Of a stretch of 64,000 nt of DNA, positions 1 through 64,000 are shown piece after piece. The notes under the pieces are model-generated. The model was not told where the DNA came from, ran no database searches, and saw only the letters and a list, made by a program, of their open reading frames with translations. Both the position numbers and the translations under genes were made by a program. Where the stretch lies: the sequence record NC_026927.1. The stretch is one strand, 5' to 3'. Numbering within the stretch: position 1 is the stretch's first letter; each line of letters starts with the position of its first letter.

Positions 1-495
1 CCCTTTCCTGGTTGGTATATCCTTAAGCCTGCTATAAACTTCCTTGGTATGGGAAGGAACTCAAGAAAGATATGGTTAACTCCTGAAGATAAGACAGAAA
101 ACTTTGGAATACCGGGTGAGTTTTGGTCTGAGTTCTTTGTAGGGGAACATATTAGTATAGATTATCACAAAAGACATCAGATATTAACTGTCAAGGGATA
201 CCCAGAGGATAAGAAACACATCTCTGAGTGCTCTAGATGGAAGAAGTGGACTAAAGTTGATAGAGAAGTACCATTCCCAGAAGTATTAGGGGATGTATGG
301 AGGAACTATGCTACTATTAACATTGAATGCATTGGTGGGAATATGATTGAAGCCCATGTTAGGGGTAACCCTGACTTTGTTTGGGGTAATGAAGAGGCTA
401 TTCCAGTGTGGAAAGGTGATAGAATAGATCCACCGGATGGTTATACATATGTCAAGAGTCCAGATTACGAAAGAGTTGGGTTCTACATCAAGTAA
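1..495 (+). CDS. Conserved cyanophage hypothetical protein, 5'-truncated by the window edge
   Basis: The frame is open from base 1 (PFPGWYILKPAINFLG-MGRN...), so the ATG at 49 is probably internal. Motifs FWSEFFVGEHISIDY and INIECIGGNMIEAHVRGNPDF resemble a T4-like cyanophage protein I recall upstream of gp25. Confidence 0.6.
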   Translation, partial: PFPGWYILKPAINFLGMGRNSRKIWLTPEDKTENFGIPGEFWSEFFVGEHISIDYHKRHQILTVKGYPEDKKHISECSRWKKWTKVDREVPFPEVLGDVWRNYATINIECIGGNMIEAHVRGNPDFVWGNEEAIPVWKGDRIDPPDGYTYVKSPDYERVGFYIK

Positions 496-562
496 ATAAA
501 GTATCAGGGGATAGAAACCCCCTTAAAAGTTCTATAACTGTTGTTTTTAGGACTATAGTACT

Positions 563-700
563 ATGGGAAGACCAGTAGATCGTTCAGAAGGAGTTCTTTT
601 AGTCACCGATTATGGTGCTCTTGAGTGGGCATTGAAGAAAAAGAAGGAAATGTCTAAGAGATGTCCGTCATGTTCTTGTCAGACAAAGGCAACTTCCTGA
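563..700 (+). CDS. Small hypothetical protein (45 aa), not in the ORF track
   Basis: Manual translation: MGRPVDRSEGVLLVTDYGALEWALKKKKEMSKRCPSCSCQTKATS. It fills the gap before gp25. Confidence 0.5.
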   Translation: MGRPVDRSEGVLLVTDYGALEWALKKKKEMSKRCPSCSCQTKATS

Positions 701-707
701 TAATACA

Positions 708-724
708 CTAAATACAACTAAATA
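708..724 (+). promoter_or_regulatory. Tandem T4-type late promoter-like motifs (CTAAATA x2)
   Basis: CTAAATA at 708-714 and 718-724, just upstream of gp25. The T4 gp55 late consensus is TATAAATA. Confidence 0.55.
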
Positions 725-734
725 CGCAACAATA

Positions 735-1139
735 ATGGCAGAAGTCACACGTATTTCTAGGGCATTTAAGGACATTAGTCTCTCGTTCAAACCTCATCCG
801 GTTACGGGAGATATTTCTGTGCTCAAAAACGAGAGAGCGATCAACAAATCTGTACAGAATATCGTCGAAACCATTCCTGGTGAGAAGTTTTTCAATCCTA
901 ACTTTGGTTCTGACGTTAGATCAATGCTTTTTGAGTTAGTTGACTTTGGTAGTTCCGCATTAATTGAGGATCAGATCCTAACTTCCATTAATAACTACGA
1001 ACCAAGAGTTAATAAAGTAAAAGTATCGGTAGATCCGAGACCTGATACTAATGAATTCGAGGTTACTGTTAATTATGAAATCATAGGACAACCATTTCCT
1101 TCCCAAACATTCACATTCATCTTAGAGGCAACTAGGTAA
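735..1139 (+). CDS. gp25: Baseplate wedge subunit gp25
   Basis: FKDISLSF..HPVTGDI, PGEKFFNPNFGSDVRSMLFE and NYEPRV motifs; 134 aa; directly upstream of gp6. Confidence 0.93.
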   Translation: MAEVTRISRAFKDISLSFKPHPVTGDISVLKNERAINKSVQNIVETIPGEKFFNPNFGSDVRSMLFELVDFGSSALIEDQILTSINNYEPRVNKVKVSVDPRPDTNEFEVTVNYEIIGQPFPSQTFTFILEATR

Positions 1140-3064
1140 TGGCATTTACTAAGTTCACTAACCTAGATTACGACCAGATTAAGGCGTCTATTAAGGATTA
1201 TCTAAGAGCAAACTCAGATTTCACTGGGTTTGACTTTGATGGTTCTAACTTTTCTGTGCTAATTGATACTTTAGCATACAACGCCTACATCAACTCAGTA
1301 AATGCCAACATGATTGTCAATGAATCCTTTTTGGATTCAGCAGTCGTTAGGAGAAACGTGGTTTCTCTTGCTGGAAATATCGGATATCTACCAAGATCAA
1401 AGAAAGCAGCACAAGCAAAGATTACACTTACTATTGCAACCGCCTCAGATACTCCTACGCTCACCCTGAAGGCGGGTTTGGTGTGTGTTGGGGCACAAGA
1501 TAACACAAACTATGTGTTCTCCATTCCAGAGGATATTACGACACTAGTAAATGATGGGGTTGCTCAGTTTGGAACTACTGAAGATCCCATTACTGTCTAC
1601 CAAGGAACATATTTACAGAACTCCTTTACCTATGATGGGTCCTTAGATCAGAGATTCATCATTACCAACTCCAATATGGACTACAGTACCCTTGTGGTGC
1701 GTGTTAAAGATCAAAATGAACAGACTCCTGGTAAAGTCTGGAACAGGGTAGAGAATATTATCAAGATCAATAGGGATAGTGAGATATATTTCTTAGCAGA
1801 AGTTGAAAAGGAGTACTATGAACTCCTATTTGGTGATGGAATCTTTGGTAAGAAGCTAAAACAGGGACAACAACCTGTTGCGAGTTACATTTTGACTGAT
1901 GGGTCATCAGGAAATGGACCTTCTAAGTTCAGTTATTCGGGTTCTGTGGTTAGTTCGACTGGTGGAGTGATAATCCCTACCAATACCATCGTTATAACCA
2001 CTGTAGAGAGTGCTAGGAATGGTGCAAATATTGAATCTGTTGACTCTGTAAGGTATTATGCACCCAAACTCTATGGTGCTCAGTATAGAAGTGTAACTGC
2101 TCGTGATTACGAGGGTATTATTAAGGAAATTTACCCAAATACGGAGTCTGTCTCTGTTGTTGGTGGTGAAGAACTCGATCCACCCCAGTTTGGTAACGTT
2201 TTAATCAGTATCAAACCGGTAAATGGTACCGAAGTCTCTGATTTTGACAAAAAGAACATATTGGAGGGGTTGAAACAGTACACAATCGCTGGAATCAACC
2301 AACAACTAGTGGATCTTAAGATTCTATTCGTCGAATTGGACTCTTATGTCTATTATGATGTAACTAAAGTGGCATCTGCTGACTCTTTGAAGACAGAAGT
2401 CATTGGTTCACTCAATACTTACGCAAAATCAGTCGATCTTAACAAGTTTGGCGGTAGATTCAAGTATTCGAAGGCACAGAAGGTAATTGACGACACCAGT
2501 ATCGCTGTTACCTCCAATATTACTCGTGTTGTTATCCGTAGAAACCTATCTGCAGCGATTGGGCAGTTTGCACAGTATGAATTGTGCTTTGGTAACGGTT
2601 TTCACATCAAAGCATCAGGTGGAAACATCAAAACCACTGGTTTCCGAATTACTGGGTTGAATGATGTTGTATACTTAACAGATACACCAAATAAAGATGC
2701 AAATGGAAATGTAGATAACTCAGGGAAGGGTAAGATTTCCGTAATTACTGGAATTGCCGATGATAATGGTAGTTTCCGATATACTGTTGTTATTGATAAG
2801 GCAGGAACAGTGGATTATACAAAAGGAGAGATAATGTTGAACACTTTACAGATAAGTTCTACTGTTAAACCCAATAGAATTGTTGAAGTGCAGGCATACC
2901 CAACATCTAATGATATTATTGGTTTGAAGGACCTTTATGTGTCACTAGCTGTTCCTGATAGTGAGATAAATATGGTTAAGGATACTATTACCAGTGGTGA
3001 GCAAATCTCTGGTGTAGGATTCAAAGTAACCTCCAGTTACGGCAACGGCAAGTTAACACGGTAA
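1139..3064 (+). CDS. gp6: Baseplate wedge subunit gp6
   Basis: LDYDQIKASIKDYLRANSDFTGFDFDGSNFSVLIDTLAYN and RSVTARDYE motifs; 641 aa; TAATG overlap with gp25. Confidence 0.93.
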   Translation: MAFTKFTNLDYDQIKASIKDYLRANSDFTGFDFDGSNFSVLIDTLAYNAYINSVNANMIVNESFLDSAVVRRNVVSLAGNIGYLPRSKKAAQAKITLTIATASDTPTLTLKAGLVCVGAQDNTNYVFSIPEDITTLVNDGVAQFGTTEDPITVYQGTYLQNSFTYDGSLDQRFIITNSNMDYSTLVVRVKDQNEQTPGKVWNRVENIIKINRDSEIYFLAEVEKEYYELLFGDGIFGKKLKQGQQPVASYILTDGSSGNGPSKFSYSGSVVSSTGGVIIPTNTIVITTVESARNGANIESVDSVRYYAPKLYGAQYRSVTARDYEGIIKEIYPNTESVSVVGGEELDPPQFGNVLISIKPVNGTEVSDFDKKNILEGLKQYTIAGINQQLVDLKILFVELDSYVYYDVTKVASADSLKTEVIGSLNTYAKSVDLNKFGGRFKYSKAQKVIDDTSIAVTSNITRVVIRRNLSAAIGQFAQYELCFGNGFHIKASGGNIKTTGFRITGLNDVVYLTDTPNKDANGNVDNSGKGKISVITGIADDNGSFRYTVVIDKAGTVDYTKGEIMLNTLQISSTVKPNRIVEVQAYPTSNDIIGLKDLYVSLAVPDSEINMVKDTITSGEQISGVGFKVTSSYGNGKLTR

Positions 3065-3076
3065 TAGGTATTAAAC

Positions 3077-6000
3077 ATGATCGGTACTGAGCTAGGTATT
3101 GACGTGAGAGTTAAGATTCAGGATGTGGTTTCCTCACAACTTCCTGATTATATTTTAAGTGAAGCTCCACTCACCGACGATTTTCTAAAACAGTTTTACA
3201 TATCTCAGGAATACCAAGGCGGTACTGTAGATTTTGCGTCAAACCTAGATCAATACCTCTCTCTGACAACACTTGGCAGTGAGAATCTTTATACTGCCTT
3301 TGAACTTACACAAGATGTAAGTATTGATGATACTATTATTCATGTTAATACTACAAGTACTTTCCCCAATGAATGGGGTCTTCTAAAGATTGATGATGAG
3401 ATTGTCACCTATACCGGTCTCACCACAAACACCTTCACTGGAGTTGTAAGAGGTTTCAGTGGTATTTCTAGTTACAGAGATTCTGATAATCCTTCCGAAC
3501 TTGTATTTGAAACCACAACCGCTGCCACTCACACTACAGAAACCAATGTTGAGAATCTATCAACACTCTTCCTAAAGAATTTCTACGACAAACTCAAGTA
3601 TACCTTTGCTCCTGGTTTTGAGAACCTAGAGTTCAATAGTGAAGTTAGTGTTGGTCAGTGGATTCGTCAGGCAAGATCATTCTACCAATCTAAGGGTAGT
3701 GAAGAGTCCTTCAAGATTCTATTCAGAGTATTATATGGTGAAGATCCTCTAGTTATTGATCTAGAGCAGTTCCTTATCAAACCTTCCCAAGCAGAGTACT
3801 CTAGAAGGGACTATGCGGTTGCTATTCCAGTCAGTGGTAACCCTATAACCCTCAAGGGTAAGACAGTGTATCAGAGTGATGCAGAGGACGTGTTTGGTGC
3901 CATCTCAGAGATTGAGACATTTACTAGAGATAACAAATTATATTACAGAATCTACTTCTTTGTTAGTAATGATGAAATTGCTAATGAGAGAAAACTATTC
4001 ACTATCCCTGGTAGATCAAGAACACAGAGAGGATGGAATCAGGGTGACACTACAATCACTGTAGATACTACTCTTGGGTTTAGGGATAACAACGAGTTTA
4101 TCACTGAAGATGGAACTAAGTTTACATACTTGGAGAGAACTGTTAATCAGTTCCTAGGTGTTGAGTGTAGTGATACAGAGAAAACACTAGGTACTAATGA
4201 AGATATCATTGATGATATTACTATCTTTGGTATTAATGATGCTGGTGAGACTGTCTCACTACGTATGACTGGCGTTATCTCTGATATTGAGTTCCCCGAT
4301 GAAGTCCCATTCACTACACCTGGAGAGAAGATATCTGTAGATACCTTAGGTGAGAATATCATCTCTGCTGATGTAACTAGAAGTGAGCCTACACAGAGAC
4401 AGATCATTGCTAATAGTTTCATCTATAACACTTCAGTAAGAATGGAAGTAGATGAACTCAATGGTTCTGATTTCCAAATCAATACTGCCTACTTAGATAA
4501 AGCTTTCATTTCTCCTGGTGACTCTGTTGATATTCTCCAAAGAGGCTCGCAGCTTGTCTATGTCGCTAATCGCAAAGTAACCTCAGTTGACTATCTCAAT
4601 AGTATTATAACAATCAATGACTCATTTGGCATCCCTTTAGATCAATCACTTGATATCAGAAGGAATCAGAACTATGCAAAGAGTAGCACTACAGATATTG
4701 AGTATGGTCAGAACTCTGTTCTATCCAATGTTCTGAACCTTTATGATGCAACAGAGTTTGATGGTAACTTCTATGTTGCAACTAACTCCCTACCTTCCTA
4801 TGATATGGAAGTTAAAGTTGTTGAGAGTATTCTTACTGGAGTTACTACTTCTAACTTTGAAGGATATAACTCATTCACTGATCAGTACTCAACAATTATC
4901 TTTGATTCTGCCACTTCATTCATAACTGGTGATCTAATTTCATATAGAGTTATCTCAGTAGAAAGAACAGGTATTCCCCTTATCACTGAAGGTGAATACT
5001 TTGTAGAGGTTCTCAGCAACCCCAGAAAGATTAAACTATATGTATCACCTTCCTTTATTGGAAGTGATAACTTTGTTGGATTCGTATATAACGATGCAGT
5101 AGGTGCTCATGCATTCACTCTAGAGGAACAGAAAGATAGAAGAATCAATACTAAGAATGTATTCAAGAAGATTCCCTTCACGGCAACCAAACAGAATATC
5201 ACTATCCCTAGAACACCCGATGTAACCCCCTCAGGTTCCCCTGTGGCAGTTCTTACTAATGGTGTAGAGGTATTGTCATATAAGTCACCAGATAAGGTGT
5301 TCTTGGGTCCTTTAGAAGAAGTTGTTCCTGTTGCTTCTGGTGAGGGTTATAGTGTTATTGGACCACCCAATATCCTAATCACACCACCTAATATTCAAGT
5401 TACAGATCCAACTGGTATTCCTACTGATGGTGGTGTTGCTAGAGTATCACCAGTTATCTCTGGTAGGTTGAAGAAGATCTATATCGATCCACAAGACTTT
5501 GATATTGAGGAAGTATTCTCAATCACTGTTGTTGGTGGTAACAGTCGTGGTGCCACAGCAAAACCACAGATTTCTAAGAGAACTCGTTCTATCCCCTTTG
5601 ATACGAGACTTGATATCTACGGTGGTGGTATTAATCCAAATGAAGAGACCATCCTATTCTTAACTGAACACAAACTCGCCAAGGGTGATGCAATTATCTA
5701 CGAAAACAACGATACACAAAGTATTGGTGTTAATGTTGCTGGTGGTAGTAACATCTATAATGGCCAGACACTATCTAACGGTGCTGTGTATTTTGCAGAA
5801 CCCCTTAATAATGTAACCATTAAGATCTATGAGACTCTAGAAGATTTGAACTTGGGTATCAATACCGTTGGGTTCACTTCAAGTCAAACTGGGTTTGGTG
5901 TTCAGGACTTTACTACTATTCCTAGAAACCAACTCACTGGTGCTTCCATCACAGATGATGGTGGTGAGTTTGTATATCGTAAGATGGAGTTCCAACCAGA

Positions 6001-9000
6001 GAACATCTATCCTGAGTATGATGAGTTGAGATACGACGGTCATGGTTTTGCTAGTGGTGATCTAGTTGAGTATGGAACTTTCGGTTCTGTTGTTGGTGGT
6101 CTATCTACTGAGAAGCAATACTATGTTGATGCTTTAGATGAAAATATCATCAAACTATCTGATGCCGGTATTGGTGGAACAAGTAGGTTTGACTATGATA
6201 GGAAGGACTATGTTGATTTCACCAACATTGGTGTTGGAACACAGTTTATCAAGTATCCTGATGTCACTGTCAATGTTGTAGTATCCTATGCCTCGTCTAT
6301 CACTGGTATCATTACAGCAACACCTATTATCCGCGGTGGTATTATTCAAACTTATGTTGAGACTGGAGGATACTATGGTTCTGATATTCTCAACTTCGCC
6401 AAGACACCAGAAGTAACAGTTCAGACTGGTGAAGGTGCTAGAATCAAACCAGTTATTGTTAATGGTAAGGTTACCACAGTTCAGATTCTAAGTAAGGGTA
6501 TCAACTACCCACCCACACCAGATCTTCGTGTTATTGATAAGTCTCGTAAAGGTGCTGGTGCTCTTCTTCGCCCAGTAGTTATTGATGGTGCTATCCAGAG
6601 TGTTGTTGTTATTAGCACTGGTGAAAACTATGATCCATTGAATACTGATATTACAGTAATTGATACTGCTAGACGATGTATTCTTGTTCCTAGAATTACA
6701 CCTCTCACAGTTAATACCTTTGCTAGATTTGGATTCGAAGGTCTATCTAATAATGACTACTCGGTTGTTGCCTATGACAGAAAGATTCGTGAGGATGTAT
6801 ATGGTGACCTAGGTGATTCCCACTCACCCATCATTGGTTGGGCAAACGATGGTAACCCCATCTATGGTGGTTTTGGTTTCGATGATCCAGAGAACTCCAG
6901 TTCTGGTTTCCGGGCGATGAGAACTTCCTATGAACTCTTCCCTGGTGAGATCTATGGTCGTCCCCCACTAACACTATATCCTGCTGGTTCTTTTGTTGAG
7001 GACTACAAGTTTACAGATAATGGTGATCTAGACATCTATAATGGTAGGTATGGTAGAACTCCTGAGTACCCTAATGGTGTGTATGCATACTTCGCTGGTA
7101 TCTCCACTGATACTCAGTCACTAGCAAGAGAACCACAATTCCCTTACTTCATTGGTCCTGAGTTTAGGGATGGATTGGGTATTCAAGATAATACTGTATC
7201 CCAAGATTTTGATATTAATAATAAGGATATTTTCCGTAATACTTTCCCATATGCCGTAGGTAACCCTATTATCGGCAGTGAGTTCCTAGATCAATCATAC
7301 TTAGAGGATACTCAGGATTCTATTATACAATCTATCAATAATGGTACTGTTGATAACTTAACCATCGTTGGTGCTGGTGTTAGTTACTCTGTTGGTGATA
7401 TTGTTAATTTTGATGATACTTTCGACTACATTAGTGTAGTTGTAGATCAGGTAGATGGTCCCGAGGTAACACAGATTCAAACTCTCATCAAGAGTTATGG
7501 TAAAGCAGAAACCAAAGTCATTAAAGTTGATAACACAACTGTTCGTGTTTATGTTGATCCCTTCCACGAGTATCTTGATGGAGATAAAGTTGTAATTAGT
7601 GGTCTATCAACAAACACAGATCAACTCAACGGGACTCATGAGATTAACTTCATGAGGGAGCAAATGACAATGTTTGCTCCTATTCCTCCTACTTTGTTTG
7701 AGACAGTATCTGATATCTTTGTCAATACTATTTCAGATAAGGTTTCTGTTGGTTCTAGTATTACTGTTGGTCTTGGCACTCTATCGGAGGATATGGAAGT
7801 TATCAACATCTTCCCTATTAATAAGGCACTTCGGGTTAAGAGACCAGTAGGTTATGGTTTTACACACCCAATTGGTGATGCTGTTAACATTGCTCCTAAT
7901 TACTTTGATATTAAGAAGAATGTAGATTCATTCCCGTCTGAGATTGATGTTGAGTACTACTTCAACCCACACCAAACAGTGGCAGTTGGATTGGAGACTG
8001 GTGTAAGTGTTGGTTTGGTGTATTCAATTGGTACTATCGATAAGAATATCTCAGTACAGACTCAAAGAATATATGCACCATCCCATGGTTTCAGAACTGG
8101 TGAGGAGATTACTTTTGAGAAGAATGATACTGATACTGCATTAGTTGTAACAGACGGTAGTACTGTATATACACTACCTGGTGTAGGTAATACAAGTAAC
8201 GCATATGTTGTATCACTATCCAAGAACTATATTGGTATTAGAACAGTAACAGATGGTCCTGATCTATTCTTCTCTACTGATGGTTCCGATTCTCCTCTAT
8301 ATTCTATTAAGACTAATCGTTTCGCTGAGACTGCATTAGTAGATAGAATTCAGGCAGAAGTTAAAACGAAAACGGATCATAGGTTGGGGAATGACGATCA
8401 GATATTTACTGATGTTATTTCTTCTGGAAAATCAGGTGTAGGTACTAACCCCAACATCAAACTTGAGTTCGATGATTCATCACAATCACTTATTGTAGAT
8501 CCATACTTCACACAACCTAGTGATATTGATACGGTTAATAACCTAATTAATATCAATAACCACGGTTATACTAATGGGGATATTGTTCTATATCAAAACT
8601 ATGGAAGTTCTATTGGTGGTTTAACAACTCATCACAAATATTACACTATTCCCTTTGATAGGGATAAGTTCTATGTTGCTGAAACATTTGTTGATGTAAG
8701 ACCCGGAACTAAACTACCTGTGAATCTAACTTCTGTTGGTATTGGTTCCCATAAGTTCTCCAAGGTCAATCCACCACTACTCATCACTAATAATAATGAT
8801 ATTGAGTTTGATGTGTCATCACCAACTCTATTTGGTAAAACACTAGAATTCTTCTTTGATCGGACTCTAACTGAAATATTTGATAATAACAGTATAGACA
8901 ATGTATTTGTTGTTTCTGGTGTATCTACTGAGGGATACGAGGATGCTAGGAAGTCTATTAGATACTCTGATAACAATCCAGATGTATTCTTCTATGGTAT

Positions 9001-12000
9001 TACTGAAGGTGGTTATATTTCCACTGCAGATACTGAAGTATCTAGAAACAACTCTATTAGATATGAGGCAAGTGAGTACGCAATTGAAGGTAGAGTAACC
9101 GTTATAGACGATAGCACCTTTACCTATACACTCAATACTATTCCCGAGAAGCCACTATACACTAATCCTGATACACAACTCTCATACAAGACTTCCTCTA
9201 GTACTGCTCTAGGTGGTGTTGGTAGATTGAATATCATCTTCAGTGGTAATAACTTCCCAGCTCTACCTGAGTTTGAGGGTATTCAAACTGAGTATGGGCA
9301 GAACGCAACTATCAGAGCAGAGTCTGATGATATTGGAACACTTGCTTCCTTCAGAATCCAGAACGCTGGTTGGGATTACTCCGCTGATAATACACTTCGC
9401 CCCTTTGGTGTTATTCAACCAACCATTAGATTTGATAATAGTGACTTTGTTACTGAGGTTACTGTTCTTGATGGTGGTAATGGATATCAGAACCCCCCTA
9501 ATGCTGTTCTAGTAGACTCTGTAACAAGAGAAGTAGTAGATAATGGATCTATCATCCTAGAGGTACAATCATCCACCATCACAGATGTTATTGTTGAGGT
9601 TGCTCCTTCTGGTTTATCCAAGGATCTCCAAGAACTATGGACTGTCAATAATAGTAATGGTATTCCTATCCTACTAATTGGTAACATTGATAATGTTGCT
9701 GGTGTAGTTACATATACAGTACAGACTCCTATTGAGGGTTATGCAACACCACCATTCTCAGTTGGTGATAGAGTATTTGTTGAGAATATTCTAGTAGATC
9801 AAGATGCTCCCCCCTCTAAACTCAATTCTGGTGATTATGGGTATCAGTTCTTGGAAGTTGTTGCCGTAACACCAACAAACCCAATCACTATTGGTATTCA
9901 GTATCCTGAAGAAGCTATTGGTAACCTAGGTTATGGTGTTACTTTCCAACAGGCTTTCTCTGGTATTGTTAACGAGGATATCTATCCTAAGTTTGCAGTA
10001 CAACAGACAACTGCAGTCTTCCTAGAGGGTGAGAGACTTTCTATCTTTGATTCCTTTGGTAATCTTGATGAGACTGACCTAGTTGTGGAAGAGTCCAACA
10101 CTAGTTTCTTTAAAGTTACTGGAAACTATGATTTATTGGTTGGTGATGTACTCAAGGGTAACAATAGTGGTGTTATTTTAACTGTTACTGAAATTGACAG
10201 TAGTAGTTGTAGATATCTAGTTGATTCTATCTCCAGAATCAACACTGGTTGGAACGATAAGACAGGTTTCCTTAATGAGGAGACACAGAACCTACCAGAT
10301 AACGATTACTATCAGAATCTATCTTACTCAATTAAGAGTACAATTAACTTCGAGGAACTTATCAACCCAGTCAATAGATTGGTACATCCTTCTGGTCTAA
10401 AGAACTTCTCTGATACCAAGATTGAGTCCATTGGTGATATTGGTGTTGGTAGTAGTGAGAGCTCTGAGTCAACAGTTACTATTGACTTTATTGGTCTAAC
10501 TGATATAGCAGAAACTCCACTGAGAGTTGATCGCATCAATGTATTCGACTTGGGTTGGGATGCCAATGTCAATAACAACAGATCTAACGCCATTAGACTT
10601 CAGAGTAGAACTCCTAACAAGAGACTAACTGACTATATCGAAGTTCGTACTAACAGAGTATTGATGCATGACGACATCAGTAACGAGTTTATTGACTCAG
10701 ATAACGCCTCTTCCAAGTCCCCCTATAGTGAGTTCAATATTATCACTGGTGAATATACCAGAGGATTGGTTCAGGCAAGAAATCCCTTCACTGATCAAGT
10801 CCAATTCACTGAGATTATTGTTTTATCAGTTGATAACAGTGCCTTCACTTTACAGAAGGCGAGTATCTCTGATAATGATCTTGGTTATGGTATCTTTGAG
10901 GGTAGATCTTTAGCTAGTAGTGAATATCAAATGAGATTCACTCCCTTCAACACAGATGATTTTGATATTGACCTAAAACTACTATCCCATAAGTTTATCT
11001 TTAGTGGTGAGTCAGCTGAAGAGATTGGATATGTAAACCTAGCCGGTAATACACTATCTACACCAGACGCTGCTAGTACTCAAATATATGGAGCTAGTAA
11101 TAGTAATAATAGAGCAGTTGTTGTTCACGCAAATATTACCACAATTGATGGTCTTCTTTATTACTATGAGATATATGCTTTTACTGATGGTACTGATGTA
11201 TACTATGCACCTTATGGTTATAGTAGTGATGTACTAAAGGGTTTCAATAGTGAGTTGGATGGTGATTTTAACGCCACACTACAAGGTGGTAAGTTGGCAA
11301 TCTACTTCACTAATAATACTGGTGGTCCAGTTAGTATCACCACGAAGTCTATTGAGTTCAAGCAGTCTTTCAGTGGAACATCACCTTATAGATTTAAGAA
11401 AAATAATGTTCCTGATACTGAAGAAAGAAGTATTATTCTAGACTCAGTATCCACTGCGGGTGTTAGTACACAAACCACTGAGGTATTCAGATACGACACC
11501 ACTCTATTCCAGAGTGTTAGATCTATCGTTCATATCTCTGGTACGGATGTTGGTGCCATTCATCAGGTAATGACTATCAATAGTGATGGTTCTACTTATT
11601 GTGAAGTGTATCCTTTCATTACTGAGGGTGATGAGGTAGATTCTACTTCTGGTATTGGTACCTTTGGTTCATCAATTGATGGAACTGATATGGTTCTAAC
11701 TTTCTATCCAGATGCAGCTATTGGAAGTCAGGCACTAACTCTCACCTCCTATAACGAAACATTCTATAGAGAATTGGATGAAGTTAACTACACATTCGGT
11801 AGACCATTAGTTTATTCTGAGAGTGAGGAGAACTACTACCTAGAGAGGTATATTGCTCCTCTAGGTTTGAGAAACAACCTACTTAGATTCCCTCTGACAT
11901 ACGAAGGTATTCCCATCTATGAGAAGGCATTTGATCCAGCAACTACAATTAGCATAAACAACGGTAATTTGACATTGTTCAACATTACTGAGCACTTCTT

Positions 12001-15000
12001 TAGTCCAGCTGAAGAACTATATTACCTACCAGATACAACTTTAGCTAACAACCTCAAATCTCCTATCGAGATTCAACCAGTTGTTGATTATAGAGGTATA
12101 ACAACTTCTACAATGCCTGACAGAGTGTATGCCATCAAGAGGGATCTAAATGTATTCCAACTAGCACCAACTGCATCTGATGCACTTGCTGGTCAAGCAA
12201 TTGTTATCACTGGGTTTGGTACTGGTATTTCCCATAGATTGGGTATGATGAAGAAGCTAGAGAAGACTATCATTACCATTGATGGTGTTATCCAGTCTCC
12301 TATTACTAGCGCACTCAAAACATTCAATCTAGATGCACCACTAGGTTTTGATGACGAATATGCAGTTCTAACTGGTATTGGTACTATTCGTGTTGGTGAT
12401 CTATTTCTAATTGATGAGGAGTACTTAAAGATTGATAATGTTGGATTATCTACATCACAGACTGGTCCTATTAGTAATACTGGTACTATTCCTCTAATTG
12501 AAATTAGTAGAGGTGTTGTTGGTTCTTCCGCAACTAGTCATACTAGTGGTTCTGATCTCGATCTATACAGAGGTAGCTTCAATATTGTTGAGAGTGACGT
12601 TGTATTCACCGAAGCACCTGCTGGTAGGGGTGAGATTAATATCAATGAGTCCAACCTAGTACAGGTTAACTCATCATTCCAAGGTAGAACATTCCTACAG
12701 AGAGAGTATGATCAGATTGCACTATTTGATGATATCAGTGATTTGTTCAATGGTTCAGATTATGAGTTCAACATTACTTCCGCTGGTAGTACTATTGGTG
12801 AGATTGAGAATGGTTCTGGTGTTCTAACCATCAACGATATCTACCAAACTCCAACTACCGATAACAACGCAGGTAACAACTATTTCTATAGTTATGGAGC
12901 ACAAACTGGTATCAATACTCTAACCTTTACTGGTATTACTTCCACTAATGGTCAGAGAGTTGAGTCTAGATTTGATATCAATCAGAACCAGATTCCTCGC
13001 GGTGGTGTTATCGTATCACTAGGTTCTACACCTGGTTTGGGATACGCCCCACTCTATGGAGCAAAGATAACTCCAGTAGTTACTGGTGGTGTTATTACTG
13101 ATATTGTAACAACCAATAGAGTTGGTTTTACAACTGATGTTCTTTGGGCAGACTATGATAACGAAACTGGTGACTTGGTTGTTTCTGGTATTGGATCGGC
13201 ACTAACCACACAGTTCAACATCACAGATGCCGACTATCGTAACACCTCCGGCGTCCTAATTATCACGAGCGCAACTTCTCTAATATCTGCTGGTATCAAC
13301 CCAGGTGATATTATGTATCTGAGAGGTATGGACTTCTCCTGTACTTCAGGTGGAGCACCTGCCACACTTACATACCCAGACCAAGACCCAGTATACGCTG
13401 TGGATAGGATTGTAGATGAGTTTAGGTTCTCAGTGAACGCTGGAATATCTACTATTCCACATACTTATGTTTCTGGTGGTACCTGGCAAAAGTATTCACC
13501 ATTCCAGTTTGGAAGGGAACAGATTAACCCCAAACAGGTTTATCTAAATGGTTTGGAGTTTGATTGTACCAATAGTCCATTCATCACTACCAATATCTTC
13601 CCTGATAGTTTCGAGTCAGCATCTTTTGTTACTCGTGATGATGATGCACACTTCAGACTAAACGTTGGTATCGCAAGTTTCACACACGACTATGTTGGTA
13701 GTGGAATCTTTGGTCAGTATATTGAAAACAACCCAGGTTCTGGTTATATCGATAGAGTTTCTATCGCAGTTACTGATCCCAACCACTCTGGAACACCTGC
13801 AGAGATTGTGGGTATCCCAACTGCTGGTGGTGAGTTATCATTCACAATTATTGGTGGTGGTTCTGGATATAACCAACCAACCACAGATACCTTTGCTCCT
13901 GATCCAGCATACTTTAACCTTCCAGTTATTGGTGTATCTAGGAGAAATGTTGGATTCACAACTATCACTGGTAAGAATCTCTTTGTAACTGTTGAGGTAT
14001 CTGCAGCAACCACCACGGCAATCGGTCGTAGTGAGTTCTTTGAAGTTAGTGGTTACCAAATCACTAACCAGGGTTATGGTTTTGAAGAAGGTGATGTTAT
14101 TGAGGTTGTTGGTATTCCTACTGATAAGAATCTATCCCAACCAATTGAACCCTTCCAACTCACAGTTCTAGACACCTTCACCGATAACTTCTCCGCCTGG
14201 AACTTCGGTGAAACTGATTATATTGATAGTATCAAGACTCTACAGGATGGTTCAAGACTTAACTTCCCACTTTCATACAAAGGTGAGGAACTATCCTTCG
14301 AATCAAATCCCTCCAATGAAGACTCTGCGGCAATTGATTTAGACGCTATCCTCCTCATCTATGTGAATACAGTACTACAAGTACCTGGTGTAAGTTATGA
14401 GTTTACTGGTGGTAACACCTTTACATTCTCACAACCACCATTCCCACAGGATGATGTTGATATTTACTTCTATAGAGGTAAGAGGAATATTGATAGTACA
14501 GTTATTACTGAAATTGATGAATCTATTAGACCTGGTGATCAGTTACAACTTGTTAAAAACAATAAGTACAATGACAATGTATTCATTGACCTAACCAGAA
14601 CACAGGACCTTAGAACAGTCACAGAGATTGCTTCTTCTGACACAGTTAGAACTAATATCTACTTTGGTAACAAAGACTTAGATACTCTAAGAGAAAGGCA
14701 AGTCGGTTGGGAAAAACAGAAGAGAGATATCTTCATCTATGGTGAACCAGCACCTAAGACTAGAGATAGTCTAGAACCTGTTATTGTACCAACAGCGGCA
14801 ATCATCAGAGATACCTCCAAATCACAAACAGAACTCTTTGTTAGTAACTCTGAGATATTTGTTTATGAAGAAGATGTTCCTGGTTCTAGTATTGTTCTAA
14901 CCAATATCAGTGGTGAGATCTATAGACCAGTTGAGTATAAGTACAATCCACCAGTACTATTCGAACCCGCGTCAATACGCGCGAATGTAGATGGTAATGG

Positions 15001-15754
15001 TAAAGTAACTTCACTCACAATCCTAGACGCAGGACAAGGTTACCCAACAGGTACTGAAATCACTATTGGTATTTCTTCCACGGGTGATAGGGCAGAGGTT
15101 GGTACTACTATCCTCAATCCAATTGATGGTTCTATTATCTCTGTTATCCTATCTAAGAGTGGATCTGGTTACAATCAAAGTAACCCACCATTCGTTCTTA
15201 TTTCAGAACCACAGGTAGATATTGAACCTTTGGAACTTATTCCAAATATCCAAGGTTTCAGTGGTATTGTTACTGGTATTCAGGCAACTACAGGTTCCTC
15301 TGGGGCAACCAAGGGTATCCGGGTATTCTACACAGTAGATTCCACAGTTGTTGCTTCTGAACTAAATGCAGGTTACTCAGTTGTTCTATCTAATACTGTT
15401 GTTGGTAATGGTGTTGAAACTATCGGAACTAACGCAGCAACCGTGGTTGGTTTGGGAACACAGTTCCTAGATGCTGTTTATGAGATTAGGTCTAATGGTA
15501 ACCTAGGAATAAATGGTGTATGGGAAGCAAATGTATCCAATGGAACTAACATATCTGGTATTGATATTTCTGGAGATAACCTCGGAAGTTTCAGCTGGGG
15601 TAGGTTATCCAATGTTCCAAGAGATATTGATTTGGCACTCTCATACAATGTAGATGGAACTACATACTCACCCAATATGGATAACTACCCAACTCTCAAG
15701 AGAAGTAGTGAAGGTCTCCGTAACGAAGGTGGTATCGCTAAGAGGGTTCTGTAG
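3077..15754 (+). CDS. gp7: Giant baseplate wedge initiator / virion structural protein (gp7-like), 4225 aa
   Basis: Lies between gp6 and gp8. N-terminal QLPDYI...FLKQFY and YQSKGSEESFKILFRVLYG motifs, and VHPSGLKNF, are typical of cyanophage gp7-like proteins. Contains many HGFxxGD and GSGY repeats. Confidence 0.8.
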   Translation: MIGTELGIDVRVKIQDVVSSQLPDYILSEAPLTDDFLKQFYISQEYQGGTVDFASNLDQYLSLTTLGSENLYTAFELTQDVSIDDTIIHVNTTSTFPNEWGLLKIDDEIVTYTGLTTNTFTGVVRGFSGISSYRDSDNPSELVFETTTAATHTTETNVENLSTLFLKNFYDKLKYTFAPGFENLEFNSEVSVGQWIRQARSFYQSKGSEESFKILFRVLYGEDPLVIDLEQFLIKPSQAEYSRRDYAVAIPVSGNPITLKGKTVYQSDAEDVFGAISEIETFTRDNKLYYRIYFFVSNDEIANERKLFTIPGRSRTQRGWNQGDTTITVDTTLGFRDNNEFITEDGTKFTYLERTVNQFLGVECSDTEKTLGTNEDIIDDITIFGINDAGETVSLRMTGVISDIEFPDEVPFTTPGEKISVDTLGENIISADVTRSEPTQRQIIANSFIYNTSVRMEVDELNGSDFQINTAYLDKAFISPGDSVDILQRGSQLVYVANRKVTSVDYLNSIITINDSFGIPLDQSLDIRRNQNYAKSSTTDIEYGQNSVLSNVLNLYDATEFDGNFYVATNSLPSYDMEVKVVESILTGVTTSNFEGYNSFTDQYSTIIFDSATSFITGDLISYRVISVERTGIPLITEGEYFVEVLSNPRKIKLYVSPSFIGSDNFVGFVYNDAVGAHAFTLEEQKDRRINTKNVFKKIPFTATKQNITIPRTPDVTPSGSPVAVLTNGVEVLSYKSPDKVFLGPLEEVVPVASGEGYSVIGPPNILITPPNIQVTDPTGIPTDGGVARVSPVISGRLKKIYIDPQDFDIEEVFSITVVGGNSRGATAKPQISKRTRSIPFDTRLDIYGGGINPNEETILFLTEHKLAKGDAIIYENNDTQSIGVNVAGGSNIYNGQTLSNGAVYFAEPLNNVTIKIYETLEDLNLGINTVGFTSSQTGFGVQDFTTIPRNQLTGASITDDGGEFVYRKMEFQPENIYPEYDELRYDGHGFASGDLVEYGTFGSVVGGLSTEKQYYVDALDENIIKLSDAGIGGTSRFDYDRKDYVDFTNIGVGTQFIKYPDVTVNVVVSYASSITGIITATPIIRGGIIQTYVETGGYYGSDILNFAKTPEVTVQTGEGARIKPVIVNGKVTTVQILSKGINYPPTPDLRVIDKSRKGAGALLRPVVIDGAIQSVVVISTGENYDPLNTDITVIDTARRCILVPRITPLTVNTFARFGFEGLSNNDYSVVAYDRKIREDVYGDLGDSHSPIIGWANDGNPIYGGFGFDDPENSSSGFRAMRTSYELFPGEIYGRPPLTLYPAGSFVEDYKFTDNGDLDIYNGRYGRTPEYPNGVYAYFAGISTDTQSLAREPQFPYFIGPEFRDGLGIQDNTVSQDFDINNKDIFRNTFPYAVGNPIIGSEFLDQSYLEDTQDSIIQSINNGTVDNLTIVGAGVSYSVGDIVNFDDTFDYISVVVDQVDGPEVTQIQTLIKSYGKAETKVIKVDNTTVRVYVDPFHEYLDGDKVVISGLSTNTDQLNGTHEINFMREQMTMFAPIPPTLFETVSDIFVNTISDKVSVGSSITVGLGTLSEDMEVINIFPINKALRVKRPVGYGFTHPIGDAVNIAPNYFDIKKNVDSFPSEIDVEYYFNPHQTVAVGLETGVSVGLVYSIGTIDKNISVQTQRIYAPSHGFRTGEEITFEKNDTDTALVVTDGSTVYTLPGVGNTSNAYVVSLSKNYIGIRTVTDGPDLFFSTDGSDSPLYSIKTNRFAETALVDRIQAEVKTKTDHRLGNDDQIFTDVISSGKSGVGTNPNIKLEFDDSSQSLIVDPYFTQPSDIDTVNNLININNHGYTNGDIVLYQNYGSSIGGLTTHHKYYTIPFDRDKFYVAETFVDVRPGTKLPVNLTSVGIGSHKFSKVNPPLLITNNNDIEFDVSSPTLFGKTLEFFFDRTLTEIFDNNSIDNVFVVSGVSTEGYEDARKSIRYSDNNPDVFFYGITEGGYISTADTEVSRNNSIRYEASEYAIEGRVTVIDDSTFTYTLNTIPEKPLYTNPDTQLSYKTSSSTALGGVGRLNIIFSGNNFPALPEFEGIQTEYGQNATIRAESDDIGTLASFRIQNAGWDYSADNTLRPFGVIQPTIRFDNSDFVTEVTVLDGGNGYQNPPNAVLVDSVTREVVDNGSIILEVQSSTITDVIVEVAPSGLSKDLQELWTVNNSNGIPILLIGNIDNVAGVVTYTVQTPIEGYATPPFSVGDRVFVENILVDQDAPPSKLNSGDYGYQFLEVVAVTPTNPITIGIQYPEEAIGNLGYGVTFQQAFSGIVNEDIYPKFAVQQTTAVFLEGERLSIFDSFGNLDETDLVVEESNTSFFKVTGNYDLLVGDVLKGNNSGVILTVTEIDSSSCRYLVDSISRINTGWNDKTGFLNEETQNLPDNDYYQNLSYSIKSTINFEELINPVNRLVHPSGLKNFSDTKIESIGDIGVGSSESSESTVTIDFIGLTDIAETPLRVDRINVFDLGWDANVNNNRSNAIRLQSRTPNKRLTDYIEVRTNRVLMHDDISNEFIDSDNASSKSPYSEFNIITGEYTRGLVQARNPFTDQVQFTEIIVLSVDNSAFTLQKASISDNDLGYGIFEGRSLASSEYQMRFTPFNTDDFDIDLKLLSHKFIFSGESAEEIGYVNLAGNTLSTPDAASTQIYGASNSNNRAVVVHANITTIDGLLYYYEIYAFTDGTDVYYAPYGYSSDVLKGFNSELDGDFNATLQGGKLAIYFTNNTGGPVSITTKSIEFKQSFSGTSPYRFKKNNVPDTEERSIILDSVSTAGVSTQTTEVFRYDTTLFQSVRSIVHISGTDVGAIHQVMTINSDGSTYCEVYPFITEGDEVDSTSGIGTFGSSIDGTDMVLTFYPDAAIGSQALTLTSYNETFYRELDEVNYTFGRPLVYSESEENYYLERYIAPLGLRNNLLRFPLTYEGIPIYEKAFDPATTISINNGNLTLFNITEHFFSPAEELYYLPDTTLANNLKSPIEIQPVVDYRGITTSTMPDRVYAIKRDLNVFQLAPTASDALAGQAIVITGFGTGISHRLGMMKKLEKTIITIDGVIQSPITSALKTFNLDAPLGFDDEYAVLTGIGTIRVGDLFLIDEEYLKIDNVGLSTSQTGPISNTGTIPLIEISRGVVGSSATSHTSGSDLDLYRGSFNIVESDVVFTEAPAGRGEININESNLVQVNSSFQGRTFLQREYDQIALFDDISDLFNGSDYEFNITSAGSTIGEIENGSGVLTINDIYQTPTTDNNAGNNYFYSYGAQTGINTLTFTGITSTNGQRVESRFDINQNQIPRGGVIVSLGSTPGLGYAPLYGAKITPVVTGGVITDIVTTNRVGFTTDVLWADYDNETGDLVVSGIGSALTTQFNITDADYRNTSGVLIITSATSLISAGINPGDIMYLRGMDFSCTSGGAPATLTYPDQDPVYAVDRIVDEFRFSVNAGISTIPHTYVSGGTWQKYSPFQFGREQINPKQVYLNGLEFDCTNSPFITTNIFPDSFESASFVTRDDDAHFRLNVGIASFTHDYVGSGIFGQYIENNPGSGYIDRVSIAVTDPNHSGTPAEIVGIPTAGGELSFTIIGGGSGYNQPTTDTFAPDPAYFNLPVIGVSRRNVGFTTITGKNLFVTVEVSAATTTAIGRSEFFEVSGYQITNQGYGFEEGDVIEVVGIPTDKNLSQPIEPFQLTVLDTFTDNFSAWNFGETDYIDSIKTLQDGSRLNFPLSYKGEELSFESNPSNEDSAAIDLDAILLIYVNTVLQVPGVSYEFTGGNTFTFSQPPFPQDDVDIYFYRGKRNIDSTVITEIDESIRPGDQLQLVKNNKYNDNVFIDLTRTQDLRTVTEIASSDTVRTNIYFGNKDLDTLRERQVGWEKQKRDIFIYGEPAPKTRDSLEPVIVPTAAIIRDTSKSQTELFVSNSEIFVYEEDVPGSSIVLTNISGEIYRPVEYKYNPPVLFEPASIRANVDGNGKVTSLTILDAGQGYPTGTEITIGISSTGDRAEVGTTILNPIDGSIISVILSKSGSGYNQSNPPFVLISEPQVDIEPLELIPNIQGFSGIVTGIQATTGSSGATKGIRVFYTVDSTVVASELNAGYSVVLSNTVVGNGVETIGTNAATVVGLGTQFLDAVYEIRSNGNLGINGVWEANVSNGTNISGIDISGDNLGSFSWGRLSNVPRDIDLALSYNVDGTTYSPNMDNYPTLKRSSEGLRNEGGIAKRVL

Positions 15755-15759
15755 GGTGT

Positions 15760-15767
15760 TATAAATA
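15760..15767 (+). promoter_or_regulatory. Late promoter (TATAAATA) for gp8
   Basis: Exact T4 late consensus about 40 nt upstream of the gp8 ATG. Confidence 0.75.
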
Positions 15768-15803
15768 GGGTTTAGGTACTGTATCCTAAATCCTGTATAT
15801 ACA

Positions 15804-17348
15804 ATGGCTGCTTTAATCACAGATGATTTTAGGATGTTTAACGCCGACAACTTCATCGAATCTGTAACTGATCCGAATAACTCATATTATATCTTTGTAG
15901 GTCTTCCCAACCCGGTTGGTGGAGGCTATGGTAGATCCCTTAATTGGAATAATGATCCACCACAACCCATCGATAACTTCGCATACCTCCGTCATTGTTA
16001 TGACACTATGATGTATGGACGAAGAATCACGCCTGGAAATGTCAAGAGGGTGATTCGTCGTATCAACTGGGTCAAGGGGACCAGATACGATCAGTATCGA
16101 GATGACTATAGTGTGAATAACGTTTCACCTAATACTGGTTCCACCAGACTATACGATGCCAACTATTACATTATTAATAGTGAGTTTAAAGTATATACTT
16201 GTTTGAGTAATGGTTCTAACGGCAATAACCCTAAGGGTGCTGGATCTGAGGATGAACCTAACTTTGTAGACACTGAACCGTCCGCAGCAGGTTCCAGTGG
16301 TGATGGATACATATGGAAGTATTTGTTTACAGTATCTCCTTCCGACGTTATCAAGTTCGATAGTACCGACTACATCACTGTACCCAATGACTGGGGTACA
16401 ACTGATAACTCACAGATTGTTGCCATTAGAGAAAGTGGAGACTCCCTCATCAATGATAGTCAACTAAAACAAGTTTATGTTGATATCCAAGGTGTTGGAT
16501 ATGCTGGAGGTATAGGTCAGGAGTTACCTATTATTGGTGATGGTGAAGGTGCTAGAGCCATTGTTGATGTCAACTCTGGACGTGTTACTAACGCTATTAT
16601 TGCCAAGGGTGGTAAGAACTATAGTTGGGGTTTGGTTGATCTTGGTACTATCAATCAGAGTGCTACAACAGCAGCCAAACTAGATGTTATCATCCCACCC
16701 TCAAGAGGACATGGTTATGATATCTACCAAGAACTAGGTACCGACAGGGTTCTAGTATATGCTAGATTTGATGACTCTACTCAAGACTTCCCTATTGATA
16801 CTAAGTTTGCTCAGATTGGTTTAGTTAGAAACCCAACAGTTAATGGATCTAACCAGATCTTCACTGAGAACACATTCACTTCCTGTGAATCACTCAAGAT
16901 GTTATCTTTCAGTGGTGGTGTAGAAGTTGGTGATATTATCAATCAAGATACTACAGAAGGTACCGCTAGAGGATATGTTGTTTCCTTTGATGAGGAAACA
17001 AAGGTTATGAAGTATATCCAGGATAGGTCACTATACTATAACCCCAATACATATGATAATACTGACTATGTTGGTATTACTACTAGTGGAAAGAAGATAT
17101 CCTTTGAGTCTAATCTAAACCCAGTTATTACTAACGACGGTTTCCTATCTACTATTGATACAACCTTTAATGGATCTACCGAAACAGTGGGTGCCAAATC
17201 AGTAGAACTCGGTGTAGAATTCACAAATGGGGTTGCAGTATCGGAGATAAATACTCAGAGTGGTGAGATACTTTACTTGGATAACAGACCAGTAGTACCC
17301 AGGAATCCACGACAAAAAGAAGACGTTAAGATCATCTTGGAATTCTAA
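15804..17348 (+). CDS. gp8: Baseplate wedge subunit gp8
   Basis: VIRRINWVKGTRYDQYR, YYIINSEFKVYTCLSN and DGYIWKYLFTV motifs; follows gp7. Confidence 0.9.
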   Translation: MAALITDDFRMFNADNFIESVTDPNNSYYIFVGLPNPVGGGYGRSLNWNNDPPQPIDNFAYLRHCYDTMMYGRRITPGNVKRVIRRINWVKGTRYDQYRDDYSVNNVSPNTGSTRLYDANYYIINSEFKVYTCLSNGSNGNNPKGAGSEDEPNFVDTEPSAAGSSGDGYIWKYLFTVSPSDVIKFDSTDYITVPNDWGTTDNSQIVAIRESGDSLINDSQLKQVYVDIQGVGYAGGIGQELPIIGDGEGARAIVDVNSGRVTNAIIAKGGKNYSWGLVDLGTINQSATTAAKLDVIIPPSRGHGYDIYQELGTDRVLVYARFDDSTQDFPIDTKFAQIGLVRNPTVNGSNQIFTENTFTSCESLKMLSFSGGVEVGDIINQDTTEGTARGYVVSFDEETKVMKYIQDRSLYYNPNTYDNTDYVGITTSGKKISFESNLNPVITNDGFLSTIDTTFNGSTETVGAKSVELGVEFTNGVAVSEINTQSGEILYLDNRPVVPRNPRQKEDVKIILEF

Positions 17349-17351
17349 TCA

Positions 17352-20300
17352 ATGTCTCAGATTAACCTAGATACCAGCCCATACTTTGACGACTTCGATC
17401 CGTCAAAGGACTACTATAAAGTACTCTTCAAGCCAGGATTCCCGGTTCAAGCAAGAGAACTTACCACTCTGCAATCAATTTTACAGAACCAGGTAAGTAA
17501 CTTTGGAAAGCACCTCTTCAAAGAGGGATCCATGGTTATCCCTGGTAGTATAACTTATAATGCAAAGTATGAGTCTATTGTCATAAACAAACAACAGGGG
17601 GGTATCGACGTTTCTCTATATGCTTCTCGACTAGTTGGTAAAACTATTCAGGGTAAAACTAGCGGAGTTACCGCTAAGGTTATTAACTTCCTACTACCAC
17701 CAAATAACGGAGTAACAAGCCCAACAATCTTTGTTTCATATATCAATAGTGGTTCGGATGCGGCAACAACTGTTTTCGACAATAACGAGGAGTTAATTTC
17801 CACTTCCGACATTGTATATGGTAATACTACAATTACTGCCGGGACTACATTTGCTAGTACTATTTCAACTCTATCCACAGCGGTAGGTTCTGCTGCCCAG
17901 ATCAGAGATGGTATCTACTTCATTCGGGGTTTCTTTGCTCAGGTTCGTGAAAGTGTAGTAATCTTAGAACCTTTTAGTAATACTCCTTCATATAGAGTTG
18001 GTCTACAGATCACTGAACAGGTTATTACTGCTGGTCAGGACAACTCACTATATGATAACGCCAAGGGGTTCAATAACTTCTCAGCACCAGGTGCGGATAG
18101 ACTAAAAATATCCACCAAACTTATTAAGAAACCACTAGACGATTATAATGATACTAACTTTGTAGAGTTATTACGTGTTGATAACGGTGAAGTTAAGAAA
18201 ATTGCGGAGAATAGTGACTATAATATCATTAAGGACTACCTAGCACAAAGAACCTATGAGGAGTCTGGTGACTATACCCTGTTTGGTATGGGTATTAAAG
18301 TTGCAGAGTCATTAAGTGATAACTTAGGTAACGGTGGTGTATATCAGTTTGATCAGAAAACAGAGCAAGGGGGAACACCCACTGACGATCTAGCGGTAGT
18401 TAAAGTATCTGCTGGTAAGGCATATGTTCGAGGTTATGACATCAATAATCCTGGAACTGTTAACCTAGACATCAACAAACCCAGAACAACAGAGAACGTC
18501 GAAGCAAGTTCCGTTCCCTTTGAGATGGGAAGTAAGTTCTTCATCAATAACGTTACAGGAACTCCTGTTATTGGTCTAGACGTTAATGATAATATCGTCG
18601 AACTATACAATGGTCGTGTAGATGGTGCAGGGTCCTCCACAGGAGACCTTATTGGTGAGTCTCGTGTATATTCCTATTCCCTAGAAGACGCACCCTATAC
18701 AGGTCCTTCTACACCTTGGAACCTATATCTATATGATACTCAGATCTTTACCAAACTAACTCTAAATGTAGATGCAACTGGTAATATCCTAACTTCATAT
18801 AAGGTGAGGGGTCTCAGTAGTAACGCTACTGGTTATGTTCGTTCTGTTAGTACCACAGAAGTAGTTCTAACTCAGGTATCTGGTGAATTTATCAGAAACG
18901 AAGCTATTTCTGTTAATGGAAAGATATCCAGTTCACTTAGTGTATCTTTAGTTGATAGTTACAGGAATAACGATGTTAGATCCATTAGCCAGGCAAGTTC
19001 CTCACTAGATCCAAACATTGAAGTTGACTTTAGTGCAGATACTCTCCAATACTCTGCTATTCCAACTGGTTTCACAGCTTCAGATTCAGTTACAATCACT
19101 ACTGGTGGTGTTGTTACTTGTCCTGGTAGAATATTTGATGCTTTCCGAGTTGGTGATGTTATTGGATATCAGAAAGCTGGATCAGAAGTAATTACATACA
19201 ATCAAGTATTATCACTCAACGCCACTAACACCAGTATTACTGTTGATGCAGTTGCAAATGTTGCTGGTGTTTGTGATGGAACTTTACCTTCATCCGAAAC
19301 TAGATCTGGTATTAGGTTATACAACTCTAGACTCCTTAACCAAGAGATTTCTCAGTTATATGCAACTTTAGAAGAGAGGAATATTTCCAGTGTTGATTTG
19401 GCATCATCGTCATTAACCTTCGCCAAACAGATCAACAACTTATCTACAGATGCTAGTGGTGTTCTAACTGTAAATGTATCCGACCTAGATGTTTCTGGTG
19501 CGGTATTTGAAGCCTTTGATCAAGAGAGATATAGTATTCATTATTCCAATGGAACTACACAATCTCTTAGTTCTAGTCAGGTAACTATTACATCCTCAAC
19601 AGCAGAATTTACAAACTTACTCCCAAGTCAGACAACCAACGTAACACTCAATTGTACTGCTATCAAGACTGGTATTAAGTCTAAGACTAAAGTTCTACTT
19701 AGGTCTCAACTATTAGAAGTTACCAAGGCAAGCAGTGGTATTTCTACTGTGGCTCAGGGTTTGGGACAAAATGACTACTATGGTTTAAGGGTTGATGATG
19801 AAGAGATCTCACTAAATGTATCAGATGTAACTAATATTGTTGCTGTATATGAGTCATTGGATGATGGTACCCCAACGTTTGATGTTCTAGGTTTTGTCAA
19901 TGGTTTAGAACTAGACACTAGAGTTGCAGTTGGAGAACAGATCAAGGGTGATGTATCTGGTGCTATTGCTCGGGTTGTTACAGTTGCAACACCTGCTTCA
20001 GTCAATATTGTATACCTAACTGAATCAACTTTTGAAGTTGGTGAATTAGTTACGTTTATGGAATCCAAGATTGAAACTAATCTTCAATCTATTACAGAAG
20101 GTAACTACAGTAACATTACAAACAGATTTACACTTGATAAAGGACAACGTGAACAGTTCTATGACTATTCTCGTCTAGTCAGGAATAAGAATGCTAAAGC
20201 ACCTAACAAGAGAATACTAATCATCTATGATAGATTCGCTGTTCCAGTGAATGACAAAGGTGATTTCTACACTGCCAATAGTTACTCCGAAGAAGACTTC

Positions 20301-23300
20301 AGTAAAGGTGTTCCTATGTTGGCTGGTGGAACTCTCCGTGCCTCGGACACCCTAGATTTTAGACCCAGAGTCGCCGCCTTTACCTCACTCAACTCCTCAC
20401 CATTTAACTACACTTCTCGTGACTTTGGTGACAATGGTAATACTGTTATCCTAGTTACCAAACCAAGTGAAAGTATGGTTCTAGGTTATAGTTACTTTGT
20501 TGGAAGAAGGGATCGTATTGTACTAGGATCTAATGGAAAATTCAGTGTAATTGAAGGTACACCCGCTGAGTTCCCAACATTACCCACAATTGGTGATGGT
20601 GTAATGGAACTCGCCCAAATAACTTATCCACCATACCTATACTACATCGAAGACGTTCAAATTATCGAGGTTGATAATAGACGATATACGATGAGAGATA
20701 TTGGTAAGTTGGAAGATCGTATTGAGAACTTAGAAGAAGTTACGTCACTTTCACTACTAGAAAGGGAAACAGAATCACTACAAGTTTTGGATGAAGATGG
20801 TAACGACAGATTTAAATCTGGTTTCTTTGCCGATGATTTCACGAATGCAGAATTTATTGATAATGATTATGAAGATACCAACATTGATGTTGAACCTGCA
20901 ACTTCTTCCCTAGTCACTAGACAGTTATTTTCCACCATTCCATTAAGAGCTCAACTATCAGAAAGTATTGATGAGAACATAGTTGATTTGAGTGATAACT
21001 TACCTCTAGTAGATACTAATCTACAAAAGACTGGTGATATAGTTACCCTATCATATGTTGAAGTTCCTTGGATTACACAACCACTATCTTCGAGAACAGA
21101 AAATGTTAACCCATTCAATGTTATTCTATTCAATGGTAGTATTACATTAAACCCAGCTTCTGATGATTTTGTTATTACTAGACAGATTCCAGGCAATACT
21201 CAAACTATTGATGTATTTGGTGATGGAAACAGTTCTAATTTCGATCAGACGTTTGTTGAGAGTGTAGAAACTGCTCAGTGGATGAGATCACGTAACATTG
21301 CTTTCCACGGTCGTGGAATCAAACCCTTCACTCAGTTCTATGCGTTCTTTGACGGAACTTCTGGTATTGATATTATCCCCAAACTTATTGAAATCACCAT
21401 GACTAACGGTGCTTTCTCCGTTGGGGAGAGGGTTGTTGGTACTACTGGAGGTAGAAGAATCTTTGCAGCTAGAGTAGCTACACCTAATCATAAGGAAGGT
21501 ACTTTCAATAGTCCAGATAGAACTTTTGAGACAAATCCATATAATAGGGACGCTCAGTTGGCGTCTTCATACTCAGCCTCGTCTACAGTTCTCAATATTG
21601 ATACCAACTCACTAGCAGATATCACTGACTCACGTTTCTTTGGTTATATCACACCAGGAACTAGATTAGTTGGTCAGTCTAGTGGAGCTATTGCTGATGT
21701 TACAGAAGTAAAATTAATCGCTGATACATTTGCTGAACTATATGGTGCTATTTGGTTGAGGGATCCATACGCATCCCCAACACCATCATTCAGACTTGCT
21801 ACCGGTGTTCGTACACTAAAACTAACCTCTAGTACAACTAACGCACAATCTACACTTGGTGGAACAACGATCTCCTTTGCAGAGTCTAACTTCCAATCTA
21901 GTGGTTTGGTTCAGAACAGGCAGACTGATACTACTGTGGTAACAGTTAGACCCCTACCACCACCACCCCCACCAATTATTATTGACCAAACAGTTACTAT
22001 TGTCAATAACAATACGACAGTTATCGATAATACTGTTACTCAAAATATCGATAATACTCAAACTATTATCCGAGAAGTGGAAGTTGACGATGACGACCCA
22101 TTGGCACAGACCTTTATGGTTGATGAGACCGGTGCGTTCCTAACCAGTATTGATCTGTTTATGGCTACTAAGTCTGAAACAGATAACTTAATTGTTCAGG
22201 TTAGAACTACTGAGTTGGCAACTCCAACCAACCTTCTTATTCAAGATTTTGCTGAGGTTGTTCTATCACCTGATCAAGTTAATGTATCAGAAGATGGGAC
22301 TGCGGTAACTAAAGTTACTTTCCCCTCTCCCATATATCTTGAGTCAGGTATAACATATGCCGTTGTACTACTTGCCCCAACTACTGACGAATACACTTCG
22401 TTTATTGCTGTTATGGGTGAGGAGAATCTCTCTGGTGAGATTGATCCTAACTTAGATCTAAACGCAACACTTCCAGAAGGATCTACTCAAAGTAACTCCA
22501 ATCTCCCAGGAACTGCTATTATTTCCCAGCAGTATCTCGGTGGATCACTCTTTAAGTCTCAGAATGGTACTATCTGGACACCAACTCAGTTTGAGGATCT
22601 TAAGTTCACTCTCAACAAAGCACAGTTTAACCAGACTCCAGGAACTCTATTCCTCAACAATCCACCACTAACTGAGACCGGAATTCTACCACCTGATCCA
22701 ATTGAAACACTACCTAGAAAACTCAAGGTATCTGTAAGTTCTAATACTTACAACTTCAGTGAAGGTGATATCATTTCTTCTGTTGGTTCAGGTGCTACCA
22801 ATACCGCGTTGGTAACTGGTGACCTAGAGACCCTAGGTGGTCCACTAGCAACACTCGATGTAACTGACCCTGGTGTTGGTTTCATTGATGGTTCCTACAG
22901 TAGTGTAACTGTATATCCAATTACCAGTTCTGGTTCAGGTGCTGAACTCAATGTTACCATTTCTGGTAATGTAATTACAGCAGCAACAGTAACTACTGGT
23001 GGTTCTGGTTATAGAGTTGGAGATACCATTGGTATTACAACCGCTGATGTTGGTGCCGCTGGTGGTGACTCTGTATTGACTCTCGATACCATTGGTGATA
23101 CAGATACACTATTCCTCACTAACGTACAAGGTGAGAAGATGGTTATAACAGAGAGTATTAAGGTATACGATACTGTTACTGAATCCCTAAGGACAACTGG
23201 TGTAGATATTACAACAGAATCTGAAGTTCTCAATCCAATGTATAATGGTAGTATCTTTGTTGCTAACATACCCAATCATGGTATGGAAGCAGACAACAAT

Positions 23301-24572
23301 GTGGTTAGTATCACAGATATCCAACCAGATACAATTGGTAGCCCACTAACACAGAGAGTTGATGTTTCCTCTAGTAGTTTGACAATTCAGGACTCTTCCT
23401 CATTCTCCACCTTTGAGGGTATTACTACCAGTATTGGTTATGCTCTAGTTGGTGGTGAGATTATTGAATACTCCAACAGTGGTAGTGGTACTATTGGTAT
23501 TACTTCTAGAGGTGTAGATAATAGTATTATTTCTACTCATAACGCTGGTGAGAGAGTATTCAAGTATGAACTCAGTGGTGTATCACTAAGGCGTATCAAT
23601 AGGGAACATTTGATTCCTAATGATAGTCTCTTAGGTAATACTAGAGAGATTAATAACTTACCCATACAGATTAGTAGAAGTCCAAGAGTATCTGGTAGAG
23701 ATCAATTGAGCTTCAATCAGGAACAGACCGCAGGTGGAGCATTTGGTAGATCCTCTCAAAACTATGAGTATACTAGAATCCTACCCAATCTAGCAGCCTT
23801 TGGTTTCGGTGATTCTACTAGTATTAGATCCGTAGCAAGAACCATATCAGGTACAAGTGCTGGTGGTTCTGAAGTATCTTTCCTAGATCAGGGAAGTATA
23901 CCTGTGAATCTAAACACCTGGAACACTTTCCCCAGTGTGAGGATGGTTGCTTCTCAGGTCAATGAGATTGAATATCTACAAGATCTTCCTAGACAGAAGT
24001 CGTTTACACTAGGGTTGACACTAACCAGTACAGATCCCAACCTCTCTCCAGTAGTTGATCTTCAACAGGTTAGTTTGATTACCTCTAGAAACTCCCTAAA
24101 CAAACCAATCACCAACTACGCAGATGATTCAAGAGTTAACTTACTAGTAGGTGATCCTCACGCTTCTATCTATGTTTCACAGGTGATCAACTTAGAAACA
24201 CCAGCTACCTCACTTGAGGTCATCATTAGTGCTTATCGTGATGTATCAGCTGACTTCCGTGTTCTCTATAGGTTGTATGGTCCCAACTCCAATAACTCCA
24301 CAGAACCAACTTGGGAGTTATTCCCTGGTTACACCAACATGCTAGATACTACTGGTGATGGTGTTGGTAATAGAATTATTGATCCTTCCAAGAACAATGG
24401 TTTACCAAATGCAAGAGTTAGGGATAGTAACATTGGTGAAGTTCTAGAGTATGGTTACCACGTAGATGAGTTATCTGAGTTTTCTGGTTTCCAACTTAAG
24501 ATTGTCTTTAGTGGAACCAATGAAGCAAGACCACCACTATTTACCGATATTAGAGCAATCGCGTTGGCTTAA
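17352..24572 (+). CDS. Large virion structural protein, VrlC-like / DUF4815 family (2406 aa)
   Basis: N-terminal PYFDDFDP...YYKVLFKPGFPVQARELTTLQSILQNQ, plus APGADRLKI, RYTMRDIGKLEDRIENLE and DPLAQTF motifs. Confidence 0.8.
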   Translation: MSQINLDTSPYFDDFDPSKDYYKVLFKPGFPVQARELTTLQSILQNQVSNFGKHLFKEGSMVIPGSITYNAKYESIVINKQQGGIDVSLYASRLVGKTIQGKTSGVTAKVINFLLPPNNGVTSPTIFVSYINSGSDAATTVFDNNEELISTSDIVYGNTTITAGTTFASTISTLSTAVGSAAQIRDGIYFIRGFFAQVRESVVILEPFSNTPSYRVGLQITEQVITAGQDNSLYDNAKGFNNFSAPGADRLKISTKLIKKPLDDYNDTNFVELLRVDNGEVKKIAENSDYNIIKDYLAQRTYEESGDYTLFGMGIKVAESLSDNLGNGGVYQFDQKTEQGGTPTDDLAVVKVSAGKAYVRGYDINNPGTVNLDINKPRTTENVEASSVPFEMGSKFFINNVTGTPVIGLDVNDNIVELYNGRVDGAGSSTGDLIGESRVYSYSLEDAPYTGPSTPWNLYLYDTQIFTKLTLNVDATGNILTSYKVRGLSSNATGYVRSVSTTEVVLTQVSGEFIRNEAISVNGKISSSLSVSLVDSYRNNDVRSISQASSSLDPNIEVDFSADTLQYSAIPTGFTASDSVTITTGGVVTCPGRIFDAFRVGDVIGYQKAGSEVITYNQVLSLNATNTSITVDAVANVAGVCDGTLPSSETRSGIRLYNSRLLNQEISQLYATLEERNISSVDLASSSLTFAKQINNLSTDASGVLTVNVSDLDVSGAVFEAFDQERYSIHYSNGTTQSLSSSQVTITSSTAEFTNLLPSQTTNVTLNCTAIKTGIKSKTKVLLRSQLLEVTKASSGISTVAQGLGQNDYYGLRVDDEEISLNVSDVTNIVAVYESLDDGTPTFDVLGFVNGLELDTRVAVGEQIKGDVSGAIARVVTVATPASVNIVYLTESTFEVGELVTFMESKIETNLQSITEGNYSNITNRFTLDKGQREQFYDYSRLVRNKNAKAPNKRILIIYDRFAVPVNDKGDFYTANSYSEEDFSKGVPMLAGGTLRASDTLDFRPRVAAFTSLNSSPFNYTSRDFGDNGNTVILVTKPSESMVLGYSYFVGRRDRIVLGSNGKFSVIEGTPAEFPTLPTIGDGVMELAQITYPPYLYYIEDVQIIEVDNRRYTMRDIGKLEDRIENLEEVTSLSLLERETESLQVLDEDGNDRFKSGFFADDFTNAEFIDNDYEDTNIDVEPATSSLVTRQLFSTIPLRAQLSESIDENIVDLSDNLPLVDTNLQKTGDIVTLSYVEVPWITQPLSSRTENVNPFNVILFNGSITLNPASDDFVITRQIPGNTQTIDVFGDGNSSNFDQTFVESVETAQWMRSRNIAFHGRGIKPFTQFYAFFDGTSGIDIIPKLIEITMTNGAFSVGERVVGTTGGRRIFAARVATPNHKEGTFNSPDRTFETNPYNRDAQLASSYSASSTVLNIDTNSLADITDSRFFGYITPGTRLVGQSSGAIADVTEVKLIADTFAELYGAIWLRDPYASPTPSFRLATGVRTLKLTSSTTNAQSTLGGTTISFAESNFQSSGLVQNRQTDTTVVTVRPLPPPPPPIIIDQTVTIVNNNTTVIDNTVTQNIDNTQTIIREVEVDDDDPLAQTFMVDETGAFLTSIDLFMATKSETDNLIVQVRTTELATPTNLLIQDFAEVVLSPDQVNVSEDGTAVTKVTFPSPIYLESGITYAVVLLAPTTDEYTSFIAVMGEENLSGEIDPNLDLNATLPEGSTQSNSNLPGTAIISQQYLGGSLFKSQNGTIWTPTQFEDLKFTLNKAQFNQTPGTLFLNNPPLTETGILPPDPIETLPRKLKVSVSSNTYNFSEGDIISSVGSGATNTALVTGDLETLGGPLATLDVTDPGVGFIDGSYSSVTVYPITSSGSGAELNVTISGNVITAATVTTGGSGYRVGDTIGITTADVGAAGGDSVLTLDTIGDTDTLFLTNVQGEKMVITESIKVYDTVTESLRTTGVDITTESEVLNPMYNGSIFVANIPNHGMEADNNVVSITDIQPDTIGSPLTQRVDVSSSSLTIQDSSSFSTFEGITTSIGYALVGGEIIEYSNSGSGTIGITSRGVDNSIISTHNAGERVFKYELSGVSLRRINREHLIPNDSLLGNTREINNLPIQISRSPRVSGRDQLSFNQEQTAGGAFGRSSQNYEYTRILPNLAAFGFGDSTSIRSVARTISGTSAGGSEVSFLDQGSIPVNLNTWNTFPSVRMVASQVNEIEYLQDLPRQKSFTLGLTLTSTDPNLSPVVDLQQVSLITSRNSLNKPITNYADDSRVNLLVGDPHASIYVSQVINLETPATSLEVIISAYRDVSADFRVLYRLYGPNSNNSTEPTWELFPGYTNMLDTTGDGVGNRIIDPSKNNGLPNARVRDSNIGEVLEYGYHVDELSEFSGFQLKIVFSGTNEARPPLFTDIRAIALA

Positions 24573-24796
24573 TGGGAAAGAAAAGGGTACAGGGTTACAA
24601 TAACCTTTATCGTAACGAATCCGGTGCTATCGTTAATACCGATACCACTGGTTATGTTGCATACAAAAAGAAAAGAGATTCCTCCAAACTGAAACAGGAT
24701 CAAATTGAATCCTTAGGAACTCAGTTAGAGGAAGCAAAGAATGAGATCAATGAGCTCAAGGATCTGGTCAAACAGATGATTAATAAGAACGTCTAA
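24572..24796 (+). CDS. Small coiled-coil hypothetical protein
   Basis: 74 aa; LYRNESGAIVNTD followed by a heptad-rich C-terminus; translationally coupled to the upstream gene. Confidence 0.65.
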   Translation: MGKKRVQGYNNLYRNESGAIVNTDTTGYVAYKKKRDSSKLKQDQIESLGTQLEEAKNEINELKDLVKQMINKNV

Positions 24797-24799
24797 ATA
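24793..24799 (+). promoter_or_regulatory. Late promoter-like motif CTAAATA
   Basis: Lies 25 nt upstream of the ATG at 24824. Confidence 0.5.
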
Positions 24800-24823
24800 T
24801 TAGAGTAATACTAGCTAATTCTC

Positions 24824-25357
24824 ATGGCAAGTGCCTACGTATCAAATATAACTATTGATCAGGGTGCTGACTTTTCTGCTTATTTCACATTAGATGATGC
24901 TGGAACCTCGGTTCCTATCAATCTAACTAGATTTACTGCATATGGGCAACTTAGGAAACATCCTACTGCCCCTTTTGGTGTGCAGTTTGATATTAAGATC
25001 GCTAAGCCAAAAACTGGCGAGATTATTATCTCATTGAACTCAGCACAGACCTCCGCTTTAGATGAGGGTCGTTATGTATATGATGTATATCTCAGAAGCA
25101 CCACGAACGCTAAAGTGTATCGTGTTGTGGAGGGAATGGCACTAGTTAACCCCGGTGTAACCGACATGCAAACTGGAATTATCCCACCATCATACCCACC
25201 CGTCGCTATCGGACCAACTCCACCCGCAGATCCCATCGAAGGGAATCTCTGGTGGAACTCTGAAGATGGGCGTATGTATATCTACTATATTGATAAAGAC
25301 TCAGCACAGTGGGTACAGACCAATCCAAGTAGTAAAGACACAGAGAGGACTAACTGA
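24824..25357 (+). CDS. Putative virion accessory protein (beta-sandwich plus tail-fibre-type motif)
   Basis: NITIDQGADFS...GRYVYDVYL...RVVEGMALVNPGVT domain followed by EGNLWWNSEDGRMYIYY, a motif I recall from cyanophage fibre proteins. Confidence 0.6.
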   Translation: MASAYVSNITIDQGADFSAYFTLDDAGTSVPINLTRFTAYGQLRKHPTAPFGVQFDIKIAKPKTGEIIISLNSAQTSALDEGRYVYDVYLRSTTNAKVYRVVEGMALVNPGVTDMQTGIIPPSYPPVAIGPTPPADPIEGNLWWNSEDGRMYIYYIDKDSAQWVQTNPSSKDTERTN

Positions 25358-25614
25358 TGGCAAACTTACTCGATCAAATCGGTCAGAGAAATGTTGTTAG
25401 GGTAGTATCCCAAGGTGTCCCAGCAACACTATCTGGACTTTCAGATACAGACTTTAGTGGTATTGGTACTGGAATGGTACCAGTATGGGATGGTGATGCT
25501 TTCACACCAATAGTAGGAGGTGCCAACCAAAGTGTCTCCAATATCATTCTAACGACAAACCCAGTCACACACGCAACTGCATGGACTGATACTATTGATG
25601 GTGGATTCTTCTAA
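25357..25614 (+). CDS. Hypothetical protein, probably structural
   Basis: 85 aa, coupled to both neighbours, ending IDGGFF. Confidence 0.55.
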   Translation: MANLLDQIGQRNVVRVVSQGVPATLSGLSDTDFSGIGTGMVPVWDGDAFTPIVGGANQSVSNIILTTNPVTHATAWTDTIDGGFF

Positions 25615-26507
25615 TGGCAAAACCTCACACACGACAAGAACTTGTCAATTATGGATTGAGGCAGTTGGGCGCTCCAGTTCTAGAGATTAATATTGCAGAT
25701 GAGCAAATTGATGATCTACTAGACGATACTATCCAACACTTCCAAGAAAGGCACTACGATGGTGTTGTTAGAACATATCTAAAGTATGAACTAACAAAAG
25801 AAGATATTGCACGCGGTGGTGACATCAATCCAATGGTGAATCCAGGTATCACTACAGTAGGACCAGTAACATATCCAAACCCACCCAAACAAGTAGAAGA
25901 CAGGTACATAGAGAACTCCAATTGGATTCATCTACCTGATTATGTTATCGGTGTTGAGAAGGTCTATGTACCCCGAGAAGCGACTGGTGGTGTAGGTGGA
26001 TATATAAACCTGATTGGTCCCGATGGGGGTCTTGGAGGAGGTTGTGGCGGTGGCGGACTCGGTGGTGGTGGTCTAGCCGGTATGGGTTATCTTGGTGGTG
26101 GAGATATAATTTCATATTTTATGGCTAAGCAATGGATGGCAACATATGACTATATGTTCAACCCAGACGCTGCTATTCGGTTCAATAAGAGAATGGATCG
26201 TCTATATCTTGACATCAACTGGCGTCGCCTAACAGCAGGTGAGCTTATTGTTGTTGATTGCTACAGAGCACTTGATCCTGAACAATTTGTAGAAGTCTAC
26301 AATGATAGTTGGGTGAAGAAGTGGTTTACTGCTCTATTGAAAAAGCAATGGGGTCAGAACCTAATGAAGTTCAAAGGAACTAGACTTGCTGGTGGCATTG
26401 AGATGAATGGTAGAGAAATCTACGATGAAGGTGTCAAAGAACTTGAGATCATTAAGAATGATATGTCTAGTCATTATGAACTTCCTCCATTGGATATGAT
26501 TGGTTAA
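25614..26507 (+). CDS. gp13: Neck protein gp13
   Basis: LRQLGAPVLEINIADEQIDD and LLKKQWGQNLMKFKG.RLAGGIEMNG motifs. Confidence 0.92.
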   Translation: MAKPHTRQELVNYGLRQLGAPVLEINIADEQIDDLLDDTIQHFQERHYDGVVRTYLKYELTKEDIARGGDINPMVNPGITTVGPVTYPNPPKQVEDRYIENSNWIHLPDYVIGVEKVYVPREATGGVGGYINLIGPDGGLGGGCGGGGLGGGGLAGMGYLGGGDIISYFMAKQWMATYDYMFNPDAAIRFNKRMDRLYLDINWRRLTAGELIVVDCYRALDPEQFVEVYNDSWVKKWFTALLKKQWGQNLMKFKGTRLAGGIEMNGREIYDEGVKELEIIKNDMSSHYELPPLDMIG

Positions 26508-26512
26508 GTAAA

Positions 26513-27991
26513 ATGGTTGTTAATCCCTTTTTCCTACATGGTTCCACTCAGGAACAAAACCTGATGCAGAATCTGGTCAATGAACAGATTCAAATGTACG
26601 GGATCGATGTATATTACATCCCTCGTACATTTATTAGGGATGCGACCATCATGCGGGAGGTCACTTCCTCTGCATTTCGATCATACTTTGTTCTAGAAGC
26701 ATACCTAGAGAACTTTGATGGATATGGTGGTCAAGGAGACCTCATGTCCAAGTTTGGTATTCAAGTCAAAGATGAAGTTACACTTACTATCTCTAGGGAT
26801 AGGTATGAGAATTATATTGCCCCATTCCTGAACTCCAGGATGTTGTATTTGATGGACTCACCCCAAGATGATGGGCAAATGATGACCATCCAGAGACCCA
26901 AGGAGGGGGATCTAATCTACTTCCCACTGGGTAGAAGACTATTTGAGATTAAGTTTGTAGAGCATGAGAAACCCTTCTATCAGTTAGGTAAGGGATATGT
27001 TTATGAACTTCAGTGCGAACTATTTGAGTATGAAGATGAAGTCCTCGATACAAGTGTCGATGAGATCGATAGTACTCTACTTAATAAGGGTTATATTACA
27101 ACTATTAACCTTGTCCCCGTTAGTAACAGAGCTGTTGTTACACCCAAAACTGGCACTGGATACATCACAGAACTAACTATCTTCAATGAGGGTAGTGGAT
27201 ATAAGTCACCACCTAGTATTGTTATTGATCCACCACAACTGGGAACAGATCCTAGTGTTGTTGCACTACTCACTAGACCAGATTCTAGTACCCCCGAACC
27301 TGCCATCAAACAGGTTGTAGTATTTAATAGTGGTTCTGGATATGTGGAACCACCTAGTGTTATTGCAGTTGGTGGTGAAGGAGAGGGTTCTATTATTAGA
27401 GCAGGTATCAATAGCCTATCTGATGGTATTATTGATTTTGTTGTATCTGAGAAGGGTGCTGGTTATCCAGAAGATGTGGATATCATTGTATATGATGATG
27501 ACAATAATATTGTGGCACAGGGTAAAGGGCTATCTGATGGTGATCAGATTGTATCTGCTATTATCACAAACCCAGGAAAAGACCTACCATCCAGTGTGAG
27601 GGCTATTGTGGCAAAACCAGCAGATGAGGGTGATGGTGTCTTTGTCTACAATGAGATTGTAGTGGGACAACAGTCCGGTATGAGAGCGAGAGTTCGTGGA
27701 TGGGATCAACCCAATTACCAACTACATATCACTAACTTAGATCCCACTCAGAAGTCTATTAACTTCCAAGCAGGTGAGACTATTGTTGGTGAAACCAGTG
27801 GTGCCAAGTATTCCCTCAAGAACTTTGTGGATACACAATCCAAAGCAGACTTCTACTCCGATAACGATAATATTGGAAATGAGGGTGAGGATATTGTCAA
27901 TACAGATGACGAATATAACCAATTCTTTGATACTAATAGGAACTACTTTAACCCTGATTTCAGTAACAACGATCCCTTCGGTGAACAGTAA
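26513..27991 (+). CDS. gp14: Neck protein gp14, extended cyanophage form
   Basis: EQIQMYGIDVYYIPR, RPKEGDLIYFP and FEIKFVEHEKPFYQLG motifs; ends NNDPFGE. Confidence 0.92.
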   Translation: MVVNPFFLHGSTQEQNLMQNLVNEQIQMYGIDVYYIPRTFIRDATIMREVTSSAFRSYFVLEAYLENFDGYGGQGDLMSKFGIQVKDEVTLTISRDRYENYIAPFLNSRMLYLMDSPQDDGQMMTIQRPKEGDLIYFPLGRRLFEIKFVEHEKPFYQLGKGYVYELQCELFEYEDEVLDTSVDEIDSTLLNKGYITTINLVPVSNRAVVTPKTGTGYITELTIFNEGSGYKSPPSIVIDPPQLGTDPSVVALLTRPDSSTPEPAIKQVVVFNSGSGYVEPPSVIAVGGEGEGSIIRAGINSLSDGIIDFVVSEKGAGYPEDVDIIVYDDDNNIVAQGKGLSDGDQIVSAIITNPGKDLPSSVRAIVAKPADEGDGVFVYNEIVVGQQSGMRARVRGWDQPNYQLHITNLDPTQKSINFQAGETIVGETSGAKYSLKNFVDTQSKADFYSDNDNIGNEGEDIVNTDDEYNQFFDTNRNYFNPDFSNNDPFGEQ

Positions 27992-27998
27992 CTAAATA
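27992..27998 (+). promoter_or_regulatory. Late promoter-like motif CTAAATA
   Basis: Lies in the gp14-gp15 gap. Confidence 0.55.
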
Positions 27999-28026
27999 AC
28001 TTATCTAGTTATTATCATTAATACCC

Positions 28027-28827
28027 GTGGGTGAATATTTTTATCATGAGATCATCAAGAGAACTGTTGTCGGTTTCGGCAATCTCTTCAATGGTCTTAC
28101 TATCCAAAAGGTAGACAAGAAGCAAAACGTCATTAACGTGATGAAGGTGCCTCTTGCATATGGTCCTACCCAGAAGTTTCTGGCAAAGATTACTCAGCAG
28201 GGTGAGTTAAACCAACCTACTGAGATTACTTTACCACGTATGTCTTTTGAGATGAACTCTCTTGCATATGACGGATCGCGGAAGACCGCACCCACTCAGA
28301 TGTTTAAGACACTAGATAACGGGGAGACACTTAAAAAGGTTTATCTTCCAGTTCCATATAATATTGGTTTTGAACTTAATATTATGACCAAGTTGAATGA
28401 GGATGCTCTACAACTTGTCGAACAAATTCTTCCATATTTCCAACCTTCCTTTAATATTACTGTCGATCTAGTTGATCAGATTGGTGAGAAGAGAGATATC
28501 CCTGTGGTACTCGACTCCATCAACTTCACTGACGACTATGAAGGAGACTTCACAGGTAGACGTATTCTAATCTATACTCTATCATTCACTGCCAAATCCT
28601 ACATGTTTGGACCTGTCAGTGAATCTGGGGATGGTCTTATTCGTAAGGTTCAGGTTGATTATCATACTTCAACCGAGAGGGATTCACCTCGTGAGGTTCG
28701 TTACACAGCCACACCAGACCCAGTTGATGCCGAACCCACTGATGACTTTGGGTTTAGTGAAGAAACTGTAGTATACTTTGATTCTAAAGTATACAGTCCA
28801 ACTCAAGGTGAGGATTACACTCCATGA
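28027..28827 (+). CDS. gp15: Tail sheath stabilizer / tail terminator gp15
   Basis: KVPLAYGPTQKFLA, LPRMSFEM and PVPYNIGFEL motifs; GTG start. Confidence 0.92.
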   Translation: MGEYFYHEIIKRTVVGFGNLFNGLTIQKVDKKQNVINVMKVPLAYGPTQKFLAKITQQGELNQPTEITLPRMSFEMNSLAYDGSRKTAPTQMFKTLDNGETLKKVYLPVPYNIGFELNIMTKLNEDALQLVEQILPYFQPSFNITVDLVDQIGEKRDIPVVLDSINFTDDYEGDFTGRRILIYTLSFTAKSYMFGPVSESGDGLIRKVQVDYHTSTERDSPREVRYTATPDPVDAEPTDDFGFSEETVVYFDSKVYSPTQGEDYTP

Positions 28828-29249
28828 GCTTTGAATCAATAGATGATGCACTGGATATTGAATCCAGTATTGTGAAAAAAGAAGAAGAGGTGGAGGTTAC
28901 TCCTACCAATTCTAAAGAGAAACCATCTACTCCCCAAACTGAACAAGATTACAACTATAGTAGGGGACAACTCTATTCTCTCATTGAGAAGGGACAAGAG
29001 GCGGTTAACAACGCATTAGAACTCGCCAACGAAGGTTCTAGTGCTAGATCATATGAGGTTGTTGGTGGTCTTATTAAGAATGTCGCAGACGTTACTGATA
29101 AACTACTAGATCTCCAAAAGAAGGTTAAGGATCTGGATGAAATTTCAGTTACTAATAACCAAACCAATGTAACCAACAATTCGGTATTCGTCGGATCAAC
29201 TACTGAACTCCAGAAGATGTTGAAAGAAGGATTGTTGAATAACGATTAA
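28824..29249 (+). CDS. gp16: Terminase small subunit gp16
   Basis: DYNYSRGQLYSLIEKGQEA, ARSYEVVGGLIKNVAD and NNSVFVGSTTELQKML motifs. Confidence 0.9.
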   Translation: MSFESIDDALDIESSIVKKEEEVEVTPTNSKEKPSTPQTEQDYNYSRGQLYSLIEKGQEAVNNALELANEGSSARSYEVVGGLIKNVADVTDKLLDLQKKVKDLDEISVTNNQTNVTNNSVFVGSTTELQKMLKEGLLNND

Positions 29250-29254
29250 CTACT

Positions 29255-29668
29255 ATGGCTTACGAAGAAGAAAATCAGTGTAACTCTACACCTGAGGGTG
29301 AAGATTGCCCTAAGCACAAGAAGAAGTGCTGCAATTCTGAGGAAAAGAAACGCAAAAAGGGGATGTACGGTCTCCAGGATGAGGATAGTGAAGGCGATGA
29401 GTCCTCACAAGAGAATGGTGGCATGCCTCAGGATAGTGCCAATGAGGAAAGACAACTTAACCCAGACACTGACCTGAAGGACATGTCCAGTGATAGTAAG
29501 AAGAGGGCTATGGATTCTTTCCGTGAAAGAAGTTCTGAAGCTAAGAAAAGAAAATCAGATAAAGATAAGAAGGATGAATTGGCAACTGAACGCATGACAA
29601 AGGGCATAAGGTTCTTTGACAAACAGGGTTCAGGTTATATTAAAAAAGGTAAAAAGAGTTACGACTAA
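29255..29668 (+). CDS. Charged hypothetical protein, possibly head-internal
   Basis: 137 aa, rich in K/E/D, with a Cys cluster at the N-terminus (CNSTPEGEDCPKHKKKCC) and a basic C-terminus (KGIRFFDKQGSGYIKKGKK). Confidence 0.55.
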   Translation: MAYEEENQCNSTPEGEDCPKHKKKCCNSEEKKRKKGMYGLQDEDSEGDESSQENGGMPQDSANEERQLNPDTDLKDMSSDSKKRAMDSFRERSSEAKKRKSDKDKKDELATERMTKGIRFFDKQGSGYIKKGKKSYD

Positions 29669-29670
29669 CC

Positions 29671-30282
29671 ATGACACTAATTAACGAACATAATCTTGGA
29701 GCTTGGAAAGCTTTAAACCCCCAAGACAAAAGACTACAAGCATTAACACTCTCAGAACTATTGGAGAATGCCGATCCAACTAGCGTAGATTTCAGTAGTA
29801 TTACCTTTAAGGGTCGTACAGACGGTCTACTCGGAGATGGTCTCGATTGTGCTGAAAGTATTGGTTTTGTTGTATTTGATTGTGTATGTCTGTTCCTAGG
29901 AGCAGCAACACTAAGAGCTTCAGCCACTGCTGAGGTAGCCGAAGATATGGCTAAAGCTGCAGAACCTGTTGTTAACCAACTAACACAGTATATTAGAACC
30001 ATTTCTGATTCAGCATCATCAACATATGATGTTGCTTATGCTGTGTTTAAGGTAATCTCTACCATCTACAGTGGAGGTGCTTTAGGTGCTGTTTGTGGTG
30101 TGTTCTTCACGTCCCTAACTTGGTACAACGCTATTCTCTATGGAATGACTGCTGTTGGTACTATTATGGCTGCTTTGGCAACTGATGGTGCTGCTGAAAT
30201 TGGTATTATTGTTGTGGAAATAGCAACAGCTGGTTTCCTAATTTCCGACAGTGTTGCCTGCTCTAAAGCATGCAACTACTGA
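29671..30282 (+). CDS. Hydrophobic multi-helix hypothetical protein (membrane- or toxin-like)
   Basis: 203 aa; the C-terminal two-thirds is Ala/Gly/Val-rich, with several hydrophobic helices and Cys pairs at both ends. Confidence 0.6.
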   Translation: MTLINEHNLGAWKALNPQDKRLQALTLSELLENADPTSVDFSSITFKGRTDGLLGDGLDCAESIGFVVFDCVCLFLGAATLRASATAEVAEDMAKAAEPVVNQLTQYIRTISDSASSTYDVAYAVFKVISTIYSGGALGAVCGVFFTSLTWYNAILYGMTAVGTIMAALATDGAAEIGIIVVEIATAGFLISDSVACSKACNY

Positions 30283-30286
30283 GTTG

Positions 30287-30293
30287 CTAAATA
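30287..30293 (+). promoter_or_regulatory. Late promoter-like motif CTAAATA
   Basis: Upstream of the 926-aa ORF, giving a leader of about 85 nt. Confidence 0.55.
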
Positions 30294-30383
30294 TATCTGA
30301 AAGGCAATCTAGTCGTGGGCGGTATTTTAATATCGTTAACAATTGTCCATTGAAGCCTTTCCCACATTTACGGTTCAATAGAT

Positions 30384-33164
30384 ATGGGTAATCTACACAA
30401 ATGGTTTTCAGGTTCCAAGTCCAAAGACGGCAAGTCTGGATGGGTGAATGTAAAGACTGGTGGTACCTGTGCAAGTGATGAACCCGGAGAGGGCACACCC
30501 AAGTGTGTGTCTTCATCTAAAAGAGCTAGTATGACCAAATCCGAAAGGGAGTCTGCTTCTCGTAGAAAGAAAGCTGCTGACCCTGGACAACAACAAAAGT
30601 CAGGTGCTGCTAAACCAACTTACGTATCTACCGACAAGCCTAAGAAGATGAAAAAAGAACATTTTTCTAATTGGAGGGATGATACACCAGAACCAATGGT
30701 CAATGAACTCTTTGGATTGGGTAAGAAGAAGGAAAAGAAAAACAACGGTTCTGGTGGTTCTTTCTCAGCTTCTACGGCAGAGGCGAATGCTAGATCCAGG
30801 GGGTGGAAACCTGAAAACGAAAAACCAAAACCCATGGGTGCTTTTGGTCCAGAAAAGGGAACGAGTAAATCCCCAGACCAATTCAGAAATGTGAAGAAAG
30901 CTTTGGGTATTCGTCCAAAACCAGAACCCAAAGTTACAAGTCAAACAAAACCAGAACCCAAAGTTACAAGTCAAACAAAACCAGATCCTACACCCAAGTC
31001 CAATCCATATTCTGGAAAGGATAAGTTAAAACCCCAAAGTTTTAGTACTGCAGTTAAATCTGGTACTAAAATGAAAAAGAGTACTCCATCAGCCCCAGGT
31101 AAAATTGTGACTCAACAAGGTAATCAAAAAGAGCAGTTTTCTAACTGGAGAGATAACTACGTAGCCACTGAGCACGAGTTCATCGATCTCATCAAACCAG
31201 AACCTATGGTAGGCATTTCAGAAACCAAGGAAGGTCAGATGAAAGCTGGTAGGGAGCAGTATAAGAAAGAGAAGGAGGAAGGTCGTTATGGTGGAACCAA
31301 ACCTTCTAATGAGAGAGTCGCAAAACTCATGAAGAAGCTGAAGGAGGAGACCAAGCAAGATGGTCCCGAACCTACAACGAAACAGACTCGTGGTGCTATG
31401 AAGAACATTCGTAGTAAAATGAATACTGCAAGTCACAAAGACCCAGATAAGAAGAAGACAAAGCAAGAACTAGCTTTCCAAAAGGCTAGAGCTAAGGCTT
31501 GGGGTATGACTGAAGGAAAGGAAGAGAAGAGAAAGGATGCAATGCCCGAGGGTGATGTTGGATATGAGATTCATAAGAAAGCAGTTGCCCAATACAACAA
31601 ACAGAACCCTAGTAAGAAGGTGAAGGAGGAAGTAGAAATCTCCGAAGAGGATAAGAAAGGTTCAGGTAGTGGTAAGAAAGACGCCTGTTACAATAAGGTG
31701 AAGGCATCAGCTTCTGTATGGCCATCAGCTTATGCTTCTGGTCGTTTAGTTCAGTGCCGTAAGAAAGGTGCTGCCAACTATGGCAAATCCAAGAATGAGG
31801 AGTTTATCAGTATTGTAGCCTCCGAGTATTTCATCAATGAAGGACTCAATGATGAGGGAGTGGCAGAACTAGTTGATTTGTTGGGACCTATTCAGTTTGG
31901 TGAATTGGTTAATGAGATTGCTGAGGGTGTAGAAGAAGATCTACTTACTGAAGCTAGAGCTGGTGGAGTTAAGATTGAACCCAAGAATAAGTCTGGTACT
32001 AGAGTTTCAGATCTATCCAAGGGAGCTAGAACTAGAGCTATTAACACACTCCGTAAAGAGAAGGCAGCTAAGAGAGCTGGTGAAGGTGAAGGTGGCAAGG
32101 GCAGTCTAAAGGACTCCCTAAAATCACAAGCAAAGGCAGCTAAGAAACCAGAACCCAAAAAGGCTAAGAAGGAAGAACCCAAAAAGGAAGCAGCTAAACC
32201 AGCAGTTGAGAAGGCTAAAGCCACTCAACCTAAGAAGAGAGGTTTCTTAGATTCTGTAGCCCGTCAAGTTAATAAGGGTATGGATCGTCATAGAAAGGCA
32301 ATGGAACTAGCCCGTGAAACTGGTAAGGTAGCTAAGAAGGCAGCCAATATTGGTGGTCAAGTTGCTAAAGGTGCAGTTCAAGGTGTTAAGGACACCGCCA
32401 AGACAACCAAAAACGTAGCTGATAAACTAAAAGAAGAATACGTATTGGTTGTATCTGAAGAGTGGAAGCCTGACCCCACTGAGAAACGTGAAAAGAAAGC
32501 TGCTAAGCTAGGTAGGGATGAAGAGATCGAGAAAGGCAAGTCCAAGAAATATGGACGCGATGAATCCAAGATTGACAAACTCTACAAGCGTCGTATGGCT
32601 GTTCAGTTCAAAAAGAAAATGAGTGAGGAAAGACTAGACGAACTCAAGTGTTGGAAAGGTTACAAGCGTAAGAAGGGTTCTACACCTGGAGCTCCTGGTT
32701 CCTGTGTGAAAGAAGGTTTCTCCAGTTGGAGAGACGACCTTGACCTTATGGAAGGTGTTGCAGCTTGGCAACGTAAGTTTGTTTCTGAAGAATCCAAAAG
32801 AGAACTTCAGATTCGTGCTTCGAAGGGTGACAAGGCAGCCATGAAGAAACTTCATCAACTTCGTGCCGATGGTAAGATTGGTAAAGAACCTGGTTTTGAA
32901 CCTAAGAGAGATCTTCCTGAAGGTGCAGCATGGACACGTAAAGAGGGAAAGAATAAAGCCGGGGGGCTTAACGAGAAGGGACGTAAGTCTTACGAACGAG
33001 AGAACCCCGGCAGTGACCTCAAAGCACCACAACCTGAGGGTGGTAGTCGCAAGAAGTCGTTTTGCGCACGTATGAGCGGAATGAAGAAGAAACTAACCTC
33101 TTCTAAGACTGCTAACGATCCCGATTCAAGAATCAATAAGTCACTAAGAAAATGGAACTGCTGA
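30384..33164 (+). CDS. Modular basic protein (926 aa), candidate head-internal polyprotein
   Basis: Lys-rich modules separated by acidic spacers, with KE(H/Q/G)FS(N/S)WRD three times. It includes a DACYNKVK...WPSAYASG module and a C-terminal AAWTRKEGKN...SFCARM...SLRKWNC module (DUF5872-like and DUF6321-like from memory). Confidence 0.7.
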   Translation: MGNLHKWFSGSKSKDGKSGWVNVKTGGTCASDEPGEGTPKCVSSSKRASMTKSERESASRRKKAADPGQQQKSGAAKPTYVSTDKPKKMKKEHFSNWRDDTPEPMVNELFGLGKKKEKKNNGSGGSFSASTAEANARSRGWKPENEKPKPMGAFGPEKGTSKSPDQFRNVKKALGIRPKPEPKVTSQTKPEPKVTSQTKPDPTPKSNPYSGKDKLKPQSFSTAVKSGTKMKKSTPSAPGKIVTQQGNQKEQFSNWRDNYVATEHEFIDLIKPEPMVGISETKEGQMKAGREQYKKEKEEGRYGGTKPSNERVAKLMKKLKEETKQDGPEPTTKQTRGAMKNIRSKMNTASHKDPDKKKTKQELAFQKARAKAWGMTEGKEEKRKDAMPEGDVGYEIHKKAVAQYNKQNPSKKVKEEVEISEEDKKGSGSGKKDACYNKVKASASVWPSAYASGRLVQCRKKGAANYGKSKNEEFISIVASEYFINEGLNDEGVAELVDLLGPIQFGELVNEIAEGVEEDLLTEARAGGVKIEPKNKSGTRVSDLSKGARTRAINTLRKEKAAKRAGEGEGGKGSLKDSLKSQAKAAKKPEPKKAKKEEPKKEAAKPAVEKAKATQPKKRGFLDSVARQVNKGMDRHRKAMELARETGKVAKKAANIGGQVAKGAVQGVKDTAKTTKNVADKLKEEYVLVVSEEWKPDPTEKREKKAAKLGRDEEIEKGKSKKYGRDESKIDKLYKRRMAVQFKKKMSEERLDELKCWKGYKRKKGSTPGAPGSCVKEGFSSWRDDLDLMEGVAAWQRKFVSEESKRELQIRASKGDKAAMKKLHQLRADGKIGKEPGFEPKRDLPEGAAWTRKEGKNKAGGLNEKGRKSYERENPGSDLKAPQPEGGSRKKSFCARMSGMKKKLTSSKTANDPDSRINKSLRKWNC
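30917..30988 (+). repeat. 30-nt tandem repeat (2.4 copies) encoding KPEPKVTSQT
   Basis: AAAACCAGAACCCAAAGTTACAAGTCAAAC occurs exactly at 30917-30946 and 30947-30976, then partially (AAAACCAGATCC). Confidence 0.9.
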
Positions 33165-33268
33165 GAACCGCCCTGTCCCACACTTGGTTTGTGGGAATTT
33201 TGTCATACTTACTGGTAACAATTCCCGTTATTGGAATTGATATAATCCACAGACAAGAAAACAACTAA
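33152..33268 (+). CDS. Small single-pass membrane protein (38 aa), not in the ORF track
   Basis: MELLRTALSHTWFVGILSYLLVTIPVIGIDIIHRQENN. It overlaps the preceding stop and ends 2 nt before the next ATG. Confidence 0.6.
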   Translation: MELLRTALSHTWFVGILSYLLVTIPVIGIDIIHRQENN

Positions 33269-33270
33269 CA

Positions 33271-34482
33271 ATGTCTATCCTAACTCACACTAATAATAAC
33301 TACGAAAGGTACGATGAGGACAATGTTCTAGCGTCACCTCAGCCTGCATTTAGGAGTGAGAGTATGGATGCAGTTGGTTGGACTAATTTTACCTGGAAAG
33401 ATTTTGATGGTGATTATGTCAAGACTCTAGTGGGTGGTGGTATAACTTCTATTAATGAGTATGTGAAGAGAGACGTAGATAATAATATAGTCACTCAACC
33501 CCAATACATCAGGCACGATATAGACAATAACCCAGTAGGTAGTTTGAATCCACTAGAAATTGTAGGTGTTGGTAATATCACAGCACCTAACGGATTTGCT
33601 GTCGGTAGGGATATGGCTGGTCAGGTTGCTGGTTATCAGGGTGGTACTGAACCCATCACTGTTGAAGGTCAGTTACAGAAACAAGAAACCCCTGGTGGTG
33701 CTTGGATTGGTATTAGTCCTTGGACGGCAGTTGATACTGCAGTAAAAGAAATAGACTCTTCTTTGGTGGGAGCTAAACTTCGTATTTCTACTAGAATTCA
33801 AGATGCCATAATCGCTCCATCATATCTCACTACCAATACTCCTGCTTCGGATGTTGTTGTTGGTGAGATGACTCCCGATGTGAAAGGTACTCTTACTTCT
33901 AGTGGAGCGGACCCTGCATATCCAGGAGATGTACTTACTCAGACAGAAGGCACTATAACCGGTGGTATCGCTCCATTTGCTAAGTCATATCAATGGTTTA
34001 GAAGAGAAACTGGCACCACGAATGGGTATGCATTCTTTGGTGCTCCAGATGGATTGACTTATACTATTCAGTATAGTGATATTGGTTATGATGTTAAAGC
34101 AAGAACTAGGTGGCAAGATTCATATAACTATCTTAGAACCGTCGGTACGGTTCCAAACCACATTGAGGTTATAGCAGAACCACTAGAATTGGTATCAAAG
34201 GGAACTCTAGATGGAGTTGGTCAGTCAGGCACAGTCCTAACACAAACTGCAGCAGTATTCAGTGGTGGTGTTCCCCCATTCACTTATAGATATGAATGGG
34301 TTAGGAGAGTGACTGGTGAGTCTGGATTCTTCGAGTTTGGTGCTCCAGATGGTCTTCAGTATATTATTAGGTCTTCTGATATCGGTTATGATATTAGAGG
34401 AAGAACCGAAATCTTTGACTCCCTAGGAAATTCGAAGAGTAGTAGTTCTACTATTCCTGGAGATGTTTCAGTAACATCATAA
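33271..34482 (+). CDS. Putative virion decoration protein with two tandem Ig-like domains
   Basis: Two ~100-aa repeats: G.VLTQT...GG..P..Y.(Q/E)W.RR.TG...FGAPDGL.Y.I..SDIGYD...RT...DS. Confidence 0.6.
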   Translation: MSILTHTNNNYERYDEDNVLASPQPAFRSESMDAVGWTNFTWKDFDGDYVKTLVGGGITSINEYVKRDVDNNIVTQPQYIRHDIDNNPVGSLNPLEIVGVGNITAPNGFAVGRDMAGQVAGYQGGTEPITVEGQLQKQETPGGAWIGISPWTAVDTAVKEIDSSLVGAKLRISTRIQDAIIAPSYLTTNTPASDVVVGEMTPDVKGTLTSSGADPAYPGDVLTQTEGTITGGIAPFAKSYQWFRRETGTTNGYAFFGAPDGLTYTIQYSDIGYDVKARTRWQDSYNYLRTVGTVPNHIEVIAEPLELVSKGTLDGVGQSGTVLTQTAAVFSGGVPPFTYRYEWVRRVTGESGFFEFGAPDGLQYIIRSSDIGYDIRGRTEIFDSLGNSKSSSSTIPGDVSVTS

Positions 34483-34511
34483 CCCCTACATAAGGTAGGT
34501 ATAATATTATT

Positions 34512-36158
34512 ATGGCGGATACTAAGTATCTTGGGAATCCAAACCTGAAGAAGGCGAACGTTGCTGTCAACTTCACTTTGGAACAGGTGAAGGAGTATGT
34601 TAGATGTAAAGAAGACCCAATCTTTTTTGCCAGGAACTACATTAAGATTGTGTCCCTGGACCATGGTCTTGTGCCATTTAAGTTGTATGATTTCCAGGAA
34701 GACTTAGTTAGAAGTTTCCATGAGAAGAGATTTACTATCTGTAAGATGCCTAGACAGACAGGTAAGTCTACAACCTGTGTGGCGTTTCTTCTCCACTACT
34801 TGGTATTCAATGATAATGTCAACGTCGGTATCCTAGCAAACAAAGCAGCAACTGCTAGAGAGATTCTAGGACGACTACAGATTGCATATGAAAACTTACC
34901 GTCGTGGATGCAACACGGTATTGTTTCTTGGAATAAAGGTTCAGTGGAGTTGGAGAATGGCAGTAAGATATTGGCAGCTTCTACGTCTGCAAGTGCTGTC
35001 CGAGGTATGTCTTTTAATATCATCTTCCTCGATGAATTTGCGTTCGTTCAGAACAATATTGCAGAGCAGTTCTTTGCCTCTGTTTATCCTACTATTACTT
35101 CTGGTAAATCAACGAAAGTAATCATCGTTTCCACGCCACATGGTATGAACCACTTCTACCGAATGTGGCATGATGCTGAGAGGGGTATAAATGAGTACAA
35201 TCCAATTGAAGTTCACTGGTCTCAGGTACCGGGAAGAGACTCCATATGGAAAGAACAAACTATTAAGAACACTTCTGCTGAACAGTTCAAGGTTGAGTTT
35301 GAGTGTGAGTTCATTGGTTCTGTTGATACTTTGATTGCTCCATCTGTTCTCAGGGCGATGGAATACAGAGAACCAATTAGGAAGCAAAAGAGTTTAGATA
35401 TATTCTACGAACCAGAAAAAGATAACATCTATGTAATCACCGTAGATGTTGCCAGAGGGGTCGGAAAGGATTACTCTGCCTTTGTGGTGTTTGATGTCAC
35501 AAAGTTCCCCTACAAGGTCGTGGCGAAGTATAGAGACAACGAAATCAAGCCAATGGTATTCCCCAGTATCATTGAGAGGGTGGCAAAGTCATATAATAGG
35601 GCGTGGTGTCTTATTGAGGTGAATGATATTGGTGACCAAGTTGCCTCTATCCTAAACTATGATTTGGAGTATCCCAACCTCATGATGTGTGCTATGAGAG
35701 GTAGGGCTGGTCAGCAACTAGGTGCGGGTTTCAGTGGGTCCAAGACTCAGTTGGGTGTGAAGATGAGTGTTGCCACCAAGAAACTAGGTTGCTCCAACCT
35801 CAAGACTCTGGTGGAGGAAACTAAACTAATCTTTGAAGACTACAATATTGTTCAGGAACTGACGACCTTTATTCAAAAGAACAACTCATTCCAAGCGGAA
35901 GAGGGGTGTAATGATGACTTGGCTATGTGCTTGGTTATCTTCTCTTGGGTAGTGGCTCAGGACTACTTCAAAGAGATGACTAACAATGATGTGAGAAAGG
36001 AGATATACAATGAAAAGGAGAACCAGATTGAACAGGATATGTCACCATTTGGTTTCTTCTCTGACGGAACTGAAGAGGGTACCTTTGTAGATAATAGTGG
36101 GGACGTGTGGCACACTGATGAATATGGGGATATGAGCCACATGTGGGAATATATGTAG
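34512..36158 (+). CDS. gp17: Terminase large subunit gp17
   Basis: Walker A-type PRQTGKST, Walker B IIFLDEFAF, STPHGMNHFY, and nuclease motifs TVDVARG and DDLAM. Confidence 0.97.
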   Translation: MADTKYLGNPNLKKANVAVNFTLEQVKEYVRCKEDPIFFARNYIKIVSLDHGLVPFKLYDFQEDLVRSFHEKRFTICKMPRQTGKSTTCVAFLLHYLVFNDNVNVGILANKAATAREILGRLQIAYENLPSWMQHGIVSWNKGSVELENGSKILAASTSASAVRGMSFNIIFLDEFAFVQNNIAEQFFASVYPTITSGKSTKVIIVSTPHGMNHFYRMWHDAERGINEYNPIEVHWSQVPGRDSIWKEQTIKNTSAEQFKVEFECEFIGSVDTLIAPSVLRAMEYREPIRKQKSLDIFYEPEKDNIYVITVDVARGVGKDYSAFVVFDVTKFPYKVVAKYRDNEIKPMVFPSIIERVAKSYNRAWCLIEVNDIGDQVASILNYDLEYPNLMMCAMRGRAGQQLGAGFSGSKTQLGVKMSVATKKLGCSNLKTLVEETKLIFEDYNIVQELTTFIQKNNSFQAEEGCNDDLAMCLVIFSWVVAQDYFKEMTNNDVRKEIYNEKENQIEQDMSPFGFFSDGTEEGTFVDNSGDVWHTDEYGDMSHMWEYM

Positions 36159-36176
36159 TTCTAAAATACATATTTC

Positions 36177-36184
36177 TATAAATA
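36177..36184 (+). promoter_or_regulatory. Late promoter (TATAAATA) for gp18-gp19
   Basis: Exact consensus about 45 nt upstream of gp18. Confidence 0.75.
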
Positions 36185-36226
36185 TTTCTAGATTAATTTC
36201 GGACTTTCAAAAGGGAGAACCAAAAG

Positions 36227-38422
36227 ATGCCAGTAAACTTAGCATCGCCCGGAATTGTCGTAAGAGAGGTGGACCTTACCCTAGGTAATGTACAGACTTC
36301 TACGGACAAGACCGGCGCAATTGTTGCCTCTTTCGCAAGAGGACCTGTTGATAAGCCAACCCTAATCGCAAGCGAGAACGAGCTTCTCGATGTCTTCGGA
36401 CAACCCTCATCTACTGATAGGCAGTATGAAGGATGGCTATCCATTTCTTCTTATTTGTCATATGGCGGTATTATGCAGGTTGTTCGTTCTGACAACGAGA
36501 AACTCAATAATAGCTTTGTGGGCACGGCCAGCAGCATTAAAATTAAAAGCTTAGAGGATTATAACGATCTAGCTTATGATGAGAACCAGATTCCTGGTGT
36601 CACGGTAGCATCCAGAAACCCAGGATCCTGGGCAAACGGTATTAAGGTAGCGTTTATTGATGGTAAAGCTGACCAATATGTCAGTTCAGTGGGTCTTGGC
36701 ACTTCAGCCACTTCTTCCATTGCTCTAGGACAGGGTGTAATTCAAACTATCAGCAAAGTTGCTGCTGGTGCGGGTACTACACAATTAGTAGAAGGAGACC
36801 TTAAGGGTATTATTACTGGAGTAAACACCTCCACGGATCAACTAGAAGTTAAAGTCCTTTCATTCACTCCCTCAACTGGTTCAAACGCAGGTGTACAATT
36901 CGAAGTTGATTATCAACAGGGTGGTACTTGGTCGTTTGTAACTGGACTCTTCCAGGTATATTCTAGCGTAGGTCTAGTGACCTCAGTAGTAGCCGGTGGA
37001 GCATCAGATTGGTTTGATGATCAAACTATCTCCGTTCAAGGTGGTAGAACAACAGTTAATTGGAACTCCCTAGCCAACAGACCAACCACAACTGAGTTCG
37101 CAAGAACTAGAAACGCTCGTTTCGATGAATTCCACATTGTCATTTTTGATGACACAGGTGATGTTACTGGTAATGCCGGTACCATTCTAGAGAAGAATAT
37201 TGGAATGTCCAAGGGTACAGATGCTGAGTTCTCAGCTGGTACTCCTTCTTACTGGAGAAAGTATCTAGCTAACACTTCTTCTTACCTCTTTGGTGGATCA
37301 TCCCCAGTTGGTGTAGTTACAACTTCCTTTGAGCCCGATAACGGTAATGGTTTCGTTCCTGAAACTGGCGGTGAGTGGGATCAACAGACCCGTAATAAGA
37401 ACTTCTATTCCTGTGGTAACCTAGCGGTAACTATGGAGGGTGGTAAGAACTACGACGGTGGAACTGATATCGATGCAATCGGTGCGTTAAGAGTAGATGT
37501 TGGTGATATCGCAGCAGGTTACGACAACTTTGAGTCCGATGACGAGACTGATATTGATTTCCTAATTATGGGATCAGCAGCCTACAACGAACCTGAAACT
37601 CAGTCACTAGCTAACAAGATCATCTCGATCGCAGAACTACGTAAGGACGCTATGGCGTTCATTTCACCTTACAGAGGTTCTCAGATTACTGATTCTGGAT
37701 CAGGTGCTCAGGTTACTATCAACTCTAACAAGATTACTGATAACCTAATCAGTTTCTACTCAACTGTAGCTTCTTCCAGTTACGCCGTATTGGACACTGG
37801 TTACAAGTACATGTATGATAGGTTCGCAGACAAGTTCAGATATGTTCCTATGAACGGGGACATCGCTGGATGTTGTGCAAGAACCGATCAAGTAGCTTTC
37901 CCTTGGTTCTCACCAGCAGGAACTACAAGAGGAGCAATCCTCAATGGTGTAAGACTAGCTTACAACCCAACACAACAACAGAGAGATCGCCTCTACTCCG
38001 CTAGAATCAATCCTGTCATCTTCGCTAATGATGTTGGTGGTATTGTTCTCTTCGGTGATAAGACAGCCCTATCAGCCTCTTCCGCTTTCGATAGAATCAA
38101 CGTTCGTCGTTTGTTTATCTACGTAGAAGACGCTGTTAGTTCAGCCGCCAAGGATCAACTCTTTGAATTTAACGATGAAGTTACTAGAACTAACTTCGTG
38201 AATATTGTAGAACCTTTCCTTCGTGATGTTCAAGCGAAAAGAGGTATTACAGACTTCATTGTAGTTTGTGACGAAACCAATAACACACCTGCTGTTGTTG
38301 ATAGAAACGAGTTCGTCGCTGACATCTTCATCAAACCAACCCGTTCCATTAACTTCATCGGTCTAACGTTTGTTGCTACCCGCACTGGCGTAAGTTTCGA
38401 AGAGGTTGTTGGTACTGTTTAA
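36227..38422 (+). CDS. gp18: Tail sheath protein gp18
   Basis: LASPGIVVREVDLT, PWFSPAGTTRG, FGDKT...AFDRINVRRLF and FIKPTRSINFI motifs. Confidence 0.97.
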   Translation: MPVNLASPGIVVREVDLTLGNVQTSTDKTGAIVASFARGPVDKPTLIASENELLDVFGQPSSTDRQYEGWLSISSYLSYGGIMQVVRSDNEKLNNSFVGTASSIKIKSLEDYNDLAYDENQIPGVTVASRNPGSWANGIKVAFIDGKADQYVSSVGLGTSATSSIALGQGVIQTISKVAAGAGTTQLVEGDLKGIITGVNTSTDQLEVKVLSFTPSTGSNAGVQFEVDYQQGGTWSFVTGLFQVYSSVGLVTSVVAGGASDWFDDQTISVQGGRTTVNWNSLANRPTTTEFARTRNARFDEFHIVIFDDTGDVTGNAGTILEKNIGMSKGTDAEFSAGTPSYWRKYLANTSSYLFGGSSPVGVVTTSFEPDNGNGFVPETGGEWDQQTRNKNFYSCGNLAVTMEGGKNYDGGTDIDAIGALRVDVGDIAAGYDNFESDDETDIDFLIMGSAAYNEPETQSLANKIISIAELRKDAMAFISPYRGSQITDSGSGAQVTINSNKITDNLISFYSTVASSSYAVLDTGYKYMYDRFADKFRYVPMNGDIAGCCARTDQVAFPWFSPAGTTRGAILNGVRLAYNPTQQQRDRLYSARINPVIFANDVGGIVLFGDKTALSASSAFDRINVRRLFIYVEDAVSSAAKDQLFEFNDEVTRTNFVNIVEPFLRDVQAKRGITDFIVVCDETNNTPAVVDRNEFVADIFIKPTRSINFIGLTFVATRTGVSFEEVVGTV

Positions 38423-38462
38423 TTCACTTCTACCTAAACAAATTTTCAAGGAGCAACCCTAA

Positions 38463-39059
38463 ATGGCAAGCACAAGATCTCAGGTAGAGGGTCCAGTATT
38501 GAGGACGCTGAGTGACTTTAAAGCTAAAATGACTGGTGGCGGTGCCCGCCCCAATCTATTTGAAGTCGTTCTTCAGTTCCCAATCTCAGCACCTACCGAT
38601 ACCGATACACTACAGAAAACACGTTTCTTAGTTAAGGCAGCTGCACTTCCAGCTTCAAACATTGGTCCCATCGAAGTTCCCTTCCGTGGTCGTGTTTTGA
38701 AACTAGCAGGTGACAGAACCTTCGATACCTGGACTATTACAGTTCTAAACGACACGGATTTCTCAATCCGTTCAGCGTTCGAGAAGTGGATGAACTCCAT
38801 GAATCGTATGGAAGACGCAACTGGTACTCAGGATCCAGCTTTCTATCAGTCAGACGCATATGTCTATCAGTTAGACAGAGATGGTTCAACTCTACGTACC
38901 TATCGTTTCCACGACGTGTTCCCCAATAACCTATCTTCTATGGATCTCAACTATGAGACCACAGATAGCATCCACGAATTCACAGTGGAAATGCAGGTTC
39001 AGTGGTGGGAAGCAATCAGAGGAACCGGACGTAATGCCGGTGGTGAAGATATCTTCTAA
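38463..39059 (+). CDS. gp19: Tail tube protein gp19
   Basis: GGARPNLFEV, LPASNIGPIEVPFRGR.LKLAGDRTFDTWTITV and VYQLDR motifs. Confidence 0.96.
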   Translation: MASTRSQVEGPVLRTLSDFKAKMTGGGARPNLFEVVLQFPISAPTDTDTLQKTRFLVKAAALPASNIGPIEVPFRGRVLKLAGDRTFDTWTITVLNDTDFSIRSAFEKWMNSMNRMEDATGTQDPAFYQSDAYVYQLDRDGSTLRTYRFHDVFPNNLSSMDLNYETTDSIHEFTVEMQVQWWEAIRGTGRNAGGEDIF

Positions 39060-39073
39060 ACCTAGTTCAGTAC

Positions 39074-39105
39074 AAGAGACCTCCTCAAAAAGGGGGTCTT
39101 TTTTT
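39074..39105 (+). terminator. Rho-independent terminator after gp19
   Basis: Hairpin AAGAGACCTCCT-caaaa-AGGGGGTCTTTT running into a T tract. Confidence 0.8.
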
Positions 39106-39110
39106 ATGCG

Positions 39111-39117
39111 CTAAATA
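39111..39117 (+). promoter_or_regulatory. Late promoter-like motif CTAAATA for gp20
   Basis: Immediately after the gp19 terminator and 50 nt before the portal ATG. Confidence 0.6.
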
Positions 39118-39167
39118 TATTCACGGGTCGTACCCATACATGTTATTATAGGAAGAAAATACTCGTT

Positions 39168-40928
39168 ATGGGAAGGTTATTCGGTTTTTCAATTGAAGAA
39201 GACGACATCCAACGCCCTGGATCGATAAGTCCGGTTCCCGAAAATAACCAGGATGGTGTAGATTACTATGCCTCTGGTGGTGCGTTTGGTTCTTCTTACG
39301 TTGATATTGAAGGTGTATTTAGAACAGAGTATGATCTGATTCGTAGATACAGAGAAATGGCACTCTACCCCGAAGTGGATTGTGCGGTAGAAGATATTGT
39401 CAATGAAGCAATTGTTAGTGACCTATATGAATCACCAGTTCAGATTGAACTCAGTAATGTAGATGCTAGTGAGAAAGTAAAGAATATTATTCGTGATGAG
39501 TTCAAATACATCAAGGAGATGTTGGACTTTGATAAGAGAGCACACGAGATTTTCCGTAACTGGTATATCGACGGTCGTATGCACTACCTAAAGGTTATCG
39601 ACTTCGAGAGACCCCAAGATGGTATTATGGATCTACGATATATTGATCCTATGAAGATCAAGTTTGTTCGTAAGATCAATAATAAAGCACAAAATAGTCC
39701 CATTGCAAGTAAGGTACTAACACTAAACAATACTGGAGCACAGATTCCTAACGGTAGAAACGATGCTTTCAGTGCTGGTATTGATGAGTATTATGTTTAT
39801 ACTCCTGGTGCATCTACTGGTGGTTGTGGAACTGCGGGTATGGCAGTTGGTAACTCAGCACAATCATCTATCAAGATTGCTAAAGATTCAATTGCCTACT
39901 GTAACTCTGGTCTAGTTGATAGAAACGCACAGACAGTTTTATCCTGGATTCACAAGGCAATCAAAGCGGCCAATCAACTCCGTATGATTGAAGACTCTAT
40001 TGTTATCTACAGACTATCAAGAGCACCAGAAAGAAGAATCTTCTATATTGATGTTGGTAATCTACCCAAAGTAAAGGCAGAGCAATACCTACACCAGGTG
40101 ATGCAGAGATATAGAAATAAGATGACGTATAACGCATCTACTGGTGAGATGAAGAGTGATAAGAAAGTACTTTCTATGTTGGAAGACTTCTGGTTGCCTA
40201 GAAGGGAAGGTGGTAGAGGAACAGAAATCTCTACACTTCCCGGTGGTCAGAACCTAGGTGAGATCAGTGACCTAGAGTATTTTAGGAATAGACTATATGA
40301 TTCCCTAAACGTACCTCGTTCCAGACAACCTGGTTCCAGCGATGGTTTTAGTTTGGGACGTTCCAGTGAAATTCTAAGGGATGAAGTTAAGTTCTCCAAG
40401 TTCGTAGCTAGACTCCGTAAGAGATTTGCTGGTCTATTCAATGATATCCTAAAGACTCAACTGATTCTCAAGAATATCATTACTCCCGAAGATTGGGAGA
40501 TGTTAAAGGATAACATCCAGTATGATTTCCTCTATGACAACCATTTTGCCGAACTCAAAGATACTGAACTTATGCAGGAGAGATTCAATCTCCTAGCACA
40601 GGCAGAACCTTATATCGGTAAGTATTATTCTCAACAGTATATCAGAACTAAAATCCTCCGTCAAACTGACGGTGAGATGGTAGAGGAAGATAAGCAGATT
40701 GAGAAAGAGATTGAGAGTGGGGCTATTCCAGATCCCGCTCTTATTGATCCCATTACTGGGGAACAAATGATTCCTGGTGGTGAATCTCCACCTGTTCCAG
40801 GAGAAGATCAACCTCAAGATGGTGTTGGTGGTAAAGCTGAAATGGGAGCCCCTATTCAAGATAATGATGTAAAGGTTAACATTGATCGGTCTACCAAAAT
40901 GCCTGAAAAGGGATTAGGTGAAATCTAA
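39168..40928 (+). CDS. gp20: Portal protein gp20
   Basis: MGRLFGFSI, WYIDGR, IYRLSRAPERRIFYIDVGNLPKVKAEQYL and EDFWLPRREGGRGTEISTLPGGQNLG motifs. Confidence 0.97.
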   Translation: MGRLFGFSIEEDDIQRPGSISPVPENNQDGVDYYASGGAFGSSYVDIEGVFRTEYDLIRRYREMALYPEVDCAVEDIVNEAIVSDLYESPVQIELSNVDASEKVKNIIRDEFKYIKEMLDFDKRAHEIFRNWYIDGRMHYLKVIDFERPQDGIMDLRYIDPMKIKFVRKINNKAQNSPIASKVLTLNNTGAQIPNGRNDAFSAGIDEYYVYTPGASTGGCGTAGMAVGNSAQSSIKIAKDSIAYCNSGLVDRNAQTVLSWIHKAIKAANQLRMIEDSIVIYRLSRAPERRIFYIDVGNLPKVKAEQYLHQVMQRYRNKMTYNASTGEMKSDKKVLSMLEDFWLPRREGGRGTEISTLPGGQNLGEISDLEYFRNRLYDSLNVPRSRQPGSSDGFSLGRSSEILRDEVKFSKFVARLRKRFAGLFNDILKTQLILKNIITPEDWEMLKDNIQYDFLYDNHFAELKDTELMQERFNLLAQAEPYIGKYYSQQYIRTKILRQTDGEMVEEDKQIEKEIESGAIPDPALIDPITGEQMIPGGESPPVPGEDQPQDGVGGKAEMGAPIQDNDVKVNIDRSTKMPEKGLGEI

Positions 40929-40959
40929 ACCTAATAAATAAAACATATATCTTTTTATT

Positions 40960-41187
40960 ATGGAAATCGACACATCGGTTGTGGATGCCATTGTGAGTGG
41001 TGAAACACCCGCAGGTATTACACAATCCATTAAGGATCTTCTGTATGCAAAAGCAAGCGAAAGGGTTGATACCTATCGTGATGTAGTAGCAGACAGAATG
41101 TTTGGTGGTTCCGAAGTTCCCGAAGGGGAAACAGAAGAACCAGTAGCCGAACTTGAGAGTGATGAGGAAGGGGTAGAAGAAGAGTGA
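40960..41187 (+). CDS. Small acidic prohead core-like protein (gp67-like position)
   Basis: 75 aa with a very acidic C-terminus, between gp20 and gp21; AATAAATA at 40933-40940. Confidence 0.55.
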   Translation: MEIDTSVVDAIVSGETPAGITQSIKDLLYAKASERVDTYRDVVADRMFGGSEVPEGETEEPVAELESDEEGVEEE

Positions 41188-41441
41188 TTAAGATTGTATT
41201 CTCCGAGGTTGATAGTCCAACGGACTCTGACCAGGCAATCAGTCTCAACAACTCTAGTGGTGTTAGGGCAATTAATTGTTCTAAAAAACCATATCTACTC
41301 TACCTAATCGATAACATAAGTGGAGAGACTAGATCACTTACATTAGTGAGTAATGAAAGTCTTATCCTCAAAAAACACAGTTACGATAAGGTATATGCTT
41401 CATCGAAAACTGTTCGTATCGCTGGAGTAAGCATCTACTAA
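41184..41441 (+). CDS. Conserved hypothetical protein
   Basis: 85 aa, GTG start, coupled to both neighbours in the head cluster. Confidence 0.55.
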   Translation: MIKIVFSEVDSPTDSDQAISLNNSSGVRAINCSKKPYLLYLIDNISGETRSLTLVSNESLILKKHSYDKVYASSKTVRIAGVSIY

Positions 41442-41442
41442 C

Positions 41443-42093
41443 ATGAAACTAATTACAGAAGAAATTAACAAGGTTGAATTTATTGTCGAAGAAAACAATG
41501 GCAAACAGTCATGTTTTATTGAGGGAAACTTCCTTCAGGGCAATATTAAAAACCGAAATGGTCGTGTCTATAGAACCGAGACACTAGCTCGTGAAGTTGC
41601 TCGTTACAATGAACAGTATGTTCAGAACGGACGAGCTCTCGGTGAACTTGGGCATCCTGATGGACCCACAGTTAACTTGGACCGAGTATCACATAACATT
41701 ATTTCACTTCGTCAAGAGGGGAATAATTTCATAGGTAAGGCAAAACTTCTTGATACTCCTATGGGAAATATCGCTAAGAGCCTTATTGGTGAAGGTGTTA
41801 AACTTGGAGTTTCTTCTCGTGGTGTTGGTTCCATTAGTGAAACGAAGCAAGGATATAAGCTTGTTGGTGAAGACTTTATGTTGGCAACCGCAGCTGATAT
41901 TGTAGCTGATCCTAGTGCCCCAGACGCTTTTGTTCAGGGTATCATGGAAGGAAAAGAGTGGGTTTTTGTTAATGGACTCTTGAGAGAGAGTGACATTAAG
42001 AGCACACAGTCTACAATTGACAAACTAGTTGTCACAAAGGAACTTGAGGAGAAGAAGATTCAACTTTTTCAAGATTTTCTTTCAAATCTATAA
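41443..42093 (+). CDS. gp21: Prohead protease gp21
   Basis: MKLITEE, NRNGRVY, ALGELGHP, VSSRGVGS and DIVADPSAPDAFV motifs. Confidence 0.96.
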   Translation: MKLITEEINKVEFIVEENNGKQSCFIEGNFLQGNIKNRNGRVYRTETLAREVARYNEQYVQNGRALGELGHPDGPTVNLDRVSHNIISLRQEGNNFIGKAKLLDTPMGNIAKSLIGEGVKLGVSSRGVGSISETKQGYKLVGEDFMLATAADIVADPSAPDAFVQGIMEGKEWVFVNGLLRESDIKSTQSTIDKLVVTKELEEKKIQLFQDFLSNL

Positions 42094-42097
42094 ACTC

Positions 42098-42105
42098 TAT
42101 AAATA
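42098..42105 (+). promoter_or_regulatory. Late promoter (TATAAATA) for gp22-gp23
   Basis: Exact consensus upstream of gp22. Confidence 0.75.
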
Positions 42106-42161
42106 AACATAGATTTATATTATATAAATTACACTCGTCGGTAGCAATCTAATTACAAGAC

Positions 42162-43265
42162 ATGGAAAACGTAGTAACGAAAGGTGCTAAGTCGGCTGAG
42201 GCTATGGATAAAGTCTCACCCAGCGTAGTACCCGGACAGTCAATCACCGATCTCGGTGGTCCTACTCCCGAAAACTATACTAATGAGCCTGACGGCTCTG
42301 CGAAGCTTAATGATGCCGGTGGTCCCCTCAAGAAAGTTGAGGATGTGGTCACCAAAGGCGCTAAGAAGTCAGAAGGTATGGAAAAGGCATCCCCAGAACC
42401 ACCATCTGGTGGAACAACTGATGCCCGATCCGCTTCTTCACAAGCTGAGAAAGTAACAACCAAACCCCCCGGTCAAACCACTAAGGAAGAGACTGAGGTA
42501 GAGGAAGAGGAAGTTCTTATTTCAGAAATTGATATTGAAGAAGACGTAACTGCACTTCTAAGTGGTGAGGAGCTCTCTGAAGAATTTCAGAGTAAGGCTC
42601 GTACCATCTTTGAAGCGGCCATCCGTAACAAGGTTGCTATCGCTAAAGAAGAACTCCAAGTAGCATACGAAACTCGCCTAGTTGAAGAACTAGAGCTAGT
42701 ACGTGAGTCAGTCGCTAGTCGAGTTGACGCATACTTAGAGTACGTAGCCGATGAGTGGATGGCTGAAAATGCCATCGCCGTCGAACATGGACTAAGAACT
42801 GAAATGACAGAGAGCTTTATCTCTGGCATGAAGCAACTATTTGACAGTCACTATGTTTCAATCCCTGAAGAGAGATTTGATGTAGTAGAGTCCATGGTTG
42901 AGAAACTTGATGAAATGGAAGAAAAACTCAATGAGCAAATTGAGCGTAACATCACCCTAAACAGCCGTTTAGGTCAAACTGTTGCTGAAGGTATCTTCAT
43001 AGAAGTATCTGAAGGATTAGCTGAAACCCAAAAGGATAAGCTTATCGCCCTTGCTGAAAACGTTGAGTTTGATAGTGAAGCAGGTTATCGTGAGAAACTA
43101 GAGAGTCTCAAGGAATCTTATTTCCCTGGTAGACCCTCAACTATCGCGAGCAGAAACAGTGTAGAGGACCTTACTGAAGAGGTTAACGTTGGTGGGGAAG
43201 CCCGTCAGGTTACCGGTTCAATGGCCGCCTACCTACAGACACTCGATAGAGTTTCTAAAAAGTGA
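42162..43265 (+). CDS. gp22: Prohead scaffold gp22
   Basis: ELSEEFQSKARTIFEAA and VDAYLEYVADEWMAENAIAVEHGLRTEMTESF motifs; acidic coiled coil. Confidence 0.93.
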   Translation: MENVVTKGAKSAEAMDKVSPSVVPGQSITDLGGPTPENYTNEPDGSAKLNDAGGPLKKVEDVVTKGAKKSEGMEKASPEPPSGGTTDARSASSQAEKVTTKPPGQTTKEETEVEEEEVLISEIDIEEDVTALLSGEELSEEFQSKARTIFEAAIRNKVAIAKEELQVAYETRLVEELELVRESVASRVDAYLEYVADEWMAENAIAVEHGLRTEMTESFISGMKQLFDSHYVSIPEERFDVVESMVEKLDEMEEKLNEQIERNITLNSRLGQTVAEGIFIEVSEGLAETQKDKLIALAENVEFDSEAGYREKLESLKESYFPGRPSTIASRNSVEDLTEEVNVGGEARQVTGSMAAYLQTLDRVSKK

Positions 43266-43318
43266 ATTCTAAATTATTAGATCAAACAAAACATTTTTAA
43301 CAATAGGTTTTAAAACAA

Positions 43319-44722
43319 ATGTACAATTCCGCAAACTCCGAATTTCTCCAGGAGAAGTGGGCACCAATCCTCGAGCACGGTGAGTCCATCCAGGACGCAC
43401 ACAAGCGTGCCGTAACTGCCCAACTTCTAGAGAACCAGGAAGTAGCCCTTTCCGAAGAGCGTGCTTTCCTTTCAGAAGCTCCAACAGTAAACACCGACCC
43501 TAACGCAACTGGCAACGCTGGTTTCTCTGGTAATGGTGATCAATCAGTAGCTGGTTTCGATCCAGTACTCATCAGCCTCATCCGTCGTTCAATGCCTAAC
43601 TTGATGGCATACGACCTTTGTGGTGTTCAGCCAATGAACGGTCCTACCGGTCTTATCTTCGCGATGAGAAGCCGTTATGACTCACAGACAGGCGACGAGA
43701 CCTTCTACAACGAAGTCAACTCTGCCTTCTCCGCACAGAACCAGTCCGGTACAGCTACTCAGGGTAACTACTCTGGTCAGGTTGGCGCTGGTAACACAGT
43801 TGGTTTCGGTACAACCGCACAACGTGGTTCTAACCCCTCCATCCTCAACCCCGAGCCCGGTGACCAAGTTGGTTACAACGTAGGCCAGGGTATGTTGACC
43901 CAGGACGCTGAGAACCTTGGCGAAACTGGTACAGAGTTCAATGAGATGGGCTTCTCAATCGAGAAGGTCACCGTAACTGCTAAGTCACGGGCACTCAAGG
44001 CTCAGTACAGCATGGAATTGGCTCAGGATCTCAAAGCGATCCACGGTCTAAACGCCGAAGCTGAACTATCTAACATCCTCGCCTCTGAAATTCTTTCAGA
44101 GATCAACAGAGAAGTTGTTAGAACTATCTACAAGTCAGCTGTATTCGGTGCTCAGAACAACGTAGCCACTCCTGGTGTATTTGACCTAGACGTTGATTCC
44201 AACGGTAGATGGTCAGTTGAGAAGTTCAAAGGACTTATCTTCCAGATCGAAAGAGACGCTAACGCGATCGCGCAACAAACTCGTAGAGGAAAGGGTAACT
44301 TCATCCTTTGTTCCGCGGATGTTGCTTCAGCTCTAACCATGGCTGGTGTACTTGACTACACCCCAGCACTCAACGCTAACCTTAACGTTGATGACACCGG
44401 TAACACCTTCGCTGGTGTTCTACAAGGTAAGTATAGAGTCTACATTGACCCATACGCAGCTAACGTCAGCAACAACCAGTACTATGTCGCTGGTTACAAA
44501 GGTTCCTCACCTTATGACGCTGGTCTCTTTTATTGCCCCTACGTGCCATTGCAGATGGTCCGTTCAGTTGGACAGGACACCTTCCAGCCACGTATCGGAT
44601 TCAAGACCCGTTACGGAATGGTCGCAAACCCATTCGCAGAAGGTCTTGAAGCTGGCTATGGCCGCATCACTCCTAACTCCAACGTCTACTACAGACGCGT
44701 ACAAGTCAAAAATCTTATGTGA
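43319..44722 (+). CDS. gp23: Major capsid protein gp23
   Basis: EKWAPIL, DPVLISLIRRSMPNL.AYDLCGVQPM.GPTGLIFAMRS, KSRALKA.YS.ELAQDLKAIHG, YCPYVPL and GFKTRYG motifs. Confidence 0.98.
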   Translation: MYNSANSEFLQEKWAPILEHGESIQDAHKRAVTAQLLENQEVALSEERAFLSEAPTVNTDPNATGNAGFSGNGDQSVAGFDPVLISLIRRSMPNLMAYDLCGVQPMNGPTGLIFAMRSRYDSQTGDETFYNEVNSAFSAQNQSGTATQGNYSGQVGAGNTVGFGTTAQRGSNPSILNPEPGDQVGYNVGQGMLTQDAENLGETGTEFNEMGFSIEKVTVTAKSRALKAQYSMELAQDLKAIHGLNAEAELSNILASEILSEINREVVRTIYKSAVFGAQNNVATPGVFDLDVDSNGRWSVEKFKGLIFQIERDANAIAQQTRRGKGNFILCSADVASALTMAGVLDYTPALNANLNVDDTGNTFAGVLQGKYRVYIDPYAANVSNNQYYVAGYKGSSPYDAGLFYCPYVPLQMVRSVGQDTFQPRIGFKTRYGMVANPFAEGLEAGYGRITPNSNVYYRRVQVKNLM

Positions 44723-44774
44723 TTCAATAGCTCCGACGAGTTTTATCACATCAGACACAACTTGTGTTATACTT

Positions 44775-44799
44775 GGGGGACTTCGGTCCCCCTTTTTTT
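44775..44799 (+). terminator. Rho-independent terminator after gp23 (cUUCGg tetraloop)
   Basis: GGGGGAC-TTCG-GTCCCCC followed by T7. Confidence 0.9.
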
Positions 44800-44804
44800 G
44801 TGCT

Positions 44805-45164
44805 ATGGATGAGTTTAGTTGGTTTGTAGGTATATACGAGGGAGAGGGTTGCTTCGGCTCCCGTATCTGTAAGAAGAAATATAAAGATAGGGAGTATAGG
44901 AATGCCGGTATCTACCTCACTATCAAGATGACCGATGAGGACACTATTGCCAGAGTTGCAAAGTTCCTAGGTCAGTCCTATGGTGTAGTGGATAGGAAGT
45001 ATTCAGAGAGAACAGGTAGAAAGACCTTATACAGGGTTAGACAGATGGGAGGGGCTAGTAATGGCAAACTATATGACTTAGCCCAAAGGATGCTCCCACA
45101 CCTATCACAGAGGAGACAGGAACAGATCAGAGGACATATTGAGAAGGCTCAGAACCTAATATAA
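44805..45164 (+). mobile_element. Free-standing single-motif LAGLIDADG homing endonuclease-like gene (119 aa)
   Basis: Start re-called at ATG 44805. WFVGIYEGEGCF resembles the LAGLIDADG helix, followed by LTIKMTDEDTIARVAKFLG and an alpha-beta layout. It sits between core genes. Confidence 0.7.
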
Positions 45165-45210
45165 GTGGTGATATCCCTACATCATGTTGCCGGACGCAAA
45201 TACTTAATGT

Positions 45211-45251
45211 TATAAATACTAGGAATACATACCTAGTGTATGTGTTATACT
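45211..45251 (+). promoter_or_regulatory. Late promoter TATAAATA plus extended -10 TGTGTTATACT upstream of the OMP-like gene
   Basis: TATAAATA at 45211-45218; TGTGTTATACT at 45241-45251. Confidence 0.6.
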
Positions 45252-45278
45252 TAACAGTCCGTATTCGGAGAAGAATTA

Positions 45279-45686
45279 ATGAGTCTTAAAATGATTGCGC
45301 TAGCTAGTCTAGCTGCCCCCGCTGCACTACTAGCAGCACCTTCAGCACAAGCTGAAGTAATCTTTGCTGGCGAACCACAAGAACTAAGTGGTTTCTATGT
45401 AACCACCGAAGCCAACTCTGGTTGGACCGGTGATGACTACAGAGGATCCATCATTGATGTTCGCGCTGGTTACGAAGCCGCACTTACAGACACAATCGAC
45501 GCATATGTCGAAGTAGGTCCTGCCTTCCTAATGCCTGATGGTAGTGACAACACAACCGAAGTCGGAGCTGAGGTAGGTGCATCTATTGCCGCCACCGATC
45601 ACCTAGAATTCTACGGAGAATTCGAAGTCATCTCTGGTGATCTTAATGATTATGGCACCAAGTTTGGCGCTACATATCGCTTTTAG
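45279..45686 (+). CDS. Small outer-membrane beta-barrel protein of cyanobacterial type, with signal peptide
   Basis: Sec-type signal peptide ending AQA, alternating amphipathic strands (FYVTTEANSGW, VRAGYE, AYVEVGPA, EFYGEF), and C-terminal ATYRF resembling the BAM beta-signal. Confidence 0.75.
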   Translation: MSLKMIALASLAAPAALLAAPSAQAEVIFAGEPQELSGFYVTTEANSGWTGDDYRGSIIDVRAGYEAALTDTIDAYVEVGPAFLMPDGSDNTTEVGAEVGASIAATDHLEFYGEFEVISGDLNDYGTKFGATYRF

Positions 45687-45723
45687 TGTTATAATGTAAG
45701 TAGCTTGGGAAGCTGAGTTACTC

Positions 45724-45751
45724 ACCCCTACCCAAGCGGTGGGGGTTTTTT
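45724..45751 (+). terminator. Rho-independent terminator after the OMP-like gene
   Basis: ACCCCTACC-caagc-GGTGGGGGT followed by a T tract. Confidence 0.8.
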
Positions 45752-45770
45752 ATTGCCTAGATAAACAACT

Positions 45771-46031
45771 ATGAACGGATCATTAGACCCAGACGAAAGA
45801 GTGTTGAGTGCTAACTCCAAACTATCAGAAGTACCAGTATCCCTACAAAGGGCTATTGATATTCTTGGTTGGAATGATATAGACGACATTCGTGTAGAGA
45901 TTGGTGGATGTGCTACTAGTGGTATTCACCAGAAAGAAGACGCAAACCCAAAGTGGTCTCGTGAATTTGGTGATACTGTCTATAACAAGGACGCGTTTAT
46001 TGTTATCAAAAATAGAAGCAGAAGTCAATGA
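45771..46031 (+). CDS. Conserved cyanophage hypothetical protein
   Basis: GSLDPDERV and YNKDAFIVIKN motifs; coupled to gp3. Confidence 0.6.
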   Translation: MNGSLDPDERVLSANSKLSEVPVSLQRAIDILGWNDIDDIRVEIGGCATSGIHQKEDANPKWSREFGDTVYNKDAFIVIKNRSRSQ

Positions 46032-46609
46032 CCAACATCTACTACAAACAACTAGATAATAGAAACTTTATGAGTCCTATTGGATTCCAGTTTTCTATTG
46101 CTAGATATCCTAAAGTTTCTTTCTTTAGTAATAAAGCAGGACTACCTGAGATTCGTTTGGGTGGGGCAGAACAAGCCAACTATCTAAAACAGATTATGCA
46201 CCCTGGAGACAGGGTAGAGTATGGTGAACTCAATATTGAGTTCCTAGTTGACGAAGATATGTTGAACTATACTCTCATTCATAACTGGATTACTGGATTG
46301 GGATTCCCAGAGACTCCCCAACAATTCAAAGATATCACCACCAATCAAAAAGGTGAAGATGATATGAAGATCCAGTATAGTGATGGAACACTTGCTATTT
46401 TGAATAGTAACTATAATACTATTGCGAAAGTTAAGTTCTGGGATCTATATCCCACTTCACTATCAACTCTTGAGTTCTCTGCTACAGATGCTGATATCAA
46501 TTACTTCATTGCAAGTACAACATTCAGTTTCTTGTACTATCAGATCTTGGGTAAGGATAATGAACCCCTAACTCCTGAATTTGTAAACCAATCATTGAAT
46601 ACTCGATGA
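46028..46609 (+). CDS. gp3: Tail tube terminator / completion protein gp3
   Basis: NFMSPIGFQFSI, FLVDEDMLNY..IHNWITGLGFP and SDGTLAILNSN motifs; conserved position before uvsY. Confidence 0.88.
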   Translation: MTNIYYKQLDNRNFMSPIGFQFSIARYPKVSFFSNKAGLPEIRLGGAEQANYLKQIMHPGDRVEYGELNIEFLVDEDMLNYTLIHNWITGLGFPETPQQFKDITTNQKGEDDMKIQYSDGTLAILNSNYNTIAKVKFWDLYPTSLSTLEFSATDADINYFIASTTFSFLYYQILGKDNEPLTPEFVNQSLNTR

Positions 46610-47040
46610 ACCTTGATGAACTTCAATCCATGTGGGAGCGTGACTCCAAGATGGATATGGATAACTTACACGATGAATCACTAAAGATACCCCAACTTCA
46701 CCAGAAATACTTTACCCTGTATACCACTACCAAACTTCTAAAGAAGAAGGCAGAGGATACTATCAGTAAGGTGAGGTTGGAACGCCACAACTACTATAGT
46801 GGCAAAGCCCCCGCAGAGGTATATGTGGAGGAACCCTTTCCATATAAGGTAAGGGACAAAGAATCTATGAACCTACACCTGAACGCAGATGAAAAACTGA
46901 CGAAGGTGAAGTTGAAAATACAGTATTACGAAATGATGTTGGAGTATCTTGAGGATGTCCTCAGGATGATTCATGCACGTGGATACCAAATTAAAAACAG
47001 TATAGATTTCCTCCGGTTCCAGAGTGGTCAGGGTTTCTAA
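46606..47040 (+). CDS. uvsY: Recombination mediator UvsY
   Basis: DNLHDESLKIPQLHQKY, YYSGKAPAEVY and RGYQIKNSIDF motifs. Confidence 0.88.
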   Translation: MNLDELQSMWERDSKMDMDNLHDESLKIPQLHQKYFTLYTTTKLLKKKAEDTISKVRLERHNYYSGKAPAEVYVEEPFPYKVRDKESMNLHLNADEKLTKVKLKIQYYEMMLEYLEDVLRMIHARGYQIKNSIDFLRFQSGQGF

Positions 47041-47062
47041 TAAATACGTGTTATAATACACT

Positions 47063-47569
47063 ATGGGAAAGTATTACACCTACGCATATCTCCGTAAAGA
47101 CAACACCCCCTACTATATTGGTAAGGGGTGCGGTGACAGGATAGACGACTGCATGCACGCTCTAAAACTACCACCAAAGAATAAGAGAGTGTATTTAGAA
47201 GAAAACCTTACAGAGGAAGAAGCATACCAGCACGAGATTGCTATGATTGCCTTCTATGGTAGGAAAGATACTGGCACAGGGATACTACGAAATCTAACTG
47301 ATGGCGGCGATTCTCCACCAAGTTGGTTGGGTAAGAACCACACAGAAGAAAGTAGGAAGAAGATGAGTAGGAAGAAGATGGGAAATACTAACAGATTGGG
47401 TCACAGACTCCCCCCAGAGAGACTGAAACCTAAGAAAGAGTATATACCTGTTACTAACAACAAAGCAAAGAAAGTAGGTGTGGAGAGAACGGAGGCACAA
47501 AAGATTGCCGCCGAAAAACATTCACAACGAATGAAACTATATTATGCTAACAAAAGGAAACAAGCATAA
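47063..47569 (+). mobile_element. Free-standing GIY-YIG homing endonuclease (Seg-like) with a NUMOD3-type basic tail
   Basis: YTYAYL...YYIGKG..DR, AYQHEIAMI (catalytic Glu candidate), LRNLTDGG, then GKNHTEESRKKMS. Inserted between uvsY and uvsW. Confidence 0.85.
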
Positions 47570-47574
47570 CAACT

Positions 47575-47763
47575 ATGAAACAATACGACTACTCAGTAGA
47601 TCTCACAATAGCTGATGTAAAACTCATCCACCATTGTGTAACCAAGAGGATTGAAATGTGGGAGGGTTCTCCTGCACGTCCCCCAGAAGAACAAGAACAC
47701 TTGTGGGCACTAAGGGATGGGTTTTTCACTATCATCCTAGAAGAAACATTTAATAGAAAGTAA
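47575..47763 (+). CDS. Small conserved hypothetical protein
   Basis: 62 aa with EMWEGSPARPPEEQEHLW; plausible spacing between neighbours. Confidence 0.55.
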   Translation: MKQYDYSVDLTIADVKLIHHCVTKRIEMWEGSPARPPEEQEHLWALRDGFFTIILEETFNRK

Positions 47764-47810
47764 TACTATTTGATGGCATATACATACTAATAGGTTATGC
47801 CTATTACATT

Positions 47811-49274
47811 ATGTCATCTGACTTGACTATAACCAAAGTTAATGAAGTATATTTAAAAGTAGATTGTGACCCTCATATTCAGTATGAGTTGAGGGATGCC
47901 TTCTGCTTTGAAGTTCCTGGTGCTAAATTCCATCCGTCATACAGAAAGAAGTTCTGGGATGGAAATATTCACCTGTTCTCACCACAGACTAGACAACTAT
48001 ACGTAGGTCTATTGGATAGACTGATTGCCTTCTGTGATCAGTATGGGTATACGTATGCCTTTAAAGATAATAAGTTCTATGGTCTCCCATATGAGATTAA
48101 CGAGAACATCTCCCCAGAAGGGGTTACAGACTGGGTGAAGTCTATTACCAGTTATAAACCCCGTGACTATCAGTTGCACGGTATCTACGCCGCTCTACGG
48201 TCCAATAGGAAGTTGATTGTATCTCCTACTGCATCTGGTAAGTCATTGATGATCTATGCCTTGGTGGCATACTACACACAGAAACACGAAAATATATTGA
48301 TTGTTGTTCCTACTACATCTCTAGTGGAACAGATGTATAAGGATTTTGCAGACTACGGGTTTGATGTGGGAACGAACTGCCATAAGATATACGCTGGTAG
48401 AGAAAACACAACAGATAAACAAGTAACTATTACAACCTGGCAGTCTATCTACAAGTTACCTAAGACATACTTTCAGAAGTATAGTGTAGTGATTGGGGAT
48501 GAGGCACACAACTTCAAGTCTAAGTCTCTAGTATCCATTATGAGTAAGTTGTGTGATGCAAAGTATAGATATGGGTTCACAGGTACTTTAGACGGGTCAC
48601 AGACCCATAAGTGGGTGTTAGAGGGGTTGTTTGGTCCGTCATACAATACCATCAGAACAAAAGAGTTGATGGAGGCAGGTCATGTTGCTAAACTAGACAT
48701 CAAAGTTCTTCTACTAAAACATGATGAACAAATCTTTCCAAGATTTGAGGATGAAATCCAATATCTAATTGGACATGAGAAGAGAAACAAGTTTATCAGT
48801 AACTTATCTTTAGATCTAAAAGGTAACACTCTAGTTCTCTTTGCTAGGGTGGAGAAACACGGAGAGGTCCTCTACAATCTAATAAATAGTAAGGCAGAAG
48901 AGGGTAGAAACGTCTTCTTCGTTCATGGTGGTGTTGATGTAGAGTCCAGAGAACAGGTACGAACTATTACTGAGAGGGAGAACAATGCTATTATCATTGC
49001 CTCTTATGGAGTTTATAGTACGGGTATTAACATTAAAAACCTACACAACGTTATCTTTGCTTCCCCATCTAAGTCCAGGATCAGGAACCTGCAATCGATT
49101 GGTAGGGTACTGAGAAAGGGAACAAATAAAGATAAGGCAATGTTATATGACATTGCTGATGACTGCACAAAAGGATCAAGAAGAAACTACACACTTAATC
49201 ATCTTATAGAGAGGATCAAGATTTACAACAATGAAAAGTTCAATTATGACATAGTAAATATCAATCTAAGGTAA
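47811..49274 (+). CDS. uvsW: DNA helicase UvsW (SF2)
   Basis: PTASGKS, DEAH, GFTGT and QSIGRVLR helicase motifs. Confidence 0.95.
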   Translation: MSSDLTITKVNEVYLKVDCDPHIQYELRDAFCFEVPGAKFHPSYRKKFWDGNIHLFSPQTRQLYVGLLDRLIAFCDQYGYTYAFKDNKFYGLPYEINENISPEGVTDWVKSITSYKPRDYQLHGIYAALRSNRKLIVSPTASGKSLMIYALVAYYTQKHENILIVVPTTSLVEQMYKDFADYGFDVGTNCHKIYAGRENTTDKQVTITTWQSIYKLPKTYFQKYSVVIGDEAHNFKSKSLVSIMSKLCDAKYRYGFTGTLDGSQTHKWVLEGLFGPSYNTIRTKELMEAGHVAKLDIKVLLLKHDEQIFPRFEDEIQYLIGHEKRNKFISNLSLDLKGNTLVLFARVEKHGEVLYNLINSKAEEGRNVFFVHGGVDVESREQVRTITERENNAIIIASYGVYSTGINIKNLHNVIFASPSKSRIRNLQSIGRVLRKGTNKDKAMLYDIADDCTKGSRRNYTLNHLIERIKIYNNEKFNYDIVNINLR

Positions 49275-49278
49275 TCTT

Positions 49279-49683
49279 ATGAATGAGGTAAGACTAGCAG
49301 CAATCAAATTAGATAGTGGTGAAGAAATTATATGCTATGTCGTAGACGTAGTAGATAGGGGTTTGAATAAGAACCTTATAATTAAAGATCCACTTAAAGT
49401 TGAATATGTAGAAAGTACTAGAAAGAAAGCATATAAATTTACTCCATGGTTTCTACTAACTACAAGTAGGGAACATGAAATAGACATGAATAAGATCTTT
49501 GCTATCACAGGTGTCTATGATGAAGAAGTTAAAAAAGAATACACTAAATCATTTCACTTACAAATTGGACCACATAGTTTCAACCATACCAGTGAAACTG
49601 GTTATGTTGGATCAGTGAATAGGTTTAGAAAGCTTTTAGAGAAGATCTATAAGGAGGTGCCAAGTTCTCCTGATGAATGCTAA
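49279..49683 (+). CDS. Hypothetical protein with a small beta-barrel (Sm/SH3-like) N-terminus
   Basis: IKLDSGEEIICYV...IKDPL...PW pattern; usual position upstream of gp55. Confidence 0.6.
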   Translation: MNEVRLAAIKLDSGEEIICYVVDVVDRGLNKNLIIKDPLKVEYVESTRKKAYKFTPWFLLTTSREHEIDMNKIFAITGVYDEEVKKEYTKSFHLQIGPHSFNHTSETGYVGSVNRFRKLLEKIYKEVPSSPDEC

Positions 49684-49710
49684 GCGACCCCTTTTCAACT
49701 CCACAAGAGT

Positions 49711-49739
49711 ATTATAACGACCACCTGTTCAAATGGCAA
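49711..49739 (-). promoter_or_regulatory. Antisense sigma70-type promoter (TTGCCA-N17-TATAAT)
   Basis: On the plus strand, ATTATA at 49711-49716 and TGGCAA at 49734-49739 are exactly 17 nt apart. Confidence 0.55.
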
Positions 49740-49760
49740 GTATGAACCCCAAGGTATTCG

Positions 49761-49771
49761 TGTGTTATAAT
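49761..49771 (+). promoter_or_regulatory. Extended -10 promoter for gp55
   Basis: TGTGTTATAAT about 30 nt upstream of the ATG. Confidence 0.65.
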
Positions 49772-49801
49772 ATAAACATACTCAGATCCTAAGGAAATGA
49801 C

Positions 49802-50278
49802 ATGGCAAAGGCTAAATCAGAACACTACGTAAACAATAAAGAGTTGCTAGCAGCACTCATCGATTATCGTGATAGGTTGGATATCGCAAGAAGAAGAGAT
49901 TTACCTAAACCACGTATCAGTAACTACGTAGGAGAGTGTTTCCTTAAGATTGCCACTCACCTTTCATACAAACCCAACTTCGTTAACTACATGTTCCGTG
50001 AGGACATGATCTCGGATGGTATCGAGAACTGCGTACAATACATTCACAACTTTGACCCTAATAAGTCCAGAAACCCCTTTGCCTACTTCACTCAGATCAT
50101 CCACTATGCTTTTCTGCGTAGGATCCAAAGAGAGAAGAGACAACTAGACATCAAGAACAAGATTGTCGAGAAGACTGGTTTTGAGTCTCTGATGACAAGT
50201 GACACTAACTTGACAAACGAGTATAGGAACGATTATAATGCCATCAGGGAAAACATTATTAACAAACTGAACTCATGA
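49802..50278 (+). CDS. gp55: Late transcription sigma factor gp55
   Basis: HYVNNKELL, KIATHLSYKPNFVNY and NPFAYFTQIIHYAFLRRIQREK motifs. Confidence 0.95.
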   Translation: MAKAKSEHYVNNKELLAALIDYRDRLDIARRRDLPKPRISNYVGECFLKIATHLSYKPNFVNYMFREDMISDGIENCVQYIHNFDPNKSRNPFAYFTQIIHYAFLRRIQREKRQLDIKNKIVEKTGFESLMTSDTNLTNEYRNDYNAIRENIINKLNS

Positions 50279-50439
50279 ATCAGTACCCCACATCTTCTGA
50301 TAATAGAAGGAATGATGCACATCAAGAAGGCAGAACAACTTATATTAGTGAATCTGAATGCAAGGAATGTGGGTGTGTAGTCAAACTCGTATGGTCCAAT
50401 AGGTGTCATTTCTGCACCATCAATAAATCAAACTCATAA
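50275..50439 (+). CDS. Small Cys4 zinc-ribbon-like protein (54 aa), not in the ORF track
   Basis: MNQYPTSSDNRRNDAHQEGRTTYISESECKECGCVVKLVWSNRCHFCTINKSNS; ATGA overlap with the gp55 stop. Confidence 0.5.
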   Translation: MNQYPTSSDNRRNDAHQEGRTTYISESECKECGCVVKLVWSNRCHFCTINKSNS

Positions 50440-50454
50440 AGGGAACAAACTAGA

Positions 50455-51504
50455 ATGGCATTGATCGCAGTTATCACGGATACTCATTATGGGGCGAGAA
50501 AAGGTGCTCAGTATCTTCATGATCACTTTGAGAAGTTCTACTCTGAGGTATTCTTCCCCACACTAAAGGAGAGAGGTGTTAAAACCATTCTCCACATGGG
50601 TGACGCCTTTGATAGTAGGAAGTCTATTGGGTTTGAGGTACTCAACTGGGCAAAGAGAGTTGTATTCGATCCTATGGCAGAATACGATGTACATATGATC
50701 GTGGGAAATCATGATTGTTATTACAAATCTACCAACAGAACTAACTCTCCAGACCTACTACTCAAAGACTACGACAATATCACCACCTATCATAGACCTA
50801 CAGAGGTAACTCTAGAGGGTATGGATACACTCCTACTCCCTTGGATTTGTGATGACAACAGGGAAGAGTCCCTGAAGATGATCAAGTCTTCCAAGTCTAA
50901 GTTTGCTGCTGGTCACTTAGAACTAGATGGGTTTGAGGCATATAGGGGACATACTTACAGAGATGGTAAGTTGGACAATGGGGTATTCAATAACTTCGAT
51001 AAAGTATTCTCTGGACACTTTCACACCCGTTCAGACAACGGAAAGATCTTCTATGTGGGTAACCCTTATGAGATGTTCTGGAACGATGTAAATGATCCCA
51101 GAGGGTTTGTTCTACTGGATACTGAAACTCTAGAGGTTGAGTATATCAACAACCCACATACCCTTTTCTCCGTTATCTACTATGAAGATACCAACTATAA
51201 ACTCTTCAATGCCAAAGAGTATGAAGGTAAGATTGTAAAGGTTATTGTCAGAAAGAATACTGACAGGAAACTCTTTGATAAGTTTCTAGACAAACTTATG
51301 AAGACCAATATCCTAGACATGAAGATCGTAGAGAACTTCAATATTCAGGAGGGGGAGGACTTCCAGGTAGAAGATATCGAAGAGAACACCCTATCAATTC
51401 TCAACCGATATGTAGATGAAGCAGACTATGAAGATAGTTCTATTCAGAAAGATGATATTAAGAATCTTATCTCTCAAATCTACCGAGAGGCATGTGAAGT
51501 ATGA
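50455..51504 (+). CDS. gp47: Recombination endonuclease subunit gp47 (Mre11/SbcD-like)
   Basis: TDTHYG, HMGDAFD, VGNHD, GHLE and SGHFH metallophosphoesterase motifs. Confidence 0.95.
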   Translation: MALIAVITDTHYGARKGAQYLHDHFEKFYSEVFFPTLKERGVKTILHMGDAFDSRKSIGFEVLNWAKRVVFDPMAEYDVHMIVGNHDCYYKSTNRTNSPDLLLKDYDNITTYHRPTEVTLEGMDTLLLPWICDDNREESLKMIKSSKSKFAAGHLELDGFEAYRGHTYRDGKLDNGVFNNFDKVFSGHFHTRSDNGKIFYVGNPYEMFWNDVNDPRGFVLLDTETLEVEYINNPHTLFSVIYYEDTNYKLFNAKEYEGKIVKVIVRKNTDRKLFDKFLDKLMKTNILDMKIVENFNIQEGEDFQVEDIEENTLSILNRYVDEADYEDSSIQKDDIKNLISQIYREACEV

Positions 51505-51794
51505 GAGACGCATGTTATATCATTACTGCATCAGAAGCAAAGGGTATGGATGTATACACCATCAAATCTGAGGGTGTGAAGAATGTTCTAATCTTTGAGA
51601 AAGGTGAAGATGCTGAGAGGTATGTTATAATGTTGAATGAAGATGAAGGATACATTGTGGGTGAAACACTAGAACTGGAAGTTTTTGAGGTTCCACTATC
51701 TGCCGTGGTAGAATCCCTGAACGAGAAAGGCTATAGTTACATCTATGTTAAACCCGATGACCTGTTTATTCCACCTGATGCCAAGAAAGTTTAA
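51501..51794 (+). CDS. Conserved hypothetical protein between gp47 and gp46
   Basis: VLIFEKGEDAERY and PDDLFIPP motifs; ATGA coupling. Confidence 0.6.
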   Translation: MRDACYIITASEAKGMDVYTIKSEGVKNVLIFEKGEDAERYVIMLNEDEGYIVGETLELEVFEVPLSAVVESLNEKGYSYIYVKPDDLFIPPDAKKV

Positions 51795-51796
51795 TT

Positions 51797-53524
51797 ATGT
51801 TGTTGTTTAAGAAACTAAGATGGCAGAACTTCCTATCCACTGGAGACAAGGGTATTGAAGTTGATTTCCTAATGAACAATACCAATCTTATCATTGGTAG
51901 TAATGGTGCTGGTAAGAGTACCCTTTTGGATGCTCTTACCTTTGTTCTATTTAATAAGCCATTCAGGAAGATCACCAAACCTCAACTAGTTAATAGTATC
52001 ACTGAGAAGAGGTGTGTAGTTGAGATTGAGTTTGAAACAAACAATAAGAGTTACTTGGTTCGCCGTGGAATCAAACCTAATGTATTTGATATCGTAGTAG
52101 ATGGGAAACTATTAGACAAGCGTGGTGATGACAGGGATAACCAGAAACTATTAGAAGAGAATATTCTTAAGGTTAATTATAAATCATTCACTCAGGTGAT
52201 TATCCTTGGGGCATCTACCTTCGTCCCCTTTATGCAACTCACTGCCTCCAATCGTAGAGATGTGATTGAGGATCTACTAGACATCCGTGTATTTAGTCAG
52301 ATGTCAGGTATCGTCAAGGATCGTATCAGGCAACTCCGTGAAGATATCAAGATTCTAGATCTCAAGAGGGGATCTCTTAGAGATAAGTCTGAGATGCAGA
52401 AGAACTTTATCAATGAGATTACTAAGAAGGGTGAGAGTAATATTGAATCCAAAGGAGAGAAGATCAAGACTCTATTGTTTGAGAAGCAAACTCTAGAAAC
52501 CGAGAATATCACAACTCTAACTAAACTGAAAGAACTTCAGGATGAGTTGGAGGGACTAGAGGATGCTTCTGATAAACTACGTAAGTTGGGTAGTCTAAGG
52601 GGTAAGATTTCCCAGAAGATTACTACACTCACTAAGGAACACAAGTTCTTCAAAGACAATGCTTCCTGTCCTACCTGTACTCAGGATATTGATGAAGAGT
52701 TTCGTAGTGTCAGACTAAGTGAGTTGGGTGACAAAGCAAAGGAGATGAACAAAGGGTTTAAAGAACTAGAAGATACTATTGAACGAGAAGAGAACCGAGA
52801 GAATGAGTTTAAGAGTATCTCCAAACAGATTCTAGAACTCAACACCCAGGTAAGTACCAATAATACAAAGAACACCAGTATCAGTATGAATATTGGTGAT
52901 CTCGAAAGTGAGATTGGATCTATCAGGCACTCCATTGATAACCAAACAGAGGAGAAAGAGAAACTAGATCGTTTCCAAGATGACCTGAGTCGAGTATTTG
53001 ATACTCTCTCCACCAGAAACTCTGAGATGGATAACAATAAGTTTATCTATGAGTTACTAAAAGATGGTGGAGTGAAGACTAATATCATCCGCAAGTATAT
53101 TCCCTTCATCAACAAACAGGTGAATAGGTATCTCCAGATGATGGAGTTCTATATTAACTTCGAGTTAGATGAAGAGTTTAATGAGACTGTAGTATCACCT
53201 ATTCATGAGAACTTCTCATACTCTTCCTTCTCTGAGGGTGAGAAGATGAGAATTGACTTGGCACTTCTATTCACCTGGAGAGAAGTTGCTAGGGTTAGAA
53301 ACTCTGTGAATACAAACCTCCTAATTATGGATGAGGTGTTTGATAGTTCTCTAGATGGTTTTGGAACAGAAGAGTTCCTCAAAATCATCAGATATGTTGT
53401 ACAAGATGCTAATGTATTCATTATTAGTCACAAACAAGAACTCCACGAACGTTTCGATAGTGTTCTACGATTTGAAAAGGATAGAGGGTTCTCCAAACTA
53501 ACTCTAAATAAAACAAACGATTAA
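51797..53524 (+). CDS. gp46: Recombination endonuclease subunit gp46 (Rad50/SbcC-like)
   Basis: Walker A GSNGAGKS, zinc hook CPTC, signature FSEGEK, Walker B LIMDE, and ISH. Confidence 0.95.
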   Translation: MLLFKKLRWQNFLSTGDKGIEVDFLMNNTNLIIGSNGAGKSTLLDALTFVLFNKPFRKITKPQLVNSITEKRCVVEIEFETNNKSYLVRRGIKPNVFDIVVDGKLLDKRGDDRDNQKLLEENILKVNYKSFTQVIILGASTFVPFMQLTASNRRDVIEDLLDIRVFSQMSGIVKDRIRQLREDIKILDLKRGSLRDKSEMQKNFINEITKKGESNIESKGEKIKTLLFEKQTLETENITTLTKLKELQDELEGLEDASDKLRKLGSLRGKISQKITTLTKEHKFFKDNASCPTCTQDIDEEFRSVRLSELGDKAKEMNKGFKELEDTIEREENRENEFKSISKQILELNTQVSTNNTKNTSISMNIGDLESEIGSIRHSIDNQTEEKEKLDRFQDDLSRVFDTLSTRNSEMDNNKFIYELLKDGGVKTNIIRKYIPFINKQVNRYLQMMEFYINFELDEEFNETVVSPIHENFSYSSFSEGEKMRIDLALLFTWREVARVRNSVNTNLLIMDEVFDSSLDGFGTEEFLKIIRYVVQDANVFIISHKQELHERFDSVLRFEKDRGFSKLTLNKTND

Positions 53525-53529
53525 ATCTT

Positions 53530-53658
53530 ATGAAAAGGTTCTTGTTATTTGGTGCTATATTTGCACTAGTTGGGGCTGGACTATCACATGGTCAGTTCCA
53601 CCTCTACAACTCTTCTGTTCCACATGTTCATGAAAATGGAGTAATTCATTCACACTAA
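53530..53658 (+). CDS. His-rich exported or membrane-anchored peptide (42 aa), not in the ORF track
   Basis: MKRFLLFGAIFALVGAGLSHGQFHLYNSSVPHVHENGVIHSH; fills the gap between gp46 and the oxygenase. Confidence 0.6.
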   Translation: MKRFLLFGAIFALVGAGLSHGQFHLYNSSVPHVHENGVIHSH

Positions 53659-53662
53659 TATT

Positions 53663-54385
53663 ATGCAAGGTCTAGATCTAGTTATTGAATACCCAAACGT
53701 ATTTCCCGATGATCTATGTGATGAGATGATCGAGAGGTTTGAGAAGGATGATAGGAAAAGTAAGGGACATAACGGCTCCTTTGGACCTGAATTTACAACA
53801 GATAAGGTATCAATAGACCTATACTATACAGGACTACCCGAATGGGTTGATATTGATACTAAATCATTTGAGTTAATAACACCCTATGTTGCGGAATATG
53901 TGAATTTATTGAGTGATAACTTCCACATGAAGGAAACTGCTTTTATAAATGACCAGGGATATCAGATACAGAGAACTGATCCTGGTGGTTTCTTTAGTTG
54001 GCACTGTGACCATACTTCATATCCAATACTAGACCAACGCCTTATCAATACGCAGGGTGGTGATTCATATTGTATTCGTGATAGGATAGCTACCTATATC
54101 ATATACCTAAATGACAGAACTGGACTATCTGATGGAGTTACAGAGTTTGGGTTTGGTGATAACTTGAAGACAGTCACTGCAGAAAAAGGAAAACTCATCA
54201 TGTTTCCTGCTAACATTTTATATCCACATAGGGGAACTACCCTGGAAACTGGAGTAAAATACTTAATGACAGGTTGGGTAGTCCGTGACGCAGTGATGAG
54301 ATCTGAAATTTCACCACAAGATTATGAAGAAAGGTTTGAGAGATACGAGAGGATGCCCTATCTCACTCCAGTGGACAATCGATAA
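53663..54385 (+). CDS. 2OG-Fe(II) oxygenase (prolyl-4-hydroxylase-like)
   Basis: WHCD (HxD), IIYLND, PHRG and KYLMTGW motifs. Confidence 0.85.
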   Translation: MQGLDLVIEYPNVFPDDLCDEMIERFEKDDRKSKGHNGSFGPEFTTDKVSIDLYYTGLPEWVDIDTKSFELITPYVAEYVNLLSDNFHMKETAFINDQGYQIQRTDPGGFFSWHCDHTSYPILDQRLINTQGGDSYCIRDRIATYIIYLNDRTGLSDGVTEFGFGDNLKTVTAEKGKLIMFPANILYPHRGTTLETGVKYLMTGWVVRDAVMRSEISPQDYEERFERYERMPYLTPVDNR

Positions 54386-54429
54386 ACTGTCCACCCCCAC
54401 CAGTCATGGGGGTTTTTCTATGCCATAAT
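54371..54429 (+). promoter_or_regulatory. Palindrome, hairpin and extended -10 upstream of the peptidase/VWA gene
   Basis: GTGGACA-N10-TGTCCAC at 54371-54394, a CCCCA/TGGGG hairpin with T tract, and TGcCATAAT at 54421-54429. Confidence 0.5.
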
Positions 54430-54453
54430 AGGTTCATACCAAGGGAAACACCT

Positions 54454-56598
54454 ATGATCAACCTAGAAGTCAAAGGACAACTAGCGAAGCTCCTAGCAAC
54501 TGAGGATCTTATTGTGGAACACCGCAATGTAGATACCGCTATGTTCAATGTAGATACTCGTGTCCTGACTCTTCCTAGGTGGGAAAAGGCAAGTAATACT
54601 GTATTTGATCTTCTAATCTCACATGAGGTTGGCCACGCTCTCTTCACTCCCAATGAAGACTGGACTAGTAAGGTATCTTGTCCAAAGATGTTTGTGAATG
54701 TAACTGAAGATGCTCGTATTGAGTCTCTGATGAAGCGTAGGTTTGGTGGACTACCCAAGACTTTCTATAACGGATATAAAGAGTTATACAATGAAGACTT
54801 CTTTGGTATTGGTGATGAAGATCCATCTGGTATGCAGATTGCAGATAGGGTAAACCTACACTTCAAAGTTGGCAACTTTATCAAGATCCCCTTCACTAAA
54901 GAGGAACAGGTTGTTGTTGATCAGATTGCTAGTGCAAAGACTTTCAAAGACGCATTAGAATCCGCTGAAGCGTTATACGCCCTTCATAAAATAGAGAAAG
55001 AAGAGAAGGAGAAAGAGGTGGTGGCACCAATATCAGGTGATGATGGTGGCGGTGAATCTGATCAAGAAGATACAGATGGTGAGGAAGAAACAATCCAAAC
55101 AGAAACTGATAGTGGGGTTGAGGGTGGAGATAATACTGATGATGAACCAGGAGATTCTGAATCTAATACAGAAGACACAGTAGATAGTTCTGGTGGTGGA
55201 GATCAGAGTGATATAGATGATGACATAGTGAAGACTATGGAGAATGTGGAGGATAAACTAAAAGATCTAACCAACCCAAACCTCAGTGGTGAACCAATAT
55301 ATCTTACCCACCCTAAGATTGATTTGGATAAAGTTGTTATTTCCAATGAAACAGTTCACGAACGCATTGCCAGACACTGGAATATTCGTTTGTCACTACT
55401 CAAAACTGAGGATGAATCGAAACTAAAGGAAGTTGAATACTTTATCCATAGGGATTATGGTAGACATGAAGAAAGTTTCAGGAAGTTTAGGAAAGATATT
55501 CAACCTGAAGTTAACTATATGGTGAAAGAGTTTGAGTGTAAGAAGTCCGCAGATGCATACTCACGAGCAACAGTTTCTAAGACTGGTGTTCTGGATTGCA
55601 CCAAACTACATACTTACAGATACAATGAAGATCTGTTCAGGAAAGTTACCACTCTCCCTGAAGGTAAGAACCATGGTTTGATATTTGTTCTTGACTGGAG
55701 TGGTTCCATGTGTGAGGTTCTTTCCAATACTGTGAAGCAACTCCTATCACTGGTTATGTTCTGTGATAAAGTTGGTATTCCTTTTGATGTGTATACCTTC
55801 ACCAATGACTACAACAAATATGATCCATATGCTCCCAGAGAACTTGGGGAGGTGAATACCTTTGATCTAGGTGGCAATTTCAATATGGTGAATATTCTAA
55901 CCAGTAAGGTTAACCGTAAGACTCTAACCAAACAGATGGAGAGAATCTATATGATTGCCGAAATGTTTACCTATGGTAACTATGGATGTGTTCCTGATTG
56001 TATGTGCCTCTCAGGAACTCCCCTGAATGAAGCTATCCTTACTCTTCACTCAATTCTCCCTAAGTTTCAGAGTGAAAACAATGTTCAGAAAACACATACT
56101 ATCATTCTTACTGATGGTGAAGCGGGTGGTTCTAGATGTGTAAAGGAAAATAACCAGGAAGGTGGACGTGGTAAGTATGTTAGTCGTTTTGTTGGTAACC
56201 ATACTTACCTCCGTAATAGGAAAACAGGTGTAACTCGTAAGATTGAAACCTTTGGTGTTACTAAAGACCTATTAGAAGATCTCCGTGAAACCTTCCCCCA
56301 CAGCACTTTCACCGGGTTTCGTATTCTAGAAATTGGTGGTAGTTGGTTTGTTCGTCAGGCTGTTGGTTATGATCAACAGAAACTAACAGAATGGAAAAAG
56401 AACAAATCAATTTGTTTAGAAAACCAAGGTTATAATAAATACTTTGTTATACAATCAAACAAACTCAAGTATGATACTGAGTTTGATGTTGATGAAGGAG
56501 CTACAAAGGCGAAGATCAAATCCTCATTCGCCAAGTCCCTTAAAGGGAAGAAGAACAACAAACGTATCCTAGGTGATTTTATTGGAATGATCGCCTGA
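54454..56598 (+). CDS. HEXXH metallopeptidase-like plus VWA domain protein (CobT-like partner)
   Basis: Start re-called at MINLEVKGQLAKLLATE. HEVGH and EDARIE, an acidic linker, and MIDAS residues DWSGS / SGTP / LTDGE. Confidence 0.8.
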   Translation: MINLEVKGQLAKLLATEDLIVEHRNVDTAMFNVDTRVLTLPRWEKASNTVFDLLISHEVGHALFTPNEDWTSKVSCPKMFVNVTEDARIESLMKRRFGGLPKTFYNGYKELYNEDFFGIGDEDPSGMQIADRVNLHFKVGNFIKIPFTKEEQVVVDQIASAKTFKDALESAEALYALHKIEKEEKEKEVVAPISGDDGGGESDQEDTDGEEETIQTETDSGVEGGDNTDDEPGDSESNTEDTVDSSGGGDQSDIDDDIVKTMENVEDKLKDLTNPNLSGEPIYLTHPKIDLDKVVISNETVHERIARHWNIRLSLLKTEDESKLKEVEYFIHRDYGRHEESFRKFRKDIQPEVNYMVKEFECKKSADAYSRATVSKTGVLDCTKLHTYRYNEDLFRKVTTLPEGKNHGLIFVLDWSGSMCEVLSNTVKQLLSLVMFCDKVGIPFDVYTFTNDYNKYDPYAPRELGEVNTFDLGGNFNMVNILTSKVNRKTLTKQMERIYMIAEMFTYGNYGCVPDCMCLSGTPLNEAILTLHSILPKFQSENNVQKTHTIILTDGEAGGSRCVKENNQEGGRGKYVSRFVGNHTYLRNRKTGVTRKIETFGVTKDLLEDLRETFPHSTFTGFRILEIGGSWFVRQAVGYDQQKLTEWKKNKSICLENQGYNKYFVIQSNKLKYDTEFDVDEGATKAKIKSSFAKSLKGKKNNKRILGDFIGMIA

Positions 56599-56658
56599 TG
56601 TGACACTCCACAAACTGGCACAATGGGGGGTTGCAGGAATCCCCTTCCCGTGTATAAT
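56599..56658 (+). promoter_or_regulatory. Sigma70-type early promoter with upstream palindrome
   Basis: TTGCAG (56630-56635), N17, TATAAT (56653-56658); TGTGACA-N10-TGGCACA at 56599-56622. Confidence 0.65.
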
Positions 56659-56691
56659 AGTTGTATACCAAACAAGGAAACCACAAACTCA

Positions 56692-57825
56692 ATGGCCCGA
56701 CTCGCTATGACAACTGATCAAATTGTTGAGAAACTGAAAGAGACCTATGGTGAGAACGTAACTACAGCTGAACTCAAAGCCTTCTGTGCTATGAATGATT
56801 GTGGTTACCCTACAGTCACTCGTCGATTGGAAGAATATAAGTCTGGTCGTGGTCGTTGGAATCTAACCCTAAACGAGAAGTTGGAACAAACCTATCAAGG
56901 ACCATCTGGTGTCCCTGCTGTTATGGATATTTCAGAAACAAACCTTGTTCCAGACAAAGATAGTAACTTTGTTTCATTCGGTAACTTCACTGATTTGAAA
57001 CAAGTCATCAAGTCTGGTATCTTCTATCCTACCTTTATCACTGGTTTATCTGGTAACGGAAAAACCTTTGGTGTAGAACAAGCTTGTGCTCAACTTGGTA
57101 GGGAACTGATTCGAGTAAATATTACAATTGAAACCGATGAAGACGATCTTATTGGTGGTTTCCGTCTCATTGATGGTGCTACTGTTTGGCATAATGGTCC
57201 AGTCATCGAGGCTCTGGAACGGGGAGCTGTTCTTCTTCTAGATGAGATTGATCTGGCTTCTAACAAGATTCTTTGTCTTCAATCTATCCTAGAAGGTAAG
57301 GGAGTATTCCTCAAGAAGATTGGTAAGTTTGTGAGACCTACCAATGGGTTCAACGTGATTGCAACCGCAAACACAAAAGGTAAGGGTTCTGACGATGGTA
57401 GGTTTATTGGAACTAATGTTCTGAATGAAGCATTCCTAGAACGTTTCCCTGTAACCTTTGAGCAGGAATATCCAGTAGCATCAGTAGAAACTAAACTCCT
57501 GAAGAAGTATGCTTCCTCATTGGGTATTGTAGATGATAAGTTTTGTAAGTATCTGGCAGACTGGGGTGATATCATCCGTAAAACATTCTATGATGGTGGT
57601 GTAGATGAAGTTATCTCCACACGACGTTTGGTTCACATCCTTCGGGCATATAGTATCTTTGATGACAAATCAAAGGCAGTTGCTATCTGTCTAAACAGGT
57701 TTGATGATGAAACCAAACAAGCCTTTATGGATCTTTACGACAAGATTGACAACGAAGTCACCTTTCAATTTGGTGAAGGTACAGATAACGTTCAGTACTC
57801 TGAAACACCAGATACAAACTTCTAA
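56692..57825 (+). CDS. cobS: MoxR-type AAA+ ATPase (cyanophage CobS-like)
   Basis: Start re-called at the ATG after the promoter. Walker A GLSGNGKT, Walker B LLLDEID, ATANTKG and AFLERF. Confidence 0.85.
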   Translation: MARLAMTTDQIVEKLKETYGENVTTAELKAFCAMNDCGYPTVTRRLEEYKSGRGRWNLTLNEKLEQTYQGPSGVPAVMDISETNLVPDKDSNFVSFGNFTDLKQVIKSGIFYPTFITGLSGNGKTFGVEQACAQLGRELIRVNITIETDEDDLIGGFRLIDGATVWHNGPVIEALERGAVLLLDEIDLASNKILCLQSILEGKGVFLKKIGKFVRPTNGFNVIATANTKGKGSDDGRFIGTNVLNEAFLERFPVTFEQEYPVASVETKLLKKYASSLGIVDDKFCKYLADWGDIIRKTFYDGGVDEVISTRRLVHILRAYSIFDDKSKAVAICLNRFDDETKQAFMDLYDKIDNEVTFQFGEGTDNVQYSETPDTNF

Positions 57826-58266
57826 ATGATTTATCCTACTATGAACTCCTGGTCTATGTTATTCGATGAAATTGGTGAAATCAATTTTGATGACTCCGAA
57901 TACACTGAAGACGTTATTATTCAACCTAACACTATGAAAGAAACAACTAAAGACGAAACATTTTGGAGGTATGATGAGGGTAAAATTCTCCGTGAAGTAG
58001 AAGCTTACCTCTCAAGTACATACAAAGGTCACTACGTTGGTGGTGAAACCAAGATTCAAACACTAGACCTTATTGATTCCATTGGTGACTCTGAGTCATT
58101 TTGTAGATCTAACGCAATCAAATACCTCTCTAGGTTTGGGAAGAAGGAGGGTAAAAACCAGAAGGATCTCCTAAAGGTTATTCACTATGCCATCCTCCTT
58201 TACCACTTCGCAGGACTACCCTTTACAGAAGATGCTGTGGAAACTCACTCGCCTACTGGGCGTTAA
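57826..58266 (+). CDS. Conserved T4-like hypothetical protein (DUF3310-like from memory)
   Basis: YLSSTYKGHY, FCRSNAIKYLSRFGKK and DLLKVIHYAILL motifs. Confidence 0.6.
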   Translation: MIYPTMNSWSMLFDEIGEINFDDSEYTEDVIIQPNTMKETTKDETFWRYDEGKILREVEAYLSSTYKGHYVGGETKIQTLDLIDSIGDSESFCRSNAIKYLSRFGKKEGKNQKDLLKVIHYAILLYHFAGLPFTEDAVETHSPTGR

Positions 58267-58273
58267 CCCATAT

Positions 58274-58291
58274 CTGTGTTATAATACACAG
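58274..58291 (+). promoter_or_regulatory. Extended -10 promoter for gp45 inside a perfect inverted repeat
   Basis: CTGTGT-TATAAT-ACACAG. Confidence 0.65.
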
Positions 58292-58322
58292 GAAACCATC
58301 TCATCCTTTATCTTTTATATTA

Positions 58323-58991
58323 ATGAAACTATCTGACGAAACTATTGCAGTGTTGAAGAACTTCTCTTCTATCAACCAGAGTATTATTGTGGGTGAGGGT
58401 AACACCTTAAGAACTATCTCAGTGATGAAGAACATCCTTGCTGAGGCAAAAGTCTCTGAGAACTTTGAGAAGTCCTTTGCTATCTACGACCTCAATGAGT
58501 TTCTAAATGGTTTATCACTTCATGACAACTACGCATTGGATTTCACCAATGACACATTCGTTGTTATCCGTGAAGGTCGTCGCCGTGTGAACTATCACTT
58601 CGCAGACCCTGAAGTTATTGTTGCTCCACCTGATAAGCAACTCCAACTTCCCTCTGAGGATGTATGTTTCCAATTGGATCACAGCCAACTCCTACAACTA
58701 GTGAAAGCTGCTTCTATCTACAAACTCCCTGATCTATCTGTTGTTGGTGAGAATGGTACTATCTCCCTAGTTGTTCGTGATAAGAAGAACGACTCATCTA
58801 ACGTGTATTCTGTGGATGTTGGTGAGACTACCGATGACTTCACCTTCAACTTCAAGGTTGAGAATACTAACAAGATTCTCGCTGGTAACTACGATGTGGT
58901 TATCTCTCAGAAACTACTCGCCAAGTTCACTGGACAGAAGAACAATGTTGAGTATTTTATCGCTTTAGAACCAGACAGCACCTTTGGGTGA
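58323..58991 (+). CDS. gp45: Sliding clamp gp45
   Basis: MKLSDETIAVLKNFSSINQS, FAIYDLNEFL, FNFKVEN and YFIALEPDS motifs. Confidence 0.95.
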   Translation: MKLSDETIAVLKNFSSINQSIIVGEGNTLRTISVMKNILAEAKVSENFEKSFAIYDLNEFLNGLSLHDNYALDFTNDTFVVIREGRRRVNYHFADPEVIVAPPDKQLQLPSEDVCFQLDHSQLLQLVKAASIYKLPDLSVVGENGTISLVVRDKKNDSSNVYSVDVGETTDDFTFNFKVENTNKILAGNYDVVISQKLLAKFTGQKNNVEYFIALEPDSTFG

Positions 58992-58997
58992 TATTAT

Positions 58998-59022
58998 GGG
59001 AGGGTAACACCTCCCTTTTTTT
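58998..59022 (+). terminator. Rho-independent terminator after gp45
   Basis: GGGAGGGT-aac-ACCTCCC followed by T7. Confidence 0.7.
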
Positions 59023-59550
59023 ATGAACATTTTCGTCACAGATCACTCACCCTATGCTAGTGCAGTTGTATTACCTGACCGCCATGTAAATAAAATGGGT
59101 TTAGAAGCATGTCAGATGGTGGCTATCATCTACTCTCACTGGTATTACAACTGGGGTGAGATACACAAAGCGAACGGAGAACCATACTCTACTGAGAAGG
59201 GTGCGTTTCGCAACCACCCCTGCACCAAGTGGGCAGCAGAGAGTATGTACAACACAGCCTGGTTGATCGCTCATGGTCTAGCACTCTGTACTGAATACAC
59301 TGCTAGGTATGGTAAAGTTCACTCTTGTGCTAAGACCTTGTTTGAAGCCAAGAAGATGTTCCATAGATACACTGGTGAGACCATCCTATGTTACAATATG
59401 GTGGAGGACTTCACCCGTGCCATGCCTGATGAGTTCAAGCTTGACACTGGTATCTCTACCTTTGATGCGTATAAGATGTATATTTCATCCAAACCTTGGG
59501 TGAAAGACAACTATCTCCGCAAACCTGAACGCAAACCCTCTTGGGTTTGA
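59023..59550 (+). CDS. Pyrimidine-dimer glycosylase (DenV/PDG)-like protein
   Basis: MNIFVT...LPDRHVNKM.LEACQM, HPCTKWA and FTRAMPDEFK motifs. Confidence 0.65.
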   Translation: MNIFVTDHSPYASAVVLPDRHVNKMGLEACQMVAIIYSHWYYNWGEIHKANGEPYSTEKGAFRNHPCTKWAAESMYNTAWLIAHGLALCTEYTARYGKVHSCAKTLFEAKKMFHRYTGETILCYNMVEDFTRAMPDEFKLDTGISTFDAYKMYISSKPWVKDNYLRKPERKPSWV

Positions 59551-59571
59551 TTACTTTATTATCTTTTTATT

Positions 59572-60522
59572 ATGAACGAACGCACTGATTTCCTATGGAC
59601 AGAGAAATACCGCCCACAGGTTATTGATGATTGTATTCTCCCCGATCACGTAAAGAATACATTCAAGGAGTTTGTTGCTAAGGGTGAGATCCCTAACCTC
59701 TTGTTATCTGGTCCTCCTGGTATTGGTAAGACCACAATTGCCAAAGCTCTTTGTAATGAGATTGGTGCCGACTACTATGTAATCAATGGATCCGATGAGG
59801 GAAGATTCCTTGATACAGTCCGTAACCAAGCAAAGAACTTTGCTTCCACAATGTCCCTTACCTCGGAAGCAAAACACAAGGTCATCATTATCGATGAGGC
59901 AGATAACACAGGTAGTGATGTTCAGATGTTGCTTCGTGCAAACATCGAAGCATTCTACAAGAACTGTCGTTTCATCTTTACCTGCAACTATAAGAACAAG
60001 ATCATTGAACCCCTCCACAGTAGGTGTGCAGTGGTTGAGTTCTCCGCTAAGGGTAAGGATAGACAACAGATCGCCGCGTCCTTCTTCCAGAGACTCTCTG
60101 GTATCTTAGAGAAGGAACATGTAGAGGCTGACAAGAAGGTTCTGGTAGAACTAGTTCAGAAACACTTCCCTGACTTCAGGAGGGTTCTAAATGAGGTTCA
60201 GAGGTATTCCAGTAGTGGTAAGATCGACTCTGGTATCCTAGCAACCTTCTCTGAAGTTAAGGTAGAGGACCTTATCAAACACCTTCGTGAGAAGAACTTT
60301 GTTGAAGTCCGTAAGTGGGTTGTTGCTAACTTAGATAACGATACTAATAGTATCCTCCGTAAGTTATACGACACCCTATCTACACAACTAAAAGGTCCTT
60401 CTATCGCTGCTGCTGTATTGGTTATCGCCAAGTATCAGTATCAGGGAGCCTTTGTAGCTGACCAGGAGATCAACCTCCTAGCAGCTCTAACCGAAATTAT
60501 GATTGAATGTGAGTTTTCCTAA
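59572..60522 (+). CDS. gp44: Clamp loader large subunit gp44
   Basis: LWTEKYRP, GPPGIGKT, IIIDEAD, PLHSRC and FPDFRR motifs. Confidence 0.96.
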   Translation: MNERTDFLWTEKYRPQVIDDCILPDHVKNTFKEFVAKGEIPNLLLSGPPGIGKTTIAKALCNEIGADYYVINGSDEGRFLDTVRNQAKNFASTMSLTSEAKHKVIIIDEADNTGSDVQMLLRANIEAFYKNCRFIFTCNYKNKIIEPLHSRCAVVEFSAKGKDRQQIAASFFQRLSGILEKEHVEADKKVLVELVQKHFPDFRRVLNEVQRYSSSGKIDSGILATFSEVKVEDLIKHLREKNFVEVRKWVVANLDNDTNSILRKLYDTLSTQLKGPSIAAAVLVIAKYQYQGAFVADQEINLLAALTEIMIECEFS

Positions 60523-60524
60523 TT

Positions 60525-60815
60525 ATGAATGTCAAACTAATCCGTATGAACTCTGGCGAAGATGTTATCGCCGACCTCATCAGTGAGACTGATGATACAC
60601 TAGTTCTATCCAACCCTATTGTTTTAGTTCCTGGTCAAGGTGGAACACTAGGTTTCGCACCATGGTCACCAGTTATCTCCCCAGATGTTAAAGAGATTAC
60701 TATTCGGGCTAACTATGTTGTATTCATGAGTGAGCCAAATGAGGATGTAGTGGATAACTACAACCAAATCTTTTCCCCCATTGTCACACCAAGCAGTAAA
60801 GGATTAATCTTATGA
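60525..60815 (+). CDS. Small Sm/SH3-like hypothetical protein
   Basis: VKLIRMNSGEDVIADL...LSNP...FAPW pattern. Confidence 0.6.
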   Translation: MNVKLIRMNSGEDVIADLISETDDTLVLSNPIVLVPGQGGTLGFAPWSPVISPDVKEITIRANYVVFMSEPNEDVVDNYNQIFSPIVTPSSKGLIL

Positions 60816-61054
60816 TGGATACAGTTGTACTCTATACAAACAACGGTCAGGAGTCGGAGAGAATCCAACAACTACTGACTAGTGTAGGTGGTGAGTTTCA
60901 TATCTATACCTTAGATCAAGACTTCACACAGGACCAATTCCGTAAGGAGTTTGGTGTATCTGCGGAATACCCACAGGTCGCCATAGGTTATAATCATATT
61001 GGGGGTCTCAAGGAAACCCTACATTATCTAACGGACGAAGGACTTATTAAATGA
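60812..61054 (+). CDS. Glutaredoxin-fold protein lacking cysteines
   Basis: Layout VVLYT, YPQVAIG..HIGG (cis-Pro and GG motifs of glutaredoxins), but the sequence has no Cys. Confidence 0.6.
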   Translation: MMDTVVLYTNNGQESERIQQLLTSVGGEFHIYTLDQDFTQDQFRKEFGVSAEYPQVAIGYNHIGGLKETLHYLTDEGLIK

Positions 61055-61461
61055 CCCTGGAACTCAAAGACTGGTTGAATAGTTTAAACATGAGTAAGGA
61101 AGACCTTATTGATGGAGATCCTGATGTGGAGAAAGAGTATCCACCATTCATTGTCAATAAGTGTATGTCTGGTCAGATGGACGCACTTATGTTTGCTAAT
61201 GAGATGAATAAGTTCCCCTCACTAGATAAAAAGTTACAATATGATTTTTATCTAAATAGTTTGCGGAAGAGAAAGCGTTTCTCTCCTTGGTTAAGGAAGG
61301 ATAAGATTAAACACCTTGAGACCGTTCGTAAGTTTTATGGCTTTTCCACTGAAAAAGCAGAACAAGCTTTGAATATTTTATCCAATGAACAACTTGACTT
61401 TATCTATGATAAGCTTGACACTGGGGGAACCAAACCATGCAAACGGACGAAAGGGGGGTAG
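61051..61461 (+). CDS. gp62: Clamp loader small subunit gp62
   Basis: YPPFIVNKCMS, QYDFYLNSLRKRKRFSPW and YGFSTEKA motifs. Confidence 0.92.
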   Translation: MTLELKDWLNSLNMSKEDLIDGDPDVEKEYPPFIVNKCMSGQMDALMFANEMNKFPSLDKKLQYDFYLNSLRKRKRFSPWLRKDKIKHLETVRKFYGFSTEKAEQALNILSNEQLDFIYDKLDTGGTKPCKRTKGG

Positions 61462-61865
61462 TATCTTGGGACCCCTCATATATGATAGAAGTATTTTTGT
61501 CAGAACCTGACGACTTCCTAAAGGTACGAGAAACTCTTACTCGTATTGGTGTGGCATCTCGCAAAGAGAAGAAGATATATCAGTCTTGTCATATTCTACA
61601 TAAACAGGGAAGATACTTTATAGTTCATTTTAAGGAACTCTTTGCCCTTGATGGTAAGCATACTACAATTACCTTGAATGATATACAGAGACGCAATCGT
61701 ATTGTTAAACTACTATCCGATTGGAACTTGATTGAAGTTTCAGATAGTATCGATATTACAGATGTTGCCCCTCTGAATCAAATAAAAGTTCTCTCATATA
61801 AAGAAAAAGAAGACTGGATACTAGAACCGAAATATAACATTGGAAGTGTGAAACGTTCAGAATAA
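61437..61865 (+). CDS. regA: Translational repressor RegA
   Basis: DDFLKVRETLTRIGVAS and QSCHILHKQGRYFIVHFKELFALDG motifs. Confidence 0.95.
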   Translation: MQTDERGVVSWDPSYMIEVFLSEPDDFLKVRETLTRIGVASRKEKKIYQSCHILHKQGRYFIVHFKELFALDGKHTTITLNDIQRRNRIVKLLSDWNLIEVSDSIDITDVAPLNQIKVLSYKEKEDWILEPKYNIGSVKRSE

Positions 61866-61873
61866 CAGGGAGG

Positions 61874-61897
61874 GGGGGTATCCACACCCCCTTTTTT
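61874..61897 (+). terminator. Rho-independent terminator after regA
   Basis: GGGGGT-atccac-ACCCCC followed by T6. Confidence 0.75.
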
Positions 61898-61917
61898 GTG
61901 CTTTTTTGTAATTTGGG

Positions 61918-61984
61918 CATAAATAGATGAGTAGTTGCCACTCAGGGACTACACCTTATACATCTCGCTTATTAGGAGAAACAC
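61918..61984 (+). promoter_or_regulatory. Late promoter-like CATAAATA and two-hairpin hsp20 leader (ROSE-like thermometer candidate)
   Basis: Hairpin 1: GTAGT/ACTAC at 61931-61952. Hairpin 2: TCTCGCT-TATT-AGGAGA at 61963-61979 pairs the SD with a bulged G. Confidence 0.6.
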
Positions 61985-62428
61985 ATGTCTGGATTAGCAC
62001 GCTATTATGGTTCTGGGGATATTGAGAAGTTCCTCAAGGACGTTGATAAGTATTCAATCGGAATGGATGAATGGTTCCATAGGTTCGGAGCACTTCACCA
62101 AACAGAAGCAAACTACCCACCCTACAACGTTATTCAGGAGAATGCAGTCTCCTATCGTGTAGAGGTTGCAGTTGCTGGATTTGCAACAAAAGAACTAGAA
62201 GTATTCACAGAGAACAACAAACTCTACGTGGAGGGTCAGAAGGAACTGGCGGAACCTAAGGAGGGTGAGTCCTACGTTCATCGTGGAGTGGCTGCAAGGT
62301 CCTTTAAGAGGGTCTGGACCATCTCTGATGACGTGGAAGTGAAGGACGTGGAGGTTTCCAATGGTCTCCTCACCATCCGACTCTCTCGTATCGTTCCTGA
62401 CCACCAGAAGAGACGTTCCTATCTCTGA
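61985..62428 (+). CDS. hsp20: Small heat shock protein Hsp20
   Basis: NYPPYN, YRVEVAVAGF, YVHRGVAARSFKR and NGLLTIRL (alpha-crystallin domain). Confidence 0.93.
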   Translation: MSGLARYYGSGDIEKFLKDVDKYSIGMDEWFHRFGALHQTEANYPPYNVIQENAVSYRVEVAVAGFATKELEVFTENNKLYVEGQKELAEPKEGESYVHRGVAARSFKRVWTISDDVEVKDVEVSNGLLTIRLSRIVPDHQKRRSYL

Positions 62429-62489
62429 CCTATATACCAGTGAGACTATTTTCTCCGGGAGTATTGATCTCCCAAATATCGTCGCACCT

Positions 62490-62526
62490 GGGGGGTCCTG
62501 TCACAAAACAGGGTTGCCCCCTTTTT
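62490..62526 (+). terminator. Probable terminator after hsp20 (coordinates approximate)
   Basis: A G run and CCTGT...ACAGG stem closing with a C run and T tract. Confidence 0.6.
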
Positions 62527-62556
62527 GGTGCATGTTATAATATAGTATAAACTAAA

Positions 62557-62943
62557 ATGAACAATGATTATGATAGGGAACTTCCTTCCCCAACCGGATC
62601 TACGGGGGCAGTTGAACTAATGATTGAATCTATTGACCAGATGAGCAACAATGATCCAGTAGTAAAACTAGTTCTACTGAAGAATAATGAAACTATTATT
62701 GCTGAGGTTCGTGAGAGTATTGATGGAAGTAGTGTTCAGCTCATTGACCCTCGTGTAGTTCTACTACAGGCAGCAAGACCATCTGATGACGGACAGACCA
62801 CAACAACTGCCATCTCATATACCGACTGGTTACCTTTGTCTGAGAGTAGAAACTTCACTATTGCTGGTGATTATGTGGTCCTTATCACTGATCCCATTGA
62901 AAGTTTAGTAGAAAGTTATACACAGGCACGACAAAATGGATGA
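62557..62943 (+). CDS. Small Sm/SH3-like hypothetical protein
   Basis: VVKLVLLKNNETIIAEV...LIDP...WLP pattern; TGTTATAAT at 62533-62541. Confidence 0.6.
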   Translation: MNNDYDRELPSPTGSTGAVELMIESIDQMSNNDPVVKLVLLKNNETIIAEVRESIDGSSVQLIDPRVVLLQAARPSDDGQTTTTAISYTDWLPLSESRNFTIAGDYVVLITDPIESLVESYTQARQNG

Positions 62944-63217
62944 AACTATTAGAGTATTGGTCTTGACCAATGGAAAAGTCCTTATCAGTAAGATCGAAGA
63001 GATAGGAGGTGCTGATATCGGGGAGCCAGACTGCCGTCTAACCGACCCAGTATGGTATAATGATGAGGTGGGGGAAATGACTGAAGGGTTCAAACGCTTT
63101 CCTGGTAAGGGGATCACACCCGATACCAAGTTGGCCATCTCTTCTGTCAATATCTTGACTCTGGTTACCCCAGATAACAAACTCCTCAGTGAATACCTCG
63201 TGTTTATTAGTGATTAA
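62936..63217 (+). CDS. Small Sm/SH3-like hypothetical protein
   Basis: IRVLVLTNGKVLISKIEE...EPDCRLTDP pattern; directly upstream of gp43. Confidence 0.6.
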   Translation: MDETIRVLVLTNGKVLISKIEEIGGADIGEPDCRLTDPVWYNDEVGEMTEGFKRFPGKGITPDTKLAISSVNILTLVTPDNKLLSEYLVFISD

Positions 63218-64000
63218 TGTCTAACAAGTTCTACACCAATGTTCAGCTTTATGGTAACAACATCCTCCTACGCGGGTATGAGAATGGAGAGAAGTTTCAC
63301 ACTAGGGAACAATACTCTCCCACACTATATGTGAGTTCTAAGAAACCTAGTGAGTGGAAAACACTTACTGGTGAGAATGTTCAACCAGTGAAACCCGGAT
63401 CTATTAGAGATTGTAGGGATTTTATCAAGAAGTATAAAGATGTAGAGAACTTTAATGTGTTTGGTAATGAGAGGTTTGCCTTTCAATACATTGCAGACAA
63501 CTATCCTGGGGAGATTGAATATGATCCTCAGTTGATTAATATCTTGAGTTTGGATATTGAGGTTGAGTCTGAACATGGTTTCCCAGATCCAGAGTCTGCT
63601 AATGAGGAAGTACTACTCATTACTATTCAGGACTATGTTACCAAACAAATCATTACTTGGGGTCAGATAAAGCATGGGGAGTTTGATAACCAACAGGATA
63701 ATGTAGATTTCCGTCCCTGTGAGAGTGAGTATCACCTACTGAGTGCCTTTATTCAGTGGTGGCAACAGAACCCACCTGATGTTATCACTGGGTGGAACAT
63801 TGACTATTACGATATTCCATACCTCGTTAGACGTATGAAGAGGGTGTTGGGTGATAAACTAGCAAGCACTATCTCCCCTTGGAAGTTCGTAACAGACGAA
63901 GAGCACTTCTTCAAGGGTATGAATAAACTATATTATAATATCGCTGGTATTACCCAACTAGACTACCTAGTTTTATACACTAAGTTCACATATACGAACC
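63217..64000 (+). CDS. gp43: DNA polymerase gp43 (family B), 5' part; runs off the window
   Basis: Manual translation MSNKFYTNVQLYGNNILLRGY..., with exonuclease motifs SLDIEVESEHGFP and VITGWNIDYYDIPYL. Not in the ORF track because no stop lies in the window. Confidence 0.93.
   Translation, partial: MSNKFYTNVQLYGNNILLRGYENGEKFHTREQYSPTLYVSSKKPSEWKTLTGENVQPVKPGSIRDCRDFIKKYKDVENFNVFGNERFAFQYIADNYPGEIEYDPQLINILSLDIEVESEHGFPDPESANEEVLLITIQDYVTKQIITWGQIKHGEFDNQQDNVDFRPCESEYHLLSAFIQWWQQNPPDVITGWNIDYYDIPYLVRRMKRVLGDKLASTISPWKFVTDEEHFFKGMNKLYYNIAGITQLDYLVLYTKFTYTN

Follow-up and report, generated by a model that had tools for sequence, protein, structure and literature searches.

A modular gene between gp16 and gp17 of Synechococcus phage ACG-2014f as a candidate precursor polyprotein of head-internal cargo

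Could a single phage gene encode a whole set of small proteins destined for the inside of the head? The question is raised by a gene of Synechococcus phage ACG-2014f, a T4-like cyanomyovirus, which we analyzed within a window of 64,000 nucleotides of record NC_026927.1. This gene, gp131 (30384..33164, plus strand), is a single unbroken frame of 926 codons plus a stop; it is annotated as hypothetical and sits between gp16 and gp17, with gp15, gp16 and gp17 as its flanking genes. The protein is rich in lysine (17.7%), with a net charge of +85 and a pI of 9.9. It belongs to the T4-GC119 family both by sequence and by its slot downstream of gp16, and the PHROG 3477 profile matches it over its full length (1989 bits). 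The original prediction held that this ORF encodes a polyprotein of basic peptides cut after Glu at hydrophobic-x-E motifs, and the ORF and its motifs were recovered where it had placed them, including all FSxWRD copies and the listed hydrophobic-x-E strings. The motif KE(H/Q/G)FS(N/S)WRD occurs three times, at residues 91-99, 249-257 and 776-784 (nucleotides 30654, 31128 and 32709). Because the protein sequence of these three linkers is kept and their codons differ, they are selected motifs and not a recent DNA duplication. In total, gp131 contains 23 [LIVMF]xE sites, compared to 13.5 ± 3.2 in 20,000 composition-preserving shuffles of this single sequence (P = 0.004), and 8 [LIVMF]xE[GAS] sites compared to 3.5 (P = 0.02); control motifs with D, K, Q, R, S or T as the last residue showed no enrichment in the same shuffles. 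This single-sequence enrichment is a modest signal, and the strong signal is comparative.

The map of modules and linkers, all on the plus strand, opens with an 'LHKWF' unit (module A, residues 1-87, 30384..30644; Cys pair, net charge +10, pLDDT 55-78). It begins M-G-N-LHKWF, precisely at the [V/I/M]-x-E|G-[S/T]-LHKWF boundary of its relatives (the vertical bar marks the predicted cut), and short stand-alone forms retain an M-x-E|G start. Linker 1 (residues 88-108, 30645..30707; KEHFSNWRD ... PEPMVNE|L) leads into a Pro/Lys-rich disordered unit (residues 109-248, 30708..31127; net +20) that holds a perfect 30-nt tandem repeat (30916-30985), the copy number of which varies among isolates. Linker 2 (residues 249-280, 31128..31223) combines KEQFSNWRD with a conserved element, ..TEHEFIDLIKPEPMVGISE|T, which resembles a capsid-targeting sequence in part only (residues 260-280); its family-wide form, WRDDFKA[MT]EYEFIDLIKPEPLV[ST]E, is present as a single copy in 66 of 120 homologues. 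Next come basic helical peptides (residues 281-415, 31224..31628; net +16) with candidate sites after E321, E377, E389 and E415, the junction EVEISE|ED (residues 416-421, 31629..31646), in which E421 is invariant in a 41-sequence alignment, and module B (residues 422-486, 31647..31841; KKGxGSGxKDACY...WPSAYASGxLVxCRK), which has a Cys pair and ends FINE|G. The acidic spacer between FINE|G and LLTE|A (residues 487-523, 31842..31952; net -11) is kept in relatives as ..NE|GINEEG...E|AYALTGKKK and is probably excised. A long basic helical region (residues 524-753, 31953..32642; net about +32), with sites KLKE|E, VVSE|E, KMSE|E and RLDE|L, precedes the CWKGY...C mini-unit (module D, residues 754-775, 32643..32708; Cys pair) and linker 3 (residues 776-790, 32709..32753; KEGFSSWRDDLDLME|G). 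A helical 55-aa insert (residues 791-846, 32754..32921; pLDDT 79-87) ends DLPE|G, duplicates the opening residues of DUF6321 (GVAAWQRK) and is missing from several ACG-2014f isolates. Module C, which is DUF6321 itself (residues 847-926, 32922..33161; net +13, Cys pair), is modelled as a small four-helix domain. At least six conserved unit types are present, and the family-conserved junctions number eight, after E280, E421, E486, E523, E753, E790, E846 and probably E108; the "about ten" products proposed earlier are a guess. With a mean pLDDT of 45, the AlphaFold model of full-length gp131 is informative solely for telling disordered from folded segments; all conserved junctions fall in segments with pLDDT < 50 and would therefore be accessible.

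Comparison of about 360 relatives revealed how tightly these junctions are constrained. The junction logo was built from 215 distinct contexts in 120 homologues of 509-1000 aa, related and hence non-independent sequences, and a Glu lies at most 6 residues ahead of a conserved module in 214 of these contexts. Position P3 is V, I, L, M or F in 86% of junctions (background 15.5%), and P1' is G, A or S in 71% (G 49%, A 19%); P2 is free, and P2 and P4-P6 drift while P3 remains constrained. The same rule holds for the four module starts: [LIVMF]-x-E occurs at most 5 residues before LHKWF in 31 of 36 distinct contexts, before KDACY/WPSAYASG in 47 of 49, before DUF6321 in 48 of 50 and before CWxGY (module D) in 56 of 58, against a background of 11.4%. 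Exceptions exist, as the hydrophobic residue is found at P4 or is missing at some junctions of relatives (S-SM1 ..TQNE|S, Syn9 ..VQME|G). T4 gp21 cleaves after L/I-x-E (PMC9026906), and at the sequence level the junction pattern of the gp131 family matches this motif. A conserved L-N-E lies inside DUF6321, which makes a cut site at every motif impossible.

Junctions are also where the gene changes length. Close ACG-2014f variants carry deletions of residues 91-248, 280-321, 278-418 and 797-851 edged by junction repeats, those of 280-321 and 278-418 being edged by xSE/xKE sites, and indels between near-identical isolates are located at junctions. These sequence comparisons support the gain and loss of units as cassettes. 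Modules made exchangeable by a common junction motif would account for such differences between isolates, as well as for a continuum at one locus that starts with 90-aa genes of the 'leader + DUF6321' type and reaches polyproteins of about 1000 aa. In a metagenome protein set, the scored members of this very large family numbered more than 4,000 for the long form and about 8,000 for the short form. The 137-aa ORF upstream (29255-29668), to which a similar chemistry had been attributed, does resemble gp131, but in composition only: it contains a single [LIVMF]xE and lacks both a WR linker and any shared module, and we do not place it in the same system. A 203-aa ORF was compared with the virion protein T4-GC403/DUF7243, which occupies the slot of this ORF in other phages, and the two showed no similarity.

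The only domain of gp131 recognized in Pfam, NCBIfam and PADLOC searches is DUF6321 (PF19846; residues 855-924, 74.8 bits for a cut-off of 28.5, E = 8.7e-21); no enzyme or peptidase domain was recognized. A search of the PDB with the gp131 sequence gave no relatives. Modelled alone, DUF6321 reaches a pLDDT of 92; a fold search with this model returned nothing from the PDB at E <= 10 and only DUF6321 family members from BFVD. BLASTP against the T4 internal proteins gave a single weak match over 54 aa (pairwise E = 0.001) that hhalign did not confirm, and homology of DUF6321 to mature T4 IPIII was rejected (probability 0.5%, E = 0.11). We also discarded a cellular origin, given that the contig matches are nearly all short aquatic MAG or SAG contigs with phage-like neighbours; no sign of DUF6321 as a core host gene was found among the genome-contig matches. 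In phage types that are unrelated to one another, DUF6321 genes adjoin those for the capsid and scaffold.

Stand-alone DUF6321 genes provide a link with the T4 internal proteins that lies in the leader. Their products begin MKTYKEFITE|V.., MKTYKDFITE|V.. or MKCYKEFISE|V.., and 7-8 of these 10 residues are identical to the leader of T4 IPIII/IPII (MKTYQEFIAE|A, from NC_000866), including residues 4, 7, 8 and 10, which in T4 are required for targeting and processing. Such leader + DUF6321 genes occupy the gp16-gp17 slot of other T4-like cyanophages, on contigs where gp15, portal and Peptidase_S77 genes are present as well, and wherever DUF6321 has gp15/gp16 neighbours (6 of 6 loci), a leader or linker with a terminal Glu precedes it. 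In about 50 contexts that lack T4-like neighbours, as in the T7-like, pelagiphage and crAss-like phages, the acidic leader is missing and DUF6321 starts directly at MAK[ST]PAW[TQ]RK... These leaderless relatives in protease-lacking phages begin exactly at the predicted cut, so that cutting at the leader or linker Glu would recreate their N-terminus. The T4 capsid-targeting signal was defined at the N-terminus, and gp131, which starts MGNLHKWF, is missing an N-terminal leader of 10-19 residues. In this respect the polyprotein prediction departs from the T4 model, whereas its chain of small basic units and its acidic gp21-type junctions stood up to the module comparison across the relatives. No leader-bearing ORF was found within the window; two occur elsewhere in the ACG-2014f genome. 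A further candidate cargo protein of this phage group is the T4-GC190 cytidylyltransferase (25 counts in S-SM1 particles), the N-terminus of which reads MKKFSAFLKE|A in P-SSM4 and ..SFLTFLTE|A in ACG-2014f.

The family itself has been found in virions. S-SM1 particles contained T4-GC119 (13 counts, Table S8; PMC3037559), and S-SCSM1_29, which has the same modules and junctions as gp131, is annotated as 'virion protein' from mass spectrometry of CsCl-purified phage (PMC9602691). These data support the presence of the gp131 family in the virions of two further cyanophages, S-SM1 and S-SCSM1. The homologue Syn9 gp114 was undetected in the published proteome of Syn9 virions. The S-SM1 and S-SCSM1 supplements report counts or presence only. 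The gp16-gp17 slot in S-SCSM1 also holds tail-fibre genes, and position alone is therefore insufficient to put the protein in the head. The proposed processing enzyme, the prohead protease gp21 (Peptidase_S77, PF03420, E = 6.8e-33), is encoded in the window at 41443..42093 (plus strand), and its own N-terminus contains CFIE|G. The capsid protein gp23 (43319-44722) carries the FLSE|AP site predicted for its propeptide (residues 50-55, 43466..43483, plus strand), as had been claimed, and this predicted site illustrates the type expected in ACG-2014f. The gp22 scaffold has eight hydrophobic-x-E sites.

We propose, with a probability of about 0.65, that gp131 is the precursor polyprotein of head-internal cargo in a variant of the T4 internal-protein system, because of the junctions, leaders and junction indels observed across the relatives and of the detection in virions. 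Judging by its strand and its place between gp16 and gp17, gp131 would be made late, alongside the packaging and head genes; no copy of the T4 late promoter TATAAATA lies directly upstream of the ORF, and its four copies in the window are not above chance. The protein would then be incorporated into the prohead core, with the aromatic/acidic linkers (K-E-x-F-S-N-W-R-D...) and the internal ..TEHEFIDLIKPEPMVGISE element as a possible prohead signal. During maturation, the S77 serine protease gp21 would cut after Glu at [V/I/L/M]-x-E|[G/A], where the pattern is observed and the cutting is what we infer from it. The products would be small basic units, namely the LHKWF, Pro/Lys-rich, WPSAYASG and DUF6321 units, the basic helices and the CWKGY mini-unit. 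The short acidic spacers would exit the head, as T4 propeptides do, and the basic units, with charges summing to about +85, would remain with the packaged DNA, either for charge neutralization or for ejection with it as early-acting proteins.

The junctions could instead be left intact, the modules being domains of one flexible structural or DNA-binding virion protein strung together by linkers in which hydrophobic-x-E-G is a linker or domain-cap preference. Published proteomes that report presence only, a largely disordered model as in many flexible structural proteins and the motif deviations at some junctions are all compatible with this explanation. We nevertheless consider it unlikely, since it leaves unexplained the IPIII-type targeting and cleavage leader on single-module relatives, the start at the predicted cut in leaderless relatives of protease-lacking phages and the constraint on P3 amid drifting neighbouring positions. 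Slightly less probable is a limited processing that would trim gp131 at one or two sites, for release of DUF6321 or removal of an acidic spacer, and leave most motifs unused. The sequence determinants of T4 gp21 cleavage are few, only accessible sites are cut (PMC9026906), and several motifs, such as the LNE inside DUF6321, are surely protected; however, one strongly conserved junction type precedes all four module types, and the conserved junctions all lie in low-confidence, probably exposed segments.

Two further explanations seem very improbable to us. The junctions might be fossils of gene fusion or recombination, in which formerly separate M-x-E-G genes retained their codons and no proteolysis takes place. 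The M-x-E|G start is indeed frequent in stand-alone forms and junctions coincide with indel positions, but P3 within fusions is V, I or L in 80% of cases and M in just 5%, and the M-x-E-G starts or T4-type leaders of the separate genes would themselves be left unexplained. It is just as hard to believe that gp131 is no head protein at all and that a late DNA-binding or host-takeover protein sticks to virion preparations as a contaminant. Adventitious binding is conceivable for so highly charged a protein, and the Syn9 result would fit; against it stand the detection in two independent purified-virion proteomes, the closeness of DUF6321 to capsid and scaffold genes in phages of unrelated kinds and the capsid-targeting-type leader on relatives.

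Beyond the precursor reading, we tentatively advance a broader idea, which we consider less likely than not: a 'Gag-like' strategy undescribed for tailed phages, in which a [V/I/L]-x-E|G/A code, often after S-[N/D]-W-R, would allow a recombining polyprotein to plug in any small module, carry it into the prohead and have it released by gp21. The linkers would then be internal capsid-targeting signals, the modules fast-evolving ejected proteins (e.g. anti-defence or host-takeover) and not mere DNA counter-ions, and DUF6321 a pan-phage head-internal protein whose fold has no solved relative. If the polyprotein reading is true, the cargo packaged by marine T4-like phages, among it the virion cytidylyltransferase that has long been a puzzle, could be predicted by a simple sequence rule; the hypervariable locus between the terminase genes would be explained; DUF6321 would be a widespread phage head-associated domain; and T4-type capsids could be loaded with several foreign peptides after a natural design.

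To our knowledge, cyanomyoviruses are regarded as lacking IP/CTS homologues, and none was assigned to them in the literature we searched. Our comparison suggests that the T4 cargo-loading system, leader and gp21 site, is conserved in these phages and extended into a modular polyprotein. As with T4 IPI, IPII and IPIII, we find a T4-like phage with an S77 protease, small basic predicted products and a hydrophobic-x-E followed by A/G, at a locus that is hypervariable like the T-even IP loci (Repoila et al.). In contrast, T4 uses separate genes with one N-terminal leader each, whereas gp131 would join up to about ten units in one ORF through internal junctions and an S-[N/D]-W-R linker, and the mature parts share no detectable homology (the hhalign probability given above). 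T4-GC119 (Syn9 gp114, S-SM1_115, P-SSM4_160, S-SSM7_236; Sullivan et al. 2010), which shares with gp131 its WPSAYASG, CWxGY and DUF6321 modules and the post-gp16 slot, had earlier been listed only as 'structural' or hypothetical and assigned to a mobile cassette; the searchable literature yielded no analysis of its modules, leaders or cleavage sites. In the giant phages phiKZ, 201phi2-1 and SPN3US, a protease related to gp21 also cleaves many head-internal proteins after Glu, in some cases at several sites, and the fragments remain in the head (PMC9026906), but these are large separate proteins cut at S/A-x-E, with no described junction code joining exchangeable mini-modules. Polyvalent proteins likewise carry many units per polypeptide and are encoded among late genes, and Iyer et al. 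2017 (PMC5512222) proposed that they reach the cell together with the DNA and are set free by proteolysis; unlike gp131, the units of which are tiny and basic and would need the prohead protease in trans, they combine enzymatic or anti-defence domains with an embedded zincin-like peptidase (MPTase). Retroviral Gag and adenovirus core precursors, which involve unrelated viruses, proteases and folds and imply no homology, offer by analogy only a picture of what we propose for gp131: a structural precursor that enters the particle whole and that the viral protease cuts within the immature particle, yielding basic nucleic-acid-associated peptides and spacer peptides.

gp131 of Synechococcus phage ACG-2014f, a T4-like cyanomyovirus of the Kyanoviridae with a 228-kb genome, is a 926-aa protein annotated as hypothetical and encoded at 30384-33164 on the plus strand (window position = NC_026927 record position - 62000). 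The window agrees with this record at 100% identity. Its gene lies on the same strand as gp15/gp16 (28027-29249) and gp17 (34512-36158), in an interval that also holds three hypothetical ORFs of 137, 203 and 403 aa; the portal, gp21 (Peptidase_S77 prohead protease), gp22 scaffold and gp23 genes are found within the next 10 kb. The protein is very basic (Lys 17.7%, net charge +85, pI 9.9), and its only Pfam match, DUF6321, is limited to the last 80 residues. All motifs listed in the original prediction were recovered at the coordinates given there. Hydrophobic-x-Glu motifs are moderately enriched in this single sequence (23 vs 13.5 ± 3.2 expected, P = 0.004), those followed by G/A/S number 8 vs 3.5 expected (P = 0.02), and control motifs show no enrichment in the same test. 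A perfect 30-nt tandem repeat (30916-30985, 2.3 copies, encoding PEPKVTSQTK) varies by one unit between ACG-2014f isolates.

Using tblastn on phage genomes, we found the full-length arrangement confined to ACG-2014f, while its first ~85 residues, aa 434-467 and its C-terminus recur as separate pieces in other cyanomyoviruses, such as in Syn9 gp114, P-SSM4_160 and S-SSM7_236, which Sullivan et al. 2010 (PMC3037559) grouped as cluster T4-GC119. A set of 5.8 billion proteins yielded over 4,000 proteins (509-1,600 aa) that share the gp131 composition and a C-terminal DUF6321, plus ~8,000 short ones in which DUF6321 stands by itself or next to a single other module. The comparison of module content across homologues proposed earlier revealed a limited repertoire of small units whose number and order vary: G[S/T]LHKWF... 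with a Cys pair, KKGxGSGxKDACY...WPSAYASG..C, CWxGY...C, DUF6321, Gly/Ala-rich hydrophobic stretches and, in some relatives, DUF192. Further arrangements occur in the relatives P0180 (151 aa), P0043, P0091 and P0083: one has an internal capsid-targeting-type leader (..KTYKDFITE↓V; ↓, predicted cut) behind a fused upstream unit, and others have junction sites on both sides of an embedded DUF192 (PF02643) domain, so larger folded domains can also ride in these polyproteins.

Ahead of every unit start in the relatives compared lies a short acidic segment whose last residues are hydrophobic-x-Glu. When each distinct 12-residue upstream context is counted once, [LIVMF]-x-E terminates no more than 5 residues before the unit in 31/36 LHKWF, 47/49 KDACY/WPSAYASG, 48/50 DUF6321 and 56/58 CWxGY contexts, vs 11.4% of random positions in the same proteins. 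Over 214 pooled Glu-aligned contexts, a hydrophobic residue occupies P3 in 86% vs a background of 15.5% (V, 30%; I, 29%; L, 21%; M, 5%; F, 2%); P2 is unconstrained, P4-P6 are variable but rich in acids, and P1' is G (49%), A (19%) or S (3%). T4 gp21 cleaves after L/I-x-E, originally observed as a Glu-Ala bond (PMC9026906). In ACG-2014f, gp23 contains ..AFLSE↓AP, gp22 has eight [LIVMF]xE[GAS] sites, and gp21 itself has CFIE↓G close to its N-terminus. The KExFSNWRD repeat singled out in the original prediction proved to be a conserved linker, [F/Y]-S-[N/D]-W-R-x-[D/E], that precedes many junctions; its three copies in the gp131 gene differ at synonymous positions. Close ACG-2014f variants of gp131 range from 549 to 936 aa, and each large deletion has repeated junction sequences at both ends: aa 91-248 is flanked by the first and second KExFSNWRD copies, aa 280-321 and 278-418 by xSE/xKE sites, and aa 797-851 by a pair of ..E↓G-x-AAW[Q/T]RK copies.

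The N-termini of 90-aa stand-alone DUF6321 proteins read MKTYKEFITE↓VAAWQRK.., MKTYKDFITE↓V.. or MKCYKEFISE↓V..; other such proteins start with MKSFRQYISE↓K.., MTFDEFITE↓A.. or MKTFKELRKQLEE↓S... The IPIII and IPII leaders in the T4 genome record read MKTYQEFIAE↓A, and nine retrieved proteins match 7-8 of these 10 residues, among them positions 4 and 7, required for targeting in T4, and 8 and 10, required for processing. Two leader-bearing proteins were traced to contigs, where each occupies the gp16-gp17 interval of a T4-like phage, with gp13-gp15, sheath and portal adjoining and, on one, Peptidase_S77. The LHKWF unit also stands alone behind MKTFEQFTE↓GS.., many short proteins retain a start reduced to M-x-E↓G, and the gp131 N-terminus, M-G-N-LHKWF, coincides exactly with the predicted cut point.

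DUF6321 also occurs beyond T4-like phages, in T7-like cyanopodoviruses, a pelagiphage, crAss-like and other contigs, with leaderless starts (MGLLSSPAWTRK.., MAQKKNVRLK.., MAK[ST]PAW[TQ]RKEGK..). The gene adjoins capsid and scaffold genes in T7-like cyanopodoviruses and follows the capsid gene in the pelagiphage; leaderless loci beside such genes (L006:2504-2788, L007:2459-2713, L008:2444-2704, L013:635-931 and L015:7001-7252) represent these two types, a Phage_capsid_4 contig and a crAss-like contig. Of 80 loci in the genome collection, ~50 are without T4-like neighbours and leaderless, and all six with gp15/gp16 neighbours have a leader or linker ending in Glu immediately before the domain. 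The acidic leader therefore follows T4-like gene context, not DUF6321, and a cut there would restore the N-terminus of the leaderless relatives. The consistent position beside capsid genes in different phage types points to a head-associated role for the domain. The model of the whole gp131 protein has a mean pLDDT of 45, with folded islands at aa 1-60, ~730-830 and 864-926, and places every conserved junction in a segment with pLDDT <50. Modelled from a more diverse alignment, DUF6321 forms four short helices (pLDDT 92, pTM 0.71) with no PDB match in a fold search and only family members matched in BFVD; it looks like a pan-phage small basic head-associated protein whose fold has no solved relative.

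Sullivan et al. 2010 (PMC3037559, Table S8) label T4-GC119 'Structural protein', with 13 counts in S-SM1 particles; S-PM2 has no such gene, and Syn9 has the gene, its protein being undetected in Syn9 particles. S-SM1_115 directly follows gp16 and a second virion protein. S-SCSM1_29 (517 aa, between terS and terL), with junctions GGVSE↓GTLHKWF, EAMTE↓GKDKKG.. and FLQVSE↓GAAWTKK, carries the annotation 'virion protein', based on mass spectrometry of phage purified on CsCl (PMC9602691). The S-SM1 and S-SCSM1 data record the protein, not its termini. A leader scan of ~214 kb of the 228-kb ACG-2014f genome, outside positions 50001-62000 and the last ~2.2 kb, gave two further ORFs, both outside the window: gp190 (record 137570-140248, ..SLLSFLSE↓AAD) and the cytidylyltransferase gp194 (record 142791-144005, ..SFLTFLTE↓ARS). 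The P-SSM4 orthologue of gp194 (P-SSM4_155, L003:1370-2521) begins MKKFSAFLKE↓AQK. This family, T4-GC190, has an N-terminal T4 capsid-targeting-type leader ending L-x-E↓A; it is a cyanophage-core protein with 25 counts in S-SM1 virions (PMC3037559). The leader may explain the presence of the enzyme in these particles. Together these findings support the view that a leader/gp21 loading route operates in these phages.

Late or virion genes have a general hotspot in the gp16-gp17 slot. In S-SCSM1 it holds tail-fibre genes, and in metagenomic T4-like cyanophage contigs (L010-L012, 5775-10509) it encodes a 700-aa protein that weakly matches S-AdoMet lyase, with a staphylococcal-nuclease-fold gene immediately before gp17. 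In ACG-2014f, the 203-aa ORF (29671-30282, +), with a hydrophobic, Gly/Ala/Cys-rich C-terminal half, occupies the slot that in other cyanomyoviruses belongs to DUF7243/T4-GC403, an abundant S-SM1 virion protein (60 counts) to which it has no similarity. The 403-aa ORF (33271-34482, +) has two ~95-aa repeats (..VLTQT....GG.PF...Y.W.RR.TG....FGAPDGL.Y.I..SDIGYD..), no Pfam match and its own PHROG, 3552. Between portal and gp21, the place of gp67/gp68 in T4, are two small ORFs (75 and 85 aa, 40960-41441, +) without Pfam matches, the former very acidic and containing EVPE↓G.

The simplest account of all the facts, including the directly observed motif conservation, leader identity with T4, leader link to T4-like context, cassette indels at junctions and homologues in virions, is that gp131 is a precursor (probability about 0.65). 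It would enter the prohead, and gp21 would cut it at the junctions into small basic units and acidic spacers, presumably in the head interior; the targeting signal of this leaderless precursor and its function are, like the cutting and the location, inferred. That gp131 is a flexible protein left uncleaved is unlikely, and trimming in part only seems slightly less probable again. We consider it very improbable that the junctions are fossils of past fusions, and just as improbable that gp131 is a sticky, non-virion protein.

The internal proteins of T4, with their leader and their maturation by gp21, are textbook knowledge, and T4-GC119 is already on record as a structural protein. The searchable literature returned nothing relevant on DUF6321, Syn9 gp114, a cyanophage capsid-targeting sequence or polyprotein plus prohead protease, and neither cyanophage internal proteins with leaders nor a precursor of many units joined by a conserved junction code were found described there. 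Closest in concept is the polyvalent protein (PMC5512222), which differs from gp131 in content and in having an embedded peptidase.

Follow-up and report, generated by a model that had tools for sequence, protein, structure and literature searches.

The 64,000-nucleotide stretch of DNA analysed here (the window) is identical to record positions 62001-126000 of Synechococcus phage ACG-2014f (NC_026927 / KJ019059), a T4-like cyanomyovirus of the Kyanoviridae. Between its regA gene (61437-61865) and its annotated Hsp20 gene (61985-62428) there is a short leader, which is the subject of this study. The features at the locus are listed below in window coordinates; individual base pairs are named here by the last two digits of their 619xx positions.

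61868..61897, + strand: intrinsic terminator after regA, found by terminator scan; a 12-pair stem and then a T run (the regA ORF ends at 61865)
61918..61925, + strand: promoter box CATAAATA, which fits the cyanophage late-promoter consensus NATAAATA (PMC2984593); predicted start at about 61931
61928..61983, + strand: match to covariance model R1 (39.1 bits, E 2.5e-9), the sole match in the 64-kb window
61931..61952, + strand: hairpin 1, predicted by RNAfold; pairs G31-C52 to C39-G45, with a 6-bp lower stem closing with U36.G47
61953..61962, + strand: linker, A/C/U-rich and unpaired in RNAfold
61963..61979, + strand: hairpin 2; anti-Shine-Dalgarno strand UCUC-G-CU (UCGCU core 61965-61969) with the Shine-Dalgarno strand AG-GAGA (61974-61979), loop UAUU
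61985..62428, + strand: hsp20, encoding a 147-aa alpha-crystallin small heat-shock protein of IbpA-like class A type; annotated as Hsp20 in NC_026927
62490..62526, + strand: tentative terminator-like end of the hsp20 transcription unit, recognised by eye as G-rich and C-rich arms and then a T run

The terminator at 61868..61897 separates hsp20 from the upstream operon; the terminator-like site at 62490..62526 was not flagged by the terminator scan. Directly after the latter, and 16 nt before a DUF6561 gene at 62557, there is a sigma-70-like promoter (62514-62541: TTGCCC, 16 nt, TATAAT, with TG ahead of the -10). The Hsp20 protein itself matches Pfam HSP20 (57 bits) and aligns with the ROSE-linked small heat-shock proteins (sHSPs) of alphaproteobacteria; in a published phylogeny the cyanophage sHSPs adjoin bacterial class A, away from the host sHSPs (PMC3827213).

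Immediately upstream of the gene, UCUCGCU (61963-61969), UAUU (61970-61973) and AGGAGA (61974-61979) follow one another, and AACAC then leads to the ATG (61985-61987). The original prediction was that this is a ROSE-like RNA thermometer, in which UCUCGCU forms six pairs with the Shine-Dalgarno (SD) sequence around a bulged G61967, with a second hairpin upstream and the AUG 5 nt downstream. This anatomy stands: the bases read as had been stated, RNAfold returns the same pairs (U63-A79, C64-G78, U65-A77, C66-G76, C68-G75 and U69-A74) and leaves G61967 unpaired in the MFE and centroid structures alike, hairpin 1 is found at 61931-61952, and hairpin 2 ends 5 nt ahead of the ATG, leaving the AUG free. 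The pentamer UCGCU (61965-61969) likewise fits the U(U/C)GCU motif that had been invoked, and its partner is AGGA (61974-61977) of the SD. Hairpin 2 has a predicted stability of -4.1 kcal/mol at 37 C. The two hairpins share a local design, since hairpin 1 also has a U.G pair (U36.G47) followed by an unpaired G (61937) and then C-G pairs (C38-G46 and C39-G45), beneath a loop of ACUCA.

Folding of the window sequence gave z-scores of -1.3 (31 nt), -4.3 (27-nt cut) and -1.8 (57 nt), and hsp20 ranked 21st for predicted SD masking among the 55 annotated genes in the window; extending the fold by 20-45 nt of coding sequence brought in codons 2-5 as competing partners of the SD. One such alternative is a hairpin at 61967-61998, which pairs the SD (G75, G76, A77) with codon 2 (UCU) and competes with the ROSE-type hairpin in folds that extend into the gene. 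Because the z-scores are modest, the SD has a competing partner and the rank is only 21 of 55, single-sequence folding cannot carry the claim, and from the window sequence alone the exclusion of chance would be marginal. The SD itself is unusual for ACG-2014f: a full AGGAG precedes only 2 of the 55 annotated starts, those of hsp20 and of the tail tube gene (38463), and 27 of these starts lack any SD-like motif within 18 nt. As most of the phage genes are without a strong SD, the importance of SD masking in the host is uncertain.

The argument for a conserved RNA element therefore comes from relatives, for which we assembled three sets of hsp20 loci: 80 IMG/VR loci found with the window protein (53-100% identity), 16 named phages, and 80 further marine loci found with the S-RIM8 protein. 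The 173 loci with at least 72 nt of upstream DNA gave 115 distinct leaders, 111 of which fit a hairpin-2 template of NNN-Y-G-CU, a loop of 3-8 nt and AG-G-NNN, and 108 of which fit templates for both hairpins, despite the relatives' proteins being 38-64% identical to the window Hsp20. All four leaders that fail the template keep the CUCGCU core but have CGGAG or UGGAG in place of AGGAG, so that the A expected opposite the last U of the core is C or U. The Y position makes a C-G pair in 96 of the 111 fitting leaders and U.G in 14, the G-C-U that follows is invariant in 61 of 61 aligned leaders, and the linker of the relatives is 5-12 nt long and A/C-rich. S-TIM5 retains hairpin 2 only.

Both stems covary. 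In a register-free test, sequences were picked solely by their invariant anchors, and no register was chosen for the stems under test. The lower five pairs of hairpin 1 were then paired in 86.5% of cases, compared with 60.7 +/- 1.6% when partners were shuffled (maximum 65.9% in 5000 shuffles); in hairpin 2 the two pairs that lie beneath Y-G were formed in 109 of 109 leaders, by UA (97), AU (11) or UG (1) at one position and by CG (97) or GC (12) at the other. Besides the prevailing (U/A)CU/AGA, at least three other lower stems occur: a freshwater clade has AGA/UCU, S-RSM4 and S-CAM4 have GU/AC, and S-TIM5 has CCA/UGG. The stem sequences of hairpin 1 vary freely provided that pairing holds. On gapless alignments the covariation score was 0.364 versus 0.141 for hairpin 1 (43 sequences) and 0.275 versus 0.095 for hairpin 2 (32 sequences); none of 500 shuffles reached either value and slid controls lay far lower. 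RNAalifold predicts both hairpins, including the unpaired G, on the gapless sub-alignments; it returns no structure for either the MAFFT alignment (A2) or the model-fitted one (A4), both of which have one-column register errors between loop-length groups, and owing to these errors the pair count on A4 serves as a conservative figure only. In S-RIM8 (locus positions 380-393), and in similar leaders ending in AGGAGC, the predicted stability slightly favours a slipped helix GCUUU/GGAGC (-3.4 kcal/mol), in which the 'bulged' G is paired, over the register with the bulge; the SD is masked either way.

We trained a covariance model (R1) on 61 phage hsp20 leaders. It finds the window leader as its only match there, gives a single match in a 197-kb sister genome, and has a match immediately ahead of hsp20 in every one of 78 additional marine loci from the IMG/VR set fetched with the S-RIM8 protein; these 78 loci lie outside the set from which R1 was built, yet S-RIM8-type leaders are in the model, so this is not a strictly independent test. 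With one match per genome searched and 78 of 78 loci matched, the element is therefore specific to hsp20. By these comparisons almost all phage copies of the gene have kept the leader in front of them, and the relatives speak clearly for more than chance.

Transcription of the leader is suggested by the promoter box. With the usual T4 late-promoter spacing, which we take to apply here, the CATAAATA box would direct a start at G61931, where hairpin 1 begins. Of the 108 distinct leaders, 92 have a TAAATA or TATAAT-like box whose 3' end lies 1-6 nt upstream of hairpin 1, and from this spacing we infer that hairpin 1 lies at the mRNA 5' end. Contigs from RNA libraries of three marine studies, derived from close relatives, cover hsp20 and its leader. 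Their left ends lie at 61941, at 61947 and, in one contig, before 61920; one of them reaches upstream past the predicted start by about 20 nt. Such contigs cannot place a transcription start site (TSS), and DNA carry-over is possible. The thermometer proposal had been staked on the TSS not lying downstream of 61965; on this point the contigs, which include the leader from 61941-61947 or further upstream, speak against a start solely downstream of 61965, while leaving the position of the TSS itself to the promoter prediction. A literature search found no published TSS or temporal class for cyanophage hsp20. Marine RNA libraries made by oligo-dT or polyA selection also contain contigs over hsp20 of near-identical phages (window 61920-62428). 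This would not be expected of phage mRNA; internal priming at A-rich sites, decay products bearing poly(A) or DNA carry-over are possible causes.

How closely the leader resembles known ROSE elements was examined with Rfam. Among its 4227 families, one, ROSE_3, aligns over the full length of its model with the hsp20 leaders of S-SM2, S-SCSM1 and a further locus (L008), at 24.9, 24.8 and 22.6 bits respectively (E 0.026 in 2.4 kb); these scores are below the ROSE_3 gathering score of 43. The window leader has no Rfam ROSE match even at E<=10, over 2 kb or 101 nt, and a ROSE_3 search of the sister genome gave nothing useful. The only weak Rfam match at the window leader, to Mu-gpT-DE (12 bits), was taken as chance. 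We also scanned bacterial genomes by exact pattern, combining the hairpin-1 motif with TYGCT; among the 80 loci listed 7 are sHSP leaders, and the rest are mostly chance matches in GC-rich genomes. At least seven alphaproteobacteria have the hairpin-1 motif and TYGCT directly upstream of an sHSP gene, the proteins being 32-40% identical to phage Hsp20; a match in Pseudomonas japonica was rejected as it lies inside a gene. The alphaproteobacterial leaders score weakly with R1 (10-14 bits), and the seven among the listed matches are themselves missed by Rfam at its cut-offs. Six alphaproteobacterial sHSP leaders (L100, L104, L138, L143, L154 and L168) have classical ROSE motifs and draw no Rfam ROSE report even at E<=0.5, the Shinella leader (L155) alone reaching 32.9 bits with ROSE_3. 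The Rfam ROSE models thus look too narrow.

The closest counterpart is the short ROSE element of Pseudomonas ibpA (ROSE_3, RF02523; Krajewski et al. 2013, PMC3669281), which shares with the phage leader an architecture of two hairpins only, an A/C-rich unpaired linker and a free AUG. Both leaders are about 55-65 nt long and stand upstream of an IbpA-like sHSP gene. Hairpin I is in both cases stable, with a U.G pair, a bulged G and then C-C/G-G, and hairpin II in both sets CUYGCU on AGGAG around an unpaired G; the printed ROSE_3 consensus (GGAUGCC...GGGUCC with its bulged G, then CUcGCu...AGgAG) is nearly that of the phages. The differences are that phage hairpin II has neither the two additional pairs at the top nor G-C clamps at its flanks, and is about half as stable (-4.1 versus -7.8 kcal/mol), that phage scores with ROSE_3 are at most 24.9 bits against the cut-off of 43 with the window unmatched, and that the phage leader follows a late-type or sigma-70-type box and not a heat-shock promoter. 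The habitat of the phage host, which we take to be at about 10-28 C, is also unlike the setting of Pseudomonas ibpA.

Classical ROSE elements (RF00435) have the same GGAUGCC...GGGUCC in their penultimate hairpin and the same sensor, (G)UCGCU.../...AGGA(C) with an unpaired G; the GUCGCU/AGGAC variant of S-RSM4 and S-CAM4 is identical in its core to the Mesorhizobium and Kaistia leaders. They differ in having 3-4 hairpins, and sensor hairpins that are long (-8 to -12 kcal/mol) and often span the start codon (PMC3669281). A cyanobacterial precedent should also be considered, as masking of a ribosome-binding site can work in cyanobacteria because their hsp17-type thermometers do so. To our knowledge, the hsp17-type thermometers are without the U(U/C)GCU motif and without a bulged G opposite the SD. 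As in the phages, a short sHSP leader masks the ribosome-binding site in Synechocystis hsp17, but it does so with a single hairpin in contrast to the two-hairpin ROSE form (PMC3669281), and the phage sHSPs are not of the host type (PMC3827213).

Membership of the ROSE-like class, as originally proposed, is borne out by an sHSP leader in which the SD hairpin with its unpaired G, the upstream hairpin and the free AUG are all present and conserved; judged on sequence and predicted structure, the phage hsp20 leader is a true relative of ROSE RNA thermometers. Since ROSE-like leaders precede bacterial sHSP genes, and since the phage proteins fall with class A in the phylogeny, it is simplest to suppose that the gene was captured along with its leader, most likely from a proteobacterial class-A sHSP (ibpA-like) locus, with the phage's own promoter added.

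We propose that hsp20 would be read as its own short transcript, from the CATAAATA box (61918-61925) to the terminator-like site near 62526, and that its leader of roughly 53 nt would act as a two-hairpin ROSE-type element. Hairpin 1, at or adjoining the 5' end and stable, would shield the mRNA and aid the folding of hairpin 2, as the counterpart of short-ROSE hairpin I. Hairpin 2 would sequester the SD AGGAGA by UCUCGCU, with G61967 unpaired and the AUG free; in the cold this weak, imperfect helix would curb 30S binding, and warming would open it to give more Hsp20. The two-hairpin ROSE-like leader of Pseudomonas, which also has a free AUG, is a proven thermometer in which hairpin II melts and hairpin I does not; there, hairpin II alone is sufficient and deletion of the bulged G locks repression (PMC3669281). 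Because the phage architecture is so like that of the Pseudomonas thermometer, the same mechanism is the most probable one in the phage, and we give a probability of about 0.65 to the leader acting as a ROSE-type thermometer in this way. Such a phage would probably be tying chaperone production to temperature or to protein stress.

The main doubt on the thermometer reading, from folding models, is the stability of hairpin 2. Its -4.1 kcal/mol in the window lies outside the range of validated sensor hairpins, and its median across the phages is -1.8 kcal/mol when template pairs only are scored. The ROSE_3 consensus has -7.8 kcal/mol and alphaproteobacterial sensors have -8 to -12, so that the phage hairpin is a third to half as stable as the latter. 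Nearest-neighbour folding from 5 to 50 C gives a gradual change with no sharp opening of the SD, in a model that omits non-canonical pairs and ribosome competition. The weakness of hairpin 2 could reflect tuning to a host living at 10-28 C or, equally, a fixed attenuator.

That second possibility amounts to a ROSE relative without temperature sensing, in which hairpin 1 stabilises the mRNA and hairpin 2 is a fixed, modest damper that sets the dose of Hsp20 late in infection. It would account for a hairpin 2 that is very weak and for predicted SD accessibility that is nearly flat across 5-50 C, it accords with the proposal by the Pseudomonas authors that a 5'-terminal hairpin I is an mRNA stabiliser (PMC3669281), and temporal control is already supplied by the phage promoter. 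A plain attenuator, however, needs neither the unpaired G nor the exact Y-G-C-U, yet GCU is kept in 61 of 61 leaders and the bulged geometry in 111 of 115; it is this bulged G that makes a ROSE helix meltable, its deletion locking repression (PMC3669281). We regard a fixed damper as unlikely.

A different reading gives the leader the role, main or additional, of an operator bound by Hsp20: free Hsp20 would attach to its own 5' UTR and repress translation, aggregates would titrate it away, and output would track protein damage instead of temperature, as has been shown for E. coli IbpA. Gammaproteobacterial IbpA does repress its own translation through a ROSE-type 5' UTR, for which Arg93 is required, and this residue is common in the alpha- and gammaproteobacterial IbpAs that carry RNA thermometers (PMC10474464). 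The phage resembles that system in having a ROSE-type leader on an IbpA-like gene and an Arg in the corresponding alpha-crystallin stretch: the IbpA-like phage Hsp20s keep an invariant Arg in an aligned G-[IV]-A-x-R-x-F stretch, which on our reading would be IbpA R93, the alignment having been made to alphaproteobacterial sHSPs and not to E. coli IbpA. The sequence of both bulged-G hairpins is also conserved beyond what pairing needs, as would suit a protein site. Set against this, the stem sequences of hairpin 1 are free to vary while paired, and in E. coli autoregulation adds to the thermometer instead of replacing it. By analogy, Hsp20 autoregulation may act in the phage instead of or besides the thermometer, but we consider this quite improbable.

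The conserved AAACTCGCTT... stretch might alternatively be a DNA site for host PhoB (a Pho box) or a translational operator for RegA. The homologous stretch in S-PM2d has been predicted as a Pho box, but the S-PM2d hsp20 upstream fragment bound no PhoB in EMSA and the gene was unresponsive to low phosphate in RNA-seq (PMC10976474). The covarying stems, moreover, indicate an RNA structure and not a DNA site. For RegA there is the position of regA as the upstream neighbour in ACG-2014f and several other phages, but many leader-bearing phages have different upstream neighbours; RegA sites are usually located in the SD-to-AUG spacer, and here that spacer is not conserved. Given the PhoB negatives in S-PM2d, the covarying stems and the varied neighbours, we reject both as very improbable, PhoB being largely refuted. 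Finally, the possibility that an AU-rich leader merely happens to fold around its strong SD, to which the modest z-scores and the middling rank of SD masking lend themselves, is refuted by the comparative data, namely conservation with compensatory changes over 115 leaders, one R1 match per phage genome searched, and a ROSE_3 likeness that spans both hairpins.

Returning to the thermometer reading, a ROSE-type device is here attached to a core gene of T4-like cyanophages, which are among the most abundant ocean viruses, and it also occurs in at least one jumbo phage of a proteobacterium. If the leader works, these viruses would read temperature or protein stress directly in translation, which would bear on how infection outcome varies with sea temperature, and the locus would be an example of a gene captured together with its RNA regulator and then driven by a phage promoter. 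Its weak hairpin would be a natural cool-range ROSE sensor, useful for understanding and engineering RNA thermometers. A full-text search found no paper linking cyanophage or phage hsp20 to an RNA thermometer or to ROSE, and a 2024 survey of ROSE-like elements leaves phages unmentioned; as far as we found in the literature, ROSE elements have been described only from alpha- and gammaproteobacteria.

The jumbo phage in question is Ralstonia phage RsoM2USA (MG752970), a 344-kb phage of a betaproteobacterium, in which the same leader (locus positions 230-297) precedes an Hsp20-like gene annotated as hypothetical: a TAAATA box, a bulged-G hairpin 1 and then UCUUGCUU/AAGGAGA. As RsoM2USA carries this leader, the cassette is not confined to cyanophages. 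We tentatively suggest, as a possibility that we rate rather low, that promoter box, ROSE-type leader and class-A sHSP form one cassette in unrelated large phages (cyanomyoviruses, S-TIM5 in part, and RsoM2USA), whose hairpins may serve both as a low-temperature thermosensor and as an operator for Hsp20 autorepression. If this dual duty is real, the amount of chaperone made while virions assemble would scale with warming and with aggregation load alike.

The leader also bears on the annotation of hsp20 genes in named phages. In Cyanophage Syn10 (HQ634191; locus 247-739) the leader is complete and an ATG stands at position 304 of the locus, yet the hsp20 CDS is unannotated; the protein match begins at 401, 97 nt later and in a different frame, so this hsp20 looks frameshifted or affected by a sequencing error. 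Annotated starts conflict with the leader-supported ATG in S-SRM01 (350 versus 401) and P-HM2 (314 versus 386), in both cases lying upstream of it, and hsp20 of S-SSM4 is annotated from a GTG at locus position 449, downstream of the ATG at 401.
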